Source of the DNA: a virus | DNA length: 64,000 nucleotides | Reading direction: 5' to 3' (one strand) | Virus record (IMG/VR): IMGVR_UViG_3300045988_166882 | In this document: positions 1-64,000 of the stretch, in pieces | Layout of the letters: every line of letters starts with the position of its first letter | Numbering within the stretch: position 1 is the first letter of the stretch | Translations under genes and position numbers: made by a program | Notes under the pieces: generated by a model | What the model was told of the DNA's origin: nothing | What the model saw: only the letters and a program-made list of their open reading frames with translations | Database searches by the model: none

Positions 1-17
1 GCGAAATACAGGTAGAG

Positions 18-803
18 TTGGAATACGTCCAAGACGTGTTAAAACGGTTCATCAACGACATCGAAAAACGCCGTGAAGAATTCCGTAACCGCGTCCAAGA
101 CGTGCGTCTGTATTCGAAACGCCCTCGCTTAGAGGAACTCAGCTGGATGTACACCCAGATGAAGACGCGGTATAAGGCCCTACGTTCGAACGACGCCTAT
201 AATTCGATGCTTCGCACTCTGGAGCAGATCCGTAAAGAGGCCGAAGGCGACCAAATCTTCATCAACGGAGCCATAGACGTCAACGTCGAAACAGAGATAC
301 GCCTCCACATCCAGCAAACCATATACAAATCGGTCAACCTCAAGGAGATAATCCTTGGCCGCGTGGCTGCGCGTATGAATTGGGACTTGGCGAAATTAGT
401 CGCTGGCCTCCACAACTCGTATTACGCCCGTTTTATGCCTACCAACGACGAATACGATCCCCAAGCCGAAATGGAGTACCCGTCGTCGATGAATTACGAC
501 TTCAACCGTATTCAACACAACCACGCGGTGAGTGGCGTTGACGAAGTGGAAGACGTTAAGGCCGAACCCCTCACCGAGCAAGAGCGTACCTCCAGCGAGG
601 CCATAAAGCAGCTATTCCTCCAGCGTATCGCTAAACAGCGTGAAGCCTTGGAAGCACCTAAACAGCGTGCTGACGCCGAAGTGGACTTTTGGCGTTCAAA
701 GTTTAATAAGACCGCGGACGAAGACCACGAACTCACACGCGAGGAAGGGCGCGTACCGCAGCACAAGTTCAATAAAAAGCAAAAATCTAAATTCAAGAAG
801 TGA
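18..803 (+). CDS. hypothetical protein (261 aa)
   Basis: Long ORF opening after an in-frame stop at 12-14. Only a TTG is available at 18 and the first in-frame ATG is at 147, so the start is uncertain. Its stop overlaps the next start (TGATG). Confidence 0.6.
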   Translation: MEYVQDVLKRFINDIEKRREEFRNRVQDVRLYSKRPRLEELSWMYTQMKTRYKALRSNDAYNSMLRTLEQIRKEAEGDQIFINGAIDVNVETEIRLHIQQTIYKSVNLKEIILGRVAARMNWDLAKLVAGLHNSYYARFMPTNDEYDPQAEMEYPSSMNYDFNRIQHNHAVSGVDEVEDVKAEPLTEQERTSSEAIKQLFLQRIAKQREALEAPKQRADAEVDFWRSKFNKTADEDHELTREEGRVPQHKFNKKQKSKFKK

Positions 804-1372
804 TGGAAATTCAAGAATTCAAAAGTCGTTGGAATTGCCAGCCCATCGAGTTGATCTCCGGAGCGGAGGCTGACGTGTTGGTCAACTTAGACCGTGAGCG
901 CGACGAGCGTGTACGCTACGTCACCGAAAAGGTTACGGCGTTCGGTTGGCAGGCGTCGAAAGTGATCCCTGTGGCCGACGGTATGTATGACCGCGTTCGT
1001 AACTTGGTGATGATTGGCGACGACGTGGTCGGTAAGTCTGTAACCACGACCACCACGGTACGTTCGTTCGCCGAGTTCCGCGCAGACTACGAAGCGATGA
1101 TGGCCGAACTTCAGCGTCGCGTTGACGATTCGGACTACGTGCTGGGCGCCATCCGTTCGCTGGGCTTCGACGTACGTGAAGACACCGTCGTGGAGAAGGT
1201 GTCCAGCGTAACCATTAGCGCGATGCATACTCGTATGGGCGTGGAGTTTGTAACCGCGTTCGCTAACACCTCGGCAGTGGTGTACCTCCCGCTGCGCCCC
1301 GAAGAGCGTAACGTACGATTTGTGGCCGTGGCCGGAGCAGGGTGGTACAAGGTGACGTTCGCTAAACGATAA
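803..1372 (+). CDS. hypothetical protein
   Basis: ORF 800-1372; the ATG at 803 overlaps the upstream TGA, suggesting translational coupling. Confidence 0.65.
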   Translation: MEIQEFKSRWNCQPIELISGAEADVLVNLDRERDERVRYVTEKVTAFGWQASKVIPVADGMYDRVRNLVMIGDDVVGKSVTTTTTVRSFAEFRADYEAMMAELQRRVDDSDYVLGAIRSLGFDVREDTVVEKVSSVTISAMHTRMGVEFVTAFANTSAVVYLPLRPEERNVRFVAVAGAGWYKVTFAKR

Positions 1373-1390
1373 CGAAAATTCAAGACCAAA

Positions 1391-1930
1391 ATGGACGACA
1401 AATCGACATTATTCGCCGCGCTGGTGTGCGCCTTGGCTATCGTCGTGGTGTTGATCGTGGAACACCGCCCGTCTTTCTTCTGGTGGCGGTATTTGTTCGG
1501 GTTGGAGAAAACCAGCCCTGACGAAATGGAGTGGAACGAAGTGGTACAGCGTATTCGTAAGCGCGTATACAAAGCATACAAGCGCCAACGCAAGTGCCTT
1601 TCCAACGGTATCATCGCTACCTACGGAATAGAACAATACGACGACGGTGTATACCGTGAGTGGTTGACGCTTTACCCCAAACGCGGTTACAATCCTCAGG
1701 TCCCGATCGTCATCATCGACCTTCAAACCAGTATCGCCTCAGTTGACGGGCTGGGTCCCAAAGAGGACTTCGATCCGTACCAGTGGATGATGGAGCAGAT
1801 GAGTAACGACACGTGCTACGAAATCGCCAAGCGGGCGTACATTTGCGAACAGAAGGGCCACCGGGGCGATACCGAACGCGCCAAGGTACAACAGGAATAC
1901 ATTTCGTGGATAGCGCGACGGTTCATCTAA
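1391..1930 (+). CDS. hypothetical protein with N-terminal transmembrane helix
   Basis: 179-aa ORF with a hydrophobic N-terminus (LFAALVCALAIVVVLIV). Confidence 0.65.
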   Translation: MDDKSTLFAALVCALAIVVVLIVEHRPSFFWWRYLFGLEKTSPDEMEWNEVVQRIRKRVYKAYKRQRKCLSNGIIATYGIEQYDDGVYREWLTLYPKRGYNPQVPIVIIDLQTSIASVDGLGPKEDFDPYQWMMEQMSNDTCYEIAKRAYICEQKGHRGDTERAKVQQEYISWIARRFI

Positions 1931-1984
1931 CAACGTTATACTACGTGACGCCGCGAGGCGATATAACTATCATTTTACAAGTTT

Positions 1985-2020
1985 CCCCCAGTAGACAAAA
2001 CGTCCGCTGGGGGTTTCTGT
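1985..2020 (+). terminator. rho-independent terminator
   Basis: CCCCCAGTAGAC/GTCCGCTGGGGG 12-bp stem with one mismatch, 5-nt loop, followed by TTTCTGTT. Confidence 0.6.
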
Positions 2021-2039
2021 TGGCGGTTTACGAAAAATA

Positions 2040-2120
2040 ATTCTCTTTTGTTGGAAGATTTTTCGTAATTCTCTTTGAAGTCTTGGAGATTTACACTACC
2101 TTCGCTCTTGGAAATGAAAC
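2040..2120 (+). promoter_or_regulatory. promoter plus conserved leader, copy A of 4
   Basis: ATTCTCTTTG..TTGGAGA..TACCTTCG (2097-2104, -7-like box) followed by CTCTTGGAAATGAAAC. Homologous cassettes lie at 5131, 19536 and 29343. Confidence 0.5.
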
Positions 2121-2137
2121 TTAAACACTCGAAAACT

Positions 2138-2251
2138 ATGAAACGCTTTAATCTTATCTCCGCTCTCGAAATTACGGCCCGTGTGCTGATGATTGGTGGA
2201 TTGGTAGCCGGAACGCTGGCTGTCCTTGGATTGATAGTTTCGTTGTTCTAA
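2138..2251 (+). CDS. small membrane protein (37 aa)
   Basis: First ATG after promoter copy A; hand-translated as MKRFNLISALEITARVLMIGGLVAGTLAVLGLIVSLF. Below the length cut-off of the ORF track. Confidence 0.45.
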   Translation: MKRFNLISALEITARVLMIGGLVAGTLAVLGLIVSLF

Positions 2252-2265
2252 AAACTGCTTGGAAA

Positions 2266-2481
2266 ATGGATAAGAATCGTAAACAACTCGAAGAGCGTGC
2301 CGCTTGGGCGCTGTGTATTATCGTAACCGTGATCGTCTTTGGCGCTACGAATATAGCCTACTTGGGCTGGCGCTTTGAAAACTTTTGGAGTAAGACCGTG
2401 TGGCTTTCGGTGGCTGGCGTGATGACGCTGGCTGGAATAGTAGCTATCGTCAAAATTATCGAACGTCTCAACCGTAAATAG
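2266..2481 (+). CDS. small membrane protein (71 aa)
   Basis: ORF with two hydrophobic segments. Confidence 0.6.
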   Translation: MDKNRKQLEERAAWALCIIVTVIVFGATNIAYLGWRFENFWSKTVWLSVAGVMTLAGIVAIVKIIERLNRK

Positions 2482-2612
2482 CCCTATGACACGTGAAATG
2501 ATTATCGCCGCCGCGTATGCCGCTGGCTACGACGCTGAAACGCCCAGCGTTACCGAGGCTGAAGCCTATTTGGCCGCCGCCGTAAGATTGTAAAACTAAA
2601 TCGTATATCAAA

Positions 2613-2933
2613 ATGAAATCCAAAACCCTCAAACAGTTTATCGCTGAGAAGCGCAAGAGCGACGTACAGCGCCCCGACGCCGTGATGAAAGCGTTGGATC
2701 GACTCACCAGCGTGAAGGACGGTGTGTATTACGGTTCGGCCGTTATCATCAACATCACCGACCTCGAAGGTAACGTTCTGGCCGACGCAGCTATCAACGG
2801 TGAGCAGTTAGACGGCCTTCGCGTTGCGCTCATCGAGGCGTATCGCCAGACGCTGATGGCCAAGGAGACTGTCGCTGCGTGCGAAGTCCGCAAAATGCAA
2901 CGTTTTATTAACGAACTTAATCCCCAAAAGTGA
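2613..2933 (+). CDS. hypothetical protein
   Basis: 106-aa ORF; its stop overlaps the next start. Confidence 0.65.
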   Translation: MKSKTLKQFIAEKRKSDVQRPDAVMKALDRLTSVKDGVYYGSAVIINITDLEGNVLADAAINGEQLDGLRVALIEAYRQTLMAKETVAACEVRKMQRFINELNPQK

Positions 2934-3262
2934 TGAATCCCCTGTACCGTATCGGCAGCCGCGTGAAGGTTAAGACGTGGCCCGAAATAGCTGAATACCT
3001 CGGTTTGGACTACGAAGAACGCGACTTCTTGGAATTAGAAGGTATCGTATACGACGAAGCCAACGACGACCCTATCGGGTTGTTGGACGAAATGTACGAC
3101 GCCGCTGGTAAGGGTGAAGACCCGTGCCTAATCGTTGGCGGTGATACCGAGGACGAGTTCCCGACCTACCACCTGCGTAACCTACGCACAGGCCAGATGG
3201 TGGAACGAGAACCGCGTGCGCCGTACCAGTTCCGTGATTGGATGTTAAAACTGACGCGGTGA
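2933..3262 (+). CDS. hypothetical protein
   Basis: ORF 2930-3262; ATG at 2933 in a TGATG overlap. Confidence 0.65.
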   Translation: MNPLYRIGSRVKVKTWPEIAEYLGLDYEERDFLELEGIVYDEANDDPIGLLDEMYDAAGKGEDPCLIVGGDTEDEFPTYHLRNLRTGQMVEREPRAPYQFRDWMLKLTR

Positions 3263-3495
3263 TGACTAAGGACGAAATAATACGCCAAATCGAGGATGTC
3301 CGTCGTCAACGCGCCAAGACCGAACGCCAGTTGATAGCGCGAGGACGCGGTTATCCCGTCCACAACGACGCCGAGGTAGAACTCACACTGGAAGAATACC
3401 ACTACGAGGGTTCTTCGTCACGCAGCGAGGAGCGGCTGTTGGCCCTCTTGGACGAAGAACGCGCTAAATACACCACCACCCTAACCTATCTGTGA
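3262..3495 (+). CDS. hypothetical protein
   Basis: ORF 3238-3495. The in-frame ATG at 3262 shares one base with the upstream stop (TGATG), so it is the preferred start. Confidence 0.6.
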   Translation: MTKDEIIRQIEDVRRQRAKTERQLIARGRGYPVHNDAEVELTLEEYHYEGSSSRSEERLLALLDEERAKYTTTLTYL

Positions 3496-3496
3496 T

Positions 3497-3988
3497 ATGT
3501 CGCGAATTGTTGGTAAACCATCAGTTCTTGTCGAAGGCAGCGACGCTTTACGAGAACTCATCGAAACTTACGCCACGATGGATATTAAGGCGTTTTGCGC
3601 TAAATGGGATTTGGCGATCGCTACGGTCCGCAGTACGGCGTCGCGAAGGGGTTTACTCCGGCTGAGGGTGAAAGTCCCTAAAAAGGACACCGCCAAAGCC
3701 GTGAAGCCCACCGCGCGTCGCGGTCGTAAGCCGAAGGCAGTTGAAACGCCTCCACCGCCACCCGTACCAGCCTACGAACCGCCAAAAGATATGATTCCGC
3801 CATCGTTACTTAAACAGGTACGTGGTCGTCGCTTGCGGGCTTGGAAAGAACCCTCGTCGCGTGCCGAACTCAACACGATGCCTGTACCGTATCCGTTCAG
3901 CGAAATCGCCGACGCACCCTACAACCGCGGGTTGGATGAAACACCAGAAGAAACGGGTCGCGTTATAAGACACACCAAAAACCGATAG
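3497..3988 (+). CDS. hypothetical basic, proline-rich protein
   Basis: 163-aa ORF with a possible helix-turn-helix-like N-terminus. No firm motif. Confidence 0.6.
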   Translation: MSRIVGKPSVLVEGSDALRELIETYATMDIKAFCAKWDLAIATVRSTASRRGLLRLRVKVPKKDTAKAVKPTARRGRKPKAVETPPPPPVPAYEPPKDMIPPSLLKQVRGRRLRAWKEPSSRAELNTMPVPYPFSEIADAPYNRGLDETPEETGRVIRHTKNR

Positions 3989-3990
3989 CC

Positions 3991-4542
3991 ATGGACTATA
4001 AAGGACGTATATGCCGCCTGATCGTTGACGAATTGCCTGTTGACGCCTATGGAATGAAGGTGTTGGCGGCGGCGCGTGACCTGTGGGCCAAGCAGGGTAA
4101 GGTGTGTATTTCCACGGGCCGCGCCTTGGGGCGTGAGTTCCCCGTGGTCCAGATTATCGGTGGTGAACCGATGAACTACCCCCAGCGCGTGATCGACGTC
4201 GTCAACGAACTCCGTTCAGCCAACACCAACGTGCGTATCAAACTCTTCACCGGGTTCCCCGACACGGAGGGGTTGTTGAAAGTAGCACCGCTGGTTGACG
4301 CTATTGCCGTGACCTTGGCCAGCCCGGACGACGAACACCACTTCCGCGTTTCGCGCTTGGGGTTTCGCGATTTTGGTAAAACCAGTATGGAGATACGCTA
4401 CAACTCCACCACCGGAGAAGATCCTACAGGCCGCGTATTTCCCCAGTATTGGCGGTTGGTGGATATGGCTCGTGTTGGTGACTATCTGTTGGAATCGACG
4501 GCCTGGGTGATGAAATACGCCAACGGAACGTTATTTAACTAA
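3991..4542 (+). CDS. hypothetical protein (GGEP-containing, radical-SAM-core-like but without a Cys triad)
   Basis: 183-aa ORF; QIIGGEPMNY...KLFTGF resembles the SAM-binding GGEP region, but no CxxxCxxC is present. Confidence 0.55.
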   Translation: MDYKGRICRLIVDELPVDAYGMKVLAAARDLWAKQGKVCISTGRALGREFPVVQIIGGEPMNYPQRVIDVVNELRSANTNVRIKLFTGFPDTEGLLKVAPLVDAIAVTLASPDDEHHFRVSRLGFRDFGKTSMEIRYNSTTGEDPTGRVFPQYWRLVDMARVGDYLLESTAWVMKYANGTLFN

Positions 4543-4558
4543 AAATCTTGGAAACGAT

Positions 4559-4996
4559 ATGAACGAAGAACGTAACTACGATGACCCGCGGCTCAGCGAA
4601 GAAATGCGCCGTTACGGGTGTTACACTGTACCCAGCGCAGACCCCGCGCGTCCTAACGACACCCAAATCTGTTTAACGCCGGAATTTCTGGCCAACACCA
4701 AGGGGTACTCCATCACGATGGATATGGGGTTCGGTAAAGAACGTGTAAACTCGTGGACACGTAACGCCAACGGCGTACTGGAGTTTCGCCAGTTCCCCGA
4801 CCGCCTGTACTTGGATGAAACGGCGGGTGAGGGTAAGTACACCGTTGAGGTGACGCTGAGGTGTGAGTGCGGTGAACGAATCCCCCTCACCTACGCTCAG
4901 ACGCGCATATTCATACGCGGAGCACTCGAACAGCGCTACCTCCCCAAGGTGCTGCTCCGCTGTCCTAAGTGCAACAAAATGATCTTCAAACCGTGA
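4559..4996 (+). CDS. hypothetical Zn-ribbon protein
   Basis: 145-aa ORF with CECG...CPKC cysteine pairs. Confidence 0.6.
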   Translation: MNEERNYDDPRLSEEMRRYGCYTVPSADPARPNDTQICLTPEFLANTKGYSITMDMGFGKERVNSWTRNANGVLEFRQFPDRLYLDETAGEGKYTVEVTLRCECGERIPLTYAQTRIFIRGALEQRYLPKVLLRCPKCNKMIFKP

Positions 4997-5018
4997 TGAA
5001 ACCGTTGGTGTATATACT

Positions 5019-5060
5019 GAGGTTGGTGGTCCGGGTGGTCGCCAACCTCCTTTATTTTAT
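5019..5060 (+). terminator. rho-independent terminator
   Basis: GAGGTTGGTG/CGCCAACCTC 10-bp stem (one G-U pair), 11-nt loop, followed by CTTTATTTTAT. Sits just upstream of promoter copy B. Confidence 0.55.
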
Positions 5061-5130
5061 AGCGTGGTTGGTAGTTTTGGCGTTATTGGCGATGATGCTA
5101 TACTCGCTCTGGTGTTGATAAAACGAGGGT

Positions 5131-5222
5131 CTTGGAAAAATCTTCGTAAAAAAGAGAAAATTTCTTCAAATTCTCTTGGCGGTTTGGAAAATTCGCCGTA
5201 CCTTTGCAGTGGAAAATGAAAC
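5131..5222 (+). promoter_or_regulatory. promoter plus conserved leader, copy B of 4
   Basis: AAATTTCTTCAAATTCTCTTGG (identical 22-mer also in copy C), then TTTGGAAAATT, TACCTTTG (5199-5206, exact TAnnTTTG) and GTGGAAAATGAAAC. Confidence 0.55.
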
Positions 5223-5236
5223 TAAACCTTTTAATT

Positions 5237-5650
5237 ATGAAAGCAACCGTTGAAACCATCCGCGAAATCGTAAAGGTCCTGACCCCTGAAGAACAGCAAC
5301 TCTTGAAAGACACGTTCTTGTACGGAGGTTGGGGTGATACCGACATTGAGTTCCTCGACGAAGAGGGTAAAGTAGAAACCGTTGGCGCTTGGGGATATTG
5401 TACTAATGACGCTCGCGAAGGTGGTCATTTCGCCGGGCGTGTGGTATCGACGATGTTCCGGTCGATTTACCGTAAACTCTGCGCCGCTAACCGTAACACG
5501 ATTGGCGCCCAGCTGTCGCACTGTAACGATTGGTGGGGTGATGGTAGCGGCGATATGCTGTTCGTTCGCTCGGCGTGGAATAAGGCGTGGATGGAATGGG
5601 CCAAGGAGCCCATCCAGCCCGACGCCATCAACGCCTGCCTCGCCAAGTAA
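5237..5650 (+). CDS. hypothetical protein
   Basis: ORF 5204-5650. The ATG at 5237 lies downstream of the conserved leader and is the preferred start. Confidence 0.65.
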   Translation: MKATVETIREIVKVLTPEEQQLLKDTFLYGGWGDTDIEFLDEEGKVETVGAWGYCTNDAREGGHFAGRVVSTMFRSIYRKLCAANRNTIGAQLSHCNDWWGDGSGDMLFVRSAWNKAWMEWAKEPIQPDAINACLAK

Positions 5651-5680
5651 AATAGTCAAAACCGCAAGACAAATAGCACG

Positions 5681-6508
5681 ATGAAAACGTACCGTATTAA
5701 CCAATTCAAGACCAAGGAGGCCGTCATGGACGCCATCATCGAGGTCTTCAAACGCCGCGAGGATTGGACCGAAGCCGAGGGCCGCCGTACCGGCATCAAT
5801 CCCGAACCCACGTTCAAGGCCCAAAAGGCGTACGACCTGGCGTTCCAGTCGATGGGGGGTAATTCGTTCCGGCCAGGTGAATACCAAAAGTCGAAGCGCG
5901 AAATGGTCGATTACTTGAACAATATGGAGTCGCTGTTTCACGACGCCCGCCTTAAATGGTTCCGTTTCTACACCCAGCACACCTACCTCTCCACCGACGC
6001 CGGCAAGAGTGAACGTGAAGCCCTCTTGAAAAAGATTAACGTTTACAACGCCGCCATCGAGGAGTTGACGAACCGTTTTTCCGGGGACCTCGCTGAATTT
6101 TTGGAAGAAAACCGTAACTGCCCTGACTGGCGTGTGGCGCGGTATAGCGAGAACTCCGTAACGTTCGGGTTGGTGGATGCGGCCGATAATATCGACCAGC
6201 AGTCGCTGCTGACGTTTTACATCGATCGCGGCGTTACCGGCAGCGACGAGCCTACGTTGGTAACCTCCATCCAGAATCAGGGGCGCTGGTCGTGTGAAGA
6301 GGTCGGACCGCAGTACGTCCGATATGCATGGATGGGCCTACTGCTGTTGGACGACCGCCTCAAATCGCTTAAAGAGGCGATGGTAAGGTACGGGTCCGGC
6401 GTAAGGGAAAACGCGACTGCCATCAGCACCGCCAATGTTAGACTGAGTAAAGTGGGTCTCGACGACTTTCAGGCCCGTTTCACCGAGTACGAACTCCAAA
6501 ACTGGTAA
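5681..6508 (+). CDS. hypothetical protein (275 aa)
   Basis: Long ORF with no recognisable motif. Confidence 0.7.
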   Translation: MKTYRINQFKTKEAVMDAIIEVFKRREDWTEAEGRRTGINPEPTFKAQKAYDLAFQSMGGNSFRPGEYQKSKREMVDYLNNMESLFHDARLKWFRFYTQHTYLSTDAGKSEREALLKKINVYNAAIEELTNRFSGDLAEFLEENRNCPDWRVARYSENSVTFGLVDAADNIDQQSLLTFYIDRGVTGSDEPTLVTSIQNQGRWSCEEVGPQYVRYAWMGLLLLDDRLKSLKEAMVRYGSGVRENATAISTANVRLSKVGLDDFQARFTEYELQNW

Positions 6509-6511
6509 ATC

Positions 6512-6808
6512 ATGAACGCAGAAACTATCGTCAACCTCTATATCATCAACGCTACCTCGAAAAGCGACCTTCGCGATATGGGTGATAAGCAGCGTCGGAT
6601 GATTGAAGAACGCCGCCTGATGGCCGTGCGTGAGATGTTAGGCGCCAAATTGGCCCACATAACGGCTAACGGCCAGTGGCGTGAAGCAATAGCGGTCCTC
6701 GGTATCACCCACCGCGAATCGGCAGAAAAGTGGTACGATTTGACCACTACGTTTGGCGACTTCGACCCTAACCGGATGATGTTCGAGAAAGTAGAAATTG
6801 AAGTTTAA
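6512..6808 (+). CDS. hypothetical protein
   Basis: 98-aa ORF packed tightly against its neighbours. Confidence 0.65.
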   Translation: MNAETIVNLYIINATSKSDLRDMGDKQRRMIEERRLMAVREMLGAKLAHITANGQWREAIAVLGITHRESAEKWYDLTTTFGDFDPNRMMFEKVEIEV

Positions 6809-6827
6809 TCCCCTAATACAACGAATT

Positions 6828-7055
6828 ATGGCACCTAATCGAGTAACCCGCGCCACGGCCATGGCTACGGCCCGTGACTACGCTAAAAACCATTCCAAGG
6901 AGGCTCTCCGCGTTCAGGTAGCGCTGTACCGTGAGCAGGTAAAGTCGCTTAATCGCGCCAAGGCCAACGCCACCGACGAAGAAGTGAAACGGCTGACCGA
7001 GCGTATAGCCGACACCCGTGAACTTTTGAGGGCATTCGAGAACGAGGCCAAATAA
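6828..7055 (+). CDS. hypothetical protein
   Basis: ORF 6798-7055 has only a TTG at 6798; the first ATG is at 6828. Confidence 0.55.
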   Translation: MAPNRVTRATAMATARDYAKNHSKEALRVQVALYREQVKSLNRAKANATDEEVKRLTERIADTRELLRAFENEAK

Positions 7056-7093
7056 CAACGCAAACCTTTTAATCACCAAATAGCAAAACGAAA

Positions 7094-8083
7094 ATGGAAA
7101 ATCAAACTATCACGAGCGTTTTCAACGCCACCGCCCCGTTGGCCATCAACGCCGAAGCCTCAATCACCAAGACGCAGGTTCTGTTCCTGTACGCCGTCGC
7201 TGCTGCCGCCGCTGACCGCCCCTTCATCCCTAACGTCGACGAAGGCCCGCTGCCGTTCACGGGCGTTGACGAAGTGGCTGTACCTTACAGCGAGGTTCGT
7301 GTCTGGCTCGGCCAGATGCTGGACGCCAACCTGCTGATGCGGCGCGTGATGCCTATTCCTGACGGCGCAGACTTCGTTCGTGAAATCAAGCGCGTGTCGT
7401 ACGAGTGTAGCGACGCCGGGCTGTTGGAGTTGTGCGTTGACGACGACACGCTTCACTTCACCGCCCTTGGTGTTGAGGCCATCGAAAAGTACGGCCCGGT
7501 GTTGGACGCTGAGTGGCTGGTGATCGAGCGCTCGGTCCTGAAAATCGTCAACAACCGCTACGGCCACTGCGGTATCGGCGTTGAGGAATGTACGCGCCAC
7601 GTCCCCACGCTGAATCCGCGCGAACTGAAGAACCAGTTCGTGATGGTCGACAACGACCTCATGGGTGCTGTATACCGCCGCACCGACGGCCTGCTGCTGG
7701 TGAACGTGTTCGGCGTTGGTACGTTCATCGTCGAACGCCTTGTGGCTATCAACACCGAAGTGTTGGCCACGTTGGCCGACGAAGGCTATCTCCAGCGTGA
7801 CACCGAAGAAACCGTCAACGAGTACCACACGCGCTTCTCGGCCCTGTCGAAGGTCTACCAGCGCGAGCACGGCATTCCCGACGACGAAGAACCCGCCGAA
7901 GTCCCCGAAGACAACCCGATGGCGGCCTTGGCAGCGATGCTGGGTAAGCAACTCGGGAAGAAGGTAGGGCTGGCACGTATCGACGTCCCCAGGGACGGCA
8001 GCGCGCCTACGGTGGCCAATCTGGACGATAAGGTAGAGGAAGCCGCCGTGGTGATGGACGCCGAGGACAAACCCGTTTCGTAA
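7094..8083 (+). CDS. hypothetical protein with acidic C-terminus (329 aa)
   Basis: Long ORF; the minus-strand ORFs overlapping it look like shadow ORFs. Confidence 0.7.
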   Translation: MENQTITSVFNATAPLAINAEASITKTQVLFLYAVAAAAADRPFIPNVDEGPLPFTGVDEVAVPYSEVRVWLGQMLDANLLMRRVMPIPDGADFVREIKRVSYECSDAGLLELCVDDDTLHFTALGVEAIEKYGPVLDAEWLVIERSVLKIVNNRYGHCGIGVEECTRHVPTLNPRELKNQFVMVDNDLMGAVYRRTDGLLLVNVFGVGTFIVERLVAINTEVLATLADEGYLQRDTEETVNEYHTRFSALSKVYQREHGIPDDEEPAEVPEDNPMAALAAMLGKQLGKKVGLARIDVPRDGSAPTVANLDDKVEEAAVVMDAEDKPVS

Positions 8084-8107
8084 CCGCGCGTTGGCGTTGA
8101 CGCTTTT

Positions 8108-8143
8108 AGCCGCTGGGGATTTAGGTCCTTGGCGGCTTTTTCG
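8108..8143 (+). terminator. possible rho-independent terminator
   Basis: AGCCGC/GCGGCT stem with a long loop, followed by TTTTTCGTT. Confidence 0.4.
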
Positions 8144-8149
8144 TTGGCA

Positions 8150-8460
8150 CCCCCTTTCTTCCCCCTAATGGTTTCCCTCCTGCAACCTTCCTTTCCTTAA
8201 CCCCCTATAATCCCCCTTTTCCGGTGTAAAGAGAAAAAGACACTTCTCTTTACACTCAACGGGAGACTTTCCTTCTCCAGATAAATCTGTCGAAGACGTC
8301 TCCCGACGCGCACATACGTGCGCACACGTGCTTACGCACGAGAGAACACACGCAAGAAGCAAACGCCAAACATCTCAAATCGCCAAAACGCCGTCTCTCC
8401 AGCACACACGCGCGTGTACAACCGCCAACAGCACTACGCAAAGACGCCAACGTTATTGAG
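8150..8460. other. non-coding block: polypyrimidine/C5 tracts, perfect hairpin, Pu-Py palindromes, CGCCAA repeats (candidate origin or genome terminus)
   Basis: Four CCCCC runs at 8150, 8161, 8201 and 8212. Hairpin with 12-bp perfect stem at 8224-8235/8244-8255. GGGAGAC/GTCTCCC at 8262/8298, GCGCAC/GTGCGC at 8308-8323, palindrome ACACGCGCGTGT at 8406-8417. CGCCAA at 8364, 8381, 8423 and 8445. Confidence 0.4.
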
Positions 8461-8483
8461 GCTGAAAAACTCACAAACACGAA

Positions 8484-8675
8484 ATGGAATCAAACCCCCA
8501 ACACCCTGAAATCGATCATATGATCCAAGGCATGCAGCGTTTGGCGCAGAAATACGGAAAGCGAATCACAAATCGTCAACTCGATGTACGCTCGCTGACG
8601 GTATGTTCACTCAACGGTTGGCGCCTTACGTTGGAACGAGTAGAAACCACCAACGAAAACTCCTCACGCCAATGA
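8484..8675 (+). CDS. hypothetical protein (63 aa)
   Basis: ORF whose stop overlaps the next ATG (ATGA). Confidence 0.5.
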   Translation: MESNPQHPEIDHMIQGMQRLAQKYGKRITNRQLDVRSLTVCSLNGWRLTLERVETTNENSSRQ

Positions 8676-9241
8676 AACGCTTAATTCGTCGCTTTGTAGA
8701 ATGGCTCTGGAGCGAAGGCGTGGCGACGTTTTGTTCAACGATCGTCGCCACTGAACTGCGTCGCCGCTTCCCTGAAGAGTTCCGCAGCAAAACTCCTTGT
8801 CGCCCAGAGGTAATTCCCCAAGACGTTTACACCGCCGTCTTTCAACATCTACCAACTCCCGCCGATGTAATTCACGCCGATTACGGTGACTCCAACATCC
8901 ACCACGTCCGTACGTTCACCATCCAGCGACCTGGTCGTGGTGATTTTAGGATGGTGATGATAGCTGCGCGAATGCGTTTGGCGCCTGAACTACGGAGTGA
9001 CGAAATCTGTTGCGGAAGGTACGCTCACCTGTTGAACGTCGAGATTCACGGTTGGGGAAACGCACCGCGCAACACCCCCAACTACACACTGCAGTTTTCG
9101 CTGATGCAGTATCGACTTCAAGGACCCAACGTCGGCGGTACAGTTCCGTATTGGCGGTTGGAGGTTGAAAAGCCCGCTGTCCTTCACCGCCACACTGAAG
9201 CGGTGTTGGAAGGCGTGGCTCGTGGATTATCAAATTTATGA
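8672..9241 (+). CDS. hypothetical protein
   Basis: ORF 8603-9241; the in-frame ATG at 8672 forms an ATGA overlap with the upstream gene. Confidence 0.6.
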   Translation: MKRLIRRFVEWLWSEGVATFCSTIVATELRRRFPEEFRSKTPCRPEVIPQDVYTAVFQHLPTPADVIHADYGDSNIHHVRTFTIQRPGRGDFRMVMIAARMRLAPELRSDEICCGRYAHLLNVEIHGWGNAPRNTPNYTLQFSLMQYRLQGPNVGGTVPYWRLEVEKPAVLHRHTEAVLEGVARGLSNL

Positions 9242-9245
9242 GACT

Positions 9246-9398
9246 ATGGCAGAATTCTTTCGCGTTGGCCGTTATTTCGACACCCAAGACGCCGAACGCA
9301 CACGCACCGAGCAATTAGAGCGCCAAAAAGCAAGAGCAGCGCTATCTGGGGTCTACAATCCTTCGTCCCGGGATGAGACTTTACCAGTTCAACTATAA
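9246..9398 (+). CDS. hypothetical protein (50 aa)
   Basis: In-frame ATG at 9246 of ORF 9165-9398, just after the upstream stop. Confidence 0.45.
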   Translation: MAEFFRVGRYFDTQDAERTRTEQLERQKARAALSGVYNPSSRDETLPVQL

Positions 9399-9615
9399 GA
9401 CCGGAGAATGTCGGGAGATTGGTACTGAACGGCGGTTGGAATTCGACCCCGTCAGCGGCAACAAGGTTACTCGTTCTGTGAAGGTCCAATACGACCCCGA
9501 TTGCGTATATCTCCAGGCCCTCAACGAGCGAAACGCCATTCGTAAGTTAGTGAAGGCTGGATACATCAAAATGGTGAAACACGATGGTAAAGATCCACAC
9601 GTCGAAGATCGATGA
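9373..9615 (+). CDS. hypothetical protein
   Basis: 80-aa ORF. Confidence 0.55.
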   Translation: MRLYQFNYKTGECREIGTERRLEFDPVSGNKVTRSVKVQYDPDCVYLQALNERNAIRKLVKAGYIKMVKHDGKDPHVEDR

Positions 9616-10063
9616 AGCCCAAGAGCCAGCGAAGGCTCACAAAATACAACGCGGTTCCAACGGGCTACCGCTGTTTGGCGGTAAGCACGTTGAGGTGAAA
9701 GCCAAGCCCTACTCCGCTGAACGCAACGCCGACGATGGTGTTGATTACGATATGTCGCTGGCTGACTTTCTGGGTCAAGCGGAAGAACTCACCAAGAAAA
9801 AGCGTTTGAACGCCGTTTTTATCGAGTTAGGCGGTACGTTGGTCCCGTGGTACGCCATACGGTCGTTGAGCCGCACAGAGCGCTACGACGACGAACGCCA
9901 ACGATACCAGTACGGTATCATCGCCAACATCGACACCTTGGCGGCCGACGGCGACAATTTCGACGAGTGGTGGCTGGCGGAAGAAGCCCGCGACGAAGCG
10001 TGGAACGCCCTACGTGACCAGTTAACAGAACTCGGTATCACAATCGTACAAGCAAAGGTCTAA
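9584..10063 (+). CDS. hypothetical protein
   Basis: 159-aa ORF. Confidence 0.6.
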   Translation: MVKIHTSKIDEAQEPAKAHKIQRGSNGLPLFGGKHVEVKAKPYSAERNADDGVDYDMSLADFLGQAEELTKKKRLNAVFIELGGTLVPWYAIRSLSRTERYDDERQRYQYGIIANIDTLAADGDNFDEWWLAEEARDEAWNALRDQLTELGITIVQAKV

Positions 10064-10102
10064 ACAACCCTCATAATTATCAACAATCAAAATTATCGTA
10101 CA

Positions 10103-10399
10103 ATGAAAGTGCAAGATTTTTACGGTGCGCTGGCCAAGAAGGCTGGTACCACCAAGGCTCAGGCGATTGAGTTCGTCCGCGCCCTCGAAGAGGTCCTCAC
10201 CGAAGAGGTCCGTGACAAGGGTGAAACTATTCCGCTGGGTAAGGTCGGCAAGTTTGTCCTGAAGGACGTTCCGGCTCGTACCATGCGTAACCCCTTCACC
10301 GGGCAGGACATCGAGACTCGTGCCTACCGGACCATCCAGTTCAAAACGGCGTATGCCATGAGGGCCGACGCTGAAACCGCCAAAAAAGGCAAAAAGTAA
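10103..10399 (+). CDS. HU/IHF-family DNA-binding protein
   Basis: 98 aa. GKFVLKDVPARTMRNPFTGQDIETRAYRTIQFK matches the HU beta-arm signature (R-x-x-R-N-P-x-T-G). Confidence 0.85.
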   Translation: MKVQDFYGALAKKAGTTKAQAIEFVRALEEVLTEEVRDKGETIPLGKVGKFVLKDVPARTMRNPFTGQDIETRAYRTIQFKTAYAMRADAETAKKGKK

Positions 10400-10445
10400 C
10401 CTGTAAAATAATTCATTTACTGGTATATTAGTTAGCTTTCGCAGT

Positions 10446-10478
10446 CCGTCAGGGAAGTGGTTTGCCCTGACGGATTTT
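10446..10478 (+). terminator. rho-independent terminator
   Basis: CCGTCAGGG/CCCTGACGG 9-bp stem followed by ATTTTTC. Confidence 0.7.
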
Positions 10479-10493
10479 TCGTTACTTTCGCGT

Positions 10494-11130
10494 CAACGTT
10501 ATACTACCTGAAACGAGGGAATGCTGACTTTCCATGCCAGTTAGTTTCGAGTTGCTATAAGCGAGTTTCTTTTCCAAAACAGGATCGGCCAACGCCGTGA
10601 AGGTTTGGTTGATCCAACTCTTAGCGTTCCCTCTACTTTAGCCAGAAGAGCGCTGGGGAGTCAAAGAGTGGCCACAATTTACTCCATACAGTATCTCGTT
10701 CCGACCTCCGGGTCGGCTGGCACCAATACGGCTGGCCCGAAGCCGATCTCGATGAAACCAGCGGTGCGCACGCTGAGGGGCTACGAAGGATAGTAGCTGG
10801 GGTGAAATTCCCCGGTGAAGCCGGACGAAGTCGACGCCGATAGACAATAAAGAGCCTACGCTCACTCGGCTAATCGTTCTACAGACCACGACCTTCGCGG
10901 TCCGGCGAGGCCCTCCGTGGGTTGTGCGAGTAGAACGAGGGTATATCTCCACGGCTGGGGGGATCGGAGTTAGGCCTCCGTAAGGTGTAAGCCCTGACGC
11001 CAGCCAACGGGCCGCAAGGTCAAACAAATTGTCTCCAAGGCAGCAACGCAGACTTCCTCCATAGCGAGCGCCGGAGCGGAGGAGACAGACTCTAACTGGG
11101 GGAAGAGTATAAGCGATTCGTCGCGCCCCC
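10494..11130 (+). ncRNA. candidate large structured RNA, class unknown
   Basis: About 640 nt with no credible ORF and many local helices. CCGACC-UCCG-GGUCGG at 10701-10716; GCGA-UUCG-UCGC at 11113-11124 nested in GGGGG/CCCCC at 11097-11130; an 11-bp helix at 10582-10615; TTCCTCC/GGAGGAG at 11054/11078. Ends 5 nt before the tRNA. Confidence 0.4.
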
Positions 11131-11135
11131 TACGC

Positions 11136-11206
11136 TGATTCGTGGTGTAACGGTAACACACCAGATTTTGGTTCTGGCGTTGGAGGTTCGAATCCTTCCG
11201 GGTCAA
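11136..11206 (+). tRNA. tRNA-Gln (anticodon UUG)
   Basis: Hand-folded cloverleaf. Acceptor TGATTCG/CGGGTCA, D stem GTGT/ACAC, anticodon stem CCAGA/TCTGG with loop TTTTGGT, T arm GGAGG-TTCGAAT-CCTTC. No encoded CCA. Confidence 0.8.
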
Positions 11207-11487
11207 CTCTAAGGGCTTTTCGCGAAGAGCCTACCGAAGATCGCTAACGCCGCTGGCTGCGCTTCGGGTCGTGATAACCGGAATCACGATGACGCCGCGG
11301 CAACCATAACCCCGAAGGTCAGGGGTTCAAAGAAATTTCGTTCGTCATCGTTGTGGCAGTTCGCCCGCCCGGCCGGCATGGGGAAGATCAATAGGAACGG
11401 CAACCGACGAGCGCGGGGCGCGAAATATCGCCCCGACCCTAAAAGTCTTAACAGACTTCCATCAATCAAAGGTTTAATTCACCCCGG
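11207..11487 (+). ncRNA. structured 3' extension downstream of the tRNA
   Basis: No ORF. 9-bp long-range helix ACGATGACG/CGTCATCGT at 11286-11294/11343-11351. Hairpins GGGGCG/CGCCCC at 11415-11434, ACCCC/GGGGT, and TCGTGAT/ATCACGA. Confidence 0.3.
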
Positions 11488-11527
11488 ACCGCCCCACAGT
11501 AGCGATACAGCGAGGCGGTTTTCTTTT
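11488..11527 (+). terminator. possible rho-independent terminator
   Basis: ACCGCC/GGCGGT stem followed by TTTTCTTTT; the loop is rather long. Confidence 0.4.
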
Positions 11528-11557
11528 ACAACTATAAGGATGGAAAAGACTAATTAA

Positions 11558-12436
11558 ATGAAGATAGGAATAATATACAAATTAACCATTTTAGCGAAGT
11601 ACAAGTTCTACGGACAACGCCCCTTTTATGTCGGTCAACACTGGGGAATGGAAGACTTTAACTCGTATTTTGGCGGAGGTACAATTTGGAACGATTTTCT
11701 GAATGTCGTCAAAAAGGATTATCCGCTTCACTGGAAAAAGTTTGTTCGGCGTGAAATTTTATATCAAGGCGCGTGTGATCAACGTGCTTTGGACTTTCTC
11801 GAACAGTATTACATAAAGCGCGAAATGGCGCATTATACCGAAGAGAAAGGCGGTTGCAACGTTTTACGTGGTACGGCGAATGCGTTTGGCGCTGGGAGTC
11901 CGATGAAGGACGAAAATTGCAAAAGAAAGCAGGCTGAATCGTTGAAAAAGTATTATGATGAATACGGACATCCGTGTTTAGGTAAAAGGGCAACTCCCGA
12001 ACTGCGTAAACGGTTGAGTGAAGCGCATCGAGGCAAGAAACTATCGCCAGAAACGGTTGAAAAGATACGTAAAGCCAACGCTGGAAAGAAACGAACGCCT
12101 GAATTTTGTGAGTTGATGCGTGAAATGTGGCGTAAACGGAAAGAAGCGGGTTACGTGCCAAAGAATAGAGGGCGAAAAGTCCCCAGGGAAATAGTTGAAA
12201 AACGAGCCGCAGGGGTACGTAAATATTATGCCGAACACGCTTCATCGTTTTTAGGTAAACACCACACCGAGGCTACAAGGTTAAAAATTAGTGAAGCGAA
12301 TAAAGGCAAGAAATTACCGCCTTTTTCAGCTGAAACGAAATTAAAGATGAGCCAATCAGCCAAAAAGGCGTGGGCAATTAGAAAACAACAAAATAATTAC
12401 AATGCGTCGTTCGAATTATCTTGTAATGGACACTGA
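11558..12436 (+). CDS. free-standing GIY-YIG homing endonuclease with NUMOD3 repeats
   Basis: N-terminal GIIYKLT...FYVGQH (GIY-YIG). Repeated G-K-x-x-[ST]-x-E-x-[RK]-x-K-[IML]-S blocks typical of NUMOD3. AT-rich relative to neighbours. The 3' end overlaps the next gene. Confidence 0.8.
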   Translation: MKIGIIYKLTILAKYKFYGQRPFYVGQHWGMEDFNSYFGGGTIWNDFLNVVKKDYPLHWKKFVRREILYQGACDQRALDFLEQYYIKREMAHYTEEKGGCNVLRGTANAFGAGSPMKDENCKRKQAESLKKYYDEYGHPCLGKRATPELRKRLSEAHRGKKLSPETVEKIRKANAGKKRTPEFCELMREMWRKRKEAGYVPKNRGRKVPREIVEKRAAGVRKYYAEHASSFLGKHHTEATRLKISEANKGKKLPPFSAETKLKMSQSAKKAWAIRKQQNNYNASFELSCNGH

Positions 12437-13070
12437 AACCGGGGGCCTGGACCCCGCACAGAACCCCATAACGTCGTTTGCAGCCGTTGTGCTGGACTTT
12501 AACACCCTTAAAGAGGTAGACCGCTGGGAAACCTACGTAAAGCCGTACAACGATCTCCAAATAACGAAAGAATCCATCCAAAAGACGATGGTCAATATGG
12601 CCGAGGTGAACCGCGGTATGGACCTCAACGCCTTCATCGAAGCGTTCGGGCGGTTCTGTACCCAGAATTTCCCCGACGTGAAGGGTAAGGACCAACGGCG
12701 GTTGATAGGCGTTGGCCACAACGTGATGTTCGACGTGGGGATGCTGGAGGCAGCGTTCTACTACTCGGCCTACTCCAAAAAGCAGACTCTGTTCACCTAC
12801 ATCCAAGACCAGACGCTGGACACGATGTACCTCTCCAAAATGATGTACGGCCTCGCGGGCGACGAGAAGATGACGTTAGGCGCCACGTGTGAACGCGCCG
12901 GCATCCGCCTCACCGACGCTCACGGCGCGATGAACGACGTTGAAGCCACGGCCGAGTACTTCCGCTACTGTATCCAGCGTCTTCGTGCTACGGGCGACGT
13001 CTCGTCTTCTGCCGAGAAGAAGACTCGCCGCCGCGGGAACGAATTCTTCGAGTTCAAGTGCGCCAAGTAA
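12402..13070 (+). CDS. DnaQ-like 3'-5' exonuclease (DEDDh)
   Basis: Exo I VMDTETGG, Exo II GHNVMFDVGML, Exo III HGAMNDVEATA. Confidence 0.8.
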   Translation: MRRSNYLVMDTETGGLDPAQNPITSFAAVVLDFNTLKEVDRWETYVKPYNDLQITKESIQKTMVNMAEVNRGMDLNAFIEAFGRFCTQNFPDVKGKDQRRLIGVGHNVMFDVGMLEAAFYYSAYSKKQTLFTYIQDQTLDTMYLSKMMYGLAGDEKMTLGATCERAGIRLTDAHGAMNDVEATAEYFRYCIQRLRATGDVSSSAEKKTRRRGNEFFEFKCAK

Positions 13071-13119
13071 CGACCGCCAACGTTATACACCGTGTCTAAC
13101 AACAAAACCGTATAACAAA

Positions 13120-13821
13120 ATGGACAAGCAATCATTCATCACTGGCGTTAAGGCGTCGATCGCCGAAATCTTGGAGCGTTCCACGAATAAGTGGGTAAGC
13201 GTGCTGGAACCCGGAGCGTCGTTTGGCGCTATACTGGCCAAAAACGGTATCAGCCCCAAAATCACGCCGCCGCTTTTCGACGTTCTTACCGCCAACGGGC
13301 TGGTAGAGCGTTTGGGTGATAAGTCGGCGATTCGCTACCGCTATCAACCCCAAAACTCCACGACGCCCGATCTGGATAAGTTGGCCGAAAAGGTATTCGA
13401 CGCCAACCAAGCCTACAACCGCCAAAAGAGCGTTTCCGGAAAGCAAAAACGTGTAACCCCCCCGCGGGAAGTCAACCAGAACGGACGGGCAGCGCGTTTT
13501 AAGGGCGATCTTCTGCCTCAGATTGGTGATTCGCGTTACGTACTTATGGACTGTGACACGGACGAAGGTATCAAAATCTCGATCGTCGAAGTGAAGATCG
13601 TCGCCGCCCGGCGTGAGATGGCCACGGGCCACTACTGGTTTGAGGCCGTGTATCGCTCCAAGGAAGATGGTGAAACGGGCTGCCTCGACGGTTTGAGTAT
13701 TTCTGACCTGTACGTTTCAGCCGAAGCGGTGGCGCAGCGCCTGATCGCTCGCCAGATCAAATTCCGCGGTCCGCTGTTTCCAACTATAAAACCGGAAACC
13801 GTAAAACAAAATGGCAGATAA
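13120..13821 (+). CDS. hypothetical protein
   Basis: ORF 12940-13821. The part before the ATG at 13120 overlaps the exonuclease gene and is low-complexity, so 13120 is preferred. Confidence 0.65.
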   Translation: MDKQSFITGVKASIAEILERSTNKWVSVLEPGASFGAILAKNGISPKITPPLFDVLTANGLVERLGDKSAIRYRYQPQNSTTPDLDKLAEKVFDANQAYNRQKSVSGKQKRVTPPREVNQNGRAARFKGDLLPQIGDSRYVLMDCDTDEGIKISIVEVKIVAARREMATGHYWFEAVYRSKEDGETGCLDGLSISDLYVSAEAVAQRLIARQIKFRGPLFPTIKPETVKQNGR

Positions 13822-14287
13822 CACACGCGTCGCTCAAACGCCCGAGGAGGTAGCAGCGACAAAACAGTACACCGAGCAGGACGAAAACCGTAAACTGGCC
13901 TTTTCCAAGGCTCTCGAACTGCTTCGTATTTTGGGCCTCGATGATTTGGAACGGGAGATGATAGCCCAGCGAACCTTCACTCGTACTGAGGTAGTCAAGA
14001 AAACTACGCTTTCCCACCGCAAGGCTCTCGACGTGTTGGAAACGCTTCAGACGTTCGGCTACGTCGCGCTGCTCGATACCAACAAGACAAAATTCCGCTT
14101 CACCTTTAACGCCGATGACCGCGCAGCGGTTTATAAGGCCAAGATCATACAGTTAACCACGATTCTGGGAACGGCCATTGAGGGGTACAACGCCCTGCTC
14201 CTGAAGGACTACCCCAAGGACGTTTACGAACGTGAGACGCTGGAGATGGAACGCTACCTGACTAAAGCGTTGGAGTTGAAGAGATGA
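13811..14287 (+). CDS. hypothetical protein, possible small terminase subunit by position only
   Basis: 158-aa ORF directly upstream of terL; no diagnostic motif. Confidence 0.6.
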   Translation: MADNTRVAQTPEEVAATKQYTEQDENRKLAFSKALELLRILGLDDLEREMIAQRTFTRTEVVKKTTLSHRKALDVLETLQTFGYVALLDTNKTKFRFTFNADDRAAVYKAKIIQLTTILGTAIEGYNALLLKDYPKDVYERETLEMERYLTKALELKR

Positions 14288-14308
14288 GTTTTGTTGTGTG
14301 ACCCGGTG

Positions 14309-14338
14309 ACACCCAGAGGGATTTGCCCCTTTGGGTGT
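14309..14338 (+). terminator. strong hairpin between the putative terS and terL (terminator or packaging-related structure)
   Basis: ACACCCAGAGGG/CCCTTTGGGTGT 12-bp stem (one G-U pair). No clear U tract. Confidence 0.3.
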
Positions 14339-14360
14339 TGCTATTAAAATACTTTGACGT

Positions 14361-17078
14361 ATGATGCCTCAAATTGCGATCCCGTCGTTGACGCACCGTT
14401 TGGCTTGTTTAGACCTCGTTGACGAGATAATCGAGGGTATGGACGAACGCGGCCTTAACGAGATGATGAGTGGCGATACACACGACGTTGACACGATATT
14501 TGATGCTTTGATGATGGACACGTACCGGATTATGTATACTGGCGACGTGTCGATTGATTTTAAGCCCCGCTATGAAGAGAACGTCTCGGCCGTGGTTGAA
14601 GACACCCTGCGGTGTGCCAATTTGACGTATTTCATCACCTCCGTCATCCCGGACTTCCAGCTGTCGTGGCACCACTTGGAGTGGGGTGAGTTAGTCCACA
14701 ACCACAAGAAATTGTGTATCAACGCAGCACGTGACCACGGGAAGTGTGAAGCCGTCGGAACCCCTGTCCGGATGTACGACGGAACTATCAAAAAGGTCGA
14801 AGACGTTGTGGTTGGCGACTTGTTGATGGGCGTCGACTCTAAGCCCCGCCGCGTGGTTGCTACGCGCCGTGGCCACGATTCGATGATGTACCGTATCGAC
14901 CAGTCGCGCGGTGATAGCTACACCGTCAACTCACGCCACATTTGTACGCTGATCGAGAAGGACCGCAACGGTTCCATCGCTACAGCGTCGAAGCGGATAG
15001 TGGATATTGATATTCCGACGCTTTTAAGCAAGACCCCGAACTGGGTGAAGGAACGTTACCGCGGTTTCAAGGTGGCAGTGCAGTACCCCACGCGGCCCGT
15101 GGGGTTGGAACCATATTTTCTTGGGTACTGGTTAGGCGACGGCAACTCCAACAACCAGAAGATCACCACCGCCGACCCTGAAGTGTGTGAGTACTTACAC
15201 TCTTACGCCGAGCGCTTGGGGCTTCACTATGGCCAAAATGGTATGGTAGTGACACTTGGAATTGACGTTCGTGGCCGCGGTAAGCGTAACCCGCTGGAAA
15301 GGATGCTCAAGGGTTACAACCTGCTCTACAATAAGCACATTCCGGAGCAGTACCTCGTCAACAGCGAAGAAGTTCGTCTTCAGGTGTTGGCTGGGTTGAT
15401 CGATTCCGACGGTAACTATTGGCAGGGCGGCTATCACTTCGGTAATACGAACTACCAGTTGGTGTGTGACGTGAAGAACTTGGCCGACAGCCTTGGCTTC
15501 TGTACCCGAATGGGTGGTGGAACGCGGTATTGTAAAGCGTTAGGCCGCGACTATTCGTCGTGGTGCGTGACTATTTCTGGTGAACTGGACCGCATCCCAG
15601 TAAAGATCGCTCGTAAAAAGGTCCAAACCGACTGGGCCGCCAAGACGTCACACAAGGACTGGGGCACTATCGACGGCGTACACCCTACGGTGGTATCGTC
15701 GTTGAAGATCACGCCCGCGGGTGAAGGTGACTACATATCTATCACCACCGACGGCGACCACCGCTTCGTGCTGGGTGACGGTACGGTTACGCACAACTCG
15801 TTCTATTTCTCCAACGCCTACGCCGCGTGGCAATTATACCGCTATAAGAAGCCGTCAACGACCCGTTACTCGAAGCGTCCCACGGTAGCGTCGTCGAATC
15901 GCGGCTTCTTGTTTTCGTTCTCACTCCAGCAGAGCGTTGACCTCTTGGAGATTCTGAAAGGAACCATCGAGGAAAACGAGATTTTGAAGGAACGCCTGCT
16001 ACCCCAGTCCACGGCCAACAACTGGTCGGCTACCAATATCGTGTGCCGTAACGGCGCGCGTTTGACGGGTAAGGGTTTTGGGTCTTCGGTGCGTGGTGCT
16101 CACCCCTACTGGATTATCGTCGATGACGGCCTGAAGGACAACGTCATCTATTCCAGCCTCCAGCGAAATAAGTCTACCGACTATTTCCATTCCGTAATTA
16201 TGAATATGCTCGTACCCGGCGGCCAGATCGTTGTCGTCGGTACGCCGTTCCACGCCGAGGACCTTTACGGCGACCTCAAGACCAAGAACGGTTGGTTCGT
16301 GATCGAGTACCCAGCCATCTTCCCCGACGGGCGAATCCTTTGGCCGCAGCGTTGGTCGTTTAAGGACCTGATGGACAAAAAGGAGACCCAAGGCTCGATC
16401 ATCTTCTCGCGTGAGAACCTTTGCCGCCCGATCACCAACGAATCGTCGATCTTCCCGATGGAAATCCTCACTCGGTCGTTGCTGCGTATGGAGAACTACA
16501 CGTTGGTGGATTCACGCGAAGAGTTCCCCGTTAAGTTCTCCAAGGTAGTCGTGGGCTGTGACTTCGCTATGTCGGCCAACGTCGGTGCTGACTACGCCGT
16601 ATTCAGCGTGTGGGGTATTGACGAACTGACCGACGAGCGTTGGCTGCTTCACCTGTGGCGTGAAAAGGGTGCCAAGTTCTTCGAACAGATGAACGTCCTG
16701 CGCCGTATCAACTCGCGTTTCCGGCCCGACCTGATCGTGATGGAGAACAACACCTTCCAGCAGATATTCGTCGAAACGGCCGACACTGAGGGTATGCCCG
16801 TGATTGGCCACACTACGGGAATTGATAAGTACGACCTGAAGACGGGGTGGCCTCACCTGTCGACGCTATTCGAGCGGGGCAAAATCCACATCCCGGTGGG
16901 TAACGTCTACTCTCAGCAGGTGAAAGACCTCATCTTCCAAGACCTCGGTTCAGTGGCCTTCACCGAAAAAGGCTTGGAAAGCGTGGGCAGCCACGACGAT
17001 ATTTCGTCGTCGTTCTGGTTGGCTGACTTGGCCGCTTCGCGTATGACTACGGGCTTTAAGTTTGATATGTTAGGTTAG
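14361..17078 (+). CDS. terL: terminase large subunit, interrupted by an intein
   Basis: Removing residues 129-479 joins AARDHGK|S into a Walker A motif. The downstream nuclease-type region includes VVGCDFAMS. Lies upstream of the portal and head genes. Confidence 0.85.
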   Translation: MMPQIAIPSLTHRLACLDLVDEIIEGMDERGLNEMMSGDTHDVDTIFDALMMDTYRIMYTGDVSIDFKPRYEENVSAVVEDTLRCANLTYFITSVIPDFQLSWHHLEWGELVHNHKKLCINAARDHGKCEAVGTPVRMYDGTIKKVEDVVVGDLLMGVDSKPRRVVATRRGHDSMMYRIDQSRGDSYTVNSRHICTLIEKDRNGSIATASKRIVDIDIPTLLSKTPNWVKERYRGFKVAVQYPTRPVGLEPYFLGYWLGDGNSNNQKITTADPEVCEYLHSYAERLGLHYGQNGMVVTLGIDVRGRGKRNPLERMLKGYNLLYNKHIPEQYLVNSEEVRLQVLAGLIDSDGNYWQGGYHFGNTNYQLVCDVKNLADSLGFCTRMGGGTRYCKALGRDYSSWCVTISGELDRIPVKIARKKVQTDWAAKTSHKDWGTIDGVHPTVVSSLKITPAGEGDYISITTDGDHRFVLGDGTVTHNSFYFSNAYAAWQLYRYKKPSTTRYSKRPTVASSNRGFLFSFSLQQSVDLLEILKGTIEENEILKERLLPQSTANNWSATNIVCRNGARLTGKGFGSSVRGAHPYWIIVDDGLKDNVIYSSLQRNKSTDYFHSVIMNMLVPGGQIVVVGTPFHAEDLYGDLKTKNGWFVIEYPAIFPDGRILWPQRWSFKDLMDKKETQGSIIFSRENLCRPITNESSIFPMEILTRSLLRMENYTLVDSREEFPVKFSKVVVGCDFAMSANVGADYAVFSVWGIDELTDERWLLHLWREKGAKFFEQMNVLRRINSRFRPDLIVMENNTFQQIFVETADTEGMPVIGHTTGIDKYDLKTGWPHLSTLFERGKIHIPVGNVYSQQVKDLIFQDLGSVAFTEKGLESVGSHDDISSSFWLADLAASRMTTGFKFDMLG
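14745..15797 (+). mobile_element. intein (351 aa) with double LAGLIDADG homing endonuclease
   Basis: Starts with Cys (CEAVGTPVRMYDG) and ends THN followed by Ser+1. LAGLIDADG motifs GYWLGDGNS and LAGLIDSDGNY. Confidence 0.85.
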
Positions 17079-17097
17079 CGCCATCGTTTTAGGTGAT

Positions 17098-17913
17098 ATG
17101 AAAACTCTGATAGCACTATTCACCCGCGGTCGTATCGATCGCCAAAAGACCCTCCAACGGCTCACGCCTCAGGCGCGCCGCCGCGTGACGGTATTCTGTC
17201 ACCCCGGCGAGTTGGCTGCTCACCAGCGTAACTGGGGCGGTGAGGTTGCCGCCATCGAGGAATACAGCACTGCGTGTCGCGGCGTGGGGGACATACGGGA
17301 CTACATCGTTGTAGAGGCCCAAAAGCGGGGATTTGGCGGAGTCTTTTTCTTAGACGATAACGTGTCTTTCTCGCTGCGTTTAGACGATGCCAAGACCCCC
17401 GTGGTGGTAAACAACGACAATTTCACCGTCGAGGCCCAAGAATACATCTATTCGATGATGTTCGACTGGGTGGCGGAGCACTTGGACACCTACGCCGTCG
17501 CCGCGCTTTCGTATCGGCCCTTTAACCGCGACAAGGAACACGACGTACAAATCAACGGGCGATTCTTCTCCATTTGGGGACTGAACATCGCCCAGTACCT
17601 CAGCCAGCCCGTGAGGTTTCGCGATTGGCCTATCAAGGAAGACTTCGCCGTGGCTTGCGGTTTACGCCGCGCCGGGCTGGATAACGTGGTGTCGTACCAG
17701 TATTCGTTCGACAAGATGACCGGAGCCAACGCCGCTGGCGGTTGTTCCGTGTACCGCACTATCGAGAACTCCAACGCCGAGTCACAACGTTTAAGGGAAG
17801 AGTTCCCCGAATATATCACCCTTCGTACCAAGAAATGTACCAATTGGGGGGGTGAAATGAAGGACCGTGAAATGATTGAAGTTAAAATACACTTAAAAGG
17901 TTACAAGAAATGA
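17098..17913 (+). CDS. GT-A-fold glycosyltransferase-like protein
   Basis: VFFLDDNVSF is DxD-like. Collinear with the paralogue at 35286-36089, which carries SKNRP, NRGYSY and VVVMDDDI. Confidence 0.5.
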   Translation: MKTLIALFTRGRIDRQKTLQRLTPQARRRVTVFCHPGELAAHQRNWGGEVAAIEEYSTACRGVGDIRDYIVVEAQKRGFGGVFFLDDNVSFSLRLDDAKTPVVVNNDNFTVEAQEYIYSMMFDWVAEHLDTYAVAALSYRPFNRDKEHDVQINGRFFSIWGLNIAQYLSQPVRFRDWPIKEDFAVACGLRRAGLDNVVSYQYSFDKMTGANAAGGCSVYRTIENSNAESQRLREEFPEYITLRTKKCTNWGGEMKDREMIEVKIHLKGYKK

Positions 17914-18473
17914 TCGTAAAATTCAAGAAAGTACACCCCGACGCCGTACTGCCGCACTACGCTCACCCCGACGGTGAGGACAACGGACTGGACTTGGTTG
18001 CCGCAGCCGTTTTCGAGTCCGACGACTACATCGAGTACGACACAGGTATCGCCGTTGAAATCCCCAAGGGGTACTGCGGCCTGTTGGTCCCGAATTCACG
18101 TTGTTCGAAAAAGGACCTCGTGATGTGTAACGCGCCGGGTATCATCGACCCCGGATATCGCGGTACGATGCGTGCCCGCTACAAGAAGGTTTGGCACCTT
18201 CCGACGCTGCTCCATAAGTTCCTCCGCAGCGTGTGTACGTTGTTCTCGAACGCCTTCGGTGAAATAGCCGGGTTGCGTGCACAGGAAATCAATTTCGACG
18301 TCAAGCAGTTTGAGGTCGGTGAGGTAGTGGCCCAGTTGGTTATCATCCCCGCGCCGCAGATCGAGGTTGAGGAAACTGACACGCTGACGCCTTCGATGCG
18401 TGACACCGCGGGGTTCGGTTCGACGGTAAAAGCGGTTCCCGAGAGCGAACGTGTTCAAAATGCCGAAAAATAG
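17910..18473 (+). CDS. dut: dUTPase (trimeric family) with internal insertion
   Basis: Motifs NGLDL, PNSR, GIIDPGYRG, VVAQLVI and RDTAGFGST. About 34 extra residues between motifs III and IV. Confidence 0.85.
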   Translation: MIVKFKKVHPDAVLPHYAHPDGEDNGLDLVAAAVFESDDYIEYDTGIAVEIPKGYCGLLVPNSRCSKKDLVMCNAPGIIDPGYRGTMRARYKKVWHLPTLLHKFLRSVCTLFSNAFGEIAGLRAQEINFDVKQFEVGEVVAQLVIIPAPQIEVEETDTLTPSMRDTAGFGSTVKAVPESERVQNAEK

Positions 18474-18479
18474 AACGCC

Positions 18480-18659
18480 ATGGATCAACAACAATTACTG
18501 GCTCTTTTACTCGGAATAGGGTTCTTCTTCGTGATGCCGATTGCTCTTTTCCTGATCGGGTTGTCGAACGCTTCCTCAGATCGCCGTTTACGGCGTTATC
18601 GCGAAGAGTACAAACGAAAGTACGGATTTTATCCACCCGACGAATATTAACAAAATGAA
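18480..18659 (+). CDS. small membrane protein (59 aa)
   Basis: Hand-translated as MDQQQLLALLLGIGFFFVMPIALFLIGL.... Overlaps the next start. Below the ORF-track cut-off. Confidence 0.4.
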
Positions 18660-19242
18660 AACGATCCTCCAACACAACCCCGCCAAACAGGACAACGTCG
18701 AAGCCATGGCCGACGCGCTGGTAGAGTCGATGCGCTTCGCTGACCCTACGGTTGATTATCCTGATATCTCCAAGGCCAAAGCCGACGACGGCGTTCCGGC
18801 CGAGTGGTTCCACAAGGCATACGCCGGCATTACCGGTACGTCGGAACTCACGGCCATTCTTCAGTACACGCAGCAGCGGATGATTTTTGACCAGATTGGA
18901 GAAACGTTCCTCGGTATCGCCCTCACCGAGATGAAGCACTACGACCGATTAGGCGACTTCATCGACCATATCGGGGGCAGCGTATCGCGGCCCGTATTTT
19001 CGGCAGCCAAAGTGGACATTACGACCGAAAGCGCGGCCGAAGCCGTCCAGATCAACATCCGCGCCGAGCAGGACACCATCGCCGAGTACGAGAAACTCAT
19101 TCAGCGTATTCAGGCCAACAACCCTACGCCGACCGTTACATCCACGCTGGCGGTTCAACTTATCAACAAAATCATCGCCGACGAGCGCGTCCACGTGCGG
19201 TTGTTGAGTGAATTGGCGATTATGATCGATGAAACGTTATGA
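18655..19242 (+). CDS. ferritin-like di-metal protein (Mn-catalase/CotJC-like)
   Basis: ELTAILQYTQQ, plus two E-x-x-H motifs (LTEMKHY and ADERVHV). Confidence 0.5.
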   Translation: MKTILQHNPAKQDNVEAMADALVESMRFADPTVDYPDISKAKADDGVPAEWFHKAYAGITGTSELTAILQYTQQRMIFDQIGETFLGIALTEMKHYDRLGDFIDHIGGSVSRPVFSAAKVDITTESAAEAVQINIRAEQDTIAEYEKLIQRIQANNPTPTVTSTLAVQLINKIIADERVHVRLLSELAIMIDETL

Positions 19243-19535
19243 TATCCGCCACCGCTTACCGAAGGTGCCGTGCGCTGTTGCTGGCCGCGGTGAAGAATAT
19301 CGAAGCCGAACGCCCAGGAGTTATCGCCTGGGCGTCTCGTCAAGAACGGTGGTGGGAAGTGTGCGTGAGTGACTACGCGCTCTACCGCAGCGAACAATTT
19401 GCGCTGATACGGTCGGTGTACCGTAAGGCCATTTATGCCGCTGGCGGCGGTAAGGTGATATTCTGCTACGCCAAGCCCGACGCCGAACGGTTGTACGAGT
19501 TGGAGTTGAAAGGTAATTTGGTGATGGATTGTTGA
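19239..19535 (+). CDS. hypothetical protein
   Basis: 98-aa ORF with an ATGA overlap. Confidence 0.6.
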   Translation: MISATAYRRCRALLLAAVKNIEAERPGVIAWASRQERWWEVCVSDYALYRSEQFALIRSVYRKAIYAAGGGKVIFCYAKPDAERLYELELKGNLVMDC

Positions 19536-19600
19536 AAAATTTCTTCAAATTCTCTTGGAGAATTCAAATTTTCGCCGTACCTTCGCTCTTGGAAAGAATC
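19536..19600 (+). promoter_or_regulatory. promoter plus conserved leader, copy C of 4
   Basis: AAATTTCTTCAAATTCTCTTGG..TTTTCGCCGTACCTTCG (box at 19578-19585) followed by CTCTTGGAAAGAATC. Confidence 0.5.
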
Positions 19601-19618
19601 GTAAAACAAAATTGGTTA

Positions 19619-20445
19619 TGGAAAACACTCAAGACATCAACTCAATCCTCGCGAAACTGAAGAAACTGCAGCGTCTGTACGAAGGCGCCAAGGCCATCAA
19701 TTCTGAAGCCGAAGCCCAAAATGCTGCTGTTAAGATTCAGAACCTCCTCACCCAGTACAACCTTTCGATGGCTGATTTGGAAGCCGTGCCCGACAACGAG
19801 CAGAAGACCAACGTAACCGAAGAGCGCTTGGGTAGCGATTGGTGGCGTAAGTGCGGCGGCGCGTGGGACCAAGTCCTTATCGCTGGAATCTGTAAGTACA
19901 ACTACTGCTACGCTATCACAAGTCAGAGCGTGCGCTACCGTATCAACCGCAACGGCAACGAGGTACGCGAAAAGACTCAAAAGTACATCATCATCGGCGA
20001 ACCTCAGAACGTCGAGGTCGTAAAGTGGCTGTTCAACATTTTGGCGGACCAATTGTATAAACTGGCGCTGAAACGTTACCAAGAGTACCTCAACGACGAC
20101 GGTCAGGCCGTGATGCGTGTGTTCATGGGCGAAAAGCGGATGCACCGCGGTACGTTCTTGCGGTCGTATTTGACCGGAGCCGCCATTGGCGTTAAGGCCA
20201 AACTGAAGGAAGAGCGTGAACGCGAACTCCAAGCCCAAGTTCAGGTAAGCGCGCTGGTGCTTCGTACGGACCAGAAATTGAACGACTACGTGGCTGAGAA
20301 TTACAAGGACTTACGCTCGTCGCGTCCGGGACATATCGGTAGTGGCCACGCTATGGCGATGGGGCGTGAAGATGGCCGCAAGGTTAATATAACCCGCGGC
20401 GGTATCGCTGCTTCGAATACCAACTCTAACCAGATAGCGCAATGA
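19619..20445 (+). CDS. DUF2786-like protein
   Basis: The ATG at 19619 lies downstream of the leader. ILAKLKKLQRLYEGAKAINSEAEAQNAAVKIQNLL resembles the DUF2786 N-terminal motif. Confidence 0.6.
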
Positions 20446-21434
20446 AAATAAACCTCGTATTTGACGGGAATTTCCTGTACCACCTTTCGTTCTCGATCTT
20501 CTCGACGTACTACCGCGGTCAAGATATGTGCGCTGTACTCGAAGACCGTGAAAAGCGTCAGGTGCTGATCCGCAAGTGCGTGATGAACCTTTGCGCCGCG
20601 GTACGGCGTTTTGGTGATGACGTTGGTCGCGTGATAGTGGTCATCGACTCCCACTCGTGGCGCCGCGGCGTATACGACGACTACAAGTACGCCCTGACGC
20701 GGGTGAAAGAACCGTGGAGCGACGCATTCGTCGAAGTGTTGGGTGAGTTTGAAGCGTTGCTGCGTAAACGCGGGCTGATCGTTTCGCGTGTACCGGGCGC
20801 AGAGGGTGATGACCTGATTATGTTGTGGGCCTACGCGCTGGACGAACTCCCCGGCGAAGAAACCGTCATCCTCACGGCCGACAGCGACATCCGCCAGTTG
20901 ATCACGCCAACGGTTTCGGTATTCAACTACAACTCCAAGTTCATGAAATTCTACACCTTCCCCGGTAAGGAAGAGTTCTGGAACGAACGGCTGGATGCCG
21001 ACATTCAGGTCCTCGCCACCGAAGCGTTGGAGGTGTTGTTGTTTAAGGTGCTGATGGGCGATACGTCAGACAACATCCCCAAGGTTCGCCGCGGTTTTGG
21101 CGAAAAGGCGTTTGGCCGTTTCATCGAATCGCTGAAGCCGGAACTCAACGGCCGACTGGTATCGCCGTCGGCCTTCGAGGGGTACAGCAGTACCAAGTTG
21201 GCACTTTGGATTCAGTCCAAGTTTGAGCGTTTCTTGGGCAGCCCGCTGACGACGGAAGAGGTAGGGCGCATCCTTTTCAACGTCCAGTTGACTTGGCTGT
21301 CGCCGTCGGTTTACGGCCCCAAGCAGGAAGACCTGCTGATGGCGATGACCGAAGAGGTAGCCAACACGAAGGACTCCTACAACTATAAAAAGGCGTATAC
21401 GCTGGAAGACTTCTACGGAATGTTGATAAAGTGA
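20442..21434 (+). CDS. 5'-3' exonuclease / flap endonuclease (PIN-like)
   Basis: VFDGNFLYH, VIDSHSWRRGVYDDYK, GAEGDDLI, LTADSDIRQL, GDTSDNIPKV..GFGEKA. Confidence 0.8.
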   Translation: MKINLVFDGNFLYHLSFSIFSTYYRGQDMCAVLEDREKRQVLIRKCVMNLCAAVRRFGDDVGRVIVVIDSHSWRRGVYDDYKYALTRVKEPWSDAFVEVLGEFEALLRKRGLIVSRVPGAEGDDLIMLWAYALDELPGEETVILTADSDIRQLITPTVSVFNYNSKFMKFYTFPGKEEFWNERLDADIQVLATEALEVLLFKVLMGDTSDNIPKVRRGFGEKAFGRFIESLKPELNGRLVSPSAFEGYSSTKLALWIQSKFERFLGSPLTTEEVGRILFNVQLTWLSPSVYGPKQEDLLMAMTEEVANTKDSYNYKKAYTLEDFYGMLIK

Positions 21435-21452
21435 TTAAAATCAAGATACGCT

Positions 21453-21653
21453 ATGAAGAAATGGATGTGGATTCTTATCACCGCGGTGGTCCTTGTGATT
21501 GCCGCGGTGGTGTACGCTCATGAGGCGAAGATTATCCACACGCTGGTAGCCATCTTCTCGTTTGTAGCGGGAGTAGTGGCTCACTGGGCGTGGGTAAAGT
21601 ATTTGGCCGCGAAGGCCGTTAAACAGGACAACAACGATGGAAAACATTCGTGA
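21453..21653 (+). CDS. small membrane protein (66 aa)
   Basis: ORF with two hydrophobic helices. Confidence 0.55.
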   Translation: MKKWMWILITAVVLVIAAVVYAHEAKIIHTLVAIFSFVAGVVAHWAWVKYLAAKAVKQDNNDGKHS

Positions 21654-22314
21654 CATCATCCTCGGCGCTCGTGCTCAGCGTCAGGATCACATGCTGAAAG
21701 GCTTCGCCCCGGTCCCTGAAGACATTGAGGAGGGTGAAAAGGTCGAGAAGGCCGACAACGTCTTTGAGAAGATGGCCGACGCCATCGAAAAGGCTGAGTC
21801 GGACGACGCCGAGGAAGCCCTCCAAGGCGAGATTCAGAAATCGGACATCATGCAGGCCATCAGCGGTTACGGCTCGGAAATCAAGTTCAGCCGCTTGGGG
21901 AAGGAAATCAAGGCTAAACTGAAGGCTGATATTCTTCCGCCGTTGAACGCCAAACTGCAGGTCCTTACCGCCGAACTGGAAAGCCTTTTGGGTAACTGCG
22001 GCGGTGCGCCTACCGAAACCGTTCCGCCGTGGTATACGGCCGAGATCAAGATGGACGTTCCGTTCCGGCTGTTCAGCTGGGAAGAAACCAGTGACCGTGA
22101 AGCCCCTGCGCTGGCTGGTACGCTGGTCGACAACCAAACCGAAAACGCCGTAACGCCCGAAATGTACAAGTGCCGGCGTGACTACAACGAAAAGGTTCGT
22201 GACTACGCCAACGTGGCTACCGATATCAAGGCGTGCGAGATTCTCGACACCAACCTCTCCGACAACGAACGTTACCAGCTGTCGCCTCGGCAGTTGACGA
22301 TGTTCGGATTCTAA
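21637..22314 (+). CDS. hypothetical acidic protein
   Basis: 225-aa ORF with a Glu/Asp-rich N-terminal half. Confidence 0.65.
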   Translation: MENIRDIILGARAQRQDHMLKGFAPVPEDIEEGEKVEKADNVFEKMADAIEKAESDDAEEALQGEIQKSDIMQAISGYGSEIKFSRLGKEIKAKLKADILPPLNAKLQVLTAELESLLGNCGGAPTETVPPWYTAEIKMDVPFRLFSWEETSDREAPALAGTLVDNQTENAVTPEMYKCRRDYNEKVRDYANVATDIKACEILDTNLSDNERYQLSPRQLTMFGF

Positions 22315-22356
22315 ACCTCTTTTCTGTTTCCATTTTGTCAGGTTTGTTAGGACAGC

Positions 22357-22395
22357 GGCCCCGATTCGTAAGCGTTTCGGGGCCAACGTTTTTGA
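22357..22395 (+). terminator. rho-independent terminator
   Basis: GGCCCCG/CGGGGCC stem followed by AACGTTTTT. Confidence 0.5.
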
Positions 22396-22399
22396 GCGT

Positions 22400-22714
22400 A
22401 TGGACCGATGGAGATATTTCAAAATAGGTGATATCGTCACCGACCCCGAAGTGTGGGGAAAGACGATGTTCGTAATACGCACGCTGCACGGTAACGACTA
22501 CTGCCCGCTGATCAGTGGCGAGTCCCTAAAACCGATCCGCGGTCGCCGTATAAGGGTAAACCTCGGCGTGGGGGAGACGCGTCTTGTAAACGCTCCTAAA
22601 CGTCCGTTGATGAAGATTCCCGACGGTACGTTGGTGCGGTTAGCTGGAAAGAGCGTTGAAGCGCGGCGCGAATTGTTAATTAGAAGCTATCGTAAACAAT
22701 ATGGCAACGTTTGA
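22400..22714 (+). CDS. hypothetical protein
   Basis: 104-aa ORF. Confidence 0.6.
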   Translation: MDRWRYFKIGDIVTDPEVWGKTMFVIRTLHGNDYCPLISGESLKPIRGRRIRVNLGVGETRLVNAPKRPLMKIPDGTLVRLAGKSVEARRELLIRSYRKQYGNV

Positions 22715-23711
22715 CCATTATGCTTGGGCTGATAAACTACCCGACGCGTCGCTCGACGTGAGCGCAGAACACCACACGGAGTTCTTCCGGACGATGTTCG
22801 AGCGTCAGATGATATGGAAACGGCGGTTCTTAGATCAGGCTCCGCGCCCGTGGACTGAAGACCCCATACTACGCGACTACAAGTTTACCAACGTCTACCG
22901 CGAACTGGACCGAAACTCCCAGTGGCAAATACGTAATATCCTACTCGATGACGGGTTGACGCTGGCGAATCTGGTGTGGAAGATGATGGTGTTCCGCTAT
23001 TTCAACAATCCCGCCACGTTCGAATACGCTCGCGAAAAGTACGGTTGGGGAGCCGGCATCCCGGATCACGACCAATACGACGAAGACCTCTTTGCCGAGA
23101 TGATAACGTCGTACCGCGCTACGGGTAACAATCCCTATACTACGGCGTATCTGATCAATTCGATGGCCACGCCCGGTAAGCCGCGCGACTACTGCTACAC
23201 GCACTTGGTCGTCCCGACGCTTCACCGTCGGTTAGGCGAACTGATGCGGACGGTGTTGACGGCTGACACTCCGGAGCAGATCATCAAGTTCCTTCAGAGC
23301 CTTCCTTCATCGGCGACGTTTATCGCTCACGAATTCTACCAAGACTTCACCTACATACCGCGTTACACCTATCGCCGTTTTATGCGTTTCACCCAAGACG
23401 ACTACACCAACGTCGGTCCCGGCGCGTCCATAGGGCTGCGGCTGGTGTTTCCGTCGTTGAAGTGCCAAATTGACGGTATCTACCGTTTGCGTGACGAAGC
23501 CCGCGAGGCTCTTCAGCAGTGTGGAGACTTTCCATACCTACATTGGGATCGCGCAGGGCGTTGCTACCGGGTGTCGCGCTGCGGCGACGTGACGCTTCAT
23601 CAAGTTGAGATGTGGCTGTGTGAGTACCAGAAGTACTGGAAGATGAAGATCGGCGAAGGGAAGCAACGCTCAATCTTCGAACCGCGAACTCGTAAAATTG
23701 TAGGCCAATGA
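22701..23711 (+). CDS. alpha-glutamyl/putrescinyl-thymine pyrophosphorylase (aGPT-Pplase)-like protein
   Basis: ERQMIWKRRF..PRPWTEDPILRDYKFTNVYRELDRNSQW matches my recollection of the conserved N-terminal block of this family. Not verified by search. Confidence 0.5.
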   Translation: MATFDHYAWADKLPDASLDVSAEHHTEFFRTMFERQMIWKRRFLDQAPRPWTEDPILRDYKFTNVYRELDRNSQWQIRNILLDDGLTLANLVWKMMVFRYFNNPATFEYAREKYGWGAGIPDHDQYDEDLFAEMITSYRATGNNPYTTAYLINSMATPGKPRDYCYTHLVVPTLHRRLGELMRTVLTADTPEQIIKFLQSLPSSATFIAHEFYQDFTYIPRYTYRRFMRFTQDDYTNVGPGASIGLRLVFPSLKCQIDGIYRLRDEAREALQQCGDFPYLHWDRAGRCYRVSRCGDVTLHQVEMWLCEYQKYWKMKIGEGKQRSIFEPRTRKIVGQ

Positions 23712-24031
23712 TCACGTTCCACACCCCGTTGGAAACGGGCGAGTTTATGGGCATCGACTTTCAGGTGATGGCCGATGACCTTTCAACCAGTGCCGCACGA
23801 TTAGTAGTCGTCGGCACTTTCATATCACCCCTTACCGTTGAAGAGAAATCACACCTCCAAGACCTCGTTCACTTAATCCGCCGCGACGGTGAGTGGAACG
23901 GTTCGTATGACGACCAGACGGACTACTACTCATGGAACGGTCATCAGGTAGCAGTTTGGGGCGATATCATCCATCAGGCTATCATCATACGCAAGACGGC
24001 CCGCAACGACTTTTTGAATCTGTTGAGTTGA
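23708..24031 (+). CDS. hypothetical protein
   Basis: 107-aa ORF with an ATGA overlap. Confidence 0.6.
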   Translation: MITFHTPLETGEFMGIDFQVMADDLSTSAARLVVVGTFISPLTVEEKSHLQDLVHLIRRDGEWNGSYDDQTDYYSWNGHQVAVWGDIIHQAIIIRKTARNDFLNLLS

Positions 24032-24068
24032 CAGCCAATTATAGCTTAACAAATCGCATAAAAACATT

Positions 24069-25829
24069 ATGTCCGGTGTAAAAGAAAGATTGGAATCGGT
24101 AGAACGCGCCATGCAGGCTCTCACGATACGTAAATCGTTGTTGATGGAGCGAGCGTTGCGCAGCGACAACCCGTCCGACATACTCAAAGCCGCTGAGATA
24201 TTCAATCAGCAATCCAAGCCCGCTAACGTTGCTCCGAAGGCGTACCTGATCGACCCTTTGGAGTTCAATTCGTTTTTGGGCTATAAGGATAAGCCGTTTT
24301 CGCTTTCGTACGAAACGCTCCGCCGGATGAGCCGCACCCCCATCATCAACTCAATCCTCAAGACCCGTAAGAACCAGATAGCCGACTTCGCTGAACCGCA
24401 GGCCGACCGCTATTCGACGGGCTTCGTGATTCGCCGTAAGCCCAAGCACGGCCAAGAGCAGAAGATGGATTCACAGGACCGCAAGATCGCGTCTTCCATC
24501 ACCGACTTCATCCTCAACTGCGGCGATACCGCTACGTGGGACGGCGACGAGTTTGATGAGTTTATTCGTAAAATCGTTGACGACTCGTTGACGTTCGACC
24601 AGATGACGTTCGAGTGTATCCGGAACCGCCGCGGCAAACTGGTACGCTTTCAGGCCGTGGACGCCGCTACGTTCCGTCTTGCGGAATCGTACTTCGACGG
24701 CGAGTACAACAACCCGTACTTCGACGGCGCCATGACCGACGATCGCCAAAATTGGGGTCCCAAGGTCGACGGCTATTATCCGGCCTACGTTCAGGTGTAC
24801 CAAACAGCCAAGGTGGCGCAGTTCTATCCGTGGGAGTTGTGCTTCGGTATTCGCAATCCGACCACGTCGATCTACGCCAACGGCTACGGCAACTCAGAGT
24901 TGGAAGAGTTGATCAACGTGGTCACGTCGATGCTTTGGGGTGATGAATACAACCGCCGTTTCTTCTCACAAGGTTCTGCGCCGAAGGGTCTGCTCCGCAT
25001 CAAGGGTAACGTCAACGAGGCGTCACTCCAGCAGTTCAAGCAGCAGTGGCAGGCCATGATATCCGGCGTTATGCAGTCGTGGAAGACGCCCGTCGTTGAG
25101 GGCGATATCGACTGGGTTGACCTCCAGAAGAACAACCGCGACATGGAGTACAACTCTTGGATGGAGTACCTGATCAAGATCGCGTGCGCCGTATTCTGTA
25201 TTGACCCCACGGAAATCGGCTGGGATATTTCACGCTCCAACGGCAGCGGCCTTACCTTCGGCGACGGCCAAAAGCAGCGCATGGAGCAATCGAAAGACAA
25301 GGGTCTCTACCCGATGCTGAAATTCATCCAGCGTAAGATCAACAAATTCATCGTCGAGCAGATCAACCCCGACTTCGAGTTTGTGTTCATGGGCCTCAAC
25401 GGTATGACCATCTCCGAGGAATTGGAGATGGACATCAAACGCCTCCAAGCCTTCCAGACCGTGGACGAGATTCGCGAGAAGTGGGACCTCCCGGCTATCG
25501 GCGAAGAAAAGGGTGGCGATACCATCGAGAACGCCGTCATCCAGCAAGCACTCAGCGCCAAGCAACAGCAGCAACAGGCGATGGGTGGTATGGGCGGCGG
25601 CAACCCGTTCGAAGAGGCTGCGGGTATGGGTATGGAAGTCGCGGGTGGCCCGGCTGATGAACCTGTGGCTGGCGGCGAAGGTGAGGAAGACGATGAAGCG
25701 CAGGCCGGCAACCCGTTCGATCTCTACGCCCAAGGCGACGAAGAAGAAACTATGAAGGCCCGTGAGGCAAATCCGCTCGTGGCCGCATTCGATGAATACT
25801 TACAAAAAGCAATAAACCATGACGAGTAA
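24069..25829 (+). CDS. portal protein
   Basis: 586 aa. NSELEELINV..YNRRFFSQGSAPKGLLRIKG..QQFKQQWQAMISG is portal-like. Acidic Gln/Gly-rich C-terminus. Position downstream of terL fits. Confidence 0.75.
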   Translation: MSGVKERLESVERAMQALTIRKSLLMERALRSDNPSDILKAAEIFNQQSKPANVAPKAYLIDPLEFNSFLGYKDKPFSLSYETLRRMSRTPIINSILKTRKNQIADFAEPQADRYSTGFVIRRKPKHGQEQKMDSQDRKIASSITDFILNCGDTATWDGDEFDEFIRKIVDDSLTFDQMTFECIRNRRGKLVRFQAVDAATFRLAESYFDGEYNNPYFDGAMTDDRQNWGPKVDGYYPAYVQVYQTAKVAQFYPWELCFGIRNPTTSIYANGYGNSELEELINVVTSMLWGDEYNRRFFSQGSAPKGLLRIKGNVNEASLQQFKQQWQAMISGVMQSWKTPVVEGDIDWVDLQKNNRDMEYNSWMEYLIKIACAVFCIDPTEIGWDISRSNGSGLTFGDGQKQRMEQSKDKGLYPMLKFIQRKINKFIVEQINPDFEFVFMGLNGMTISEELEMDIKRLQAFQTVDEIREKWDLPAIGEEKGGDTIENAVIQQALSAKQQQQQAMGGMGGGNPFEEAAGMGMEVAGGPADEPVAGGEGEEDDEAQAGNPFDLYAQGDEEETMKAREANPLVAAFDEYLQKAINHDE

Positions 25830-26076
25830 CGAGAAGAACACCGCGCCCATCGTACAGCTGTTGGCTGACGCTATGCCCAAGCCTATCATCGACGCTTCTG
25901 GCGGCAGCGTGATCTACCGCGGCTATGCCCCCATTGGTACGGGTCAAGGTGAGGCCGGGTGGCGCATCGAGCGTGAGACCACCGCCAACGGCATCACCAT
26001 CACCGAATACCCCATCGGCGACATGAGTTACAATTTCGTGTGGGCCGACCGCGCTACCTACGTATATTCACGCTAA
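25819..26076 (+). CDS. hypothetical protein
   Basis: 85-aa ORF. Confidence 0.6.
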   Translation: MTSNEKNTAPIVQLLADAMPKPIIDASGGSVIYRGYAPIGTGQGEAGWRIERETTANGITITEYPIGDMSYNFVWADRATYVYSR

Positions 26077-26089
26077 ACCGAAACGCACA

Positions 26090-27712
26090 ATGGCAACTAT
26101 TGACGTCGGAACTGTAGCAGGTATATCCATCGGAACGACACCTCCGTCGAATCCGGCGATTATCTGGTACGACACCACCGACAAACTCCACAAGAACTAC
26201 GACGCCTCACTCGGGCAGTGGATTCCGATGTCGCAGGCGATTGTGTCCGAAATAGGCGATTTTAACGACCTTATCAATAAAGCGAACCTTCCGGGCGGCT
26301 TACCTATCGCTGCGTTCTACAATGTCCTGAAACGCGACGCTGACGCCCAGTGGAACACCATGGTCTGGGTGGTGGGGCAAACGCGCATCCAGTACGTCGA
26401 TAAACTCAACAACATCATCGTTGAAGACTTGGCTGGTCAAGGTACTACGACGCAGTATGTGGCATCGACCAACTACTTCTTCGACAACATCGTCGCTACG
26501 TTCGACCAAAAGACCTCGAAACTCAACTACACGTTCCAGCAACTGACCGACAATCCGGCCCTTGCAGACGTGTTGTACGGCATGCGGGTCATCAACAACA
26601 TTCCTACGTTGGTGAAGCGGACGGTGAAGTCGCTGTTGTCTAATTCGAGTAAGAACTCGTTAGGGTTCGTCAATGGCTTGTACTTCGACTTCAGCGCAGC
26701 GATGAACGGCGTTATCGTCTCTGAACAGGCGGGCGATACCCAAGTCCCCGGCTACAAGCAATACAAGGCCGATTATGCAGCCATCGAAAAGGCTTTTGAG
26801 GACGTCAGCAAGATCATCAACGACTGGCAGAACGGGTCTCAACAGATGATCTTTGGCGCCAAGTTGATCGAGGTTAATCCCGTAACGGCTACGGTGGCCA
26901 CGCCTCAGGACCTGACTACGCAGGACGATTTGAAGACGGCCCTCAACAAGATACAAGGCTGGTACAACCGTCTGAAATTGGCTACCGGCATGACCCTTTC
27001 GTCGGATTATGTCAAGGCACCATCTAAGACCCGTTATCCGCAAGGAGGCGATACCGTCCAGCAGGCAATAGCTATCCTTCATAAATTCGTTGAGGATTTT
27101 GACGGTAAGGCTACAAATGTCGTCGTTGGTGGTAGCGAAGGCGACTTCCCTGCCAGCCCTAACCCTTCGTATCAGATCAAGCCAACCGACAGCCTGTATC
27201 AGGCCGTTGCTAAGATCGTCAACAACTTGGCGTCGCTGTTTGGCGGTGGAGTGAGTGATGCAGCCTATTTGGCTGATAATTTCGTACGTACCCAGAGTAT
27301 TCGCCCCAAAGCAGTCAACTCCCTGAAGATATCGGACGAACTCCACGACGCAATATTCTGTCACACGTACAATCCTGTTGATTGGAGCGGTGATGACACT
27401 ACCAACTTCATGCTGGAGCCGGGGTGTATGTTCGACGCTATCAATTCCCCGCTGACGCTCATCGACCCGGTTCTTTCTGAAGCGGACGTTTTCCCGCCTA
27501 AAATGTGGGATACCTACGTGCGCATGAAATCGAACCAGACTTTCAAGGCCCCGACGGGTTCGGCTCTGGGCATCACCGTCAGCGCCGTTTATACGAATCA
27601 GTTAGGATCGGGCGACCGTAAACTTGTCCACGTTAGGTTCATTCCCGCGGCTCGCACTCCAACGACTGGTTTCTTCTTTGTTACGACGTATTTGTTTTCA
27701 AGTCAAGCCTAA
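26090..27712 (+). CDS. putative virion fibre-like protein
   Basis: 540 aa. The N-terminus IIWYDTTDKLHKNYDASLGQWIPM resembles fibre N-termini. Weak call. Confidence 0.6.
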   Translation: MATIDVGTVAGISIGTTPPSNPAIIWYDTTDKLHKNYDASLGQWIPMSQAIVSEIGDFNDLINKANLPGGLPIAAFYNVLKRDADAQWNTMVWVVGQTRIQYVDKLNNIIVEDLAGQGTTTQYVASTNYFFDNIVATFDQKTSKLNYTFQQLTDNPALADVLYGMRVINNIPTLVKRTVKSLLSNSSKNSLGFVNGLYFDFSAAMNGVIVSEQAGDTQVPGYKQYKADYAAIEKAFEDVSKIINDWQNGSQQMIFGAKLIEVNPVTATVATPQDLTTQDDLKTALNKIQGWYNRLKLATGMTLSSDYVKAPSKTRYPQGGDTVQQAIAILHKFVEDFDGKATNVVVGGSEGDFPASPNPSYQIKPTDSLYQAVAKIVNNLASLFGGGVSDAAYLADNFVRTQSIRPKAVNSLKISDELHDAIFCHTYNPVDWSGDDTTNFMLEPGCMFDAINSPLTLIDPVLSEADVFPPKMWDTYVRMKSNQTFKAPTGSALGITVSAVYTNQLGSGDRKLVHVRFIPAARTPTTGFFFVTTYLFSSQA

Positions 27713-27723
27713 AATGGTATCGT

Positions 27724-28293
27724 ATGTGCAAGGTGGTCTATTTAACATCCAAGCGTTTTAACGCCGAGGCCCGACGCTTCATCCAAGCGCTGGCTGCTGA
27801 GTTGCGTCGGCGGCGTATTGAAGTGGTCGTCGGCAACGCTTACGATGTTTGGAATTATTTCCGGCCACATCGCACCTACGGTATAGCCATGGCGGTGGAC
27901 TTCTTCGCCGACCAGAAGGACGGGTGCAGTCTGACGCTGAACCGGGTTTGCCCGGCTTTAACGCGGGACTTTGCCTACAACCTTTCGAACCACTACGATA
28001 TTTTGACGCCTCAAATTCGTTGGCGGTCGTTTCTGTTCGTTGATTCGTATGACCGTCAGTGGTATCGTTTCTTCAATCGCGTTAGTGCGGAGGTGAAACT
28101 CATAATCTACCCCGCTACGCTTACCAGCGAGGGGGACATGGACGCCTACCTCAGTGCGCGTGACGGGATTATACGGGTATTTGCTGACGAAATTGTGAGG
28201 TGTCTTCGCTCTAATTACGATTACAACGCATATGCTCGCGCCGCCAAGGCCGCTCGTATACGTATTAACGAAAGAATGAAACACAATGGCTGA
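27724..28293 (+). CDS. hypothetical protein
   Basis: 189-aa ORF with only a faint Amidase_3-like pattern and no catalytic residues. Confidence 0.6.
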   Translation: MCKVVYLTSKRFNAEARRFIQALAAELRRRRIEVVVGNAYDVWNYFRPHRTYGIAMAVDFFADQKDGCSLTLNRVCPALTRDFAYNLSNHYDILTPQIRWRSFLFVDSYDRQWYRFFNRVSAEVKLIIYPATLTSEGDMDAYLSARDGIIRVFADEIVRCLRSNYDYNAYARAAKAARIRINERMKHNG

Positions 28294-28786
28294 CGGACTT
28301 TTCATGACCACCATCTTCCCTGTAATTTCGCTTCTGTTCGGGGCGGGCGGTATTGGCTACGCCATTGTGGCGCGTATGCTGGATCGTAAGAAATACGATC
28401 AGGAAGTACGTTGTAGCCAAGCCGACGCTGACCTCAAAGGCGAAGAGTTCTGGAAAGGCCGTTATGATACGCTGATGGCCGAGTTGGACAAAAAGGAGTC
28501 GTGGTGGAAGGAACGCTACAACAACCTCTATCAAGAGGTTCAGAACGAACGTAAGTTATCCAACGAAATGATGACGAACTTTCGTAACGAACTCAACAAA
28601 ATACGTGACGAGTATGAGGCCCAGCGTCAGGCCGACCGCGATAAGTACAACCGCCTGATGGAAGAATTCCGCACTCAGGAGCGTGAAGCCAACAAGGCGG
28701 CGGAAGACTACAAGCGACGCATCAACGAACTCGAAGCCTCCATAACGGCCTACGAGGAGATGATCAAAAGCGGAAAACGGCCATGA
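28286..28786 (+). CDS. membrane-anchored coiled-coil protein (spanin- or holin-like by architecture)
   Basis: N-terminal TM helix followed by charged heptad-like sequence. Confidence 0.6.
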   Translation: MADGLFMTTIFPVISLLFGAGGIGYAIVARMLDRKKYDQEVRCSQADADLKGEEFWKGRYDTLMAELDKKESWWKERYNNLYQEVQNERKLSNEMMTNFRNELNKIRDEYEAQRQADRDKYNRLMEEFRTQEREANKAAEDYKRRINELEASITAYEEMIKSGKRP

Positions 28787-29340
28787 AAACAGCAGTGCAA
28801 ATAATTCTCGTTTTGGTGGCCCTAATTCTCGCGTTTTTATTCGGGCGAAGTACTTATACCCCTGAACCCCCTAAAGTCGTTGAAAGGTGGCGTACAAAGC
28901 ACGACACGGTCGAATACCGCGATACAGTAAAGGTTCCGGTCCCGAAAATCATCATCCGCGACACCACCATCTACCTACCGGGTGAAATCGACACCGCCGC
29001 GCTACTGGCCGACTATCTGGCACGCAAGGAGTATCACCTCGACTTCTCCAACGACAGTATCGGCGAGTTCCGTGTCGACGCCACTGTCCAGTGTAACGCC
29101 ATTACGGAGGCCGTGTCTCACGTCAAGCCGCTGATCCGCATCCACGAGATAGAACACACCATTATCGACAAGCGAATACCCTTCATCCAAGGCTACGCCC
29201 AGATAGGAACGTCCGTGGACTTTGGTACACAAAAGTTCTCCGCCGGAGCCGACTTTCGTCAACGCTTCATGGTTGGCGCTTCAGCTATAAGGGTTGAAGA
29301 CCAGTGGGGGTATACGTTAGATTTTGGCATAAAATTTTGA
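28783..29340 (+). CDS. membrane-anchored hypothetical protein
   Basis: N-terminal TM helix (IILVLVALILAFLF); ATGA overlap. Confidence 0.6.
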   Translation: MKTAVQIILVLVALILAFLFGRSTYTPEPPKVVERWRTKHDTVEYRDTVKVPVPKIIIRDTTIYLPGEIDTAALLADYLARKEYHLDFSNDSIGEFRVDATVQCNAITEAVSHVKPLIRIHEIEHTIIDKRIPFIQGYAQIGTSVDFGTQKFSAGADFRQRFMVGASAIRVEDQWGYTLDFGIKF

Positions 29341-29342
29341 CG

Positions 29343-29394
29343 ATTCTCTTGGCAGTTTGGAGAAAATTCAGTACTTTTGTAGTGGAAATGAAAC
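29343..29394 (+). promoter_or_regulatory. promoter plus conserved leader, copy D of 4
   Basis: ATTCTCTTGGCAGTTTGGAGAAAATTCAGTACTTTTG (box at 29372-29379, exact TAnnTTTG) followed by TAGTGGAAATGAAAC. Confidence 0.55.
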
Positions 29395-29412
29395 TTATAA
29401 ACCTATAACACC

Positions 29413-31488
29413 ATGAAAGAAGTTATCAACTACGGCGAAGCACGTCGCCAGCAAATTCTTAAAGGGTTCACCAACGTCGAGGAGGTCGCGGACGAGCCGA
29501 TCGAAAAAGCGCGTCACGGTGTCTACGCCGACAACGCTCAAAACCGTCGTCTGCAGCGCGTGGGACAGGAGTACGGTCAAGCCGCCAAGGAAGACCCCGA
29601 AGGTGAAGGCCAGGAGGGCGGTATGCCTGAGGGCAACGTCAGCCTCCAGAACCACGCTCGTCAGGCTTCAGAAGAGGCGCTGACGAAGGTCGCCAACGAC
29701 CCGCAGGCTGACCCCGAAATGCGCAAGGTGGCTACCGCTGAATTGGAACGCCGCGGTGTAAGCGTTCGCGCCAAGAACAAGAACGGCGACACTTCGCTGC
29801 GTAACGGGTTGGCTGACGGTGACGCCAAATCGGCTTCGACGTTCGAGGGCATGGGCTTCCGCCAGATGGACGATCAGGACCTCCAACAGTACGCCGGAGT
29901 TGAGGACGCTTCGCACGCCTTCATCAAGCAGATCGGCAGTGACGAAGACGGCTTCGACCTTGTGGTCACCAAGACCAGCGAGGGCTACCGCGTGGACAAA
30001 TACCCTTACGCCGACGTGGACAATTTCGAGTCGGTGACGGTGAAGGAGATTGGCGACGTTGAGGGAGCCGCGTCTAAGTTTGGTGATCCCGATGCCAAGG
30101 GTAAGGGCGGCAAAGCCGACGCCGCATCGCTCGTTGACAGTTTCAACGCTATGGCTGAGGGCGATGCAGACTTCGACGCCAAGTCGTTCAAATCGTTCGT
30201 GAAGGAAAAAGGCGGTAAGGCCGTGAAGGAAATCGCCGACGCCATTCGTAAGATGCCCAGCGAGGCCGGGCAAAGCGATCTGGCTGACGACGAGATCGCC
30301 GACATGATCGAGAATATGTTCGAGGAAGCCGGAACGCGCGTTCCGCGTGAGGCCAAGAAGGAACTCGACAACCTTCGCGGGTCGGGTGAAAGCGTTCTGG
30401 CCAAGTGGGACGCCTACACTTCGGAGTCGGGTGAAGACGATGACTTCAGCGCAGCGCTCGAAAGCCTCATCGACAACAAGGGCGAGGCTAAGGCCATCAA
30501 GGAACTCGCTGCCGCTATCAAAACCTCCGGTCAAGGTGAGGCCGCTCAGAGCGATATCCTCGACGACGAAATCGCTGACGAAATCGCCAATATCTTCGAA
30601 GAGGCCGGAATCGACCTGTCGAAGAAAGGTCAAGCCGCGCTCGACAAGATGCGTGCTGACTCGGACGGCGACGGTAACGTGAGCAGCGCCGAAGGTCTGG
30701 TCCAGAGTTTCGACGACATGGCCGAAAACGACACCGACTTCGACACCGCAGGCTTCAAGTCCTTCGTGAAGCAGAAGGGTGACGCCGCGGCTATCAAGGA
30801 ACTGGCCGCAGCCATGAAAGCAAACCCGGCTGATACCGGCGGTGCTCAGTCCGACGCTACGGACGACGAAATTGCCGACACCATCGCCAATATGTTTGAG
30901 ATGGCTGGTGTGAAGGTATCGAAGGACGGCCAGAAGGAACTCGACGCGCTGATCGGCGGCGAGGAGGAAAGCGCCACCAAGCAGGGCGAAAAGGCCGACG
31001 CCGCAGCCAAGGCTGAAGTGAAGAGCGCTGAAAAGGGTGCTAAAGCCAAGGCCGACAAAGCCGCGAAGTCTTCGCCTGAGAAGGACAACGCCGCCGCCGA
31101 CAAATTCATCAAGAAAAGCGAAAACGGAGCCAACCCCTCTGAGTACGCCAAGATGATCTCCAAGAACCCCGAAGGTATCGCCCGCGTGCTGAAGGAAAGG
31201 ATCGCTTCCGGCGACAAGGCCGCTAAACGCGCTGCTCTGAGTCTCACTTCGCTCATCGACCCGGAGTCCCGTGAGAAGGGTGTCGGCCAAGAACTCCTCA
31301 GCCACCCCGAACTCAAGAAGATTGCCGACGAACGTGCCGCAGCGCACAAACTGCTGACGGGCGTGTCTTACGACGATATGGACACGTACAAGAAGAAGTC
31401 AGACGAGCAAATTGAGATATTCAAACGTACCAACAAGGAGTTCGTCGACAAGTTCCTGGAGATTTACGGCGGTAACACCGAAGAGTAA
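29413..31488 (+). CDS. acidic repeat-containing protein (691 aa), possible internal virion or scaffold-like protein
   Basis: Long Asp/Glu/Ala/Lys-rich ORF with three ~93-aa tandem repeats. The minus-strand 559-aa ORF is a shadow. Confidence 0.75.
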   Translation: MKEVINYGEARRQQILKGFTNVEEVADEPIEKARHGVYADNAQNRRLQRVGQEYGQAAKEDPEGEGQEGGMPEGNVSLQNHARQASEEALTKVANDPQADPEMRKVATAELERRGVSVRAKNKNGDTSLRNGLADGDAKSASTFEGMGFRQMDDQDLQQYAGVEDASHAFIKQIGSDEDGFDLVVTKTSEGYRVDKYPYADVDNFESVTVKEIGDVEGAASKFGDPDAKGKGGKADAASLVDSFNAMAEGDADFDAKSFKSFVKEKGGKAVKEIADAIRKMPSEAGQSDLADDEIADMIENMFEEAGTRVPREAKKELDNLRGSGESVLAKWDAYTSESGEDDDFSAALESLIDNKGEAKAIKELAAAIKTSGQGEAAQSDILDDEIADEIANIFEEAGIDLSKKGQAALDKMRADSDGDGNVSSAEGLVQSFDDMAENDTDFDTAGFKSFVKQKGDAAAIKELAAAMKANPADTGGAQSDATDDEIADTIANMFEMAGVKVSKDGQKELDALIGGEEESATKQGEKADAAAKAEVKSAEKGAKAKADKAAKSSPEKDNAAADKFIKKSENGANPSEYAKMISKNPEGIARVLKERIASGDKAAKRAALSLTSLIDPESREKGVGQELLSHPELKKIADERAAAHKLLTGVSYDDMDTYKKKSDEQIEIFKRTNKEFVDKFLEIYGGNTEE
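30121..30960 (+). repeat. three tandem coding repeats of about 279 nt
   Basis: Units share D-x-DFD..FKSFVK.KG.A.AIKE[IL]A.A[IM]K....G.AQSD..DDEIAD.I.N[IM]FE.AG...S/P...K.LD. Confidence 0.7.
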
Positions 31489-31679
31489 TGCCCTACAACG
31501 CCAAACATACCCACTTTCTGCCGTCGCCGTTCCCCACCGTTACTCAGTACGAAGATCGGTTCATCCGGGAATGGAACGCCAATAATGCCGCAGCGTTAGG
31601 TGATGTACTGAAATACATCGCCGACGCTACGGCTACGGCGGTAAAAGAATTAAAAGAAGATGGCAAAAAGCAAGACTAA
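31488..31679 (+). CDS. hypothetical protein
   Basis: 63-aa ORF with a TAATG overlap. Confidence 0.55.
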   Translation: MPYNAKHTHFLPSPFPTVTQYEDRFIREWNANNAAALGDVLKYIADATATAVKELKEDGKKQD

Positions 31680-31908
31680 AACATTTGTATGGTGCGTTTT
31701 CTCTGAACAGTATGCGGAGTACAAAGACGGCTTTGGCACTCACGTCAACAAGGATGTAAAGGTACGTCGTCTGTTGGAGATTTTCTCTAACGAAGATGCT
31801 GCTCATGAATACATTGCTGCTCAACCGTATCGTTTCTTTAATTATCGCCTTCCGAATCCGGAAAGCGCCATTATTGAAAAGCGCGAAGTCCTCACAAGCT
31901 ACGATTAA
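31660..31908 (+). CDS. hypothetical protein
   Basis: 82-aa ORF. Confidence 0.55.
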   Translation: MAKSKTKTFVWCVFSEQYAEYKDGFGTHVNKDVKVRRLLEIFSNEDAAHEYIAAQPYRFFNYRLPNPESAIIEKREVLTSYD

Positions 31909-31917
31909 CAACGCGAA

Positions 31918-32196
31918 ATGGAACATTGTTTAACATCCACCGGAACCCCTACGCGGGCCGAAAAAGTGTTGGAGAATACGTTCAATGAAAGCGAGCCTAT
32001 TGAGTACTTCTGCGAACTGAAATCCGGCGACTGGGTTATAATCCAGCTGGGGAGCCTCAAACTGGGGTATCATTACCGGAGCGGAGTTGTCAGCGAACGG
32101 AAAGACGGTAGTATTGAAGTGAGGTCAGGAGGGCATCGTATTTTATTCAAACCGGGTAGCGAACACAGAATACGAAGATGCAAGTTGATGAAGTAA
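31918..32196 (+). CDS. hypothetical protein
   Basis: 92-aa ORF. Confidence 0.55.
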   Translation: MEHCLTSTGTPTRAEKVLENTFNESEPIEYFCELKSGDWVIIQLGSLKLGYHYRSGVVSERKDGSIEVRSGGHRILFKPGSEHRIRRCKLMK

Positions 32197-32726
32197 CAAA
32201 GGCTTTTCACGAGGCCAGCCGATATCGCGCCGATCACTTACGTAAGGCCCTTGGTGGTTTTACGGAGAACGGCCTGATCGAAAAGGGCCGTTCAAAGAGC
32301 GGTCGCTACGCCAACACGGCTGAGAATCGAAGAAAGGGACGTGTTGGCATGCCTTATGAAAAGAAAGGCCGTGGACCAGCGCCACACCAGCGTCGAGATT
32401 CTGAACATCGCCGAAACGGTACGTATATTCGTACGCTTACTGCAGGTGACGGGAACGAGGCTCTCGAAATAGGCGAAGACGGCGTTGCTCGTAATGATTT
32501 TTACGACAACCAAGAAGTCGGCAAATACACCAAGAAATACGAAAAAGTCAACAACGGAGACAAGGTTCGTTATGGTAGTAGAATCTATACCGTTTACGCC
32601 ACAAAGAACTTAACCGAAGGCGGGGTAACAACGCAATTCGTTCAATTCACTGGTAAGCCTTCTTACAGTGGTGCTCCGCGTGGAACGGGCAAGTGGGTTC
32701 CCCGAAAAGACGTCGAGAAACTATGA
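32178..32726 (+). CDS. hypothetical basic protein carrying the Y-A-[DN]-x-A-x-N-R-R-x-x-R-V-G motif
   Basis: 182-aa ORF. GRYANTAENRRKGRVGMPY at 32301-32357 parallels HGVYADNAQNRRLQRVGQEY in the gene at 29413. Confidence 0.6.
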   Translation: MQVDEVTKAFHEASRYRADHLRKALGGFTENGLIEKGRSKSGRYANTAENRRKGRVGMPYEKKGRGPAPHQRRDSEHRRNGTYIRTLTAGDGNEALEIGEDGVARNDFYDNQEVGKYTKKYEKVNNGDKVRYGSRIYTVYATKNLTEGGVTTQFVQFTGKPSYSGAPRGTGKWVPRKDVEKL

Positions 32727-33655
32727 TTTTCAACAATCGCCAAATAGACGACATGGTCGGCATTCTCCGGCGTTGGCAGTACCTGTTTATTGCCAAGCAC
32801 GTCGGATTAGACTTTCTGACCCAGTCGGAGATCGACATCTTGGTGGCGTCAGGGGTCAACGTCGATAAGTACAAGAACACGAAAGGTATCATCGAACACG
32901 CTTTTCTGTTCGGTATCTTGGCTGAGGCACTCGGCGATCAACGCGCCAAGAAGATGAATTACAAGCAGTTTCTCCAGTACCTCAAATCAGGAAACTTCGT
33001 TCCGCTCACCGAGCAGGAGGAGAACGCGCTGAATTATCTCAAGAACCGCGCCTACACCGACATCACGTCGCTCGGAAACCGTATCGTTACCGGTACGCGC
33101 AACGCCATCCTCAAATCTAACTTTCGTCAGCAAGCCGCCATACGCCAGCAGATCAAAGATAAGGCCATGCAAGCCGTCCAACTGCGTAAGGGGGCGCGGT
33201 ATATAGCCAGCGAATTGGGGAACCTTACCCAAGACTGGGGACGCGATTGGCTGCGTATTGCGTACTACCTTCTGCACGAAGCCTACAACGTGGGCCGCTC
33301 GGAAAGTATCTACAAGCAGTATGGCCCCGACGCTATGGTGTATTTCGACGTATACCCCGGCGCGTGTGCCAAATGCCGCGAGTTGTACTTGGAGGACCCC
33401 GAAGACCCTAATTCGAAGCCAAAACTGTTCCGCCTCGGAGACCTTATCGCCAACGGTAACAATATCGGCCGTAAGGTGGCTGAGTGGCTTCCTACGATCG
33501 ACCCGACGCACCCCTACTGCCGCTGTACTATCAACCACGTACCGCCGGGGTACGAGTGGGACCCTGAAACACGCGCTTTCACCAAGCCTGTCAAGCGTCA
33601 GTTCAAGAACCCAAAGTTAAGGAACGTGAAACTCAACATTAAAGTAACAAAATAA
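32723..33655 (+). CDS. MuF-like minor head (head morphogenesis) protein
   Basis: CAKCRELY...IDPTHPYCRCT matches the SPP1 gp7/Mu F signature (HPxCRC). The ATG at 32723 overlaps the upstream stop. Confidence 0.65.
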   Translation: MIFNNRQIDDMVGILRRWQYLFIAKHVGLDFLTQSEIDILVASGVNVDKYKNTKGIIEHAFLFGILAEALGDQRAKKMNYKQFLQYLKSGNFVPLTEQEENALNYLKNRAYTDITSLGNRIVTGTRNAILKSNFRQQAAIRQQIKDKAMQAVQLRKGARYIASELGNLTQDWGRDWLRIAYYLLHEAYNVGRSESIYKQYGPDAMVYFDVYPGACAKCRELYLEDPEDPNSKPKLFRLGDLIANGNNIGRKVAEWLPTIDPTHPYCRCTINHVPPGYEWDPETRAFTKPVKRQFKNPKLRNVKLNIKVTK

Positions 33656-34614
33656 TGAAAAACAAAATCGTACAAGACCCCCCGTTCACCATGCAGATCG
33701 AGCCGACCGAGGGTTGTAACTTGGGGTGTTCGTTCTGCGGCCTTCACGGCATGCGTGAAAAGGGTACCAAACCGTGGAATTTCATGACCGTCGAAACCGC
33801 CGAGCGTATCGCTTCTGAGGTAGCGCGTGTGGGCTGGAATTGCAAGTTCGTGTTCGCTATGCACGGCGAACCCACGCTCAACCCGGCGTTCATCGACATC
33901 GTGGCCACGTTCCGCAAGCACTTGCCGAAGGCCGTGTTCCATATGTACAGCAACGGCTACGCCATGAACCACGCCGACGACACCGAGGCTTACCTCGACC
34001 GCCTGTTCGGCGCTGGCATGAACGACATCTTGGTGGACTGCTACACCGCCAACGGCGACTGGAATTTCGTCGAGAAGATCGATGTCGATAAGTACAACGT
34101 CGTCACGCTGGAACCGGGCGTTCCGTACTACTACCCCAAGCAGGGCCGTCGTATCTGCTTGCTGCCGCCCATCGCCCAGGACGATACCAACAAGATGACG
34201 CGGCGTCTGGCCAACCACTGCGGCGCGGCGTTCCCGCTCGACGATTCGTTCAACAACAAGCGTTGTACTTTCCCGTTCCGGGAACTGGACGTGCGCTGGA
34301 ACGGTCAGGTCTGCTTGTGTTGTGACGACTTCCGCGGTGAGTACCCCATCGCCAACATCCACGACATGCCCATCGAAGACCTTTGGAACCACCCGCGCTT
34401 CCACGCCGCTCGCGTGATGCTGTACAATAACGACCGCCGCTTCCGCCCGTGTCAGGGGTGTACGCACGTCAGCGTTCGCGTTGGCTTCCTGCCTGACAAG
34501 AAGGGTAAGCAGACGCTGCCGGCTATCACGCCCGAAATCCGCCGTATGGCTGAAGAGGTATCGAAGGACGGCCCCTGCGCCGAGAAGATTTACCGACGGC
34601 CATGGGAAAAATAA
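33655..34614 (+). CDS. radical SAM enzyme with SPASM/twitch-like C-terminal Cys cluster
   Basis: CNLGCSFC (CX3CX2C), HGEPTLNP, and C-terminal CTFPF..GQVCLCCDDF..PCQGC. Confidence 0.8.
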   Translation: MKNKIVQDPPFTMQIEPTEGCNLGCSFCGLHGMREKGTKPWNFMTVETAERIASEVARVGWNCKFVFAMHGEPTLNPAFIDIVATFRKHLPKAVFHMYSNGYAMNHADDTEAYLDRLFGAGMNDILVDCYTANGDWNFVEKIDVDKYNVVTLEPGVPYYYPKQGRRICLLPPIAQDDTNKMTRRLANHCGAAFPLDDSFNNKRCTFPFRELDVRWNGQVCLCCDDFRGEYPIANIHDMPIEDLWNHPRFHAARVMLYNNDRRFRPCQGCTHVSVRVGFLPDKKGKQTLPAITPEIRRMAEEVSKDGPCAEKIYRRPWEK

Positions 34615-35282
34615 AGTACCTTTGTGTCGAGTCTCAAGCGGGTGATCTCCTGATGAGTGCTTGTCACGTTTTAGTAGCACCTGAATATGACGTTCGGGTG
34701 CTTACTGTAGATAACGCCCCAAAGCCTTTGGCTGAGCAGCAGCGGTTGTACGATTTTCTGGGTATCGGGATGGACCGCTTGGACTTAGAGTTAGAAGATG
34801 TCCGTTGTGGCGATTTTAAGGCCCATTCTGCGGACTGCAACTACGAAGGCGTCTATACGTACCTTCGCGCGAAATACGGGAACGACGGACTTAATTTCGC
34901 CGAACAAACGCTTCGCGATTACCTGCGTAAGTTTATGCGCCGCAACCCCGGTTACGTGATACTGGCGCCGCTGGGGTCGGGACACCCCTTCAACCAGTTC
35001 GTTCACGATGTGGTGTTTGATACGGCGTCGGCGGCAGAATACTATCGCGACTTTCCATATTCGTACGTACCACGGGGTCGTGAACAGGTCAGGGTCCAGT
35101 GCTACGGCGGCGAAACTTTACTGATGAAACGCCGAGTTCCGTGCGACGATATGTTCGACGTGAAGTGGGAACTGGCTATGCGCTTCTACCCGTCGTTATC
35201 GCCGACGATACGCAAGTATCAGCGTTTTATAGAACAAAACCCGCCCGAAGAAATCTGGTACGAGGGCGATTTACCATTTTAA
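34602..35282 (+). CDS. hypothetical protein, possibly PIG-L/LmbE-fold (deacetylase-like) with a degenerate metal site
   Basis: Three blocks are collinear with PIG-L: LCVESQAGDLL..VRVLTV, QQRLYDFLGIG, and PGYVILAPLGSGHPFNQFVHDV. The HPDDE motif is not conserved. Confidence 0.55.
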   Translation: MGKIKYLCVESQAGDLLMSACHVLVAPEYDVRVLTVDNAPKPLAEQQRLYDFLGIGMDRLDLELEDVRCGDFKAHSADCNYEGVYTYLRAKYGNDGLNFAEQTLRDYLRKFMRRNPGYVILAPLGSGHPFNQFVHDVVFDTASAAEYYRDFPYSYVPRGREQVRVQCYGGETLLMKRRVPCDDMFDVKWELAMRFYPSLSPTIRKYQRFIEQNPPEEIWYEGDLPF

Positions 35283-35285
35283 GCT

Positions 35286-36089
35286 ATGGATTGTCAATTC
35301 TTCGTCGTGTCCAAGAACCGCCCCAAGTGCGTCACGACCAAATTGTTGGAAAAGGGCGGCGTCGACTACCACATCGTGGTCGAAAAGGAAGACGTTGAAA
35401 AGTACGTCGAAGCAGGTCACGACCGTAAGCGGTTGATCGTACTACCAGCGTCGAACCGCGGCTACAGCTACGTGGTCAATTTCTGCAAGAACACCTACCT
35501 CCGCGCCGGGCGGCCTGTGGTGGTGATGGATGACGATATCGCCAACTTCTTCTACTCGATCGACGGCGAAGCCAAATGCGGCCTTTCGCTGAAGACCCCA
35601 GAAGAACTGTCAGAGTTCTTTGAAGAGTTCAACCGCGAAGTCATGGAGACCGACTTCGAGTACGGCACCATGGGCAAGAGCGCCTTCGACTGGAGTTGTA
35701 CCGACGTCAGCCCGCGTTTCAAGTACGGCGGTATCCCTCACCTCATCGTGTTCAAAGGGCTGCGGACGCTGGAGTTGGACTTTGACGAAAAGTTGGAGTT
35801 GAAGTGCGACATCGACTATTCGTTGAAGTGTATGTATCTGGGCATCGTCTACGCACGCTTCGTACGCTTCCTTCTCCAGAGTAAGATGAACAAGGAGGCA
35901 AATCAGGGCGGCGGCCTTCAAGACGTGTACGAGCGTCAGGAACGTGTTCAGCGTGCTCACAACATCATATTGAAGCGGTGGCCGCTGAACGCCCGTGTCG
36001 ATGACAAGAAGAAGCCCATCAACGGCGTACCGGAGTTACGTATTGTGTACAAGAAATTTGATATTGACTTTGATGCGGTGGAGGTGTAG
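35286..36089 (+). CDS. GT-A-fold glycosyltransferase-like protein (paralogue of 17098-17913)
   Basis: FVVSKNRP, NRGYSYVVNF, VVVMDDDIANF (DxD). Confidence 0.55.
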   Translation: MDCQFFVVSKNRPKCVTTKLLEKGGVDYHIVVEKEDVEKYVEAGHDRKRLIVLPASNRGYSYVVNFCKNTYLRAGRPVVVMDDDIANFFYSIDGEAKCGLSLKTPEELSEFFEEFNREVMETDFEYGTMGKSAFDWSCTDVSPRFKYGGIPHLIVFKGLRTLELDFDEKLELKCDIDYSLKCMYLGIVYARFVRFLLQSKMNKEANQGGGLQDVYERQERVQRAHNIILKRWPLNARVDDKKKPINGVPELRIVYKKFDIDFDAVEV

Positions 36090-36124
36090 GATTCCAAGTA
36101 TTTATTTGGAAAACTGCACAACGT

Positions 36125-37873
36125 ATGTCAGACAATATCCAAAAAGCAAAGCACAACGTCGGCGATCATCATCCTACGCAACCGTGGGTGTGGACGGAGT
36201 ACAAGCCCGGAAAGTTCAACTGGCGTGTCGACAAGAACGCCAAACCCAAGGACAACGCCGATACCGGTAAACAATCGACAGGCGGCGGCGCCACGAGCCT
36301 CGAAGAGTGGGCTAAGCGTACCACCGACGACAACCTGCTCAAAGTAGTAAACAACCCCAAAGGTAACGCGCAGTTGCGGCAGATTGCCTACAACGAACTG
36401 AAGTCACGTAACGCCGATCTTTTGCAGGTCGATACAAGCGGTACGTTGGCCACGCTGTTGAAGATGACCACCCAGCAGGACCCCGTGGCACCCACCAACG
36501 CCGCGGCTAAAGTAGACATCAACGACGGCGAGGGCGGAAACGACGACGGTGAAATCGTTGAAGACTGGTTCCTCAACCCTGACGACCCGCGCATTCAGAA
36601 GAAGTTCAACAAACTCCAAAGCCGTCAGGACCGTATTGCGTACGACCGCTTCGTCTACGCGATGAAGAAGAAGGACCCTGACTACCAGCCGCCTGTTGAG
36701 GTGATGTACGACCTGAACCGCCAGTATCTGGAGTTCTTGGACAACAAGGAGCAGCGGTTCATGATCTCGGCTGGTGGTGCCGGTATCGGTAAATCGTACG
36801 GTTTCAAGAAAATCGCCGAACTGCTCAACAAGCGTCCGTTTGACGCCGAAACCGACGCGCCGGGCGATGGCGACTATGACTACGTTGAACTCGGTGACAT
36901 CAACTCCAAGAAGCAGCTGCTGGGCGTACTCAAAGCCCACAACGGCAAGATTCTTCTGTTCGACGATACCGACTCCGTTATCACCCGCGCCGACTTGGCT
37001 TCCATCATGAAGAAGGCCACTTCCGCTTCAGGTAAGCGCGTGGTCGGAGACCCGGACGACGTCAAGTCGAATTTCGTATTCACGGGCCGTATCATCATCA
37101 TGACCAACAAGGACCTCGTGAACCTCGCCAAGAACGAGGATGCCAAGGCTATCATTTCGCGCGCTACGCTGACGTCGGAAGTCTACCTGACCGTTGACGA
37201 GACGATCGAGGTTCTGAAGGACCGCTACGAAGACATGGACGTTCCCCAGCAGCCGCACCTCGATGACCCCGAAGAGGACAAGCAGGAACGTAAAGAACTG
37301 TTTGACCTTATTGTCAAGAACAAGAATAAGATCGACCCTGCCAAGTTTACCACCCGTACCTTTGGCACCATCTTGTCGGAGAAGCGTTCTGCCGACCGCG
37401 CTAACAAGCGCGCCAAGCAGGGCGGTCAGTGGACAAACCTGATCGGCAGCCAGCAAAAGGAGTGGGAACGCGCCGCCGTTCGTGCACTGACGAAGGGACT
37501 CGCGTACGAGGCCATTCAACCCGTCGAAACGTCGGATGATATCAGTAAGGCCGAAGCCCTGCTCAGCGACGCAGAATCGCTCGAAAAGGCCGATTTTACC
37601 GAAGAGCAGCGTGAGAAACTTGCCAAGAAGAAGGAGGCCCTCCCTGACGGCTCGTTCCCGATTCGTAACAAGTCCGACCTGAAGAACGCCATCCGTCTTG
37701 CTGGTAACGCCAAAAACCCCGAACGCGCTCGGCGCTGGATCAAACGCCGCGCCAAGTCGCTCGGTGCTGAGGATATGATCCCCGACACGTGGAAGGCTCA
37801 GACTACTGACCTCGGTTCGCTGCCGGCTGACGACATGTCGATCGAAAAGGCTGAAACCCTCTTGTTCGGATAA
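36125..37873 (+). CDS. P-loop (AAA-like) ATPase domain protein (582 aa)
   Basis: Walker A GGAGIGKS, Walker B ILLFDDTD, then FTGRIIIMTN. The C-terminus carries FPIRNKSDLKNAIRLAG. Confidence 0.7.
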   Translation: MSDNIQKAKHNVGDHHPTQPWVWTEYKPGKFNWRVDKNAKPKDNADTGKQSTGGGATSLEEWAKRTTDDNLLKVVNNPKGNAQLRQIAYNELKSRNADLLQVDTSGTLATLLKMTTQQDPVAPTNAAAKVDINDGEGGNDDGEIVEDWFLNPDDPRIQKKFNKLQSRQDRIAYDRFVYAMKKKDPDYQPPVEVMYDLNRQYLEFLDNKEQRFMISAGGAGIGKSYGFKKIAELLNKRPFDAETDAPGDGDYDYVELGDINSKKQLLGVLKAHNGKILLFDDTDSVITRADLASIMKKATSASGKRVVGDPDDVKSNFVFTGRIIIMTNKDLVNLAKNEDAKAIISRATLTSEVYLTVDETIEVLKDRYEDMDVPQQPHLDDPEEDKQERKELFDLIVKNKNKIDPAKFTTRTFGTILSEKRSADRANKRAKQGGQWTNLIGSQQKEWERAAVRALTKGLAYEAIQPVETSDDISKAEALLSDAESLEKADFTEEQREKLAKKKEALPDGSFPIRNKSDLKNAIRLAGNAKNPERARRWIKRRAKSLGAEDMIPDTWKAQTTDLGSLPADDMSIEKAETLLFG

Positions 37874-37876
37874 CCC

Positions 37877-40261
37877 ATGGACGAACTGAGAAAAGCGCTG
37901 GAAACTTTCGCCCTCCGTAACGCCGAGGGCGAAGTTTCTGACGCCATGCTGGAGAAGGCGTGTGAGGCGTACAAGGTTCGTTCTTCAGAGTTCGTCGACG
38001 ACTACCAGTATAACCTGTACGTGGCGAAGTCCGTCTACGATCACCTCCATGGCGTCGATCAAGACCCTGAAATTTCAAAGGCTATCATGCCCGGCCAGAC
38101 TAAGGTTGTCGATGGCGTGGTGTATATTTGGACGCTTACCCCTAACGCCAAAACGAAGTACGACTGGCGAGTTTACAAGAATCCTCAAGGTACACCCGTT
38201 GGAAAGGGTCCTTTTCGCTCTAAAGCCATATTAGAACGGCAGCAGAAGGAAGTGAACGAAATGTTCCCCGCCGACCCCTCTGAATTGACCTTCGTTCAGA
38301 AACTGGGCGGTTCTACGGGGGCTGAGTTGATGAAAGACGCCAAGGGCCGTGAGTTCGTCGTAAAGAGTTCTAAGAACACCACCCGCGGTCACATCGCAGC
38401 GGAGTACTACGCCGCGCAGGTATACAGCCTTTTGGGGTTGGACACGCCTGACTATGAAATGTACGACGACGGAACGGACCTCGTGTTGATATCGAATTAC
38501 ATGCGCGGCATGTCCGAACCTCAAGTTAAGGACTACGACACCATGGCTAAAGGCTTTGTCGTTGACGCCTTTTTGGCCAACTGGGATATTTACAAAAACG
38601 ACAACTGCTTGGTTGACGCCGCTGGTAAAGTCTACCGCGTCGACAACGGTAGTACGTTTGATTACCGTGCCCAAGGAGCCAAGAAGCCTTTTGGCAACCA
38701 AATCGACTGGGATAACATGGTGCGGTACAATTCCAGCGTGGTTGCCAACCTCAAGCCGCAGGACTTCATCGATCAGATTGACGCCCTGAAAGCCCGTAAA
38801 GACGAAGTATTGGCGTATTTTGACGCCGGAAGGCTCGGTTCCAAGCCGAAGATGCGCGCCATCATTGAGGCTCGTTTCAAAGACCTCGACCGCATCCGCG
38901 GTATTTATGAGATAGAAGTACGTCGTACCAGCAGACAAGTTGCGCCCCGAACGCTCAAGTCTCCGGCAGATATGTACCGCGACTTCACCGAAGATGAGAT
39001 CAATGATTTTTGGAATAATCAGCCCGGAGCCGATTATTACCAAAAGTTACAACGTCACAGCGGCCATACGGGGTGGGAACTGCTCTCTACCATTTGTAGC
39101 GCTCGTGGCTTTGATGCGCGGCCTGATGTAGTCGACGACGCTACGTTCTTCGCCAAGGCTGCTCAGAATAAGTATCATATGTTCCGGGGAGTGGAACGTA
39201 ACGGAACGGATAAAAACTACTACGCCGACGACTTCAAGTACAACGACGCTTGTTACTACGGAACTGTTGGTGTGTATGCTGAAGGAATCTATTTCCATGT
39301 GAACGATTCGTCTAACGCCGACCGCACTCCATCCGGCTATCAGAAGACTTCGGCTTATCACAACGCTCGCGGTTACGCGGGTAGTGGTGCCATTATCGAG
39401 GCAGTTCTCGACGACAGCGCCAAGGTCATAACCGTTAATGACGCTCGTGAAGAGGTCAAGCAACTGTCTGCCGGTAATTCACCTGCTTTCCAAAAGGCAA
39501 AAAAAGAACTCGACGACGCCAAGGCCGAATACCAGCGCGTAACCGACGAACTCAACAACCTTACCGACACTACCGAAAAGAAGGTAAAGTCCGATATGCA
39601 CTGGGACGACGCTTCGTACGTCGATATCCCGTTACAAATCGACCAGATTATCGACTGGGGTGCCATCGACGATGACGGCAACCCGGCATACATGAAGTTT
39701 GACGACTTCATGGATAATCACCTAAAAGGCTGGATCAAGGCTAACGGCGGTACTATTACGGCCAAGGGTGGAGGCACCGACGACTACGTCATCAAGATGC
39801 CTAACACCAACGAACGGTTCGTCTTTTCGCGCTTTCGGTACGAGAACGACGCTATCAAACGTAAGAACGCATTTGCGCGTCCGTACAACTATCCCGTTCG
39901 CCAGCTGAAGGAATGGATCATGCGCGAGCACTTCGGTAAAATTGAAGATGCCGTAAAGAGTGCCATCAACAACTTGGATGACGAAGTGAAACGTTTGCAG
40001 GGCGAACAGCGCAAGGCGTATGTCGATTACAAAGACAAGGACAACGCCATGAGCAAGTTGAGCGTAAACGCCGTTGGTGATCCTGATAAGGACATCTATG
40101 CTGCCATCTACAAGAACGTTCATAAGGACGGCGAAAAAGAAGCACTGGGCGTATACGCTGCTTTGAAGGGATATGACGCCCTTATTCAGCCTAACGGAAA
40201 CGGTTCCGGTAACTCGTTCATGATCGTGTTGAATCGCTCTAAAATCATTACTCGTAAATAG
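37877..40261 (+). CDS. large multidomain protein: PI3/4-kinase-like or protein-kinase-like domain plus ART-like domain
   Basis: KGREFVVKSSK...DAFLANWDIYKNDNCLVD..GKVYRVDNGSTF resembles a kinase catalytic loop. HMFRGVE...GVYAEGIYFHVN...IIEAVL resembles the ADP-ribosyltransferase R/G-x-G-I-Y-F/E pattern. Confidence 0.7.
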   Translation: MDELRKALETFALRNAEGEVSDAMLEKACEAYKVRSSEFVDDYQYNLYVAKSVYDHLHGVDQDPEISKAIMPGQTKVVDGVVYIWTLTPNAKTKYDWRVYKNPQGTPVGKGPFRSKAILERQQKEVNEMFPADPSELTFVQKLGGSTGAELMKDAKGREFVVKSSKNTTRGHIAAEYYAAQVYSLLGLDTPDYEMYDDGTDLVLISNYMRGMSEPQVKDYDTMAKGFVVDAFLANWDIYKNDNCLVDAAGKVYRVDNGSTFDYRAQGAKKPFGNQIDWDNMVRYNSSVVANLKPQDFIDQIDALKARKDEVLAYFDAGRLGSKPKMRAIIEARFKDLDRIRGIYEIEVRRTSRQVAPRTLKSPADMYRDFTEDEINDFWNNQPGADYYQKLQRHSGHTGWELLSTICSARGFDARPDVVDDATFFAKAAQNKYHMFRGVERNGTDKNYYADDFKYNDACYYGTVGVYAEGIYFHVNDSSNADRTPSGYQKTSAYHNARGYAGSGAIIEAVLDDSAKVITVNDAREEVKQLSAGNSPAFQKAKKELDDAKAEYQRVTDELNNLTDTTEKKVKSDMHWDDASYVDIPLQIDQIIDWGAIDDDGNPAYMKFDDFMDNHLKGWIKANGGTITAKGGGTDDYVIKMPNTNERFVFSRFRYENDAIKRKNAFARPYNYPVRQLKEWIMREHFGKIEDAVKSAINNLDDEVKRLQGEQRKAYVDYKDKDNAMSKLSVNAVGDPDKDIYAAIYKNVHKDGEKEALGVYAALKGYDALIQPNGNGSGNSFMIVLNRSKIITRK

Positions 40262-40262
40262 T

Positions 40263-40679
40263 ATGAAAAAGGAACCCCAGTACGGAATAGCGCGCCTGCG
40301 AACGACTTCGGTCGTTGGCGGTATGGCTTCACCGTACATCAATCGTAAACAACCTTCGGCGTTGATCCCCTTCAAGGGTGATCTCCCGATGCTGAACGAC
40401 ATCGACACTCTCACGTTCCGTGAAGCTATCCGTGAGACGCTGTCGCTCGACGAACTTTCGTCAGAGTTTCAGCGTGTAGCCACCGAGGGTTATCGTATTG
40501 CCGTCATGGAAGAAGGATTCACCGCGTATCTTCGCGAGCGAGCCATAACGCCTGACGACTTTGTAAAATTAAGCAATCCCGAGAAATCGGACTATTTGCT
40601 GGATTGGATGAATTTGAACTCATTAGGTTTGGAATCGCTTAAAATCACAATCCGCAATGGCAAAAATTACGTACAATAA
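40263..40679 (+). CDS. hypothetical protein
   Basis: 138-aa ORF. Confidence 0.6.
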   Translation: MKKEPQYGIARLRTTSVVGGMASPYINRKQPSALIPFKGDLPMLNDIDTLTFREAIRETLSLDELSSEFQRVATEGYRIAVMEEGFTAYLRERAITPDDFVKLSNPEKSDYLLDWMNLNSLGLESLKITIRNGKNYVQ

Positions 40680-41181
40680 TCCCGCGGCGTTCGCTATCAA
40701 CGACACCGTGCGCGACCTCATCAGTAAGGTGGCCGATGATACCGCCAACCCCGAAATCGTCATCACCTCGACGCTCCGTACCCCTGAAGCGCAGGCCAAG
40801 GCTATGGCCGACAACCTGTATGCCGGTAAACGTATCCGCTACCGTGCGCCGGGTGCAGCCGTTACCAAGGTCTTTGACGACAACTGCAAAAAGCAGGCCC
40901 GCTCCGAGGTCGAGAAACTGATGGTGGCTGAAATCGAACGCCAAGCCGCCATGGGGCAGCGTGTATCGCTTCACTGTACGACGGAGGCGTTGTACCGCCA
41001 GTGTAACATCATCGACCTTTCGATCTCGCAGATGAAGAACCCGCGTGACTTCACCAACGCTTTGGCTAAAGAGGAGAAGTGCCGTAAGATCATCACGCCG
41101 CTTGGCGACGTTAAGTATGAAAGCCCCAAGGTGTCTATCGACGGCAATGAAGCCGCGCTCCACGTCGAGATTTTGGCGTAA
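40657..41181 (+). CDS. hypothetical protein, possibly M15-type (DD/LD-peptidase fold) cell-wall hydrolase
   Basis: ITSTLRTPEAQ, SLHC...IIDLS and AALHVEI loosely match the SxHxxGxAxD/H pattern. Weak call. Confidence 0.55.
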   Translation: MAKITYNNPAAFAINDTVRDLISKVADDTANPEIVITSTLRTPEAQAKAMADNLYAGKRIRYRAPGAAVTKVFDDNCKKQARSEVEKLMVAEIERQAAMGQRVSLHCTTEALYRQCNIIDLSISQMKNPRDFTNALAKEEKCRKIITPLGDVKYESPKVSIDGNEAALHVEILA

Positions 41182-41215
41182 CAAGTATAATGTTAGAAAC
41201 TTATAAAATTTAAGA
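41178..41215 (+). promoter_or_regulatory. conserved gene-junction element (candidate late promoter)
   Basis: GTAACAAGTATAAT..AAATTTAAGA-N2-ATG, almost identical to 60531-60560. The ACAAGTATAA core also occurs at 44250. Confidence 0.35.
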
Positions 41216-41217
41216 AT

Positions 41218-42963
41218 ATGCCGAGTTTTGTAAATATGGCGTCGCTTACCAAGTTGACGTCGATTACGGGAAACGAAGAGTTTCAAGTCTCAGCTACCAA
41301 CAAGATTAGTTCAAGAGACATAGCTTCATTGGCGCTTACACAGCAATTACATGGTTTATCGGAGGTCACTATTGGATCACCAAAAATATCAAGTACCTCG
41401 TTGTTGCTGTCTGCCATAGCAGCACTTTACAGGCTTAGTAGCGACAATGGTAAAATACTTCCAATTTCCAACGGTATTGATAAGTTCGGAAATGTCGTTT
41501 TTTCCGGTACTAATGCAGTCGGGATATTATTCGATGTGAAGGCATCCAAATACTTTACCCGATCAGGAGTGACTGCCACTGCAATCTTCAACAGCGCGCA
41601 ATGGATTTCTTGGTTGCAAGACGGAGAGGCTCATGAGATGGACGGTGGTTCCGGTGTTGCCGATCCGATTCAGATTCACGACTTCGCCGAGGTCAGTGCT
41701 ATCGACAACTGGCCGACGCCTAAAGACGGTCTGATTATTCCGTTTGTTACGGATTCAGGCGTTCTGAATAAACCGGGGAACGAATCCGAGTACGTGGGCA
41801 TCATCATCTGCGAAGTAGATACCCAAAATACGGGCCGCGCCGAAGTAATTGCTTACGGATGTGGAACTGGTGCGTGCTATGTAGGATTACTGGATTATGC
41901 TTCGGTCAGTATCGAATGGATGGTAAACAAAATGTCGGTCGCTGGCAAAAAACTTAGCGCGTTTACCGGTACTGCAATCGGAAACTATATTCAGAGCATG
42001 GGAAATGCTGGTGACTTATTTCCGTTCGTCACTGTAAACGCCAACAAGACTACCGCTAACCAGTTTCCGGCCAACGGTGCATGGAGTGGATTCGTCACCA
42101 TTGGTGACGGGGGTGGTGTAAACATTATTGCTTTCAAAAGCACCACTGATCCGAATGCCGAGGTTTATGTCGGTCGTTGTAGTGGCGGCACTACCCAATG
42201 GACCCTCGTCGGTGGTGGTAGTGGTGGTGGTGGTGGACTGGACGTGATTAATGTTCCTATGGGCGGTGATATAGGCTCCATCATTGCTGGTGCAAACTGG
42301 AAACAAACGGGAATGGAGGGAGAGATGAAAGCCGTTTTTGTCTTGGACCCTGCAAGTGTTGTTGGAGACTATTTTCCGAATCTTAAAAACGCTCAGACAC
42401 TCGCAGGATTTGCTCAATGTGTCTATGACGGTTCAGACTATCAGTATTTCATAACCACCCTATTCCCGTATACAGACACATTACGCAATCTCTCAAAAGA
42501 GTATGGGCGAATTCTTTCAGAAACTAACGGGGATGTTATCGACTATGAAGAATATCCGTATTGTGGAGAGGCCCCTATTCCCGGTTATTCTACTTTAGTG
42601 AACGTATGGCGTGGTCCTTTAGTGACAGATAGTACCGGGGTTATAAATTTTAACGCTGAGATACCTACATCTTCAAAGATATTGGTTGTCGCAAAACTGC
42701 GTAGCTCAACTGCTACAACAGCCAATGTCGTAGCGAATATCCCTATAACTTTTGTTGATGTAAATTCGACAGGCCAAGGAATTATACTCGACTACACAAA
42801 CCTACTCATAGGTAAAAACGGTGTTCCCGGTTCCATAAGGCTCATTTGTTCGTCTGTTATTACTGGAGCTACGGGTGTACAAGGTATGAATTTCGTGTTA
42901 CAAGTGAGCAACGTATCAGATGTGTCTAATATTCTCGAAATAGCGATGTATAGCAATAGATAG
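41218..42963 (+). CDS. tail fibre / receptor-binding protein (581 aa)
   Basis: Low-GC ORF, Gly-run hinge (GGGSGGGGG), Ser/Thr/Gly/Asn/Val-rich (beta-type composition). The C-terminal third is homologous to the inverted ORF at 43448-44230. Confidence 0.65.
   Translation: MPSFVNMASLTKLTSITGNEEFQVSATNKISSRDIASLALTQQLHGLSEVTIGSPKISSTSLLLSAIAALYRLSSDNGKILPISNGIDKFGNVVFSGTNAVGILFDVKASKYFTRSGVTATAIFNSAQWISWLQDGEAHEMDGGSGVADPIQIHDFAEVSAIDNWPTPKDGLIIPFVTDSGVLNKPGNESEYVGIIICEVDTQNTGRAEVIAYGCGTGACYVGLLDYASVSIEWMVNKMSVAGKKLSAFTGTAIGNYIQSMGNAGDLFPFVTVNANKTTANQFPANGAWSGFVTIGDGGGVNIIAFKSTTDPNAEVYVGRCSGGTTQWTLVGGGSGGGGGLDVINVPMGGDIGSIIAGANWKQTGMEGEMKAVFVLDPASVVGDYFPNLKNAQTLAGFAQCVYDGSDYQYFITTLFPYTDTLRNLSKEYGRILSETNGDVIDYEEYPYCGEAPIPGYSTLVNVWRGPLVTDSTGVINFNAEIPTSSKILVVAKLRSSTATTANVVANIPITFVDVNSTGQGIILDYTNLLIGKNGVPGSIRLICSSVITGATGVQGMNFVLQVSNVSDVSNILEIAMYSNR
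42193..42204 (+). repeat. left copy of the inverted 12-mer at the fibre constant/variable junction
   Basis: ACCCAATGGACC, read as ACC CAA TGG ACC (TQWT). Confidence 0.5.
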
Positions 42964-43005
42964 ATTAACAGTGGTGCATCTTCGGGTGGAATAGCTCCCG
43001 GTACA

Positions 43006-43413
43006 GTGATATTCAACGACGAATTTTCGTTTGATGGCTACACCAGCGCAAATCCCGGTCAGTTGTCTCTCTTACAACCTATTCCGTTAGGGTCCATAGT
43101 GACTTTCATAGGATCGTATTATTTTGGACTTCCCGCCGAAGAAATTTTACTTTCACCCGAAAGCCATACATGGTCATTTACAGTAGCTTTACCCACTGGA
43201 GCTTCCAGTGTCGCACACTATCTGAAAGACATGTTAGTCGTGCAAAATCCCGATACAAATTTGGTAGTAGACAGACAATCCGCGATGTACAAAATAGATG
43301 CCAAAAATCTCGTTAATGGCAAAATCAGTACAATAGATATGTACGCTACTGGAGTTCTGTTGTCTGATATGTATTTAACGATTGAGCAAATTATCTATGT
43401 TGCGCAGGTATAG
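43006..43413 (+). CDS. hypothetical protein in frame with the fibre gene across a single TAG
   Basis: Only a GTG start is available. Same frame as 41218-42963 and open continuously from the fibre TAG at 42961-42963. Confidence 0.5.
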   Translation: MIFNDEFSFDGYTSANPGQLSLLQPIPLGSIVTFIGSYYFGLPAEEILLSPESHTWSFTVALPTGASSVAHYLKDMLVVQNPDTNLVVDRQSAMYKIDAKNLVNGKISTIDMYATGVLLSDMYLTIEQIIYVAQV

Positions 43414-43418
43414 AATAA

Positions 43419-43443
43419 ATCCCCCTCCTATTAAGAGGGGGAT
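43419..43443. terminator. bidirectional rho-independent terminator
   Basis: ATCCCCCTC/GAGGGGGAT 9-bp stem flanked by AATAAA and TTTTCTT. Lies between convergent ORFs. Confidence 0.7.
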
Positions 43444-43447
43444 TTTC

Positions 43448-44137
43448 TTAGATATTGGCATACACACCTTTAATCCGCAAAATATCAGATGGATTACCTA
43501 AATTGTTTGATGTTACAACTACTTGTAATCCCTGAATCCCTTTCGCTCCTGTCACAACAGAAGCAACATTCAAACGGATTTGCCCGATATTAGTTCCGGA
43601 CGCAATACTTCGGGTGTTCAAATCCATAAGTGTTGCTGCTTGTACGGGATTAAAGAACGTTACAGGAATAGCCACTGATCGAATGTCAGCATTGGGACCA
43701 GCCGATGATCTGAGTTCGGCGTCAATGAACATTGCCGTACTGTTGATGACCTCATAGTTAAAATTCACAATCATCAAACTCCCTGCTGATAATGCCAAGT
43801 CATATTGATTGGCTATTTTGGTAAATCCGGGGATAGGGGATGCAAAGGTACCAATGGGGGTCAACATGGTCTCCATTACGTCACCGCTATTGTTCATCAG
43901 CACTTCTCCCCGGTAAGCGATCCGGCCTGATGTTTCCCATATTGTGAAGGTTAGTCCAATGTGTTGATAATCTCCGCCATCATACACACGCTGGGCATAT
44001 CCAACAATAGTAGATTCAGCCTGCGGAAAAGAAGCGTTTTTGATCTGAGGTAATTGATCGTATATATCGGATGACGGCTCTATGAATACAGGCACTATTT
44101 CGCCATCCTTATCCCACGAGTGATTTTCAACAATCAT
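43448..44137 (-). CDS. alternative tail-fibre C-terminal cassette (frame open to 44230 without a start codon)
   Basis: The only convincing minus-strand ORF in the window. Collinear with residues ~326-581 of the + strand fibre. The homology continues 31 codons upstream of its first ATG. Confidence 0.6.
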   Translation of the reverse strand: MIVENHSWDKDGEIVPVFIEPSSDIYDQLPQIKNASFPQAESTIVGYAQRVYDGGDYQHIGLTFTIWETSGRIAYRGEVLMNNSGDVMETMLTPIGTFASPIPGFTKIANQYDLALSAGSLMIVNFNYEVINSTAMFIDAELRSSAGPNADIRSVAIPVTFFNPVQAATLMDLNTRSIASGTNIGQIRLNVASVVTGAKGIQGLQVVVTSNNLGNPSDILRIKGVYANI

Positions 44138-44197
44138 CGTGATGGATTCATCCGACCCGATGTATATAGGGTCAACTGCCCCACCTCCGCCAACAGC

Positions 44198-44209
44198 GGT
44201 CCACTGGGT
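44198..44209 (-). repeat. right copy of the inverted 12-mer
   Basis: The + strand reads GGTCCACTGGGT, so the minus strand reads ACCCAGTGGACC, in the same codon phase (TQWT). Confidence 0.5.
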
Positions 44210-44286
44210 GGGGACGTGTTTTGCCCCACGTCAACACGATTCGCCATTACAAGTATAACGCTGATAACAGTACACTATCGTAAAAC

Positions 44287-45831
44287 ATGTTTAAGGACGA
44301 TAAATTCAATTTCTGGTGCCCTATCGGGCGCATCGAGAAGGCCACCGACGAAGCGGGTGAACCCGTTATGCGTATCGGCGGTATTGCCTCTACCATGGAT
44401 AAGGACGCCGATGGCGAATACCTCGATCCCACGGGGTTTGACATCGAGCCGCTGAAGAACTCCGGAATGGTTAACTGGCACCACCAAGCCAAGAACTCCC
44501 CAGCCGCTATTATCGGTGAGCCGTCGAAGGTCGAGTTGCGTCCTGAAGGTCTTTGGATCGAGAGCGACCTGTACGCTTCGTCGCCTATGGCTAATGAGGT
44601 CTACGAACTGGCCAAAACTCTCGAAGAAGACAGCAAGACGCGCCGCTTGGGGTATTCCATCGAAGGAAAGGTTGTAAAGCGTGCTTCTAACGACAAGAAG
44701 TCGCCCCTCTACAACAAGATCGTTAAGGCCGTTATCACTGGCGTGGCCGTAACCCACATGCCCAAGAATCCTCATACGTTCGTCAACATCATAAAAGGCC
44801 AAATCGACGCCGACGGCATTGAGGTCGATTTGGAGGAAGAGGACGACAACGCCGAACAGCGCGGTGGTGATACCGAGAAGAAGGCTCTTACTACGTCCAG
44901 TGGCGCAGCGTTGATGCCTGAGTCGGTCGACGGCCAACCGAAGAAAACGTTCTCGAAATCTTCCGTCATGGAATGTATCTTCCGCGACATTCCAAATATT
45001 ACAATACCGAACGCCCAAGAAGTGTACACTTTAATCAAAAACATATCGGTTATGAACAAACGCAAATCCATCACTTCCGAGGACATCGAGAAGGCATACG
45101 ACGCTCTGGGGCTGAATCCCGAGGGTAAGGTTGCCGCCGATGCCGAAGACGTGCAAAAGGGTGACGACGCCGACGGCCAGATGGGTAAGGAAGACGAAAC
45201 CCACGACGACGAGCCGCGTCATAACGCCGCCAACATGAAAAATGCTAAGGCCGGCAAGAAGGAGGAATCCGAAGAGGAGACCGAAGACGACGACGAGGGC
45301 TTCGAGCAGTGCGACAAGAACGGAGCCAAGATGAAGAAGGCCGCCGACAACGACCTCATGAAGGCTATTCAGGGCATTGGTAACGACTTCAAGTCGTACA
45401 TCAAAGCTACTGCCGTACTGGTGAACGATCTCCGTCAGAAACGCGCTGAGGACGCTAAACGTATCGCCGAACTCGAAGACGTCATCAAAGGCCAGACCGA
45501 GGTCATCGAAGGCTTCTCTACCAAACTGGAACGCTACGGCAGCGAGGTTCCGCGCCCCAAGTCGCTGCGTTCGGCTACGGTGGTTGACCGCGCTTTCGCC
45601 AAGGGTGACACCAAAGGCGACATCGAGAAGGCCGACGGCATTACCCGTATCTCCATGACGGAGCATCCCAAGGCCGTTGCTTCGCTGCTCGATCAGGCGT
45701 CGTTCGCCAAGGGCTACGACAAGGAGTACGGTGACGCGCTTTTGGCGTTTGAGGCCAGGCCGGAAGACGGCGTTCCTTCGAACATCATCGCTCGTCTGAA
45801 GGCGGAAACCGGATACGAGATCGTGAAGTAG
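44287..45831 (+). CDS. prohead serine protease fused to an acidic/coiled-coil scaffold-like C-terminus
   Basis: IGGIASTMDKDADGEYLDP, VNWHHQ, RRLGYSIEGKV and ITGVAVTHMPKNPHT match the HK97-type prohead protease pattern. The C-terminal half is Asp/Glu/Lys-rich. Confidence 0.75.
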   Translation: MFKDDKFNFWCPIGRIEKATDEAGEPVMRIGGIASTMDKDADGEYLDPTGFDIEPLKNSGMVNWHHQAKNSPAAIIGEPSKVELRPEGLWIESDLYASSPMANEVYELAKTLEEDSKTRRLGYSIEGKVVKRASNDKKSPLYNKIVKAVITGVAVTHMPKNPHTFVNIIKGQIDADGIEVDLEEEDDNAEQRGGDTEKKALTTSSGAALMPESVDGQPKKTFSKSSVMECIFRDIPNITIPNAQEVYTLIKNISVMNKRKSITSEDIEKAYDALGLNPEGKVAADAEDVQKGDDADGQMGKEDETHDDEPRHNAANMKNAKAGKKEESEEETEDDDEGFEQCDKNGAKMKKAADNDLMKAIQGIGNDFKSYIKATAVLVNDLRQKRAEDAKRIAELEDVIKGQTEVIEGFSTKLERYGSEVPRPKSLRSATVVDRAFAKGDTKGDIEKADGITRISMTEHPKAVASLLDQASFAKGYDKEYGDALLAFEARPEDGVPSNIIARLKAETGYEIVK

Positions 45832-45871
45832 AAACACCCAAACTATTCCATAACATAATCAATTCCAAATC

Positions 45872-47359
45872 ATGGACAGACTTTCTATCAATCTCGCCGA
45901 CTATGGCATCCAAGCGCGTGGTGCCCAGTACGGCTCGTCCAGTCAGGAAGAGGTCGCTGCGCTGAACAAAGCCCTCGAAGCCACCGACATCACGGGTCGT
46001 CAGACGACGAACCTTACCGATGCCTCCGGTGCGCCGCTGAAGGTGGAGTCGCTGGAGCGTACTCTGAAGCACCTGACGTTCCGTGAGAGCGACATCGTTC
46101 TCTGGAAGAACCTGCCGAAAAAGGCCGCCTACAACACCGTTGAGGAGTACAACCAGTTGGCATCGTACGGTGCTGACCGCGGTGGCTTCACCAACGAAGG
46201 CGAACTCCCCGACGAGGAAGACTCGATCTACATCCGTCGGGCTCAGCTGGTGAAATACCTCGGCGTCACCAAGTCGGTTACGCACCAGATGACCCTCGTC
46301 AACACGATGGTGGGCAACATCATGGAGCGCACCATCAAAGACGGTACGCTGTGGATTCTCCGCAAGCTGAACAAGTCGCTGTACTACGGCAACTCGGACA
46401 TCATCCCGCAGGAGTTCAACGGTCTGCTGGCTCAGCAGCTGCAGTCGGACGCATGGAGCGGTCTGGACGCTTACCTCAACTCTGAGAACGTGATCGACCT
46501 TCGCGGTCGTGGCCTGACCGAGGACCCCATCGAGACGGCTGCCAACTCGATCGTCGAGAACTACGGCCTCGGAACCGAGCTGTATGCTCCCCCCGCCGTT
46601 CTTTCGGACTTCGTCAAGACGTTCTACGGCAACAAGTTCATCCAGCCCAACACCGCCCAGACCAGCGCCGGTATCATGGGTCAGCGCGTTCAGGCGTTCG
46701 ACTCGCAGTTCGGCCGCATCGGCCTCAACTACGACGTCTTCTTCAAGAAGGCTCCGTTCAAGGTTGCTGGTGCTCAGTCGACGCATCCCAAGTCGCCCGC
46801 CGCTCCCGTATGGGACACCGCCGCTCCGGCTACGGTTGTTGCTGACGTGACGACCTCGAAGTTCAACTCGGAGGACGCTGGCAACTACATCTACGCTATC
46901 GCAGCCATCAACCGCCACGGCGAGTCGTCGCTGGTGGTGAACGAGACTCCGGTGGCCGTGACTGCGGGGTCGGTCGTTGACCTCAAGTTCTCGATCGTGG
47001 ACAACGCTCACCCGGCTACGGGTTATCGCGTGTACCGTTCGAAGAAGGGTGGCGACAAGAACAGCAAACTGTACCCGATCTTCGACATCTCGGTGGCTCA
47101 GCTGAAACTGGGTTACGCAGGGGCTGCCGGCGATCTGTGCCGCGATAACAACTACTTCCTGCCCGACTGCGATCAGGCCTTCCTGGTTCAGTTCGACAAC
47201 GAAGTGATCGAGTTCGCTCAGCTGGCTCCGCTGATGAAGATGGACCTCGCGATTCTGTCGCCTGCGTACCGCTTCATGGTGCTGCTGTACGGTACGCCGT
47301 TCCTGTACGCGCCGAAGAAGTTGGTCCGCCTGATCAACATCGGACGCGCCTCCAACTAA
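45872..47359 (+). CDS. major capsid protein (HK97-fold by position)
   Basis: 495-aa ORF directly after the protease/scaffold gene, followed by a strong hairpin. Confidence 0.7.
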   Translation: MDRLSINLADYGIQARGAQYGSSSQEEVAALNKALEATDITGRQTTNLTDASGAPLKVESLERTLKHLTFRESDIVLWKNLPKKAAYNTVEEYNQLASYGADRGGFTNEGELPDEEDSIYIRRAQLVKYLGVTKSVTHQMTLVNTMVGNIMERTIKDGTLWILRKLNKSLYYGNSDIIPQEFNGLLAQQLQSDAWSGLDAYLNSENVIDLRGRGLTEDPIETAANSIVENYGLGTELYAPPAVLSDFVKTFYGNKFIQPNTAQTSAGIMGQRVQAFDSQFGRIGLNYDVFFKKAPFKVAGAQSTHPKSPAAPVWDTAAPATVVADVTTSKFNSEDAGNYIYAIAAINRHGESSLVVNETPVAVTAGSVVDLKFSIVDNAHPATGYRVYRSKKGGDKNSKLYPIFDISVAQLKLGYAGAAGDLCRDNNYFLPDCDQAFLVQFDNEVIEFAQLAPLMKMDLAILSPAYRFMVLLYGTPFLYAPKKLVRLINIGRASN

Positions 47360-47377
47360 CGAAACAATCGTTCAACC

Positions 47378-47416
47378 GAGAAGCGGGGGTGGGGGTAGCC
47401 CCATCTCCGCTTTCTC
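47378..47416 (+). terminator. strong hairpin / terminator after the capsid gene
   Basis: GAGAAGCGGGGGTGGGG/CCCCATCTCCGCTTTCTC, an imperfect long stem. Confidence 0.5.
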
Positions 47417-47431
47417 ATTAAATCGTTTACA

Positions 47432-47815
47432 ATGAAACTGAAAACCACCAATGCGTCCCTGTACGGTTCGCGCCTCGCTGTCCCCGTTGACGGCACCATT
47501 CAAATCGACCGCAACGGCGAGATCAACGTATCTGAAGCCTGCGCCAAACATCTGCTGACGCTGCCCGAATGGCAGGCCGTTGCAGGAAAGAAGGCTGAAA
47601 AGGCCGCCGAGGAGACCGCCGCCGAAGCCACGGCCGAGGATCAGGACAAGGTCGTCATTGACCAGATTCGCGCCATGTCGCTCGACGAGATGCTCGAGAC
47701 CGCCGCCGAAGCAGGTTATCCTGAGGACGAGTTCAAGAAGTTCAAGAAGAACCCCAAATTGATGGCAGCCTATCTGGTGAAGAAATACAAGGCCGCTGTC
47801 ACCTCTGAGGAGTAG
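47432..47815 (+). CDS. hypothetical head-associated protein
   Basis: 127-aa ORF, Ala/Glu-rich in the centre. Function assigned from position only. Confidence 0.6.
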   Translation: MKLKTTNASLYGSRLAVPVDGTIQIDRNGEINVSEACAKHLLTLPEWQAVAGKKAEKAAEETAAEATAEDQDKVVIDQIRAMSLDEMLETAAEAGYPEDEFKKFKKNPKLMAAYLVKKYKAAVTSEE

Positions 47816-47855
47816 TTTCCTCGTCTCACCGTTACGACTCGCAAAACAGACCAAA

Positions 47856-48650
47856 ATGACTCTTCAATTAGACATCCTCTATAACAAGAACGAAGGCCTC
47901 GTGTTAAGCCCTTCGGAACTGGCTGAAAACTACCTTTTCGGCATTCCGATGTGTGCACCCGATGGCCAGCGCGTTTCGGAGTCTTCGATCAAGACCCAGA
48001 TCAAGGTAGCGCAGGCGCAGGTAGAACACCTGTTGTCGGTGAAACTCAAAAAGCAGGTCATCGAAGAGAGCCGCGACTACATTCGCGAAGAGTGGAACAA
48101 CTGGGGTTTCGTCCGCGCGATGTACCCCGTGGTCTGTATTCGTTCGTTGTGCGGTTTCATCAACTCTGTAATGCAGACCCGCTACCCCTCCGAGTGGCTT
48201 TCCATCAAGAAGATCGCTTCTGTGGCCGTGTACCGTAATATCTCGCTGATCCCCAATTCGGGTTCCGGAAAGGGCGCCATCATGACGCAGAACTCGTACG
48301 TGTACAACGGTATTGCCCCTAACTTGGGGTGGTTTGGTCAAAAGTACATCCCTAACTACTGGCGGTTGAAATACGTCACCGGGTGGGACGAAATACCCGC
48401 CGACCTGTTGAACTTTATTGCCAAGGCAGCAGCGTTGAACGTGCTGGCAGTAATAGGCGATGTACTTTACGGCGTGGGCATGTCGTCGGTGAGTATCTCA
48501 CTCGATGGTGTGTCACAAAACACGCCGTTGACACGTTCGGCCCAAGGCGGCCTATTCGGCGGCCGCATCAAGTTATATCTGGACGAACTGAATCAACAAC
48601 TGCCGAATCTGAAGAACCAATACCGCGGTATCGCGTTTGATGTACTGTAA
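47856..48650 (+). CDS. putative head-tail connector/neck protein
   Basis: 264-aa ORF between the capsid and sheath genes; synteny only. Confidence 0.6.
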   Translation: MTLQLDILYNKNEGLVLSPSELAENYLFGIPMCAPDGQRVSESSIKTQIKVAQAQVEHLLSVKLKKQVIEESRDYIREEWNNWGFVRAMYPVVCIRSLCGFINSVMQTRYPSEWLSIKKIASVAVYRNISLIPNSGSGKGAIMTQNSYVYNGIAPNLGWFGQKYIPNYWRLKYVTGWDEIPADLLNFIAKAAALNVLAVIGDVLYGVGMSSVSISLDGVSQNTPLTRSAQGGLFGGRIKLYLDELNQQLPNLKNQYRGIAFDVL

Positions 48651-49483
48651 TGGCCAAAAAGCAATCCATACTGAGCGCGTCGCTCGTTGACACCCCACCC
48701 GTGAGCCTGACCCCCGCGCAACCGGGGCGTCCGGCCGTGGGCTGGGACGTCGGCCGTTTTGAACGCCTTATCTACGATCAGGGGTACGACGCCTACATCG
48801 ACCGCGCCATGCGCTGCCCGTGCGTGGACAAGACCAGCGGTCAAGCCTCATCGACGTGCCAAAACTGCTACGGCCGAGGATGGTTCTTCGTCAATCGCCG
48901 TGAAACGCGCCTCATAGCCCAGACCATGGGCAACCGCCGCAAGTACGAAGAGTGGAGCGAACTCAACATCGGCACCGCCGCTATCACGGCCCGTGCCGTT
49001 GATCGTATGGGGTTCATGGACCGCGTCGTGCTGTTGGACTTGGAGGGGTATTTCTCTGAGATACTCCGGCCGACTATCTACCGTAACGAACTGTTCGCTT
49101 ACCCAGTGTACGAACCCTTGGAAGTGACCGACATCTTCCTTCATGTAGCCGACGGCGAACCGTTGCGGCCGCTTACTACGGCAGAGTTCCGCGTGGACAA
49201 GAACAGGGTCGTTTTCAGCAAGGATTTGATCGGCATGGTAGAAAGTAACGACCCTAACGCTAAAGCCGGCAATTTGACCGTTTCTATTCGCTACAAGCAC
49301 TACCCCGTCTATCACATAATCGACGTTGACCGCGAACTCATGCAAGTGCGCGAAGGTAAGCCCTGCGCCGTGGATCGCGGAGCGTTGACCGCTATGCCAG
49401 TGAAGGTCGTTGGCCGCAAGGCGGAGTACGTATTCCCGCCCATGCGCTACGGCGACGTCCCCTACGATAACACCGTGAAGTAA
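48650..49483 (+). CDS. putative neck/head-completion protein with a Cys4 cluster
   Basis: 277-aa ORF containing CPCVDK..CQNCYGRG; synteny only. Confidence 0.6.
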   Translation: MAKKQSILSASLVDTPPVSLTPAQPGRPAVGWDVGRFERLIYDQGYDAYIDRAMRCPCVDKTSGQASSTCQNCYGRGWFFVNRRETRLIAQTMGNRRKYEEWSELNIGTAAITARAVDRMGFMDRVVLLDLEGYFSEILRPTIYRNELFAYPVYEPLEVTDIFLHVADGEPLRPLTTAEFRVDKNRVVFSKDLIGMVESNDPNAKAGNLTVSIRYKHYPVYHIIDVDRELMQVREGKPCAVDRGALTAMPVKVVGRKAEYVFPPMRYGDVPYDNTVK

Positions 49484-50286
49484 TGGCACGGCCCATCAAC
49501 ATAGACGTCACGGGTTTAGGAGCCCAGTTTGGACTCACCCAAGCCCAGATCGACGACCTGACCGAGTTGTGTGTTCAGGCCGTCACGGCAGCCGTCTATG
49601 CGAATTGGCAGGCCCAAGCCAAGCAGGGACTCAATTCAACACGCCCCGAATACCTCCAAAATCTCAACATCATCGACCGTGGCCGCTTTGCCAAGTCGAT
49701 CGTCCTCACGGGGGAACTACCAGTGATGCTGGAGGCCGGGGCAACCCCTTTCGACCAGAAGGAGTATTTCCAGCGGTCATCGCGTGTCCGCCACACCGTT
49801 CCCGTACTACGCAAAGACGGTACGGTACTGAAGCCCGGCGGCGATTGGTATCTGACTGTTCCGTTCCGCCATGGTACGCCCGGCACGGTTGGTCAGGCAG
49901 GATTCTCTGACGAAATGCCTCAAGAGGTTTACAACGTGGTACGCACGTTCGTTACCGGGCAGCGGTTACGCGCTTCGCAGATTCCTTCGCCGTACAACAT
50001 ACCGACTACACGCCGTGCCGTGGCAGCTACTGACCGCTCGCCGGCATACGGGGCTTACCTGCGTAAGCACTCCATCTACGAGGGCATCACCAAGATGACT
50101 GGCGTGTACGCGCGTACCACCCAGAACATGTACGTTTCGTTCCGCCGGGCGTCAAAGAACAGCGATCCGCTGAGTTGGATATTCCCCGGTTTGGCCGCAA
50201 GACGGTTTGCCGACAAGGCCCTCGACCAGACGGACGTTGAAACCATAGTACATAACGAATCGGTTAATTTCTTGGAAAACTTATGA
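49483..50286 (+). CDS. putative neck/tail-completion protein
   Basis: 267-aa ORF with a TAATG overlap; synteny only. Confidence 0.6.
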   Translation: MARPINIDVTGLGAQFGLTQAQIDDLTELCVQAVTAAVYANWQAQAKQGLNSTRPEYLQNLNIIDRGRFAKSIVLTGELPVMLEAGATPFDQKEYFQRSSRVRHTVPVLRKDGTVLKPGGDWYLTVPFRHGTPGTVGQAGFSDEMPQEVYNVVRTFVTGQRLRASQIPSPYNIPTTRRAVAATDRSPAYGAYLRKHSIYEGITKMTGVYARTTQNMYVSFRRASKNSDPLSWIFPGLAARRFADKALDQTDVETIVHNESVNFLENL

Positions 50287-50987
50287 AAGTAGACGCCATT
50301 ATCTTGCCTGAAGTGATAATCGCCCGCGTGCTGAACGCCATCGTGAAGATGATACGCGACGATATCGCCATGACGCTACCCGCTGACGTCAAGAACACCA
50401 TCCTGTATCAGCTGCTTGGCGCCAACGAAGACGACCAGCCTATCCACATGAACGCTTATAACTACTTCAAGCAGGCGGTCAAGATATTCTCTAACCCGGC
50501 GAATTTGGAGGTCCATTTGGGATACAACGCTCAGGTAACTACAGCCCTCGCCGTTCATATCATTTTGCCCGGTGAACAAGCCTCTAATGCCCCGCTGGGT
50601 GAGGGGCAGGAGTGGGACGCTGACGCCGAGCAATTCATGTACACGCAGTGGATGGATGCGCAGTACCAGATTCTCATCACGTCGGATAATTCATCCGAGG
50701 CCATGATTGCCTACAACGTGTTGAAATCCATGCTGCTGATGTACGCACCAAACCTCGACTTGGTAGGGTTACGCATCCCGCGGGTATCGGGCGGCGATAT
50801 CATCCTCCAGCAGGACATCATCCCGCCAACCGTATTCCACAAAGCCCTCACGCTGGCGTTCAAATACGAGGTTACGGTTCCAACAAGATTGCGTGCCCAA
50901 GTCGTAAAGGCCATCAGCTACAATTATAACATTTGCGACCCGTTTGGCGGTGAAGTGATAATCCCCGGCGGCGATGAAACCGAATAA
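50283..50987 (+). CDS. putative tail-completion/terminator protein
   Basis: 234-aa ORF just upstream of the sheath gene; synteny only. Confidence 0.6.
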   Translation: MKVDAIILPEVIIARVLNAIVKMIRDDIAMTLPADVKNTILYQLLGANEDDQPIHMNAYNYFKQAVKIFSNPANLEVHLGYNAQVTTALAVHIILPGEQASNAPLGEGQEWDADAEQFMYTQWMDAQYQILITSDNSSEAMIAYNVLKSMLLMYAPNLDLVGLRIPRVSGGDIILQQDIIPPTVFHKALTLAFKYEVTVPTRLRAQVVKAISYNYNICDPFGGEVIIPGGDETE

Positions 50988-51016
50988 ATACCAAACTTTT
51001 CTAAACATACAACATT

Positions 51017-52702
51017 ATGAGTACTGTGGTAACGATGAATGGCAAAACCTACGTTGAGCCGGGTTCGTACGCAATCACTGTCTACCAGCCTACTTCGGTA
51101 GTCAACGTGGCCTCGTTTGGCCGCGTCATGATTATCGACACGGGCCTCTCTCAGGAGAAGGCAGGCGACGCGACGTACGAGTTCGCTGGCGGCGCGGGTA
51201 TTGCCGGCGTTGACGCTTCCGGGCGCAAGGCCATTTACGCTTTCGAGAATTTCGAGGACTTCTCGGACTTTATGGGTGGCGGTATGATCACCGACATCGC
51301 TCAAAAGCTATTCACGCCGATCGACGGTGCGCTGGGTACGCCGCGTCTGTACTATACCCGTGCAGCCAAGACCACGCCTGCAACGTTGAGTATCGGCGCT
51401 GACACCAATTCTATCGTCCTGACGTGTTTGAACGAAGGCGCGGTTGGTAACGGTGTAGCTGAAGGCGATATGAGCGAACTGTCGAACGGCACGCTGGAGA
51501 ACCTCAAGGTGGGCTACGCCCTCGCGATTAAGGCAGGCGTTGATGACACGTCGAAATTCATCGTCACCATCTACCGAGGTAACTACCGCGGTACGGACGC
51601 TGCGGGTGAACCTTACGGCACCTATTCGCTGGCTGACGCTTACGGTGAGATGGTTGCCCAGTCGGGTGAGATTGGAACGTACGACGAACTTTACAACTGG
51701 TTGCTGACGTCGTCGATGGCCATGGCCAACTTCCGCCCGTCGAAGGGTGCAGGCTATGTAGGCACGACCGCGCTGAAAGTAACCGCTCCGGCACTGTTCG
51801 CTGGTGGCACCACGTCGTATAAGGGTTCGAAGGGCGAGAACGAATACTACCCCGACGTGCTGGAGGCTATCCGCGAGTTGGAGGTTACGTTCTTCCTGTG
51901 TACGGACTACGGTGTAGTCAACGGCGCCAAGGCTTCGTCCAACGGCAAACTGTTCACCTTCCTGAAGAACGACGCCAAGTTTGACGAGTTTATGTTTGTA
52001 CCCGGCGGCGAAGGAAAGGCTGATCTGCTGACGACCAACACCATTACCCAGACTTCGCAGGCGCTGGCTGTACACTACAACGACGAGAAGGTCATCGTCA
52101 CCCACGGTTCGCCTACCGTACCGCGTAAGGACGGCAACGGCACCAAGAACCTGCCGTCGATCTATCTCGCTGCGGCTATCATGGGCCTGAACGCTGGTCT
52201 GGCTGCCCAGACTCCCGTTACGTTCAAGCGCGTGGGATACGACGCCTACGCCTACGATCTCACGTTCAGCGAGCGCGTGAAGGCCCTTCAGGCTGGTATT
52301 ATGCACGTTCGCGAGGTTTCGGGTTACTACCGCGTCAATCAGGGCATCACGTCGCTTCAGAACAACAAGCAGACCATCTCCGAGGACGGCCAGACCTTCG
52401 AATTGTCGATCGCTCTGATCAAGGCTCAGCTGAACAAGGAACTGATCCTCGAAGGCCAAACGCGCTTCACGGGTAACACGGCGGCTCAGGCTTCGCCCAA
52501 CACCGTGAAGGACTTCACCGAAACCAAACTCACGTCGCTCGTGGCCAAGGTAGGTGATGACAACCTGATTATCTCGTGGAAGAACGTGAAGGTTTCGGCC
52601 CGCAACGGCGACTACAAGGTAACGTACGACTTCGTCCCGAACGTTCCGGTCAACAAGACGTTCTTCGTCGGGAACATGCTCGACTATGTTTTCAACTCGT
52701 AA
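51017..52702 (+). CDS. tail sheath protein
   Basis: 561 aa. The N-terminus VEPGSYAITVY..VASFGRVMIIDTG is sheath-like. Followed by tube, chaperones and tape measure. Confidence 0.7.
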   Translation: MSTVVTMNGKTYVEPGSYAITVYQPTSVVNVASFGRVMIIDTGLSQEKAGDATYEFAGGAGIAGVDASGRKAIYAFENFEDFSDFMGGGMITDIAQKLFTPIDGALGTPRLYYTRAAKTTPATLSIGADTNSIVLTCLNEGAVGNGVAEGDMSELSNGTLENLKVGYALAIKAGVDDTSKFIVTIYRGNYRGTDAAGEPYGTYSLADAYGEMVAQSGEIGTYDELYNWLLTSSMAMANFRPSKGAGYVGTTALKVTAPALFAGGTTSYKGSKGENEYYPDVLEAIRELEVTFFLCTDYGVVNGAKASSNGKLFTFLKNDAKFDEFMFVPGGEGKADLLTTNTITQTSQALAVHYNDEKVIVTHGSPTVPRKDGNGTKNLPSIYLAAAIMGLNAGLAAQTPVTFKRVGYDAYAYDLTFSERVKALQAGIMHVREVSGYYRVNQGITSLQNNKQTISEDGQTFELSIALIKAQLNKELILEGQTRFTGNTAAQASPNTVKDFTETKLTSLVAKVGDDNLIISWKNVKVSARNGDYKVTYDFVPNVPVNKTFFVGNMLDYVFNS

Positions 52703-52721
52703 TTAAAGAAAGGAGCGCTAT

Positions 52722-53222
52722 ATGTCGAATAAGAAAGTAATGACTGCACCGCTGGCGATTATCCGCATCAACAGCGTTGCTGTCGGTAAGATGAAGAACG
52801 TCCGCATCACGGAGAACATCCGCCGCGGGCGGGTCGTCGGCCTCGGCAGCCTCACGCCCAGTGAGGTTCCGGCGGTGGAATGGAGCGGATCGCTGAGTTG
52901 CAGTTCGTACTCCATCAATTTCAACCGTCTGGCCAACGTGTCCAAGAAGGGAACCTTCCGCCAGACTACCAGCGTCGAAGAGTGGGCCAACGCCATCCTG
53001 CTTCAGGAAGAGGGCTTGGAGTTCGCTGTTCAGCGTAAGGTCAAAGACGGCGAAATCGACCCCGAAACCGGAATGGTTAAGGCCACCTACGAAACGTTCG
53101 CGCTGGTGAAAGGGGCGTTCGTTACCCGCGAGGGCTTTGACATCCAAGAGGGGCAGATCTCGGGACGTGATACCGAGTTTGAGTACACCAGCCCGATCCT
53201 CTTTGACGGTATCAGCGAGTAA
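52722..53222 (+). CDS. tail tube protein
   Basis: 166-aa ORF directly after the sheath gene, followed by a strong terminator. Confidence 0.65.
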   Translation: MSNKKVMTAPLAIIRINSVAVGKMKNVRITENIRRGRVVGLGSLTPSEVPAVEWSGSLSCSSYSINFNRLANVSKKGTFRQTTSVEEWANAILLQEEGLEFAVQRKVKDGEIDPETGMVKATYETFALVKGAFVTREGFDIQEGQISGRDTEFEYTSPILFDGISE

Positions 53223-53252
53223 CGCCGCGTTATCTACCAACACCAAGTATAA

Positions 53253-53290
53253 AGAGAGTGCTACGGAAAGCCCGTGGTGCTCTCTTTATT
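53253..53290 (+). terminator. rho-independent terminator
   Basis: AGAGAGTGCTACGG/CCGTGGTGCTCTCT 14-bp stem (three G-U pairs) followed by TTATTGTT. Confidence 0.6.
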
Positions 53291-53311
53291 GTTAAACAAA
53301 AATAGTCTAAA

Positions 53312-53728
53312 ATGGAAGATTACAAACAACAACTTTCCGAGGTGAAAGCAGTCGAGTTCCGTGGTGCGAAACTCAACGTCAAGTTCCCTAACGTCGGCGA
53401 GATGATCGACATCGAGAACCTCAAAACCGCATACTCTGGCGGACGCTACGGCGTTATGCTGGCCAGCGGTGTGAAGAGCATGATCTACGCCGTTGACGTG
53501 ATCGACGCCATGGCCTTCATCGAGATCAAACTCAAAGCCGTACGCAACATGCTGAACCTTCCTGAAGGGCAGTCGCTGATGAGCGTCGATTCGGGGCTGG
53601 CGTCGGAACTCACGGCTTGGTACAAGCAGCAAATCGCCCCGTGGTATAACTCGATGATGTCGAAACTGTATGAGGCAGGAAATGCCCAGCCGTCTCTCAA
53701 CGCAAAGGGCGGAGCCGACGCTGAATGA
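53312..53728 (+). CDS. tail assembly chaperone
   Basis: 138-aa ORF upstream of the tape measure gene; overlaps the next ORF, which is in another frame. Confidence 0.6.
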   Translation: MEDYKQQLSEVKAVEFRGAKLNVKFPNVGEMIDIENLKTAYSGGRYGVMLASGVKSMIYAVDVIDAMAFIEIKLKAVRNMLNLPEGQSLMSVDSGLASELTAWYKQQIAPWYNSMMSKLYEAGNAQPSLNAKGGADAE

Positions 53729-54005
53729 CGTCATTGACCGTGGCGTCGAACGCTGGCTGAGTCAGTTCCCGATCGACCTTTGGTGGCGGAGGAAATACCG
53801 TATAGCCTACGGGTCTCCGCGTCACCGGGCGATGAGTTTCTTTGATCAGTTACGCGAGTACCGTGAAGAGGTGTTGCTGAAGCGTATCGCACAAGAGCAG
53901 TCAGAGCGTGAAATGATGGGCGACGACTACGATTCACGGGTTGTTAAACTGAGTCAAGAGGAGATCGACGAAGACTACGAGAATATCAACTTGGATGACT
54001 TTTAA
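53670..54005 (+). CDS. second tail chaperone ORF (separate gene or frameshift extension)
   Basis: This frame is open from 53658 and overlaps the end of 53312-53728. Canonical position for a G/GT-type pair. Confidence 0.5.
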   Translation: MRQEMPSRLSTQRAEPTLNDVIDRGVERWLSQFPIDLWWRRKYRIAYGSPRHRAMSFFDQLREYREEVLLKRIAQEQSEREMMGDDYDSRVVKLSQEEIDEDYENINLDDF

Positions 54006-54016
54006 CGCAAATAACA

Positions 54017-56089
54017 ATGGCCGAAAGGGACATAACAGTTAACATCAACGGAAACGGCTCCGGCGGCACCAGCACTCCCCCGACGCCTCCCGAACCGCCT
54101 GCGAGTGGCGGCGATACGCGGTTGAGCGCGTCGGTGTCGGACTTGGTAAGCGAACTTCGCAGCGTGTTGTCCCAAGGCGGCGGCCCGGCGTTCGGCCAGA
54201 GTGGATTCAAGGGTTATTTGGACGATGTCGGCCGGAGTATCGTCACCCAGCGTCAGGCAGAAATACGCAACCGATTCGACTTGGCTCGTGAGGAGAATTC
54301 GAGCCGTTACATGGAAGAGGTTAACCGCTTGGACGCTGAGCGTGAAGCGCGTGTTAACCAATATTCGTTCGCCCCTAACGGCACGCTGTTCAACCCCGAA
54401 GGTAAGCCGCTTCCGTCAGGCAAGACCATCGCTCAGGACCTCGATTCGTGGTACAACCCCCGGTTCCGGGCCATTGAAGAGCAATTTGCGCCGATTGACG
54501 AGCGTTTAGCCTCTGAAGAGGAAAGTGAGCGTGCCGCGGTAGAACGCGAAATGACGGACGCCCTGAAGGCCGTTGCGGAGGCGTTACGAACCGAGTCGCG
54601 TGAGAAGTCTTCAGGTAACGACGATTCCTACATGGGCCGCTTGCGTTTGCAGCGCAAGGAACTCACCGACGAAATGGAGCGGGCCGTGTCGCAAGACGAC
54701 TACGTTGCCGCCCGCCGAAGGTTGCAGGAATTCGATCAACGCCAAAGCGCAGCCGGCAACGGCGATATCTTCGAAAACATCACCAACGCCCGCTTGGCCA
54801 CTTCCGGCGCAGGCATGATAACCTCAGCCGCCAGCGGTAACATCACTGGCATGGGCATGGGGGCCGCTGGATTAGGAGCCGCCGCACTTGGCATTCCTAT
54901 CGCAGGTATCATCGCCGGAGCGATCGTTGCTGCAATAGGGCAAACCGTCATAGCCACCACCAACCGCATTGAGTCCATGGGCGACATGGCCGCGATACGG
55001 GGAATTTGGGGTGGTAATACCGGTAATGCCGCGCTCCGTAACGCTACCGCTACCGTCATCAACGCCCGTACTCAAGGAGCCTACGGCGAAGAAATCACCC
55101 GTAAACAGCTGGGGCTGGAGGATGCCGAGTTTATGCAACGTGCGCTTGCCCTCATGACTACGTCTGGCGTGTTGGCTAACTGGGAGAACCGGACGTTCTA
55201 CAGCTACGCCAACGAAAGCCAGTTCAATCTTCGCGAAGGCAGCGTTGCTCAGGCGTCCCGCTACGACCGCTATGGCTTGGAGGCCAACACGGCAATTTCG
55301 CGCTTGGCATACGAACTCGAACGCCTCAACGATGAAGGCGTGAATACCGGCATCGGCGGCGAGTTAGGATACATCCGGATGCAGGAGCGGTACGACATCC
55401 AGCAACAGCTGATGGGGCGGTACTACGCGGCGTACAATCGACCGAACTACGAAGTGGCTAACGCTACTCAGGCCGCTTACTCTGCAGCTATGGACCCGCG
55501 GTTCATTCAGGATAGCCGTTTGGGTGACGTTATCGCCAAGTTAGACTCCGCGCTGGGCAACCCGCAAAGCGAGAATATGCAGGCTATCTCGTTCGACGCC
55601 TTACGGGAGTACGGCGCAGGGTTCGGACTGGATAAAATGAACAATTTCCAACTGCAGTACGTACTGAGCAATCCACAGAGTTTTGGCCTCAATGAGACCC
55701 AAATAAACTCGATGGTGATTCAGCGTATCGCTGATATGGCCAATATCCCCAAAGACCAGCGTGGCGACATGAGCGCTCTGTTCGCTTCACCTGCGTTTAT
55801 GAATATCATCCGCGGCGTTTTACCGAATTTGACCTACGACGAACTGGCTCAAACGTTGCCCGGTTTGGCTACGGGCGAAACGGCGCGTCAATACTCGCGG
55901 TCCAGTCAGGCTATGAAACAAGGGGCTACTGAATCGCATTATAGCATGCTTCAAAACATGAGCGACTACTCCGGATTTCGCACGGCCATTGGTAAACTGC
56001 TGACAGCTACGGAGGAGTTCGCTACACAGTTAGGTAGCACGCTGGCAAATTACAACATAGAAGAAAACGAGGTTCACCCCGGTTCGTGA
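54017..56089 (+). CDS. tape measure protein
   Basis: 690 aa. Coiled-coil-type N-terminal half and a Gly/Ala-rich hydrophobic core (GMGMGAAGLGAAALGIPIAGIIAGAIVAAIG). Position fits. Confidence 0.75.
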   Translation: MAERDITVNINGNGSGGTSTPPTPPEPPASGGDTRLSASVSDLVSELRSVLSQGGGPAFGQSGFKGYLDDVGRSIVTQRQAEIRNRFDLAREENSSRYMEEVNRLDAEREARVNQYSFAPNGTLFNPEGKPLPSGKTIAQDLDSWYNPRFRAIEEQFAPIDERLASEEESERAAVEREMTDALKAVAEALRTESREKSSGNDDSYMGRLRLQRKELTDEMERAVSQDDYVAARRRLQEFDQRQSAAGNGDIFENITNARLATSGAGMITSAASGNITGMGMGAAGLGAAALGIPIAGIIAGAIVAAIGQTVIATTNRIESMGDMAAIRGIWGGNTGNAALRNATATVINARTQGAYGEEITRKQLGLEDAEFMQRALALMTTSGVLANWENRTFYSYANESQFNLREGSVAQASRYDRYGLEANTAISRLAYELERLNDEGVNTGIGGELGYIRMQERYDIQQQLMGRYYAAYNRPNYEVANATQAAYSAAMDPRFIQDSRLGDVIAKLDSALGNPQSENMQAISFDALREYGAGFGLDKMNNFQLQYVLSNPQSFGLNETQINSMVIQRIADMANIPKDQRGDMSALFASPAFMNIIRGVLPNLTYDELAQTLPGLATGETARQYSRSSQAMKQGATESHYSMLQNMSDYSGFRTAIGKLLTATEEFATQLGSTLANYNIEENEVHPGS

Positions 56090-57384
56090 TGATAGAAGTT
56101 AAGGGATATGTCGATATAATCCACGACCAGAAGAGCGTGGTAACCATGAAGGATTTCATAGCCTTCTACCACATTGACGAGATAACGCCAGAGAAGTTGT
56201 TCGACGACAACCGTGACAACATCTTGGCGGCGATGTCGTTAGTCGATAAGTACACCTACATGTTCGAGCACGGCCTGACCGGGGTCTTGGACACTTTAAC
56301 GGCCGATAAGTTGGACCCTGAAATGGCGTTGCCGCGGTTCGCTAAGATACGGGTGTACTACACCAACATTCGTCAAGAAGACGTTCTATACGTCAGTAAC
56401 GTCAAAGCCAAGATCACTGACTACGCAAAATGGGCCGACGAGCAATTGCTCGAAATAACGGACTCAAACGGTTTCCGGAGCGAAGGTAACGTCGTAACGA
56501 AGGAATATCGCAAAATGGCCCCTAACATTCGCGTGTGCGGGTGGTTTCGGGCCTTAGAGTTCCTGAACAGTGAACGGTCGGATGACATGAAGGCTTCAGC
56601 GCTGCGTGACATATCCCGTTACGTTGGCGCCATGACAGTAAACGTCGCTAAAAATGGCGGTAATTTCACGTTGAGTCTGCCGCACATCGCCATTGAGGAA
56701 ACTATTCGCGGTGAATCCGGTGTGTATGAAAATACCATCATAGCAGCCTCAATCGAAGAAAAGCCGTACTATAAAACGACTTTCGCTGATGACGTATCGC
56801 GGAACGAAAACGACTATTTCAACTGGCTCATATCGCCAAACGATTTGATATTCCTCCGGTTTGAAAAAACCGTCGAGGAAATCAACTCCGACCTCACAAA
56901 CCGTACAGGCGAACCTCAGTTACGGGGCGACGTCTGGGATATGATCGGTTTGGTGGATTCGGTGTCTATTTCCACTGATTCGCAAGGCGCAGTTTCCAAC
57001 GTCAGCGTCCGCGGTCGAGACCTGATGAAGCTACTGATCGATGACGGCTCGTTCTTCTTCCCGGTGGCTATGGATTTAGGCGCACGCGAACTCTTCGCTA
57101 ACGCTTCAGGTATTTCGACTACCAACGCTGGCGACGGATTAGGCGTCCAGTTAAACTGTAAGACTGCCGTCAATCGCCTTTTAGGACGAAACGTCAACGG
57201 CGTTATATTGCCTTTCATGGGTAATATGTACACCTTGGAATTTGTACTCAAAGAAGTTATAAACTGGCTTTCGAATATCGCCATCGCCCCAGACTACTTG
57301 TTCACTCCGTGGGGTGATGACCGCACTACGATGGCCGATATTGAACCAGCAACGCCCGAAGACCCTAAAAAGAACGTGAAATGA
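56089..57384 (+). CDS. putative distal tail/baseplate hub protein
   Basis: ORF 56086-57384; ATG at 56089 in a TGATG overlap; synteny only. Confidence 0.6.
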   Translation: MIEVKGYVDIIHDQKSVVTMKDFIAFYHIDEITPEKLFDDNRDNILAAMSLVDKYTYMFEHGLTGVLDTLTADKLDPEMALPRFAKIRVYYTNIRQEDVLYVSNVKAKITDYAKWADEQLLEITDSNGFRSEGNVVTKEYRKMAPNIRVCGWFRALEFLNSERSDDMKASALRDISRYVGAMTVNVAKNGGNFTLSLPHIAIEETIRGESGVYENTIIAASIEEKPYYKTTFADDVSRNENDYFNWLISPNDLIFLRFEKTVEEINSDLTNRTGEPQLRGDVWDMIGLVDSVSISTDSQGAVSNVSVRGRDLMKLLIDDGSFFFPVAMDLGARELFANASGISTTNAGDGLGVQLNCKTAVNRLLGRNVNGVILPFMGNMYTLEFVLKEVINWLSNIAIAPDYLFTPWGDDRTTMADIEPATPEDPKKNVK

Positions 57385-59216
57385 GTATCGGAACCGGACT
57401 TGTACGTAAACTGGACCAAAAGGAAAACGAATACTGGGCCTTCAAAACGTGGGACCCTGAGTGGTGTGTGTACGGTCAATCACCCTCCGCGCCTCTTGTT
57501 ATAACCTCCATAGTCGGCAACCGAACGCTGTCCATGGACGGCAAGAACAAGAAGGAATTCCACCAAGGGTTGGATATTTCAATGCCCGTGGGCACGGCTA
57601 TCTACGCTCCGGGGTATTGCAAGTGCGTTCGCGTCAGCCGTACACCCAACAAACCCTCGGGAAACTACGTTTCGATAATCATGCCTGCATGGTGGTTTGG
57701 AAACGTCGGCCCGTTCGGTCAGTTTGAAACAGCCAACTTGGCGAATAACGCCATATCGCGTAAGAAGTGGGCCGAAGACGCGGTGGCGTGCTATGCATAC
57801 GCCACGGTACGCTTTATGCATTTGAGTGAAATAGCCAACATCAGCGAAGGTGAATGGCTCGACCCCGGTACACTGTTAGGCAGATCAGGTAACACCGGGC
57901 GATCCACAGGTCCTCACCTCCATCTGGATTGTGCAGCCAACGGCGACTGGCTCAATCCGGCTCAAATGATGAGTAAGTGCTATTTCTCTATTTCAAAGAA
58001 GGAATTCGCCCCTTACATCAATCCCTACGACCGCCGCCGATTCACCACCGACGTGGGATCAAAGCCCGTGCCCGACTACCAGTGGATGATGGACTTCACG
58101 CGCTACAACCAAGTAGAAGTCCCGTTCGATTCCAAAGACACCGAGCCTATCATTCCCGAGGTTAAACTCGAAAGCCTTCAAGTCAAGCAGCGTTTGGCGC
58201 CCGGTATATGGCAAATCGTCAAACTAATCATTGACGAAAACGTGGCTCATCGACAGGTGTTCGATGGTACTATTACCAACCAAACAGGCTCGCTTCTCAA
58301 CTGGTTCAACAAGGTTTGCCAAGAGCCGTTCGTTGAGTTTATGGGAGAAACTTGGGGTGATCAATACTACTTCATTGCCCGCCGCCCGCCTTTTGACCAC
58401 GCCAGCGTGCTGAGGGCTTACAACTACGCGATGAGCGGTAGTGGCTTGTATCACGTGGTTCAGAAGGAGCAGGTCGTTGAAACGAATTTCACTCAAAGCG
58501 TTTCCAACGCTTACTCGTGGTACTACCTCCGGCCGCGCGTTTCGTTCGGCGGTAACGACGGTACGGTGTACTACATTCCAGCGGTATTCTTCCCGGAGAT
58601 GGCGGCGTTATTCGGCGCTCGCGCTTGCCACGTTCAAAGTAACTACTACAACACCGTCAACGACGGAAAGGCTGACGTTGATAACGCCAGCGAAGAGATC
58701 AGCAAACAGGCGCGTGATAACTTCGCGAAGTCGTATCTTCAGATGATGCTCGATTTGAAGTACCTGATCGAAACGACGATCTATTTGCCTTTCACCCGTC
58801 AGGGGACCATCACCTTGTACGGCAACCGCCAGATCAAGCGCGGTACGTGGATGTATTTCGTCCCTACGCAGGAAATGTACTACGTTGACGCTGTGACGAA
58901 TACTTTCCAAAGCGTCGGAAACCGCGTTTTCCGCTCGACCACATTACAGGTATCGCGCGGCATGAAGACAAGCCTGATAGACGGTACACGTCAAGATTTA
59001 GCTATTATTGATAAGGCTGATGGTTACAATAAATTGAGTGGATATTTCGGCTTGGTTGACTTCGGTAAAACAAAAAGCGGGGCTGCGTACCCTGAAAAGT
59101 GGGACGGCCTTATTGACGGGAAAACTACCTTCAATGAATGTATTGCTGACATCCACATCAATCAACATATTTTGAACATCCTGTGTAAAAAAGCCGGCTT
59201 TTTGCCCGGAAAATAG
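57381..59216 (+). CDS. tail/baseplate protein with M23 (LytM) peptidase domain
   Basis: HQGLDISMPVGTAIYAP (HxxxD) and GNTGRSTGPHLHLD (HxH). Confidence 0.8.
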   Translation: MSIGTGLVRKLDQKENEYWAFKTWDPEWCVYGQSPSAPLVITSIVGNRTLSMDGKNKKEFHQGLDISMPVGTAIYAPGYCKCVRVSRTPNKPSGNYVSIIMPAWWFGNVGPFGQFETANLANNAISRKKWAEDAVACYAYATVRFMHLSEIANISEGEWLDPGTLLGRSGNTGRSTGPHLHLDCAANGDWLNPAQMMSKCYFSISKKEFAPYINPYDRRRFTTDVGSKPVPDYQWMMDFTRYNQVEVPFDSKDTEPIIPEVKLESLQVKQRLAPGIWQIVKLIIDENVAHRQVFDGTITNQTGSLLNWFNKVCQEPFVEFMGETWGDQYYFIARRPPFDHASVLRAYNYAMSGSGLYHVVQKEQVVETNFTQSVSNAYSWYYLRPRVSFGGNDGTVYYIPAVFFPEMAALFGARACHVQSNYYNTVNDGKADVDNASEEISKQARDNFAKSYLQMMLDLKYLIETTIYLPFTRQGTITLYGNRQIKRGTWMYFVPTQEMYYVDAVTNTFQSVGNRVFRSTTLQVSRGMKTSLIDGTRQDLAIIDKADGYNKLSGYFGLVDFGKTKSGAAYPEKWDGLIDGKTTFNECIADIHINQHILNILCKKAGFLPGK

Positions 59217-59219
59217 CCT

Positions 59220-60083
59220 ATGGAAACAAAAGACTACAAACGCACCCCTGCGCCATTCGGCGTACAGATGAATCACCTTCATATGGGATGCGGCGGTATA
59301 GGTTATATCGTTATCCCTGAGGGAGGCGAGAACCGCGAACTATACATCCAGAACTGCATGAGGACCAACACCGTGTCTATTCAGGGCGGCGCAGGTAGGT
59401 CTATTTACAACAACGTACCTATCCCCCCGTCGGTTCTCGAAGCGGTGGAGTTTCCCGTATCAATCGACGAGTTCGGGACCCCTGTGGTTTGGGTGCTGGA
59501 CGAATACAATCAGTGGCCTATCGTTGTAAATTCTTTGGACTTACGCAAGTTCAACCAGCAACAACCGGGTCAGCGTACTATGCGCAAGGAATCTAACGGA
59601 GTGGTTGCCGAGGTGAAGACCGACGCCTCTCAAGGTATCATCGACATCTACGTCGGCGGTACGGAGGACACCCCTGCCGAAATCAATATCCGAGTTCAGT
59701 CAGCCAACGTCGATTCCAAAGTGAACATCATTTCCGACGCCGATATCAGCGTATCGGGTGATAAGCACGTCGAGATCACTTCCGCAACCCGCGTAACGGC
59801 ACACATAGTGAACGGCGTCGATACGGAGGCGGGAATTGAAGTAGTCCTTCAAGACGACGAATTGCAGTATACTACCAAGGGTGGCAAGTCGACGTTCATT
59901 GTGAAGGGTGAAAAGGCTTCGTTCAACGGCGGCTCAAACCGCGGCGTGGTAAATATCGCGCAAATCGAATCGCTGGTGCAGGCTCTCCAAAAAGACCTCC
60001 TGATAGCCTCATCGGGTTCGAACCTTTCGAGTTGGATGGCCAGCGAAATGCCAAAGATGGAGGACAAGAAATTATCGCATTAA
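59220..60083 (+). CDS. putative baseplate/central spike protein
   Basis: 287-aa ORF; synteny only. Confidence 0.6.
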   Translation: METKDYKRTPAPFGVQMNHLHMGCGGIGYIVIPEGGENRELYIQNCMRTNTVSIQGGAGRSIYNNVPIPPSVLEAVEFPVSIDEFGTPVVWVLDEYNQWPIVVNSLDLRKFNQQQPGQRTMRKESNGVVAEVKTDASQGIIDIYVGGTEDTPAEINIRVQSANVDSKVNIISDADISVSGDKHVEITSATRVTAHIVNGVDTEAGIEVVLQDDELQYTTKGGKSTFIVKGEKASFNGGSNRGVVNIAQIESLVQALQKDLLIASSGSNLSSWMASEMPKMEDKKLSH

Positions 60084-60087
60084 CGCC

Positions 60088-60534
60088 ATGGGAAAGTTAG
60101 GAATAGACCCCAAAATGGTTATCCGCGCTACGTGCAAGGACTACCTCGCCACGCTGCCTGAAGAAGAGGCTAACAGCTACGTTGACGACATGGAGCAGTC
60201 GGTTGGTGATTCTATCCAGCAAAAGATCGATGAAGCCGAAACGTGGCTCGAAGCCGCTGAAACATCAGGCACCAACGCCATCGAGGCGTCCACTTCGTTA
60301 GGCGTTCAGGCCGTATGCGCTGACCCTATGGCAGGTGTAGCGTCCACAGGCGTCATAGCGTCAGCCAAGTCCGGCGCAGCTACCGCCAAAGCGCAGGTGG
60401 CTACCGGTAATGCCGCCATCCAGCAGGTTATACGTATCGTTGGTGGTTTCATGCTACCGCTTCCGGCCCCTGTAACCGCCGCGGCTCAAACTCTGGCGGC
60501 AGCCGACGCTGCGTTGTCGGCCATACCCGTGTAA
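60088..60534 (+). CDS. hypothetical baseplate-module protein
   Basis: 148-aa Ala-rich ORF. Confidence 0.6.
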   Translation: MGKLGIDPKMVIRATCKDYLATLPEEEANSYVDDMEQSVGDSIQQKIDEAETWLEAAETSGTNAIEASTSLGVQAVCADPMAGVASTGVIASAKSGAATAKAQVATGNAAIQQVIRIVGGFMLPLPAPVTAAAQTLAAADAALSAIPV

Positions 60535-60560
60535 CAAGTATAATTGATGTAAATTTAAGA
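60531..60560 (+). promoter_or_regulatory. conserved gene-junction element (second copy)
   Basis: GTAACAAGTATAATTGATGTAAATTTAAGA-CG-ATG; compare 41178-41215. Confidence 0.35.
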
Positions 60561-60562
60561 CG

Positions 60563-61351
60563 ATGCCGACCATAGCAGGAACAGTTCTCAATAAAGCCAA
60601 AGGCGACTTTGCCAGCGCAACGAGCGACGCGCTTGTTACGATGGGGCGCGGGTTGGTACACGCTGTTGCGCCGGACGACTACGAGTACTACATGTGTACG
60701 TTGGAGTTGATAAGGTCAAGCGGTGAAACCGCGGCTTTCATGAACCTGCCTGTCATGCCCAGTAACATCACTGAAAGCCGGACATCGCTCACTACTATCA
60801 CCAAGACCAACAACGTGGTGGTGTCGATGATTAACCCGTCGTTCAACCCCGTCGATATTTCGCTGCGTGGTACGTTCGGCCGCAAGTTGCGCGTCTCGTT
60901 CGGCCAGCAGCAGTTCAAGGATCAGGCTGAAGAAGGAGCCTCCATCCCGTTCTTCAATATCGGCATGTTTACGGGAGCCGCCGGAGTAGGCGATAACCGT
61001 ACGATGATTGCCAAAACGGGGTACGGCCTTACCAAGATGATGCAGAAAATCCTCACCGCGGCTACGAAGTTGGACCCTAACGGAAAGCCCTATCGGCTGG
61101 TGTTCACCAACCACGCCTTCAACACGGCGTACTACGTTGAGGTCGTTCAGGATAACTACTCGATGGACGAGAACAGCAACATGATCTGGAATTACTCGAT
61201 CGAGTTGCGCGCCGTGGCCGCTTATACCACCATCAAGTCTCTCAACGACTTCTTGGGGCAGGTCATGAACCAATCGTTGAGTAGAAGTGTAACGCGGGTA
61301 CTGGGACAGGTCAGTGATCTGCTCACGTGCGGTATCATGAATATGTTTTAG
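60563..61351 (+). CDS. putative baseplate protein
   Basis: 262-aa ORF; synteny only. Confidence 0.6.
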   Translation: MPTIAGTVLNKAKGDFASATSDALVTMGRGLVHAVAPDDYEYYMCTLELIRSSGETAAFMNLPVMPSNITESRTSLTTITKTNNVVVSMINPSFNPVDISLRGTFGRKLRVSFGQQQFKDQAEEGASIPFFNIGMFTGAAGVGDNRTMIAKTGYGLTKMMQKILTAATKLDPNGKPYRLVFTNHAFNTAYYVEVVQDNYSMDENSNMIWNYSIELRAVAAYTTIKSLNDFLGQVMNQSLSRSVTRVLGQVSDLLTCGIMNMF

Positions 61352-61353
61352 CC

Positions 61354-62355
61354 ATGCTGATTCCTGAATACATAATCCGATTTTCCAACGTGACGAAATA
61401 TCGTTTGACGGACTTCTTGGAGCGATACCAAGACTTCTTCGACAACGATTACACGTCCATCGACCAGTATTTTTCGGGCCTCAGTGAAAGCGTCGATCAT
61501 GACCGCCTGCGTCGTCTCCAGAAATTGCTCGCCGACTGCCGTGAGTTACAAGCCCAGTTCAAGAACTACGACAACCGCTTTGATAACTGCGGCTATTGGC
61601 TGCTGATGGAGTGGATCGACAACCTCGTTATGCAGGTCGAAAAGGTTACGAAGCTACCCAAGTTCCGGCGCACCACGCTGACGGCCCGAAACTACAAGCC
61701 CGTTATTCAGGTCGAGTCGTCGATTGGCGCTCAGCGTACCATGGAGGACCTGTCCATAGCCATCCAATCGAACGGCATGGACCGCGTTTCGTGGGAGCAA
61801 CTCATGCTGGACAACGACCTCGAAGAAGACCAGTGGGAAATCGACGAGTTGAAGCCTGTAACGGCTATGGTGAATAACATCACGCCCGCCGCCGTGACTA
61901 CTATCTTGGAACCGCCTATCGGTGAACAGGTCTATGGCAAGGACATCGCCCGTAAGATCACCATCGAGGTTGAAGAGGAAGTGGCAACAAAGGCCGTTTT
62001 TCGGCGATCTGGCGACTCAACGACCGTCACCTCGGCCCGGCGTATAGGCGACCTTAAAATCGTTAAATACAAGGACAACATCGACCAAAAGGTGATGATC
62101 CTCATGGGACTCAACCGCGGGACCGTACCCGACAACCCGTTGCTGGGTGTCGATCCTAACCTCACGGCCGGAGTCACCGCCGCTCAGTTGTCGCTACCTA
62201 CGGTTCGCCGCCAGATGGTAGACACGTTCCTCCAGGACGATTTATTCGAGGCTGTTGATATGGTTTCCATCGAACAGAATCAGGACTCGCTGGTTTGTAC
62301 GCTGGAGATTAAGACCAAGTACAATGACAAAGTGACCAAAAAAGTGAAGCTATGA
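61354..62355 (+). CDS. putative baseplate protein
   Basis: ORF 61327-62355; the ATG at 61354 lies just after the upstream stop. Confidence 0.6.
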   Translation: MLIPEYIIRFSNVTKYRLTDFLERYQDFFDNDYTSIDQYFSGLSESVDHDRLRRLQKLLADCRELQAQFKNYDNRFDNCGYWLLMEWIDNLVMQVEKVTKLPKFRRTTLTARNYKPVIQVESSIGAQRTMEDLSIAIQSNGMDRVSWEQLMLDNDLEEDQWEIDELKPVTAMVNNITPAAVTTILEPPIGEQVYGKDIARKITIEVEEEVATKAVFRRSGDSTTVTSARRIGDLKIVKYKDNIDQKVMILMGLNRGTVPDNPLLGVDPNLTAGVTAAQLSLPTVRRQMVDTFLQDDLFEAVDMVSIEQNQDSLVCTLEIKTKYNDKVTKKVKL

Positions 62356-63614
62356 TAACGCAGATAACGCCAATCGAGGAACTCAAGCAGATGTGGCTCG
62401 AAATATTTCTGAACAAGACCGACAAGGTTTCCGACGTGTCAGCCGAGTCGGTTTTGAACGCCATGGCCTACGCCGATTCCAAGATCGGCCAGAAGATCAT
62501 GGTCAATCAGGCGGTGATCGAAGGTCACATATTCCCCGATACGGCAGCGGGCGAATACCTCGACGCCTTGGCTGCGCTACGTGGCGTGGCACCGCGCTTC
62601 GGAGCCGCTCCGGCAACGACCTACGTCCGTGTTATAGGCGACCCTGGTACGTTCTATCAGGCTGGTACGATGTTCACCTCAACGACCGGGTTGACGTTCG
62701 TTTCTACGGAAGACGTTACGATCGGTGGCGTCGATGAAAACACAGGCCGCGTGGTTGTAAACTCCCGGCTGGCGTATATCCCCGTTCGGTGTACGAAATC
62801 GGGTGCTGTTACCAACATCCCGCCGCTGTCGCTGAACCGCGTGAACCCTACGCCTCCCGGACACCAGAGTTGCACCAACGAGTACCAAGCCACCGGGGGT
62901 CGCGATCAGGAAGACGACGAAACGTTCCGCATCCGCATCAAGGAAAGCGTGAACCAGTTGGCGATGAATACGCTGGCGCAGTTGGAGCAGGTACTGATGA
63001 AGATCAACCCGCGTGTTCTGCGAGTACTCAAAGGCGGATACGGTGAATCGCAAACTACGGGTTCAGCCGCTGAAAGCCGCATCAACCTGACGGTGGTATC
63101 AGTTAACGGTCAAGACTTCACGCAAGAGGAATTTGATGAGATGTATTCACGCGCCGAGGAGTATTTGTGCCTCACCGACCTGTTGCGCGTTTCTATCGCC
63201 GGAGCGCGTTACCCCGCCATCAATCTGCGTAACGTCAACTGGCTGTTCGTTAACGTGGACTTCCGCGTTGATATCGACCCGGCGTACAATACCGACGACG
63301 TCCGCACCCAGATTCAACTCCAGATGAACAAACTGTTCGACTACCGTTTCTGGGAACCGGGCGACAAGGTAGAGTGGGAAGACATGCTGTACGTCGTCAA
63401 GAACGTCGAAGGCGTGCGATACGTCCCCGATACGCACTTCAACCCCGGCTATGACATCAACGTCCCCGAATATACGCTGCCGCGGGTACGCAGTTTCGTG
63501 ATGCGTGACTTGGACGGCAACGTGATACTCGACAACGGCGGAGTACTTTCCGAAGTGTTCTACCCGAACGTCGAAGACGCAAACTACCAAGCAACCGTGT
63601 TAATGTCTATCTGA
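62352..63614 (+). CDS. baseplate J-like protein
   Basis: 420 aa. YLDALAALRGVAPRFGAAPATTYVRVIGDPGTFYQAGTMFTS..GLTFVSTEDVTI resembles the Baseplate_J core. Confidence 0.65.
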   Translation: MITQITPIEELKQMWLEIFLNKTDKVSDVSAESVLNAMAYADSKIGQKIMVNQAVIEGHIFPDTAAGEYLDALAALRGVAPRFGAAPATTYVRVIGDPGTFYQAGTMFTSTTGLTFVSTEDVTIGGVDENTGRVVVNSRLAYIPVRCTKSGAVTNIPPLSLNRVNPTPPGHQSCTNEYQATGGRDQEDDETFRIRIKESVNQLAMNTLAQLEQVLMKINPRVLRVLKGGYGESQTTGSAAESRINLTVVSVNGQDFTQEEFDEMYSRAEEYLCLTDLLRVSIAGARYPAINLRNVNWLFVNVDFRVDIDPAYNTDDVRTQIQLQMNKLFDYRFWEPGDKVEWEDMLYVVKNVEGVRYVPDTHFNPGYDINVPEYTLPRVRSFVMRDLDGNVILDNGGVLSEVFYPNVEDANYQATVLMSI

Positions 63615-63615
63615 T

Positions 63616-64000
63616 ATGAATCTCACTACCTCCATACGCAGCAAGGTCGTTGTTTCGCCATCGAACGAAGTGACGATCACCGCCGCGGCCAGTGGCAACT
63701 TGCCTGAAATCTACGAGGCAGAGATTCTCCAAGAGCCCAAGACCGTCAACAATACGCCGGGTGTCCAAGGCGACCTGATGATCAGTTTGGATAAGCCCCC
63801 CGCTGACGCTGCCCTTACCAGTGATGGCAGGCTCGTTTTAACGGTCAGCGACGGTGAAGAAGGTAAGTACCATCGCGACGACTCCGATTTGATGTACGAC
63901 CGCGCTGAGGACCCTCAACTGAATAACGTCATGGCCGCAGTCGGCGACATGCTGCTGGTGGCTATCACGTGCGACATATCAGGGCGCGTTTCACTGGCTT
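63616..64000 (+). CDS. baseplate/tail-fibre module protein, 3'-truncated by the window edge
   Basis: ATG at 63616, two nt after the upstream stop. Open to the end of the window. Confidence 0.55.
   Translation, partial: MNLTTSIRSKVVVSPSNEVTITAAASGNLPEIYEAEILQEPKTVNNTPGVQGDLMISLDKPPADAALTSDGRLVLTVSDGEEGKYHRDDSDLMYDRAEDPQLNNVMAAVGDMLLVAITCDISGRVSLA

What the first reader, a model, noticed from the sequence alone, without database searches (positions are those of the whole stretch)
10479..11530. About 1.05 kb of protein-free, hairpin-dense sequence with an embedded tRNA: candidate large structured RNA
No credible ORF exists between the HU-gene terminator (10446-10478) and the homing endonuclease gene (11558). 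The only ORFs are short or Arg/Gly/Ser-rich shadows, yet every other gene junction in this genome is at most ~100 nt.

The interval is GC-rich and full of stable local helices capped by UNCG-type tetraloops. Examples are CCGACC-UCCG-GGUCGG (10701-10716) and GCGA-UUCG-UCGC (11113-11124), the latter nested in GGGGG/CCCCC (11097-11130). There are also longer helices at 10582-10615 and at 11054-11060/11078-11084, and a 9-bp long-range pair at 11286-11294/11343-11351.

A TACTTTCG box (10483-10490) with TTG 20 nt upstream could be its promoter, and a terminator-like hairpin ends it at 11488-11527. The upstream block stops 5 nt before tRNA-Gln, so RNase P/Z processing would release separate RNAs.

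Very large phage-borne RNAs adjacent to or containing tRNAs are known (the GOLLD and ROOL classes). I cannot tell by eye whether this belongs to one of them or is new.
Basis: partly seen in the sequence, partly recalled or inferred. Interest (0 to 1): 0.8.

Follow-up and report, generated by a model that had tools for sequence, protein, structure and literature searches.

The report
Large tRNA-carrying structured phage RNA
A roughly 100-kb human-gut phage carries a 1-kb protein-free transcription unit in which its only detected tRNA gene sits between conserved folded RNA domains, one with a nearly invariant 72-nt core and one with a palindromic loop that could pair with copies of itself; it matches no described RNA family but resembles in kind the giant phage RNAs GOLLD and ROOL.

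Summary
The ORF-free interval and tRNA-Gln(UUG) are real, and comparison with about 50 related gut-phage contigs shows a conserved structured RNA locus rather than junk or a decayed gene.

A conserved promoter-like block and a covarying intrinsic terminator bound one unit (about 10497-11527). It contains:
- a 12-13-bp leader helix
- optional hairpin modules; about 550 nt of the window copy is dispensable
- a 72-nt core that is invariant where the tRNA is only 79-89% identical
- an H-type pseudoknot with a hairpin 5 nt upstream of the tRNA
- a long 3' hairpin (11339-11413)

The apical hexamer of the 3' hairpin stays self-complementary while its sequence changes (GCCGGC, GUCGGC, CCCGGG, GUGCAC). 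This is the signature used to validate symmetric kissing loops in OLE and GOLLD.

A divergent relative keeps the core helix through compensatory changes. Another has seven tRNAs between the same flanking modules.

Rfam gives no GOLLD, ROOL, intron or ribozyme match. A weak CPEB3/HDV-like hit covers one hairpin and fails the HDV features I could test.

Best reading: a new tRNA-bracketing, probably self-associating, structured phage RNA. Its function is unknown and there are no expression data.

The parts
10445..10479 (+). Intrinsic terminator of the upstream HU-like gene (context; marks the 5' boundary of the unit)
   Evidence: Inverted repeat TCCGTCAGGG/CCCTGACGGA followed by a T run. It is conserved with compensatory U/C-A/G changes in relatives.
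10461..10508 (+). Promoter-like block: -33 TTTG (10461-64), -7-like TACTTTCG (10483-90), and the conserved 13-mer AACGTTATACTAC (10496-10508)
   Evidence: The block is invariant or nearly so in all relatives. The spacing is the canonical 18 nt. The 13-mer recurs after two other gene ends in the window. The promoter role is inferred; there are no expression data.
10515..10633 (+). Leader domain closed by a 12-13-bp helix (10515-25 with 10623-33); includes the window-type-only hairpin M1 (10580-10615)
   Evidence: duplexfold finds a 12-13-bp closing helix in every variant although the sequences differ: GAGGGAAUGCU/AGCGUUCCCUC, GAGGAAACGCCG/CGGUGUUUCCUC, GUAACGAGCGUAACGCC/GGCGUUACUUCGUUAC. L261 has GAGGAACGA/UCGUUCCUC.
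10640..10722 (+). Optional module M2: closing helix GCCAG/CUGGC, hairpin 10701-16, and a hairpin whose loop carries the palindrome GUGGCCAC (10668-75)
   Evidence: Present in some lineages only. The closing helix switches from GCCAG/CUGGC to GCCGG/CCGGC. The loop palindrome varies as GUGGCCAC, GUGGUCAC and UGCGCA, but is imperfect (GUGACCAC) in L010.
10723..10950 (+). Module M3. Its first half (about 10729-10860; GGCUGGCCCGAAGCC hairpin, GAAACC..GCGCACG..GAGGGGCUA, GAUAGACAAUAAAGAG) is ancient; the second half is window-type only
   Evidence: Absent from most of the clade, but the first half is conserved in the divergent relatives L261 and L262, with a compensatory AGCG/CGCU to GCCG/CGGU change.
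10951..11021 (+). Modules M4 (GGCUGG/CCAGCC closing an inner hairpin CGGAG/CUCCG) and M5 (GNRA hairpin 11010-21)
   Evidence: The inner hairpin has 3 of 5 pairs with changes on both sides. M5 switches from GGCC-GCAA-GGUC to GGUC-GUUA-GACC.
11022..11094 (+). Near-invariant core; closing helix UGUCUCC (11030-36) with GGAGACA (11081-87)
   Evidence: The stretch 11029-11094 is identical in all of the roughly 50 clade members I aligned (46 element sequences plus L264 and L265), except for a 5-nt loop (11059-64). Among seven representative loci the 72-nt core is 92-100% identical, the tRNA 79-100%, the exonuclease gene 79-93% and the HU gene 63-99%. In L261 the helix becomes GGUUUC/GAAACC, two double compensatory changes. 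The interior fold is unresolved (z = +0.7).
11089..11130 (+). H-type pseudoknot: ACUC (11089-92) with GAGU (11105-08), P1 GGGGG (11098-102) with CCCCC (11126-30), inner hairpin GCGA-UUCG-UCGC (11113-24), and the invariant loop GUAUAA
   Evidence: 99.7% of cells are paired and 7 pairs change on both sides, against 0-1 when the partners are slid. L137 has ACCC/GGGU. L019 switches a G-C to C-G. L009 has GGGAU/AUCCC. L001 has a 36-nt insert in the inner hairpin.
11136..11207 (+). tRNA-Gln (anticodon UUG), U1-A72, no encoded CCA
   Evidence: ARAGORN and Rfam RF00005, 61.2 bits. Present at this place in every relative that has the element.
11208..11335 (+). Optional post-tRNA hairpin module (window-type). 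Other lineages have a different module or none
   Evidence: Absent in L001, L019 and L022 and replaced in the L003/L004 types.
11339..11413 (+). 3' domain: a long interrupted hairpin. E1 11339-46/11406-13; E2 11350-54/11400-04; E2b 11359-62/11395-98; E3 11364-66/11381-83. The apical loop (11367-80) holds the palindrome CCGGCCGG (11369-76). There is a conserved asymmetric loop ..CAAUAG (11384-94)
   Evidence: 99.7% of cells are paired against 35-58% when slid. Across four lineages every helix is kept with different sequence, and the apical hexamer is always self-complementary: GCCGGC, GUCGGC, CCCGGG, GUGCAC. Composition-preserving loop shuffles give a palindrome with probability 0.04, 0.07 and 0.14.
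11414..11435 (+). Hairpin CGGGGCG-CGAAAUAU-CGCCCCG
   Evidence: 100% paired; a C-G to U-A switch in 7 sequences; conserved loop GAAAUAU. Absent in L261 and L262.
11488..11527 (+). Intrinsic terminator ending the unit
   Evidence: Stem CCGCC/GGCGG plus a U run; G-C to A-U compensatory change in 7 sequences. The loop is inverted in L020.

Best explanation
Window positions about 10497-11527 form one + strand transcription unit that makes no protein. It runs from a conserved promoter-like block to a conserved intrinsic terminator and carries the only tRNA detected in this 64-kb window, tRNA-Gln(UUG), between conserved structured RNA domains.

Shown by comparison:
- the leader helix
- several optional hairpin modules
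- a near-invariant 72-nt core closed by a helix
- an H-type pseudoknot with a hairpin ending 5 nt before the tRNA
- a long 3' hairpin whose apical hexamer remains a palindrome while its sequence changes

Inferred:
- RNase P cutting at 11135/11136, together with 3' tRNA processing, releases a 5' RNA (about 630 nt here, about 200 nt in minimal relatives), the tRNA, and a 3' RNA (about 320 nt here, about 190 nt minimal).
- The 3' hairpin loop forms a symmetric loop-loop (kissing) contact between two copies of the RNA. The palindromic M2 loop may add a second such contact. The RNA would then self-associate, as GOLLD, ROOL and OLE do.
- The invariant core binds a sequence-specific, highly conserved partner that remains unidentified.

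In effect this is a tRNA-bracketing scaffold RNA with the layout 5' domain - tRNA(s) - 3' domain. Its biological role is not known.
For: 1. There is no ORF, and none is conserved in 40 variants. Distant relatives have two protein genes at this position, with no remnant of them here.
2. The promoter-like block is conserved and both flanking terminators covary.
3. Helices are kept through compensatory and G.U changes that work only on the + strand.
4. The core is invariant across the clade, where the tRNA and the flanking genes vary much more.
5. The divergent homologue in L261 (40.5 bits, E = 9e-8) keeps the core helix by double changes.
6. L262 has seven tRNAs between the same 5' module and the same 3' hairpin.
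7. The apical hexamer is self-complementary in 24 of 24 sequences, and all three symmetric pairs change on both sides. This is unlikely by chance. The same argument validated the OLE L9.3 and GOLLD L21a kissing loops (PMC12286853).
Against: - There are no transcript, processing or oligomerisation data.
- Phylogenetic depth is small: about 50 contigs, all from human gut, in three lineages. Covariation therefore rests on few independent events, and two of the alignments were fitted to a model.
- The interior of the core does not fold better than shuffled sequence, and its pairing is unresolved.
- MFE z-scores for the whole region are weak.
- Palindromes could act at the DNA level.
- The M2 palindrome is imperfect in L010.
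- L262 lacks a recognisable core.
- A conserved terminator and promoter would equally fit a plain tRNA operon.
Confidence: 0.6

Rival explanations
1. This is an ordinary tRNA operon. The leader and trailer hairpins serve only transcription, processing and stability, and have no function once cut off.
For: The promoter, the terminator and a tRNA are the only elements with a known role. L262 shows a plain-looking seven-tRNA array at the same locus. Many modules are dispensable.
Against: - A 72-nt leader segment more conserved than the tRNA itself is not expected of a spacer.
- The 5' module and the 3' hairpin are kept across lineages with different tRNA content.
- Conservation of palindromy in a loop is not explained by processing.
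- Distant relatives carry tRNA-Gln in compact intergenic sites without any of these modules.
Confidence: 0.17
2. The core plus pseudoknot is a self-cleaving ribozyme that processes the tRNA precursor. It could be HDV/CPEB3-like, perhaps circularly permuted, or a new class.
For: - There is a weak Rfam CPEB3_ribozyme match to the P1/inner hairpin (E = 0.27 in the window, 0.0058 in L019).
- The order P2'-P1-P2-P3-P1', preceded by a helix and a CAGA junction, would fit a permuted HDV fold (my own reading of the sequence).
- HDV-like theta ribozymes are tRNA-linked in gut phages (PMC10879173).
- Extreme conservation is typical of catalytic cores.
Against: - Scores are far below the gathering threshold: 11-21 bits against 35.
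- No G.U pair is conserved at the base of P1.
- The would-be L3 is a variable tetraloop and carries a 36-nt insert in L001.
- A 5-nt invariant spacer separates 'P2' from 'P3'.
- The P2 partner lies upstream, not downstream.
- Theta ribozymes lie 3' of tRNAs, not 5'.
- No other ribozyme family scores at E <= 10.
Confidence: 0.07
3. The element is a cis-acting regulatory leader, for example a put-like processive antiterminator or a riboswitch acting on the terminator at 11488-11527. It would control read-through into the downstream replication and structural genes, which all lie on the same strand.
For: The unit sits between two terminators at the head of a long co-directional gene block. Invariance could reflect binding to host RNA polymerase. 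In homing-endonuclease-free relatives the exonuclease gene starts about 35 nt after the terminator.
Against: - There is no alternative antiterminator pairing supported by covariation.
- No Rfam riboswitch scores.
- A homing-endonuclease gene can be inserted between the terminator and the exonuclease gene without loss of the element.
- The palindromic loop is not explained.
Confidence: 0.09
4. The invariant core and the palindromes are DNA-level sites (a protein-binding site, an origin-like or packaging sequence, or a recombination hot spot) rather than RNA.
For: - Complete invariance, including the helix positions within the clade, is unusual for RNA.
- The locus is a hot spot for insertions (modules, tRNAs, homing endonuclease).
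- An HU-like DNA-binding gene is adjacent.
- GC skew changes sign nearby.
Against: - G.U pairs are tolerated only on the + strand.
- GUCGGC is self-complementary only as RNA.
- The palindrome sequence changes between lineages, which a sequence-specific protein would not tolerate.
- The core helix covaries in L261.
- There are no iterons or repeats.
Confidence: 0.05
5. It is a divergent member of GOLLD or ROOL, or a group I/II intron, or a decayed protein gene.
For: Shared context: a phage, tRNA-adjacent, large, and next to a GIY-YIG homing-endonuclease gene.
Against: - No Rfam hit to RF02032 (GOLLD), RF03087 (ROOL) or the intron families at E <= 10 in four searches, including on the minimal variant.
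- The tRNA and the flanking genes are uninterrupted.
- The homing endonuclease is absent from most relatives.
- There is no tblastn remnant and no conserved ORF.
Confidence: 0.02

Closest known systems
GOLLD RNA (Rfam RF02032)
   Same: It is phage-encoded, large and multi-domain, with a variable 5' region and a better conserved 3' region. tRNAs are sometimes embedded in the linker between the two domains. It self-assembles through symmetric kissing loops whose palindromes covary (PMC12286853).
   Different: There is no sequence or structure match at E <= 10. The conserved part here is much smaller (about 480 nt, with a 3' domain of about 75-190 nt against about 400 nt). The most conserved piece here lies 5' of the tRNA. 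Multimerisation here is only inferred.
ROOL RNA (Rfam RF03087)
   Same: It is found in phages and prophages near tRNA islands, and is an ornate multi-hairpin RNA with pseudoknots and quaternary kissing loops.
   Different: There is no Rfam match. ROOL does not embed a tRNA. The host range differs: ROOL was named for its rumen origin (PMC12286853), and my own recollection is that it occurs mainly in Firmicutes, whereas the host here is probably Bacteroidota.
Symmetric kissing-loop dimerisation hairpins (HIV-1 DIS, OLE L9.3)
   Same: A stem-loop with a 6-nt self-complementary sequence flanked by purines in the loop. One lineage (L261) even has GUGCAC, a hexamer I recall as an HIV-1 DIS variant. 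The palindrome switches sequence between lineages while staying a palindrome.
   Different: Unrelated sequence context, and no experimental evidence for dimerisation here.
HDV-like ribozymes, including CPEB3 (RF00622) and the tRNA-associated theta ribozymes of gut phages
   Same: A tRNA-adjacent structured RNA in gut phages, with a nested P1/hairpin and a pseudoknot. There is local sequence similarity to the CPEB3 P1-P3 region.
   Different: It lies 5' rather than 3' of the tRNA. Scores are below the gathering threshold. The G.U wobble, the L3 loop and the P2 topology are not met.
Functional tRNA-precursor spacers (for example the E. coli 3'ETS-leuZ sRNA sponge)
   Same: Non-tRNA parts of a tRNA primary transcript that are released by the tRNA-processing enzymes and act on their own (from my own knowledge of that system).
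   Different: Those spacers are short and act by antisense pairing. I found no target complementarity here beyond chance.

Membership tests
GOLLD (RF02032) | Match to the curated covariance model, in particular its universally conserved 3' domain | tested here: not met
   No hit at the gathering score or at E <= 10 in the window, in the minimal variant L019 or in L262.
GOLLD (RF02032) | Layout 5' domain - variable linker that can hold tRNA(s) - 3' domain | tested here: met
   One tRNA (window, L261) or seven tRNAs (L262) lie between the conserved 5' module and the 3' hairpin. This is a resemblance in layout, not homology.
GOLLD / ROOL / OLE kind | Homo-oligomerisation through symmetric kissing loops | not testable with these tools
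   Only the sequence signature is present: a palindromic hexamer retained through sequence change.
ROOL (RF03087) | Match to the curated covariance model | tested here: not met
   No hit at E <= 10.
HDV-like / CPEB3 ribozyme (RF00622) | Score at or above the gathering threshold (35 bits) | tested here: not met
   11-20.6 bits. The best E-value is 0.0058, in a 511-nt search of L019.
HDV-like / CPEB3 ribozyme (RF00622) | G.U wobble closing P1 at the cleavage site; compact conserved L3 forming P1.1 | tested here: not met
   The base of P1 is U.U, A-U or G-C in different members. 'L3' varies (UUCG, UACG, UGCG, UACA, CGAG) and holds a 36-nt insert in L001/L144.
HDV-like / CPEB3 ribozyme (RF00622) | P2 formed with a strand 3' of P4, preceded by J4/2 carrying the catalytic C | tested here: not met
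   The covarying partner of GAGU lies upstream (ACUC, 11089-92; L137 has ACCC/GGGU). The sequence downstream of the tRNA is not conserved. A permuted fold cannot be excluded.
Theta ribozymes (tRNA-associated minimal HDV-like) | Ribozyme G1 within about 5 nt of the tRNA 3' end | tested here: not met
   The sequence after the tRNA is variable or leads straight into the nested 3' hairpin; no HDV-like family scores there.
Group I / group II introns | Rfam intron models; interruption of a host gene | tested here: not met
   The only hit is an 8.7 E-value match to a group II fragment. The HU gene, the tRNA and the exonuclease gene are intact. The homing endonuclease is a presence/absence polymorphism outside the unit.
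tRNA (RF00005) | Cloverleaf model match with an anticodon | tested here: met
   61.2 bits; ARAGORN calls tRNA-Gln UUG.
Intrinsic terminator | GC-rich hairpin followed by a U run, with the stem maintained | tested here: met
   At 11488-11527 the stem is 100% paired, with a compensatory G-C to A-U change. The simple scanner missed it because of its long loop.

The most novel reading that the evidence does not exclude
This is a third, independently evolved class of self-assembling phage RNA. It would be a scaffold that uses one or two palindromic kissing loops to form dimers or closed multimers while carrying tRNAs covalently between its domains. Its invariant 72-nt core would be a new functional centre: either a catalytic site or a binding site for a conserved host machine such as the ribosome, RNA polymerase or RNase P.
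Probability: 0.25. Interest if true: 0.85.

Novelty: new variant of a known kind. Interest (0 to 1): 0.66.

Why it matters
GOLLD and ROOL are among the largest bacterial and phage RNAs with no known function. Their link to tRNAs and their cage-like assemblies are unexplained.

An unrelated, smaller RNA in probable Bacteroidota gut phages shows the same layout (5' domain - tRNA(s) - 3' domain) and the same sequence signature of symmetric loop-loop contacts. This would suggest that tRNA-bracketing, self-associating RNA is a recurrent phage strategy rather than a one-off.

At about 480 nt in its minimal form, with natural variants that add or drop whole modules and hold between one and seven tRNAs, it offers a compact and dissectable system for asking what such RNAs do.

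The 72-nt segment that is more conserved than the tRNA next to it points to a specific, still unknown partner.

Tried and rejected
- **Rfam:** gathering and permissive searches on the window, on sub-regions, on the minimal variant and on L262 returned only tRNA, apart from a weak CPEB3 hairpin match.
- **Cultured phages:** there is no close relative. Only the tRNA matched Bacteroides phages.
- **Exact-motif scans:**
  - The 19-mer core motif hit only the same clade in IMG/VR and gave ten chance hits in GTDB genomes.
  - Looser patterns gave noise or the same clade.
- **Pseudogene idea:** proteins encoded at this position in distant relatives leave no tblastn trace here, and no ORF is conserved.
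- **HDV-like fold with the tRNA as P4:** the downstream P2 partner is not conserved.
- **Group I R/S-like and SRP-like similarities recalled from memory:** neither is backed by an Rfam hit.
- **Antisense targets:** complementarity of the core, leader or 3' domain to the rest of the window is at chance level.
- **Pairing of the RNA 5' end (UUAUAC) with the GUAUAA loop:**
  - The motif is a recurrent promoter-like DNA element in the window.
  - The commonest variant breaks the pairing.
- **Long-range complements 11113-29/11415-31 and 10890-901/11309-20:** these are not conserved and are at the chance level.
- **Covariance model R1 on 55 loci of distant relatives:** nothing better than E = 4.
Full report
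**What is in the window**

Between the HU-like gene (10103-10399) and a GIY-YIG homing-endonuclease gene (11558-12436) lie 1158 nt without a credible ORF. With ORFs of at least 70 aa, this is the largest non-coding gap of the 64-kb window. It is not the only one above 100 nt: 8084-8602 is 519 nt and 1931-2265 is 335 nt.

ARAGORN and Rfam find one tRNA, tRNA-Gln(UUG), at 11136-11207. It is the only tRNA in the window. GC is slightly raised. Single-sequence folding is only weakly better than shuffles: z = -2.0 for 10479-11135 and -0.9 for 11208-11530. The thermodynamic case alone is therefore thin.

**Known families**

Rfam 15 gives nothing but the tRNA at gathering thresholds. Permissive searches (E <= 10) found no GOLLD, ROOL, intron, tmRNA, riboswitch or ribozyme. 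I ran them on the whole interval, on the pre-tRNA 126 nt, on the post-tRNA 331 nt, on a minimal relative and on a tRNA-island relative.

The one exception is a weak CPEB3 (HDV-like) match to the hairpin at 11098-11130. Its E-value is 0.27 in the window and at best 0.0058 (20.6 bits) in L019. The gathering score is 35.

**Relatives**

The window has no close relative among cultured phages. A 905-aa helicase/primase-like protein is 37% identical to proteins of Bacteroides thetaiotaomicron phages. The tRNA resembles Bacteroides-phage tRNA-Gln, and TAnnTTTG promoters occur in the window. From this I infer a Bacteroidota host.

IMG/VR holds 22 related contigs of about 97-101 kb, and human-gut metagenomes hold 25 more. 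Together they give 40 distinct full-length versions of the element, 477-1032 nt long.

In relatives whose exonuclease is only about 50% identical, the same position holds two small protein genes. These genes leave no trace in the window. Where those relatives have a tRNA-Gln, it lies elsewhere in a compact spacer. No ORF is conserved among the 40 versions. The decayed-gene reading is rejected.

**Architecture**

Conservation is mosaic. From 5' to 3' the unit contains the following.
1. The HU terminator, then an invariant block with a -33 TTTG, an 18-nt spacer and a -7-like TACTTTCG. This matches the canonical Bacteroides spacing. It is followed by AACGTTATACTAC, a 13-mer that recurs after two other genes in the window. 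This points to a promoter, so the unit would be transcribed on its own.
2. A leader domain closed by a 12-13-bp helix that is present in every variant with different sequences.
3. Optional modules M1-M5. The distance from the promoter to the core takes discrete values of 117, 138, 183, 268, 287, 457, 544 and 566 nt. About 550 nt of the window copy is therefore dispensable within the clade.
4. A core at 11022-11094.
5. A pseudoknotted hairpin ending 5 nt before the tRNA.
6. The tRNA.
7. An optional post-tRNA module.
8. A long 3' hairpin (11339-11413), a second hairpin (11414-35), a linker and the terminator (11488-11527).

**Evidence that this is RNA structure**

- On the alignment of the pre-tRNA region, the named helices are 89.5% paired, against 33-53% when the partners are slid. 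Eight pairs change on both sides.
- For the 3' region the figures are 99.7% against 35-58%.
- G.U pairs are frequent (for example UG:15, UA:10, CG:8 at one pair). They are valid only on the + strand.
- The pseudoknot ACUC (11089-92) with GAGU (11105-08) is supported by L137, which has ACCC/GGGU.
- P1 switches G-C to C-G in the L019 type and becomes GGGAU/AUCCC in the L009 type. The inner hairpin tolerates different tetraloops and a 36-nt insert.
- Caveat: the clade is shallow and the covariation comes from few events.

**The invariant core**

The stretch 11029-11094 is identical in every clade member I aligned (46 element sequences plus L264 and L265), except for a 5-nt stretch at 11059-64.

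Among seven representative loci, pairwise nucleotide identities are as follows.

| Segment | Identity |
|---|---|
| 72-nt core | 92-100% |
| tRNA | 79-100% |
| Exonuclease gene | 79-93% |
| HU gene | 63-99% |

The core does not fold better than shuffles (z = +0.7), so its invariance is not explained by simple secondary structure. The exact 19-mer does not occur meaningfully in 185,000 bacterial genomes, so it is not copied from a host RNA.

**Divergent homologues**

A protein search with the exonuclease found intermediate lineages at 68% and 72% identity.

L261 (68%) has a diverged core and pseudoknot directly upstream of tRNA-Gln (covariance model R1, 40.5 bits, E = 9e-8).
- Its closing helix is GGUUUC/GAAACC instead of UGUCUCC/GGAGACA. 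That is two double compensatory changes.
- On the model-fitted alignment, 99.7% of cells pair and 7 pairs change on both sides, against 0-1 when slid.
- It also keeps the leader helix and the first half of module M3.

L262 (72%) has seven tRNAs (Gln, Ser, Arg, Met, Thr, Pro, Glu) between the HU and exonuclease genes.
- An M3-like module lies upstream of them and the 3' hairpin plus terminator lies downstream.
- It has no recognisable core.

The conserved flanks therefore bracket a variable tRNA cargo.

**The palindromic loop**

The 3' hairpin keeps all of its helices across four lineages, each time with different sequence.
- E2 is GUUGU/GCAAC in the window, CAACGAA/UUCGUUG in L262 and CCACUG/CAGUGG in L261.
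- E2b is GUUC/GAAC or GAC/GUC.
- E3 is CCC/GGG or CCU/AGG.

Its apical loop always contains a self-complementary hexamer flanked by purines.

| Lineage | Hexamer |
|---|---|
| Most of the clade (the window has the 8-mer CCGGCCGG, 11369-76) | GCCGGC |
| L019 type (self-complementary only with G.U, that is, as RNA) | GUCGGC |
| L262 | CCCGGG |
| L261 | GUGCAC |

Treated as three symmetric pairs, 24 of 24 sequences pair and all three pairs change on both sides. Composition-preserving shuffles of the three independent loops yield a Watson-Crick hexamer palindrome with probability 0.04, 0.07 and 0.14.

Adjacent loop nucleotides cannot pair within one chain. For that reason the authors of the OLE/ROOL/GOLLD cryo-EM study took the same pattern as support for intermolecular symmetric kissing loops in OLE L9.3 and GOLLD L21a (PMC12286853).

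A second loop, in optional module M2, is also palindromic: GUGGCCAC at 10668-75, GUGGUCAC in L005 and UGCGCA in L022. It is imperfect in L010.

**Interpretation**

The most economical reading is a promoter-to-terminator non-coding unit. Its tRNA is released by the standard tRNA-processing enzymes. This also frees a 5' RNA ending in the invariant core and pseudoknot, and a 3' RNA built around the palindromic-loop hairpin.

The layout and the kissing-loop signature make it work like GOLLD: 5' domain, tRNA-bearing linker, 3' domain, self-association. It is not a member of that family. Processing, accumulation, self-association and function are all inferred.

The rivals cannot be excluded without experiments:
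- a plain tRNA operon
- a new or permuted HDV-like ribozyme
- an antitermination or riboswitch leader
- a DNA-level site

Each leaves at least one main observation unexplained.

**Verdict**

This is a new structured RNA family restricted, as far as these collections show, to three lineages of roughly 100-kb human-gut phages. It is conceptually close to GOLLD and ROOL but unrelated to them by sequence or model.

Noticed in passing
window 1932-2020 and 13079-13095: The 13-mer AACGTTATACTAC at the 5' edge of the element recurs exactly at 1932-1944, right after the stop of ORF 1391-1930, and with 3 mismatches at 13079, right after the exonuclease gene. At 1932 it is followed by a GCGA-capped hairpin and a terminator-like hairpin (CCCCCAG..CTGGGGG plus a T run). 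This is either a possible small RNA of about 85 nt or a shared phage promoter motif.
   Followed up: partly
window 5155-5238 and 29328-29411: There are two nearly identical promoter-like blocks (ttctcttggcRgtttgg..TACYTTTG..agtggaaaatgaaac) upstream of ORFs starting at 5204 and 29413. They look like Bacteroidetes-type -7 elements, which fits a Bacteroidota host.
   Followed up: no
window 11558-12436; L003, L006, L010, L012, L013, L021, L261: The GIY-YIG/NUMOD homing-endonuclease gene between the element's terminator and the exonuclease gene is a presence/absence polymorphism. It is absent from most relatives and apparently truncated in L003. In the window it overlaps the exonuclease start by 35 nt.
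   Followed up: partly
L012 (HU terminator loop) and L020 (element terminator loop): In single relatives the loop of a terminator hairpin is replaced by its exact reverse complement while the stem is unchanged. These are hairpin-loop inversions.
   Followed up: no
L262:4220-6000: A relative whose exonuclease is 72% identical carries a seven-tRNA island (Gln, Ser, Arg, Met, Thr, Pro, Glu) at the same locus. It has 140-380-nt non-tRNA spacers that I did not analyse for structure.
   Followed up: partly
window 14361-17078: The 905-aa protein is labelled terminase large subunit by PHROGs, but it matches phage helicase/primase-like proteins. Its 905-aa counterparts in relatives L262 and L264 hit Pfam Hom_end_hint, while L265 has a 554-aa gene at the same place. 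This suggests an intein-containing replication protein.
   Followed up: no
window 8084-8602: This is a second ORF-poor gap of 519 nt, C-rich in its first part and A/C-rich afterwards. It lies close to where the cumulative GC skew turns.
   Followed up: no
window 10850-10868 vs 11129-11142 and 11225-11234; 10512-22 vs 10934-44: Short direct repeats link modules of the element: AAGAGCCTAC occurs twice, CCTACGCT.A.TCG occurs in M3 and at the P1/tRNA junction, and AACGAGGGAAT is matched by AACGAGGGTAT. This hints that some optional modules arose by internal duplication.
   Followed up: no
L001 and L005 (IMGVR_UViG_3300029572_000001, 199 kb): One IMG/VR contig holds two different versions of the locus about 100 kb apart. 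It looks like a chimeric or concatenated assembly of two related phage genomes.
   Followed up: no

Follow-up and report, generated by a model that had tools for sequence, protein, structure and literature searches.

We find that the gene at positions 22701..23711 of the window (the whole 64,000-nucleotide stretch of viral DNA analysed here) encodes, judging from its sequence, a clear and stand-alone member of aGPT-Pplase clade 1. The phage that carries it, a myovirus of ~100 kb, turns up in many metagenome samples. Its gene set suggests a different, putative route of DNA modification, because a hydroxymethylase and sugar transferases are encoded whereas the kinase and the transferase of the known pathway are absent. 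In the reading that we favour, and consider moderately probable, the protein is a Cys-dependent enzyme that acts on 5-hydroxymethyl-dU (5-hmdU) in DNA, in a phage in which thymine is probably replaced or decorated.

Thymidine hypermodifications shield phage DNA from restriction, and the enzymes that make them serve as DNA-labelling tools. To our knowledge, activities have so far been assigned only to the kinase, to the transferase of clade 2 and to part of the tailoring enzymes. One candidate role for clade 1, the conversion of 5-hmdU to thymidine, would fill a gap that the field itself has named. In addition, the gene set described below leads us to predict that the DNA of a phage group present in many metagenome samples contains glycosylated 5-hmU; if true, this would have consequences for work on those communities that relies on sequencing or deals with restriction and defence systems.

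Family membership of the protein

22701..23711, + strand: gene of the clade-1 aGPT-Pplase / HMUDK_hel family protein (ORF, PF18723, invariant residues, AF2 model, BFVD matches)

The ORF starts with ATG and encodes 336 aa. Pfam profile PF18723 (HMUDK_hel) matches residues 25-320 over profile positions 4-279 of 281, scoring 170.4 bits where the curated cut-off is 25 (E 6.9e-50), and PHROG 2396 also matches (E 6.6e-47), while searches with the protein gave nothing meaningful by sequence in the PDB and no match in NCBIfam. PF18723 is a newer name for 'aGPT-Pplase clade 1', since a Nachito protein annotated 'aGPT-pyrophosphorylase clade 1' (UXR28902) and PaMx11 gp50, run as controls, match it at 1.7e-49 and 5.6e-41, whereas the characterised clade-2 transferase PaMx11 gp46 matches PF18724 (ADDT) at 1.6e-27; the BFVD matches likewise bear both names, HMUDK_hel and clade 1 ('Pplase1'). 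The clade-1 name is said to have been used by Iyer et al. 2013. It is also used by Lee et al. 2018.

The first-pass annotation had tentatively assigned the protein to the aGPT-Pplase family from an N-terminal block that it took for the family hallmark. The same residues, 32-75 of the protein (MFERQMIWKRRFLDQAPRPWTEDPILRDYKFTNVYRELDRNSQW), lie within the PF18723 match and hold half of the invariant residues of the family (see below), and the assignment stands in the broad sense, as clade 1; PF18724, the old clade 2, gives no match at E<=1. Clade 1 comprises >3,000 sequence clusters. Among its best 150 representatives most proteins are stand-alone and ~300-350 aa long, alongside a small number of fused forms measuring 480-528 aa. 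The protein described here, the sole clade-1 copy within the ~100 kb genome, is only 24-29% identical to any clade-1 member from a cultured phage, and our literature searches, which extended to follow-up work on SP10 and PhiW-14, turned up no function ascribed to clade 1.

Conserved residues and predicted fold

An alignment of 54 diverse family members (24-65% identity) defines ten strictly invariant residues, all of which are present: R35, F62, N64, R67, D70, F207, G241, G245, C307 and K311. The first five fall in the N-terminal block, together with P50 and W51 (>=90% conserved), and four of them within the hallmark motif K61-F-T-N-V-Y-R-E-L-D70. Further along lie an HhH-like hairpin, G239-P-G241, and a putative catalytic motif, E303-M-W-L-C307-E308-x-x-K311-Y312, in which E303, E308 and Y312 are >=90% conserved around the invariant Cys. 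The AF2 model is confident (pLDDT 90.4, pTM 0.87) and all-alpha, with 15 helices and one small hairpin. It superposes in BFVD on SP10 gp186 (TMq 0.73), phiRSL1 B2ZYD4 (0.71) and PhiW-14 C9DG43 (0.62), and proteins annotated 'Pplase1' are among the matches.

We then compared the protein with the clade-2 transferase PaMx11 gp46, whose crystal structure identifies E243 as metal/O4 ligand, C247 as the nucleophile that attacks C6 and W146 as base clamp, and whose amino-acid donor pocket is formed by Asp24, Lys150 and Trp146, with Lys150 binding glycine (PMC11472151). The motif HQVEMWLCEYQKY parallels REVEHTLCEFDKY of PaMx11 gp50 and QEVETILCKWK of gp46, such that E303-x3-C307 reproduces the spacing of E243 and C247. 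With the diverse 54-sequence profile, and only with it, hhalign pairs E303, C307 and F207 with E243, C247 and W146 in a weak alignment (E 0.011, probability 3.9%); two comparisons of a shallow alignment with gp46 or the ADDT alignment failed. The same weak alignment sets Glu211 against the glycine-binding Lys150 and leaves the N-terminal Asp motif of gp46 outside. By fold, gp46 (8Z2M) is the top PDB match (E 0.29, probability 0.77, TM 0.38/0.43), and an ADDT model in BFVD is also matched (E 0.012, prob 1.0, TM 0.44).

The protein thus weakly resembles the gp46 transferase in these models. It shares with the ADDT proteins (PaMx11 gp46/PUGT, 8Z2M/8Z2N; M6 gp51; ViI gp247) an all-helical two-bundle architecture, the aligned E-x3-C motif and aromatic base clamp and, presumed here and known for ADDT, action on 5-hmdU-derived bases in DNA. 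It differs from them in having no ADDT profile match and a TM of only ~0.4, in the residue at the Lys150 position, in its N-terminal motif (KFTNVYRELDR instead of GDLDPIY) and in belonging to a genome that cannot make the phosphorylated substrate. Because homology to clade 2 is weak in these tests, the equivalence of the Cys and Glu residues rests on the short motif together with the literature classification. We take clade 1 to be an all-helical, HhH-glycosylase-like paralogue of the amino-acid:DNA transferases.

Neighbourhood and likely transcription unit

22357..22393, + strand: GC-rich hairpin with a trailing T-run, in the interval from orf225 to orf104 (RNA fold)
22400..22714, + strand: orf104, 104 aa, no Pfam match (ORF)
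23708..24031, + strand: orf107, adjoining the 3' end of the clade-1 gene (ORF, junction sequence)

Related loci were searched for with the diverse alignment, which returned this phage group only, so that the counts describe conservation within the group (48 loci, from 18 close relatives and 30 more distant members). The clade-1 gene is a core gene, present in 48/48 loci. The 3' end of orf104 overlaps its start by 14 nt, and orf104 precedes it in all 48 related loci with full flanks. On the other side, the start of orf107 overlaps its stop (ATGA) and the portal gene follows at 24069; orf107 was detected in 18/18 close relatives and in none of the 30 more distant members.

The hairpin upstream of orf104 (-22.6 kcal/mol, z -2.9) is likely an intrinsic terminator. 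A simple terminator scan did not report it, which we attribute to its 12-nt loop exceeding the 3-8 nt limit of that scan. With a terminator at this position, orf104, the clade-1 gene, orf107 and the portal gene would form one (late) transcription unit.

Candidate modification genes in the window and beyond

17098..17913, + strand: TAGT1, a TET-associated (GT-A) glycosyltransferase (Pfam PF20691, E 2.4e-14)
17910..18473, + strand: dUTPase (precomputed Pfam match; Pfam dUTPase, E 2.4e-11)
33655..34614, + strand: radical SAM + SPASM enzyme (Radical_SAM 1.3e-15, SPASM 2.6e-12)
35286..36089, + strand: TAGT2, a second TET-associated (GT-A) glycosyltransferase, with a DDD motif (Pfam PF20691, E 1.3e-13)
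L011:16707-17924, outside the window: TS homologue of the dUMP-hydroxymethylase type (BLAST, residue comparison)

The dUTPase, two GT-A-like genes and radical SAM enzyme listed by the first-pass annotation are all confirmed by Pfam. TAGT1 carries DDN at the expected DxD position and is 24.5% identical to the glucosyl transferase gp22 of PhiJL001 (E 4e-14), which makes it a candidate 5-hmdU DNA glycosyltransferase; TAGT2 has no detectable BLAST similarity to it. TAGT1 was found in 16/18 close relatives and 3/30 distant ones. Glycosylation therefore cannot be the conserved purpose of the clade-1 protein, given that TAGTs occur in so few of the distant members. The start of the dUTPase gene overlaps the end of TAGT1, and the enzyme may serve to supply dUMP to the hydroxymethylase and to keep dUTP out of DNA.

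As the first-pass annotation had also observed, the window holds neither a thymidylate-synthase homologue acting as hydroxymethylase nor a 5-hmdU DNA kinase, and profile, BLAST and Walker-A searches agree. We extended the search to the rest of the genome, which was reconstructed, the hydroxymethylase being read from a 96-97% identical relative and not from the window's own contig. Here the two enzymes parted company: a TS-like hydroxymethylase was found outside the window, which strengthens the earlier suggestion of modified thymidine, and no P-loop 5-HMUDK was found in ~100 kb. The TS homologue lies ~17 kb past the 3' end of the window and ~40 kb from the clade-1 gene. It shares 40.5% identity with PaMx11 gp51 (E 1.5e-41) and 27% with E. 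coli ThyA, retains all checked dUMP-binding and catalytic residues, including N177, and carries the changes of the hydroxymethylase clade (W80 deleted, H147N, F176T/A, a new C-terminus). The Asn at the N177 position implies that the hydroxymethylase is uracil-specific, which would make 5-hmU, as opposed to 5-hmC, the acceptor. A YfbR-like HD 5'-deoxynucleotidase is also encoded outside the window.

Searches of six-frame ORFs across the ~100 kb genome, minus a 362-bp gap, with Pfam, BLAST, Walker-A patterns and local HMMs detected no ADDT, HMUDK kinase or TET/JBP: neither HMUDK_HMUD1 nor HMUD2 matched, and the local ADDT HMM returned nothing at E<=10. A hidden kinase was sought among the Walker-A ORFs, which, chance matches apart, are of helicase or RecA type, and a 193-aa ORF 3' of the clade-1 gene in one relative lacks a P-loop and does not look like a kinase. 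Pfam detected no PLP or FAD enzyme in the genome. Of the canonical pathway (hydroxymethylase, 5-HMUDK, ADDT, tailoring), only the hydroxymethylase step is encoded here. A 24-kb portion of the window had no Megablast match among phage genomes, nor did ten early-region ORFs match any PHROGs profile. Chryseobacterium phage MA9V-3, the closest cultured relative by portal, was set aside as a proxy, having no clade 1 or TAGT and 7-deazaguanine genes instead.

Recurrence in other phages

The PF18723 members available for comparison are PaMx11 gp50, M6 gp55, Nachito UXR28902, the C-terminal domain of SP10 gp186, C9DG43, phiRSL1 ORF231 and PhiJL001 gp19. The protein shares with them the full-length Pfam family, the hallmark motifs, the invariant Cys, the fold (TM 0.6-0.73) and a partner TS homologue of the dUMP-hydroxymethylase type. 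Unlike in these phages, its gene does not lie beside the hydroxymethylase and adjoins the portal-gene region instead. Furthermore, in contrast to PaMx11, M6, Nachito and SP10, and like PhiJL001 and phiRSL1, the genome has neither a 5-HMUDK nor a clade-2 partner.

In PhiJL001, clade-1 gp19 is accompanied by the TAGT-like gp22, the hydroxymethylase gp24 and the HD protein gp25, and the gene cluster examined contains no gp46-49 homologues and no kinase; in phiRSL1, clade-1 ORF231 adjoins the TS gene ORF230 within a glycosyltransferase cluster. The kinase-less gene set is thus common to this phage, PhiJL001 and phiRSL1. Pelagiphages have been described that pair TS with Pplase1, in some cases along with a glucosyltransferase and a 5'-deoxynucleotidase. 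In all the systems that we examined the clade-1 paralogue was found with a hydroxymethylase, joined by kinase/ADDT in PaMx11, M6 and Nachito and by glycosyltransferases in PhiJL001, phiRSL1 and this phage. Fusion to, or proximity of, a kinase is not universal in the PF18723 family, being absent here and in the PhiJL001 cluster examined. Since this gene set recurs with neither kinase nor transferase, the role of clade 1 can be separated from the known pathway, and the kinase-less phages, two of them cultured (PhiJL001 and phiRSL1), offer clean test systems for it.

Possible reactions of the clade-1 protein

In the route that we propose, the TS-like hydroxymethylase most likely makes 5-hydroxymethyl-dUMP, and the dUTPase and the HD 5'-deoxynucleotidase would bias the nucleotide pool such that 5-hmdU enters the DNA instead of T. 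Once the DNA has been replicated, the clade-1 protein would flip 5-hmdU out of the duplex, the invariant Cys307 attacking C6 while Glu303 acts on O4 and Phe207 stacks on the base. The ensuing exocyclic-methylene chemistry may proceed as in clade 2, with another co-substrate and no phosphate leaving group. A counterpoint to this scheme is that hydroxyl, when not phosphorylated, is a poor leaving group. The two leading candidates for the reaction are a kinase-independent group transfer and the reductive conversion of left-over 5-hmdU to thymine.

The second of these is the specific sub-case in which a 'finishing' enzyme turns un-hypermodified 5-hmdU into thymidine by way of the Cys307-bound methylene and a hydride donor; we rate it rather unlikely in this explicit form. 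PhiW-14 and SP10 convert 5-hmdU in situ to T or to the hypermodified base, a conversion whose step to thymidine Lee et al. 2018 called unknown, and M6 gp51 with borohydride turns 5-PmdU into dT, so that the methylene intermediate is reducible. The company of a hydroxymethylase whatever the tailoring module, and the apparent late unit with the portal gene, would suit a step before packaging. Set against this, Pfam finds a single domain with no NAD(P)H, flavin or folate cofactor motif, and the T-forming step of PhiW-14 is reported to run via a pyrophosphate ester, needing the kinase that is absent here.

The first-pass annotation described the family as one that substitutes pyrophosphorylated 5-hmdU, an activity that is not supported for this protein. 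Substitution of the (pyro)phosphorylated base has been shown only for clade 2 (M6 gp51, ViI gp247, PaMx11 gp46 and PhiW-14 gp109). When the M6 pathway was reconstituted, the glycinyl-thymidine product of 315 u appeared even with gp55, gp52 and gp53 left out; gp55, which is the clade-1 paralogue by tblastn mapping, was hence dispensable for the transfer. A canonical aGPT-Pplase or amino-acid:DNA transferase, displacing (pyro)phosphate with an amine or amino acid, would also be expected to match the ADDT profile, to keep the donor-binding Lys150 where Glu211 stands and to find a 5-HMUDK somewhere in the ~100 kb to make its substrate. Classification in the same superfamily in the literature, the common E-x3-C motif and the encoded hydroxymethylase speak for such an enzyme, as does SP10, in which only a clade-1 domain (gp186C) and no clade 2 was detected and which yet makes glutamyl-thymine, so that a transferase activity of clade 1 is conceivable in principle. 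Taken together, we regard this identity as quite improbable.

A non-catalytic role also seems improbable to us. The protein would then be a helical DNA-binding module, as the Pfam name implies, which either reads 5-hmdU or serves as a base-flipping adaptor and hands the base on to another enzyme (the kinase elsewhere, the glycosyltransferases here). Such a role would fit the fusion to a kinase in SP10 gp186, the few fused architectures of 480-528 aa, the dispensability of M6 gp55 in vitro and the HhH-like GPG hairpin. It is hard to reconcile with a Cys that stays strictly invariant, within the clade-2 nucleophile motif, down to 24% identity, with the stand-alone form of most of the best 150 representatives, and with retention of the gene in a kinase-less genome and in 27/30 distant members with no TAGT nearby. 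Highly improbable, finally, is a DNA glycosylase that removes bases from host thymine DNA or at uracil or 5-hmU sites. An HhH DNA-glycosylase-like fold has been predicted for the family in the literature, and the PDB fold search does return Endonuclease III and AGOG, but as weak and insignificant matches (probability <=0.07, TM <=0.3). Moreover, the invariant residues fit the ADDT pattern and not the HhH-GPD/Asp pattern, and the strict association with a hydroxymethylase argues for a biosynthetic role.

Returning to the Cys-dependent enzyme on 5-hmdU, the two TAGTs would probably add sugars to the 5-hmdU in this lineage. Glycosylation of hydroxymethyl-pyrimidines has parallels in the dCMP hydroxymethylase and alpha/beta-glucosyltransferases of the T-even phages, in trypanosome JBP and JGT (base J) and in the ThyS + GT-A pathways that Pyle et al. 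predicted for phages. This phage combines a TS-family hydroxymethylase with GT-A TAGTs structurally related to the base-J glucosyltransferase; unlike in those systems, the acceptor here would be 5-hmU in place of 5-hmC, no dioxygenase is encoded, and there is an extra conserved clade-1 enzyme. A tentative and more far-reaching reading, which we put forward with limited confidence, is that clade 1 is an autonomous, kinase-independent and Cys-dependent enzyme that acts directly upon 5-hmdU in DNA and makes up, with the dUMP hydroxymethylase, a minimal module of two genes. It would serve either as the thymidine-former, converting 5-hmdU once replication is over, or as a new group transferase, and the TAGTs would sugar-coat what 5-hmdU is left, leading to base-J-like phage DNA.

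The radical SAM enzyme has the cluster motif CNLGCSFC. It was considered as an isomerase of the M6 gp53 type and shows no similarity to that rSAM protein; a part in DNA modification is conceivable but finds no support here. The slot of its gene is occupied by a methyltransferase in a relative.

The gene at 22701..23711 encodes a clade-1 protein

The first-pass annotation had read an N-terminal sequence block encoded here as the hallmark of an alpha-glutamyl/putrescinyl-thymine pyrophosphorylase (aGPT-Pplase), an enzyme of thymidine hypermodification. The block lies within a real open reading frame, whose product matches Pfam PF18723 (HMUDK_hel, '5-hmdU DNA kinase, helical domain') over residues 25-320 with 170.4 bits (E 6.9e-50; curated cut-off 25 bits), far above chance, as well as PHROG 2396, of unknown function (E 6.6e-47). 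Searches of NCBIfam and of PDB sequences with the protein gave no match. Because the Pfam name differs from 'aGPT-Pplase', we ran control proteins. PaMx11 gp50 (5.6e-41) and a Bacillus phage Nachito protein annotated by its authors as 'aGPT-pyrophosphorylase clade 1' (1.7e-49) both matched PF18723, and PaMx11 gp46, a clade-2 glycine:DNA transferase, matched PF18724 'ADDT' (1.6e-27); PF18723 thus corresponds to the old clade 1 and PF18724 to the old clade 2. The name HMUDK_hel is explained by SP10 gp186, a fusion of an N-terminal kinase to a C-terminal aG/PT-PPlase (Lee et al. 2018). Judged by sequence, the protein is a member of clade 1. The proposed superfamily stands; the clade-specific activity ascribed to the protein is not supported.

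Relatives were found by tblastn in 451 phage records, the best matches listed being 24-29% identical, and include the ViI-like, M6/PaMx11-like and SP10-like thymidine-hypermodifying groups as well as PhiJL001. An exhaustive representative search yielded 3,056 clusters at 50% identity (E<=1e-3), the best 150 of which are mostly stand-alone proteins of about 300-350 aa, with a few of 480-528 aa that carry N-terminal extensions. The gene is a new, divergent member of a known family with uncharacterised function.

Features of the window considered with this gene are as follows.

17098..17913, TAGT1, a TET-associated GT-A glycosyltransferase (PF20691)
17910..18473, dUTPase
18655..19242, + strand, ferritin/rubrerythrin-like (di-iron) protein
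22357..22393, GC-rich hairpin with a T-run, between orf225 and orf104 (RNA fold -22.6 kcal/mol, z -2.9)
22701..23711, + strand, the clade-1 protein, ATG start, 336 aa
33655..34614, + strand, radical SAM/SPASM gene
35286..36089, TAGT2, a TET-associated GT-A glycosyltransferase (PF20691)
36125..37873, + strand, P-loop protein of 582 aa (GGAGIGKS, weak AAA_30 match), directly downstream of TAGT2

The start of the clade-1 gene is overlapped by orf104 and its stop by orf107 (ATGA), with the portal gene 38 nt further on. Together with the upstream hairpin, this arrangement suggests that the gene is co-transcribed with late structural genes, which would be compatible with an action on newly replicated DNA before packaging. 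A simple terminator scan did not report the hairpin, a miss that we attribute to its long loop.

The wider genome encodes a probable hydroxymethylase but not the canonical pathway

The identical protein is found on contigs as long as 86-101 kb. The window's baseplate protein lies on contigs of 100.8-102.2 kb and appears in 544 index blocks, so the phage is present in many samples. Starting at the 3' end of the window, we walked along one IMG/VR contig by way of three overlapping loci; where contig and window coincide, they are 96-97% identical. The walk stops about 362 bp before the window start, so the genome is about 100 kb and essentially all of it was surveyed. Outside the window it encodes a DnaE-type polymerase, DnaB, RecA, UvrD, DEAD helicases, SbcCD-like proteins, a YfbR-like HD 5'-deoxynucleotidase and a thymidylate synthase (TS) homologue of 405 aa.

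This TS homologue shares 40.5% identity with gp51, the dUMP hydroxymethylase of PaMx11 (E 1.5e-41), 37-39% with the enzymes of Nachito and M6, and 27% with E. coli ThyA. In E. coli numbering, it keeps R21, E58, Y94, C146, R166, S167, D169, N177, H207 and Y209, and Asn at position 177 implies a uracil rather than a cytosine substrate. In common with hydroxymethylases from hypermodifying phages, it has lost W80, carries W83F, H147N and F176T/A, and has a replaced folate-closing C-terminus. In established TS enzymology, the residues altered here protect the methylene intermediate and orient the folate so that it can transfer hydride; losing them would fit water addition, that is, hydroxymethylation. 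The earlier suggestion that the phage may carry modified thymidine, made when no hydroxymethylase was visible in the window, is strengthened as a prediction by this gene. The P-loop 5-hmdU DNA kinase (HMUDK) sought alongside it was not found in the ~100 kb.

Pfam searches of essentially all ORFs, BLAST with PaMx11 gp45-53, a Walker-A scan, and local ADDT (amino-acid:DNA transferase) and kinase HMMs run on all six-frame ORFs of 40 aa or longer revealed no HMUDK (PF18748/PF18747), ADDT, TET/JBP dioxygenase, or PLP or FAD tailoring enzyme in the ~100-kb genome. The canonical route from hydroxymethylase through kinase and ADDT to tailoring is thus not encoded. The clade-1 HMM had the protein at 22701..23711 as its sole match among the six-frame ORFs, and the P-loop protein downstream of TAGT2 looks helicase-like rather than kinase-like.

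The dUTPase, two GT-A genes and radical SAM enzyme noted in the first-pass annotation are all present. TAGT1 and TAGT2 show no similarity detectable by BLAST, and TAGT1 carries DDN at the position of the metal-binding DDD (DxD) of TAGT2 and PhiJL001 gp22. The radical SAM enzyme shows no similarity to the M6 isomerase gp53, and since a Methyltransf_21 gene occupies the same slot in the related contig L095, this looks like a variable accessory position. The ferritin/rubrerythrin-like gene lies close to the dUTPase in all three contexts that were inspected, and it was detected in 41 of 48 related loci; its product could serve nucleotide metabolism as a redox or oxygenase partner.

Hydroxymethylase and clade 1 are paired in every system examined

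PhiJL001, a relative of PaMx11 (51.5% identity between gp19 and gp50, 46% between gp24 and gp51), has a set like that of the present phage: the clade-1 protein gp19, a TAGT-like glucosyltransferase gp22 (24.5% identical to TAGT1, E 4e-14), the hydroxymethylase gp24 and the HD protein gp25. It has no homologue of PaMx11 gp46-49, and no Walker-A motif was found in gp11-26. In the jumbo phage phiRSL1, the clade-1 ORF231 (HMM E 1e-49) immediately adjoins the TS-like ORF230 in a cluster (ORF229-238, within NC_010811.2 160956-179756) with three TAGT-like glycosyltransferases, NDP-sugar enzymes, a galactose-3-O-sulfotransferase and an APS kinase. None of the cluster's ORFs matched the ADDT or HMUDK-kinase HMMs, and the gene content suggests that this cultured phage bears a sulfated glycan on its 5-hmU DNA. 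ORF231 has Ser in place of Glu four residues before the conserved Cys.

In a pelagiphage study, TS was reported to be partnered by aG/PT-PPlase1, in some cases together with a 5'-deoxynucleotidase and a glucosyltransferase; according to that study, TS is always accompanied by aG/PT-PPlase1 in M6-like phages. Within the present group, the clade-1 gene, orf104, orf225, the 5'-3' exonuclease and the portal occur in all 48 loci with full flanks; TAGT1 is found in 16 of 18 close relatives but just 3 of 30 more distant ones. In every system examined here, hydroxymethylase and clade 1 are the constant pair, with kinase/ADDT or glycosyltransferase modules added as alternatives. A system of hydroxymethylase, clade 1 and TAGT that lacks kinase and ADDT represents a variant of the known thymidine-modification pathways, glimpsed earlier in pelagiphage annotations and in surveys of ThyS plus GT-A.

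The phage itself is a myovirus, and its portal shares ~41% identity with the portals of Chryseobacterium phage MA9V-3 (PV245944.1) and of Herelleviridae of the SPO1/SP8 type. MA9V-3, the closest cultured relative by portal (40.7%), lacks clade 1 and TAGT and has folE and queE, which imply 7-deazaguanine modification. MA9V-3 also carries a tmRNA gene.

Predicted structure, putative active site and proposed mechanism

The AlphaFold2 model of the clade-1 protein, built from a 32-sequence alignment, is nearly all-helical (pLDDT 90.4, pTM 0.87). Compared with predicted structures of viral proteins, it can be superposed on SP10 gp186 (TMq 0.73), phiRSL1 B2ZYD4 (0.71), a PhiW-14 protein (0.62) and 'Pplase1'-annotated proteins, with a weaker match to an 'Amino acid:DNA transferase' model (E 0.012, prob 1.0, TM 0.44). 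In the PDB, the one stand-out match, itself weak, is PaMx11 gp46 (8Z2M; E 0.29, probability 0.77, TM 0.38/0.43), followed by HhH glycosylases at negligible probability.

Across 54 clade-1 members (identity down to ~24%), R35, F62, N64, R67, D70, F207, G241, G245, C307 and K311 are invariant, and conservation reaches 90% or more at P50, W51, R99, A149, G239, P240, E303, E308 and Y312. The C-terminal motif HQVE303MWLC307EYQKY is paralleled by REVEHTLCEFDKY in gp50 and QEVE243TILC247KWK in gp46. When profiles built from diverse clade-1 and ADDT alignments were compared, they gave a weak match (E 0.011, probability 3.9%, 178 columns) pairing E303 with E243, C307 with C247, F207 with W146 and E211 with K150 of gp46; comparisons of shallower profiles failed. 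In the crystal structure of gp46 with DNA, a metal held by E243 and T244 contacts thymine O4, C247 (the proposed C6 nucleophile) and W146 clamp the flipped base, and K150, D24 and W146 bind the glycine donor (PMC11472151). With E211 at the position of K150, these pairings suggest that the clade-1 protein keeps the base-activating core of gp46 without the donor-binding lysine. The equivalence of the two active sites is putative: the homology evidence for it is weak, consisting of the short C-terminal motif, the low-scoring profile alignment and the way the superfamily has been classified in the literature.

The best-supported reading is a three-stage scheme. The hydroxymethylase, dUTPase and HD nucleotidase would place 5-hmdU where dTTP-derived T would otherwise stand; the clade-1 protein would then flip 5-hmdU out, Cys307 and Glu303 activating C5-C6 as in the clade-2 paralogues, but with another co-substrate and no phosphate leaving group; and, in this lineage, the two TAGTs would glycosylate 5-hmdU. 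A candidate for the clade-1 reaction is the reductive conversion of leftover 5-hmdU to thymidine, which occurs in PhiW-14 and SP10 by a route that 'is still unknown' (Lee et al. 2018). Such reductive chemistry is accessible, since the intermediate of M6 gp51 is reduced to dT by borohydride. The M6 transfer reaction proceeds in vitro without the clade-1 paralogue, which counsels caution about the role of clade 1, and our literature search found no published activity for any clade-1 protein. Were clade 1 shown to be an autonomous 5-hmdU-DNA enzyme, the finding would be of greater interest.

Other features

3991..4542, + strand, ORF of 183 aa with a weak, sub-threshold match to Fer4_12 (4Fe-4S single-cluster domain; E 0.0065)
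11558..12436, + strand, homing-endonuclease-like ORF with a NUMOD3 motif
14361..17078, + strand, large terminase subunit, 905 aa, interrupted by an intein (Hint and LAGLIDADG homing-endonuclease domains)
41218..44137, low-GC island (GC ~0.44 against 0.53 overall) with ORFs of 581 aa (+), 135 aa (+) and 229 aa (-)

The 183-aa ORF has no PHROG match. The terminase is 556 aa long in a relative without the intein insert. GC3 of the NUMOD3 ORF is 0.41, against ~0.65 in adjacent genes, which suggests a mobile insertion. The three ORFs of the low-GC island have no Pfam match and GC3 values of 0.40-0.43, and the island was probably acquired recently. The 199-kb record IMGVR_UViG_3300029572_000001 holds two genome copies about 99.8 kb apart, in which a helicase fragment is 100% and 91% identical and the TS homologue 100% and 79%; it probably represents two related phages joined in assembly.

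Follow-up and report, generated by a model that had tools for sequence, protein, structure and literature searches.

A phage gene cassette of radical SAM, PIG-L-fold and TAGT proteins proposed to build and remodel a sugar on phage DNA

Three consecutive plus-strand genes of an uncultured ~100-kb phage raise the question of what a radical SAM enzyme (rSAM), a PIG-L/LmbE-fold protein (ORF2) and a TAGT-family glycosyltransferase (GT; TAGT2) could be modifying from a position among head genes. The trio lies within the 64,000-nt stretch that was analysed (the window), between the portal and major capsid protein genes (Table 1). As the earlier note had described, the reading frames overlap or abut: the rSAM start lies within the TAATG that ends the upstream gene (1-nt overlap), rSAM shares 13 nt with ORF2, and GCT separates the TAA of ORF2 from the ATG of the GT. 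These junctions are consistent with translational coupling, and no plus-strand terminator-like site with a convincing T-tract was found inside the trio, in agreement with the proposed co-transcription with head genes. The upstream gene forms the left border of the cassette, its synteny kept in all 'type A' loci. The claim that the trio directly follows a MuF-like gene held as to location in the head module; the label itself is putative, being drawn only from the HPYCRC motif and position, and the gene had no Pfam or PHROG match. For the protein at the right border, the only Pfam match was AAA_30 (0.005), the PHROG was phrog_1250, and the tblastn matches were all hypothetical proteins, from Chryseobacterium, Bacteroides and jumbo phages; it was not recognisable as a 5-HMUDK.

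Table 1. Coordinates of the trio, its motifs and the neighbouring genes in the window.
Feature	Position (nt)	Strand	Remarks
TAGT1, second, very divergent TAGT-family GT	17098..17913	+	directly 3' of large terminase
dUTPase-family enzyme	17910..18473	+	phrog_135 2.7e-29; Pfam dUTPase 2.4e-11
aGPT-Pplase/AADT-like protein	22701..23711	+	Pfam HMUDK_hel 6.9e-50
Portal	24069-25829		
Upstream neighbour, putative MuF-like head protein	32693..33655	+	HPYCRC at nt 33509-33526
ORF1, rSAM	33655..34614	+	319 aa
rSAM CX3CX2C motif	33715-33738	+	
rSAM twitch region	about 34249-34485	+	
ORF2, PIG-L/LmbE-fold	34602..35282	+	226 aa
ORF2 SQAGD	34632-34646	+	degenerate zinc motif
ORF2 GHPFN	34980-34994	+	degenerate zinc motif
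ORF3, TAGT2	35286..36089	+	267 aa
TAGT2 DDD	35529-35537	+	DxD-type
Downstream neighbour, 582-aa P-loop protein	36125..37873	+	right border, conserved by synteny
Major capsid protein	45872-47359		

All rSAM and GT motifs quoted previously were located in the translations; in rSAM these are CNLGCSFC (aa 21-28), CTFPF (204-208), CLCCDDF (220-226) and PCQGC (265-269). Pfam Radical_SAM (58.4 bits, 1.3e-15) and SPASM (47.3 bits, 2.6e-12) both matched above their cut-offs and an NCBIfam twitch subfamily matched across aa 201-272 (2e-10), upholding the C-terminal SPASM/twitch cysteine cluster; no NCBIfam equivalog cut-off was reached. By a wide margin, the best solved relative was BtrN, the 2-deoxy-scyllo-inosamine dehydrogenase of butirosin biosynthesis (PDB 4m7t), which was the top PDB match of the single sequence (1.7e-8) and of the family profile (2.2e-16), with anSME second for the profile (6e-7). 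The BtrN match covers both core and twitch domain, and its four auxiliary-cluster cysteines align with C204, C223, C266 and C269. Both proteins are small (about 320 aa here, 250 in BtrN), with one auxiliary cluster and no peptide-recognition domain. Sequence comparison confirms ORF1 as a BtrN-like member of the radical SAM enzymes, its twitch-type domain holding one auxiliary [4Fe-4S] cluster. Beyond the cysteines aligned with BtrN, rSAM has two more invariant ones, C189 of NHCGAA and C222, for an invariant set of 189, 204, 222, 223, 266 and 269, and its context is a probable phage DNA-modification cassette with no 2-deoxystreptamine pathway genes. The similarity is remote and would say little about the substrate. 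The dN/dS of rSAM was 0.032.

ORF2 belongs to a phage-specific subfamily and had no direct match in Pfam, PHROGs or NCBIfam; its PIG-L assignment comes via its family. Pfam PIG-L was matched by 13 of the 50 family members (best 3.7e-16), and the family profile aligned over the full length with Dbv21 and the teicoplanin deacetylase Orf2* (5.7e-10). An AF2 model of ORF2 (pLDDT 92) matched the teicoplanin deacetylase 2xad in Foldseek (E 3e-7, TM 0.63), as well as viral LmbE-like proteins (BFVD). Profiles and the predicted structure together confirm a PIG-L/LmbE fold with the collinearity proposed earlier, so that all three enzyme classes of the earlier note (rSAM, PIG-L and GT-A) hold. The PHxDD and HPxH motifs of the zinc deacetylases (teicoplanin Orf2*/Dbv21, MshB, BshB, BtrD) are retained in most of the family, and the zinc site is intact in nearly all PIG-L relatives. 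In the window clade, however, it is degraded to Q/H-A-G-D and HPFN; in ORF2 itself Q-A-G-D replaces H-x-D-D and HPFN replaces HPxH, at the cost of the general base and two of the zinc ligands. The reported replacement of an HPDDE metal site was thus borne out, and extended by motif tables across relatives.

The genome has no PIG-L copy other than ORF2. Since the zinc site is degraded yet purifying selection persists (dN/dS 0.153), this protein probably serves as a non-catalytic partner. Loss of activity is probable, though Gln, Asp and Asn could still bind metal. It is unlikely, if compatible with the explanation favoured below because it concerns the role of ORF2 only, that ORF2 is still an active hydrolase with an altered metal site (Asp15 with Gln/His12, Asn131 and His128), in which case the window phage would still run a full sequence of transfer, deacetylation and oxidation. 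Persistence of the gene fits such activity: the frame is intact in 23/23 unique variants and under purifying selection, Asp15 and the YYRDFPYSY block are invariant, and the degenerate subtype is old, being common to a relative at 35% identity (P0013). Yet Gly replaces the general-base Asp throughout the clade, Asn replaces the His of the third ligand, and the former active-site residues drift among close relatives, with the remaining His varying (H/Q at 12, H/N/Q at 128) in a way unexpected for catalytic residues; constraint is also 5-7 times weaker than on rSAM and GT. In one relative (L144) a degenerate copy occurs alongside an intact copy, which suggests a division of labour. With this site degenerate, a literal BtrD-type deacetylation step is unlikely in the window phage. 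In other respects the BtrM/BtrD/BtrN logic put forward in the earlier note proved a closer analogy than anticipated, given the kinship of rSAM with BtrN and the place of ORF2 in the superfamily of BtrD. GT/PIG-L pairing is also found in MshA/MshB, BshA/BshB and BtrM/BtrD.

TAGT2 carries SKNRP (aa 9-13), NRGYSY (57-62) and DDD (82-84), exceeded the cut-off of Pfam TAGT (PF20691; 51.8 bits, cut-off 27.5) and matched phrog_842 (1.8e-18), as expected of the GT-A-like enzyme proposed; its dN/dS was 0.023. Neither TAGT2 nor rSAM had a homologue in 50,697 deposited phage genomes (tblastn, GenBank phages). TAGT1, a homologue of PhiJL001 gp22, matched Pfam TAGT (2.4e-14) and phrog_842 (4.6e-28) and had no BLASTP similarity to TAGT2. 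Common to both and to known DNA-glycosylating systems is Pfam TAGT membership. The family includes the T6 beta-glucosyl-HMC alpha-glucosyltransferase (phrog_842; PMC13390438) and the TET-associated GT-I/GT-II enzymes, which place Glc or GlcNAc on 5hmC, a second GT adding a second sugar (Burke et al. 2021, PMC8256090). Those systems provide a precedent for GlcNAc on DNA, and their two-GT construction of disaccharides on 5hmC is paralleled by two divergent paralogues here. They differ in that no TET/JBP or C5-methyltransferase was found in the window phage, in that 5-hmdU, made before replication, is the probable hydroxymethyl pyrimidine here, and in having no sugar-tailoring enzymes. TAGT membership as such would not prove a DNA acceptor.

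TAGT1, the dUTPase, which may supply dUMP or exclude dUTP, and the aGPT-Pplase/AADT-like gene occupy the same late region as the trio. The aGPT-like protein is without a P-loop, its gene is kept upstream of the portal gene in relatives, and its tblastn matches were in ViI-like, Yua/M6-like and PhiJL001 phages, one annotated aGPT-Pplase1; proteins of this type are a hallmark of 5-hmdU hypermodification systems. The closest full-length relative contig (90-98% nt identity) encodes a 405-aa thymidylate-synthase homologue, seen there and not in the window, that shares 41-47% identity with the dUMP hydroxymethylases of SPO1, SP8 and SP10 and has Asn where cytosine-specific MilA has Asp. Because this relative encodes an SPO1-type enzyme, the window phage genome probably contains 5-hmdU. 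Its portal is nearest to those of SPO1-like phages, which carry hmU DNA, and in PhiJL001, a cultured phage, genes for an aGPT-like protein, a TAGT and an SPO1-like hydroxymethylase are clustered. Given the second TAGT, the dUTPase and the aGPT/AADT-like gene in one late region and the hydroxymethylase of the relative, DNA and not capsid protein is the most likely target, in line with the earlier suggestion that the trio acts together with the aGPT-Pplase-like gene. The thymidine hypermodification phages M6, ViI, PaMx11, SP10 and PhiW-14 likewise combine a dUMP hydroxymethylase with an aGPT-Pplase/AADT-like gene and modify after replication, and M6 gp53 is a precedent for radical SAM chemistry on a DNA-linked group (Lee et al. 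2018, 2021; PMC5889632, PMC8989533). However, gp53 is spore-photoproduct-lyase-like, isomerises a glycine adduct and is unrelated to the window rSAM, and sugars, not amino acids, are implied here.

Gene order across relatives indicates that the trio is one arrangement of a combinatorial cassette, not a fixed unit. The genes are shuffled among distant relatives (39-63% identity): rSAM adjoins PIG-L and/or TAGT in 14/16 distant surveyed loci, at two different genome positions, and natural fusions join rSAM to PIG-L (P0016) and PIG-L to TAGT (P0022, L127, L138). A TAGT1-type gene directly follows rSAM in L128, L132 and L134, with the order reversed in L142; a DNA N6/N4 methyltransferase occupies the TAGT2 place in relatives, and methyltransferases or a possible GT-B are present in some arrangements and absent from others. 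Elsewhere rSAM stands beside a dUTPase with no adjacent GT (L135) or alone (L141), and more distant PIG-L homologues adjoin GT4 genes in neighbourhoods of helicase, topoisomerase and nuclease genes. The family is limited to roughly 90-125-kb phage contigs, and no description of the rSAM, PIG-L-fold and TAGT combination was found for any phage in the literature searched.

With moderate confidence we favour a cassette, expressed late, whose products assemble a sugar on the phage's own DNA and then remodel it; we infer the base (hmU), sugar, step order and rSAM reaction as follows. By homology, the SPO1-type hydroxymethylase would make 5-hydroxymethyl-dUMP, so that 5-hmdU replaces thymidine, probably assisted by the dUTPase and an HD 5'-deoxynucleotidase. 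After replication, TAGT1 and TAGT2 would use a UDP-sugar to attach a hexose or N-acetylhexosamine to the hydroxymethyl group (a base-J-like linkage), to the first sugar, or to both. In most relatives a zinc-dependent PIG-L deacetylase would then convert GlcNAc to GlcN; in the window clade the PIG-L protein, deprived of its general base and two zinc ligands, would most likely be a non-catalytic sugar-binding or adaptor subunit holding rSAM and GT on the substrate. Finally, rSAM may abstract hydrogen from a sugar carbon and pass the second electron to its auxiliary cluster, oxidising a secondary alcohol to a ketone, with radical epimerisation or dehydration as close alternatives. The predicted first product, a GT-A-made hexose on the hydroxymethyl of hmU in DNA, is chemically analogous to base J (glucosyl-hydroxymethyluracil) of kinetoplastids (PMC13229309), but hmU would arise here from a nucleotide-level hydroxymethylase and not through oxidation of T by JBP, additional tailoring steps are predicted, and the role would be anti-restriction instead of transcription control. 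Such a rare DNA sugar would block both restriction enzymes and CRISPR nucleases, along with nucleases or glycosylases that target simpler glucosyl bases. As a point against this scheme, a search of about 97% of the genome turned up no 5-HMUDK kinase, TET/JBP, PLP aminotransferase or sugar-nucleotide gene that would account for the fate of a keto sugar or for the role of the aGPT-like protein.

The same end product could be reached if rSAM, with or without PIG-L, acted on a free nucleotide sugar (e.g. UDP-GlcNAc) or other soluble precursor and TAGT then transferred the unusual donor to DNA, the radical step preceding transfer. We consider this order rather unlikely. Many sugar-tailoring radical SAM enzymes, BtrN among them, use small soluble substrates, and the loci with rSAM beside a dUTPase or alone fit such a scheme. 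Against it, the characterised PIG-L enzymes (MshB, BshB, BtrD, teicoplanin Orf2*) deacetylate GlcNAc already on an aglycone, the PIG-L fusions to transferase and to rSAM better fit a shared, already-transferred substrate, and no nucleotide-sugar synthesis genes were found. Glycosylation or cross-linking of a capsid, MuF-like or ejected protein would account for the head-module place of the cassette, whose invariable location is either after terminase or with the MuF-like gene on one side and large, putatively packaged proteins on the other. Its apparent co-transcription with these genes also fits, and anSME and other SPASM/twitch enzymes modify proteins and peptides. That the cassette is always located among virion genes is a point against the DNA reading. 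The lineage, however, habitually places nucleotide-metabolism genes among packaging and head genes, which weakens position as a pointer to a virion protein. A virion-protein target is in our judgement quite improbable: characterised TAGT-family members all act on DNA-linked acceptors, nucleotide-related genes share the late region, distant PIG-L and GT pairs are located in replication modules, and a DNA methyltransferase substitutes in relatives. Peptide cross-linking in particular, which the earlier note had raised, found no support, as rSAM has no N-terminal RiPP-recognition domain (CX3CX2C starts at residue 21), one auxiliary cluster instead of two, and no adjacent precursor ORF.

Aminoglycoside, mycothiol and bacillithiol pathways are likewise built on a GT, PIG-L and BtrN-like set. 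The corresponding reading, remodelling of a host envelope glycan (superinfection exclusion) or synthesis of an aminoglycoside-like metabolite, appears very improbable given a GT of the DNA-associated TAGT type, a family confined to phage contigs, and no cyclitol, aminotransferase, export or membrane-associated genes. Compared by description rather than by sequence, the three enzyme classes of the trio recur in the tunicamycin pathway, where TunB (radical SAM), TunD (GT) and TunE (deacetylase) act on a uridine-linked sugar scaffold, although the product there is a small-molecule antibiotic of actinomycetes. TunB forms a C-C bond between nucleoside and sugar, and by analogy such bond formation would be an alternative chemistry for the trio worth testing.

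The window holds the late region (packaging, head and tail) of a myovirus-like phage, and the three genes of the trio lie within it on the plus strand as real open reading frames. Every motif that the earlier note had quoted for them was found in the sequence. The trio is tightly coupled: a single TAATG combines the end of the upstream gene with the start of the radical SAM (rSAM) gene, the rSAM gene and ORF2 overlap by 13 nt, and the spacer from ORF2 to the glycosyltransferase (GT) gene, TAGT2, is 3 nt long. Elsewhere in the late region, the terminase intein is made up of a Hint domain and a LAGLIDADG homing endonuclease, with the terminase nuclease domain picking up again at about aa 732. 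Genes resembling homing endonucleases and containing NUMOD3 (one in the window, another at L052:911-1762) occur in several divergent copies among relatives. The very acidic 691-aa protein, whose gene separates the portal-proximal genes from the MuF-like gene, has three long internal repeats (...DDEIAD.I.NMFEEAG...) and may be a scaffold or internal head protein.

Table. Coordinates of the window features discussed in the text.
Feature	Position	Length (aa)	Remark
Gene with weak Fer4_12 match	3991-4542		
HU/IHF-family protein	10103-10399		
NUMOD3-containing gene	11558-12436		homing-endonuclease-like
Large terminase	14361-17078		intein-containing
TAGT1	17098-17913		
dUTPase	17910-18473		
Ferritin/rubrerythrin-like protein	18655-19242		
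aGPT-Pplase/AADT homologue	22701-23711		
Portal	24069-25829		
Acidic repeat protein	29413-31488	691	
MuF-like protein	32693-33655		left border of trio
rSAM	33655-34614	319	real ORF
ORF2	34602-35282	226	real ORF
GT (TAGT2)	35286-36089	267	real ORF
P-loop protein	36125-37873	582	right border of trio
Protein following the P-loop protein	37877-40261	794	
Major capsid protein	45872-47359		SU10-type
Baseplate J	62352-63614		

The rSAM protein carries the two signatures of its superfamily, a CX3CX2C motif (CNLGCSFC, aa 21-28) and a GGE-type SAM-binding motif (HGEP, aa 70-73), and it was matched by Pfam Radical_SAM (58.4 bits, cut-off 29.5), Pfam SPASM (47.3 bits, cut-off 21.5) and the NCBIfam twitch model (2e-10). 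SPASM domains have seven or eight cysteines and two clusters, and twitch domains have one cluster. Since only six cysteines are invariant in the C-terminal half of the protein (C189, C204, C222, C223, C266 and C269) and the CX2CX5CX3C motif that marks SPASM domains with two clusters is absent from its sequence, we assign it to the one-cluster twitch enzymes, which bears out the proposed radical SAM enzyme with a SPASM/twitch auxiliary domain. Its best solved relative was BtrN, with an E-value of 1.7e-8 for the single sequence and 2.2e-16 for a five-sequence family profile, and the next PDB match was anSME (5.8e-7). The core and the twitch domain both align with BtrN, as do the four BtrN cluster ligands. 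A radical SAM dehydrogenase of the BtrN type is an orthologue of BtrN that acts on an aminocyclitol and is encoded among 2-deoxystreptamine genes; it oxidizes a secondary alcohol by two electrons, which its auxiliary cluster accepts. The BtrN logic suggested in the earlier note therefore holds as far as the best PDB match is concerned, but not as membership of the BtrN type: the similarity is remote, no NCBIfam equivalog model was reached, and the phage genome contained no aminoglycoside genes. The rSAM enzyme may work like BtrN without being a BtrN-type member.

The other possibility raised for a SPASM enzyme, that it modifies peptides and that a virion protein is its target, found little in its favor. 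Hallmarks of peptide maturases are a PqqD-like RiPP-recognition domain at the N terminus, a pair of auxiliary clusters and a precursor peptide gene next door. In the rSAM protein the cluster motif starts as early as residue 21, which leaves no N-terminal peptide-recognition domain; the auxiliary cluster is single; neighboring genes overlap and thus leave no space for a precursor ORF; and NCBIfam peptide maturase models scored far under their cut-offs. Position in the head module is itself weak evidence for a protein target, because nucleotide-metabolism genes are scattered through the late region of this lineage. We note two further genes of possible relevance to iron. The product of window 3991-4542 gave a weak match to Fer4_12 (4Fe-4S single cluster domain; E 0.0065, short of the cut-off) and may be a further Fe-S protein or an activase-like fragment. 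The ferritin/rubrerythrin-like protein, encoded just 3' of the dUTPase gene and in the same place in a distant relative (L135:11441-12055), may handle iron or serve a redox function tied to the Fe-S enzyme.

The GT-A assignment of the third gene survived the profile search. TAGT2 matched Pfam TAGT (PF20691) at 51.8 bits, above the cut-off of 27.5, as well as phrog_842, 'beta-glucosyl-HMC-alpha-glucosyltransferase' (1.8e-18), and its DxD-type motif is the DDD at aa 82-84. TAGT1, the second TAGT of the window, is very divergent from TAGT2, and BLASTP detected no similarity between them. TET-associated GTs put Glc or GlcNAc on 5hmC, and a second GT then extends the sugar (PMC8256090); the targets of characterized TAGT enzymes are DNA-linked acceptors (PMC13390438, PMC8256090). 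By analogy, TAGT1 and TAGT2 would transfer sugar to a DNA-linked acceptor. The association of TAGTs with a source of 5-hydroxymethylpyrimidine was found here by proxy, the hydroxymethylase lying on the closest full-length contig and not in the window.

Direct scans of ORF2 against Pfam, PHROGs and NCBIfam profiles returned nothing, and neither did a PDB search with a profile built from close relatives only. An exhaustive profile search gave 78 representatives of the family, 50 of which were scanned against Pfam; PIG-L matched 13 of these (best 3.7e-16), and the family profile aligned with the teicoplanin-type deacetylases Dbv21 and Orf2* along the whole of their length (5.7e-10). An AlphaFold (AF2) model of ORF2 based on a 50-sequence alignment (pLDDT 92, pTM 0.90) matched the teicoplanin deacetylase structure 2xad in Foldseek (E 3e-7, TM 0.63) and also resembled viral LmbE-like proteins in BFVD. 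It replaced a first model from a 9-sequence alignment (pLDDT 66), which had given generic Rossmann matches and was discarded. The PIG-L assignment thus withstood both the family profile search and Foldseek, with the fold and the collinear blocks in agreement. The replacement of the HPDDE metal site was likewise borne out, by motif tables and by variation among close relatives. Almost all family members have PH(S/P)DD and G-H-P-x-H, which supply the PIG-L zinc ligands and general base, and PHSDD or PHPDD with HPxH is retained in all lineages other than the window clade. That clade has P-H-A-G-D and H-P-F-N, and the window ORF2 itself S-Q-A-G-D and G-H-P-F-N. The leftover histidines drift among 23 unique close relatives (H/Q at 12, H/N/Q at 128), and the His-Asp-His zinc triad with its general-base Asp (PHxDD ... 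HxxH) is missing from ORF2, which keeps the PIG-L/LmbE fold around a catalytic site that has degenerated. The ORF is intact, with a dN/dS of 0.15 (0.03 for rSAM and 0.02 for the GT), and there was no other PIG-L copy in ~97% of the genome. We read ORF2 from its sequence as a pseudoenzyme retained for binding or scaffolding; alternatively, it may have an altered metal site instead of being inactive. One locus in a relative (L144:6940-10993) contains, in order, an FkbM-type methyltransferase, a degenerate PIG-L, a TAGT1-type gene, an intact PIG-L and a TAGT2-type gene, that is, two tandem pairs of deacetylase-fold and GT genes, with no rSAM gene at that position.

We surveyed 20-kb neighborhoods around sixteen distant rSAM loci (39-63% identity). 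The rSAM gene adjoined PIG-L in ten, a TAGT without PIG-L in four, and neither in two. Failure of the trio to co-occur in other genomes had been named beforehand as a reason to abandon it; co-occurrence held, with the rSAM gene beside PIG-L and/or TAGT in 14 of the 16 loci. Natural fusions join rSAM to PIG-L on one contig (P0016), and PIG-L to TAGT in P0022 (two contigs), L127 and L138. Type A cassettes have the order MuF-like gene, rSAM, PIG-L, variable gene, 582-aa P-loop protein and 794-aa protein, where the variable slot takes one of four forms: TAGT2; a possible GT-B of ~480 aa; an N6/N4 DNA methyltransferase together with this possible GT-B; or an FkbM-type methyltransferase together with a PIG-L::TAGT fusion. 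Type B cassettes have the order terminase, rSAM, TAGT1-type gene and dUTPase. The window contains a type A cassette, and at its type B position TAGT1 and dUTPase without an rSAM gene. The ~480-aa gene that replaces TAGT2 in many relatives appeared GT-B-like by eye, a weak hint of a GT-B enzyme; its Glycos_transf_1 match (E 0.009) fell short of the cut-off, and it had no PDB match. More distant PIG-L homologues adjoin GT4 genes amid genes for helicase, topoisomerase and a TnsA-like nuclease. At L127:7441-10942, two rSAM paralogues lie on either side of the PIG-L::TAGT fusion.

Several lines of evidence point to DNA as the target. The aGPT-Pplase/AADT homologue of the window matched Pfam HMUDK_hel at 6.9e-50, and its homologues occur in ViI-, M6/Yua- and PhiJL001-type phages. 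Canonical thymidine hypermodification uses a 5-hmdU DNA kinase (5-HMUDK) together with aGPT-Pplase/AADT and, in most cases, a PLP-dependent enzyme, whereas this phage matches the aGPT/AADT part only: the ORFs scanned included no P-loop 5-hmdU DNA kinase or PLP-dependent enzyme. TET/JBP was not found in ~97% of the phage genome. For ~37 kb outside the window we used a 90-98% identical relative (IMGVR_UViG_3300045988_134865), as a proxy only. This contig encodes PolIII-alpha, helicases, primase, a RecA-like protein and a 405-aa thymidylate-synthase homologue. Among annotated proteins, this homologue comes closest to the SPO1, SP8 and SP10 dUMP hydroxymethylases (41-47% identity); among solved structures, it comes closest to the hydroxymethylase MilA, and it has Asn at the position where cytosine-specific MilA has Asp. 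Beside the PolIII-alpha gene, upstream of the window, lies a gene for a YfbR-like HD 5'-deoxynucleotidase (L053:2743-3552), a candidate dTMP/dNMP nucleotidase that would exclude thymidine as in phages with hydroxymethyluracil (hmU). The portal is closest to those of Chryseobacterium phage MA9V-3 and SPO1-like phages, and in the cultured phage PhiJL001 an aGPT-like gene, a TAGT and an SPO1-like hydroxymethylase are clustered. Taken together, the relative's hydroxymethylase, the TAGTs, the dUTPase, the aGPT-like gene, the nucleotidase, the portal kinship and the PhiJL001 cluster make it very probable that the phage genome contains 5-hmdU, and hmU or a derivative is most plausibly what the TAGTs glycosylate. 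The SPO1 protein TF1 prefers hmU DNA; the HU/IHF-family protein of the window (Bac_DNA_binding 5e-17) had no special similarity to TF1 and is simply an HU/IHF relative.

Building on the observed folds and families, the gene linkage and the degenerate site of ORF2, we propose that hmU would be present in the phage DNA and would be glycosylated by TAGT1 and TAGT2. In relatives, PIG-L would deacetylate GlcNAc to GlcN, and in the window clade ORF2 would be a non-catalytic partner. The rSAM enzyme would abstract hydrogen in a BtrN-like manner and oxidize a sugar alcohol by two electrons, or else catalyze an epimerization or dehydration. In a bolder reading, a gut-phage lineage would carry a base-J-like glycosyl-hmU, its sugar further rewritten on DNA by a twitch rSAM enzyme (oxidation, epimerization or C-C chemistry) to which PIG-L, or in this clade its dead descendant, would present the substrate, a possibility that we put forward tentatively, with the chances somewhat against it. 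The proposed mechanism leaves unexplained that neither a kinase to serve the aGPT-like protein nor an aminotransferase to use a keto-sugar was found.

Known phage DNA hypermodification pathways add sugars, amino acids or polyamines, and the use of radical chemistry by an enzyme to rewrite a sugar after its attachment to DNA is not described in the literature searched. Among radical SAM enzymes, M6 gp53 alone is reported to install a modification in DNA; it is spore-photoproduct-lyase-like and acts on a glycine adduct. In the searchable literature we found no description of a twitch rSAM or PIG-L protein in DNA modification, and nothing relevant on phage DNA modification with rSAM, LmbE, BtrN or deacetylase. 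Phage DNA hypermodification is known, and twitch rSAM and PIG-L are enzyme classes new to the field. At least 390 sequence clusters make up the rSAM family; they are without exception metagenomic and on contigs of ~90-125 kb, and every source named them only generically (e.g. 'Iron-sulfur cluster-binding domain [Caudoviricetes sp.]'). No rSAM or TAGT2 homologue was detected by tblastn in 50,697 deposited phage genomes, nor any DNA-level relative by blastn. Since all clusters lie on phage-sized metagenomic contigs, the chemistry would be widespread in nature yet absent from cultured phages. Hypermodification governs cutting by restriction enzymes, CRISPR nucleases and modification-dependent nucleases, and whether phage genomes can be sequenced and engineered. 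If true, the bolder reading would describe a new class of DNA hypermodification, with the first case of a radical SAM enzyme tailoring a glycan linked to DNA and the first of a PIG-L enzyme and pseudoenzyme taking part in the modification of nucleic acids. The chemistry would also offer new enzymes with which glycans on DNA could be engineered site-specifically, and a clear case of an enzyme becoming a pseudoenzyme within a viral pathway.

The conserved right border of the trio, the 582-aa protein, has a P-loop (GGAGIGKS). We rejected it as a 5-hmdU DNA kinase because its matches were hypothetical proteins only and did not include the kinases of ViI or M6. All its relatives are hypothetical proteins encoded by Chryseobacterium, Bacteroides and jumbo phages, a hint of a host among the Bacteroidota. 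The 794-aa protein always follows it in relatives and may act as an effector that is packaged or ejected. It has no Pfam or PHROG match, but contains a kinase-like catalytic-loop pattern (DAFLANWD ... DNGSTF) and, farther along, one that resembles ADP-ribosyltransferases (FRGV ... IIEAV).
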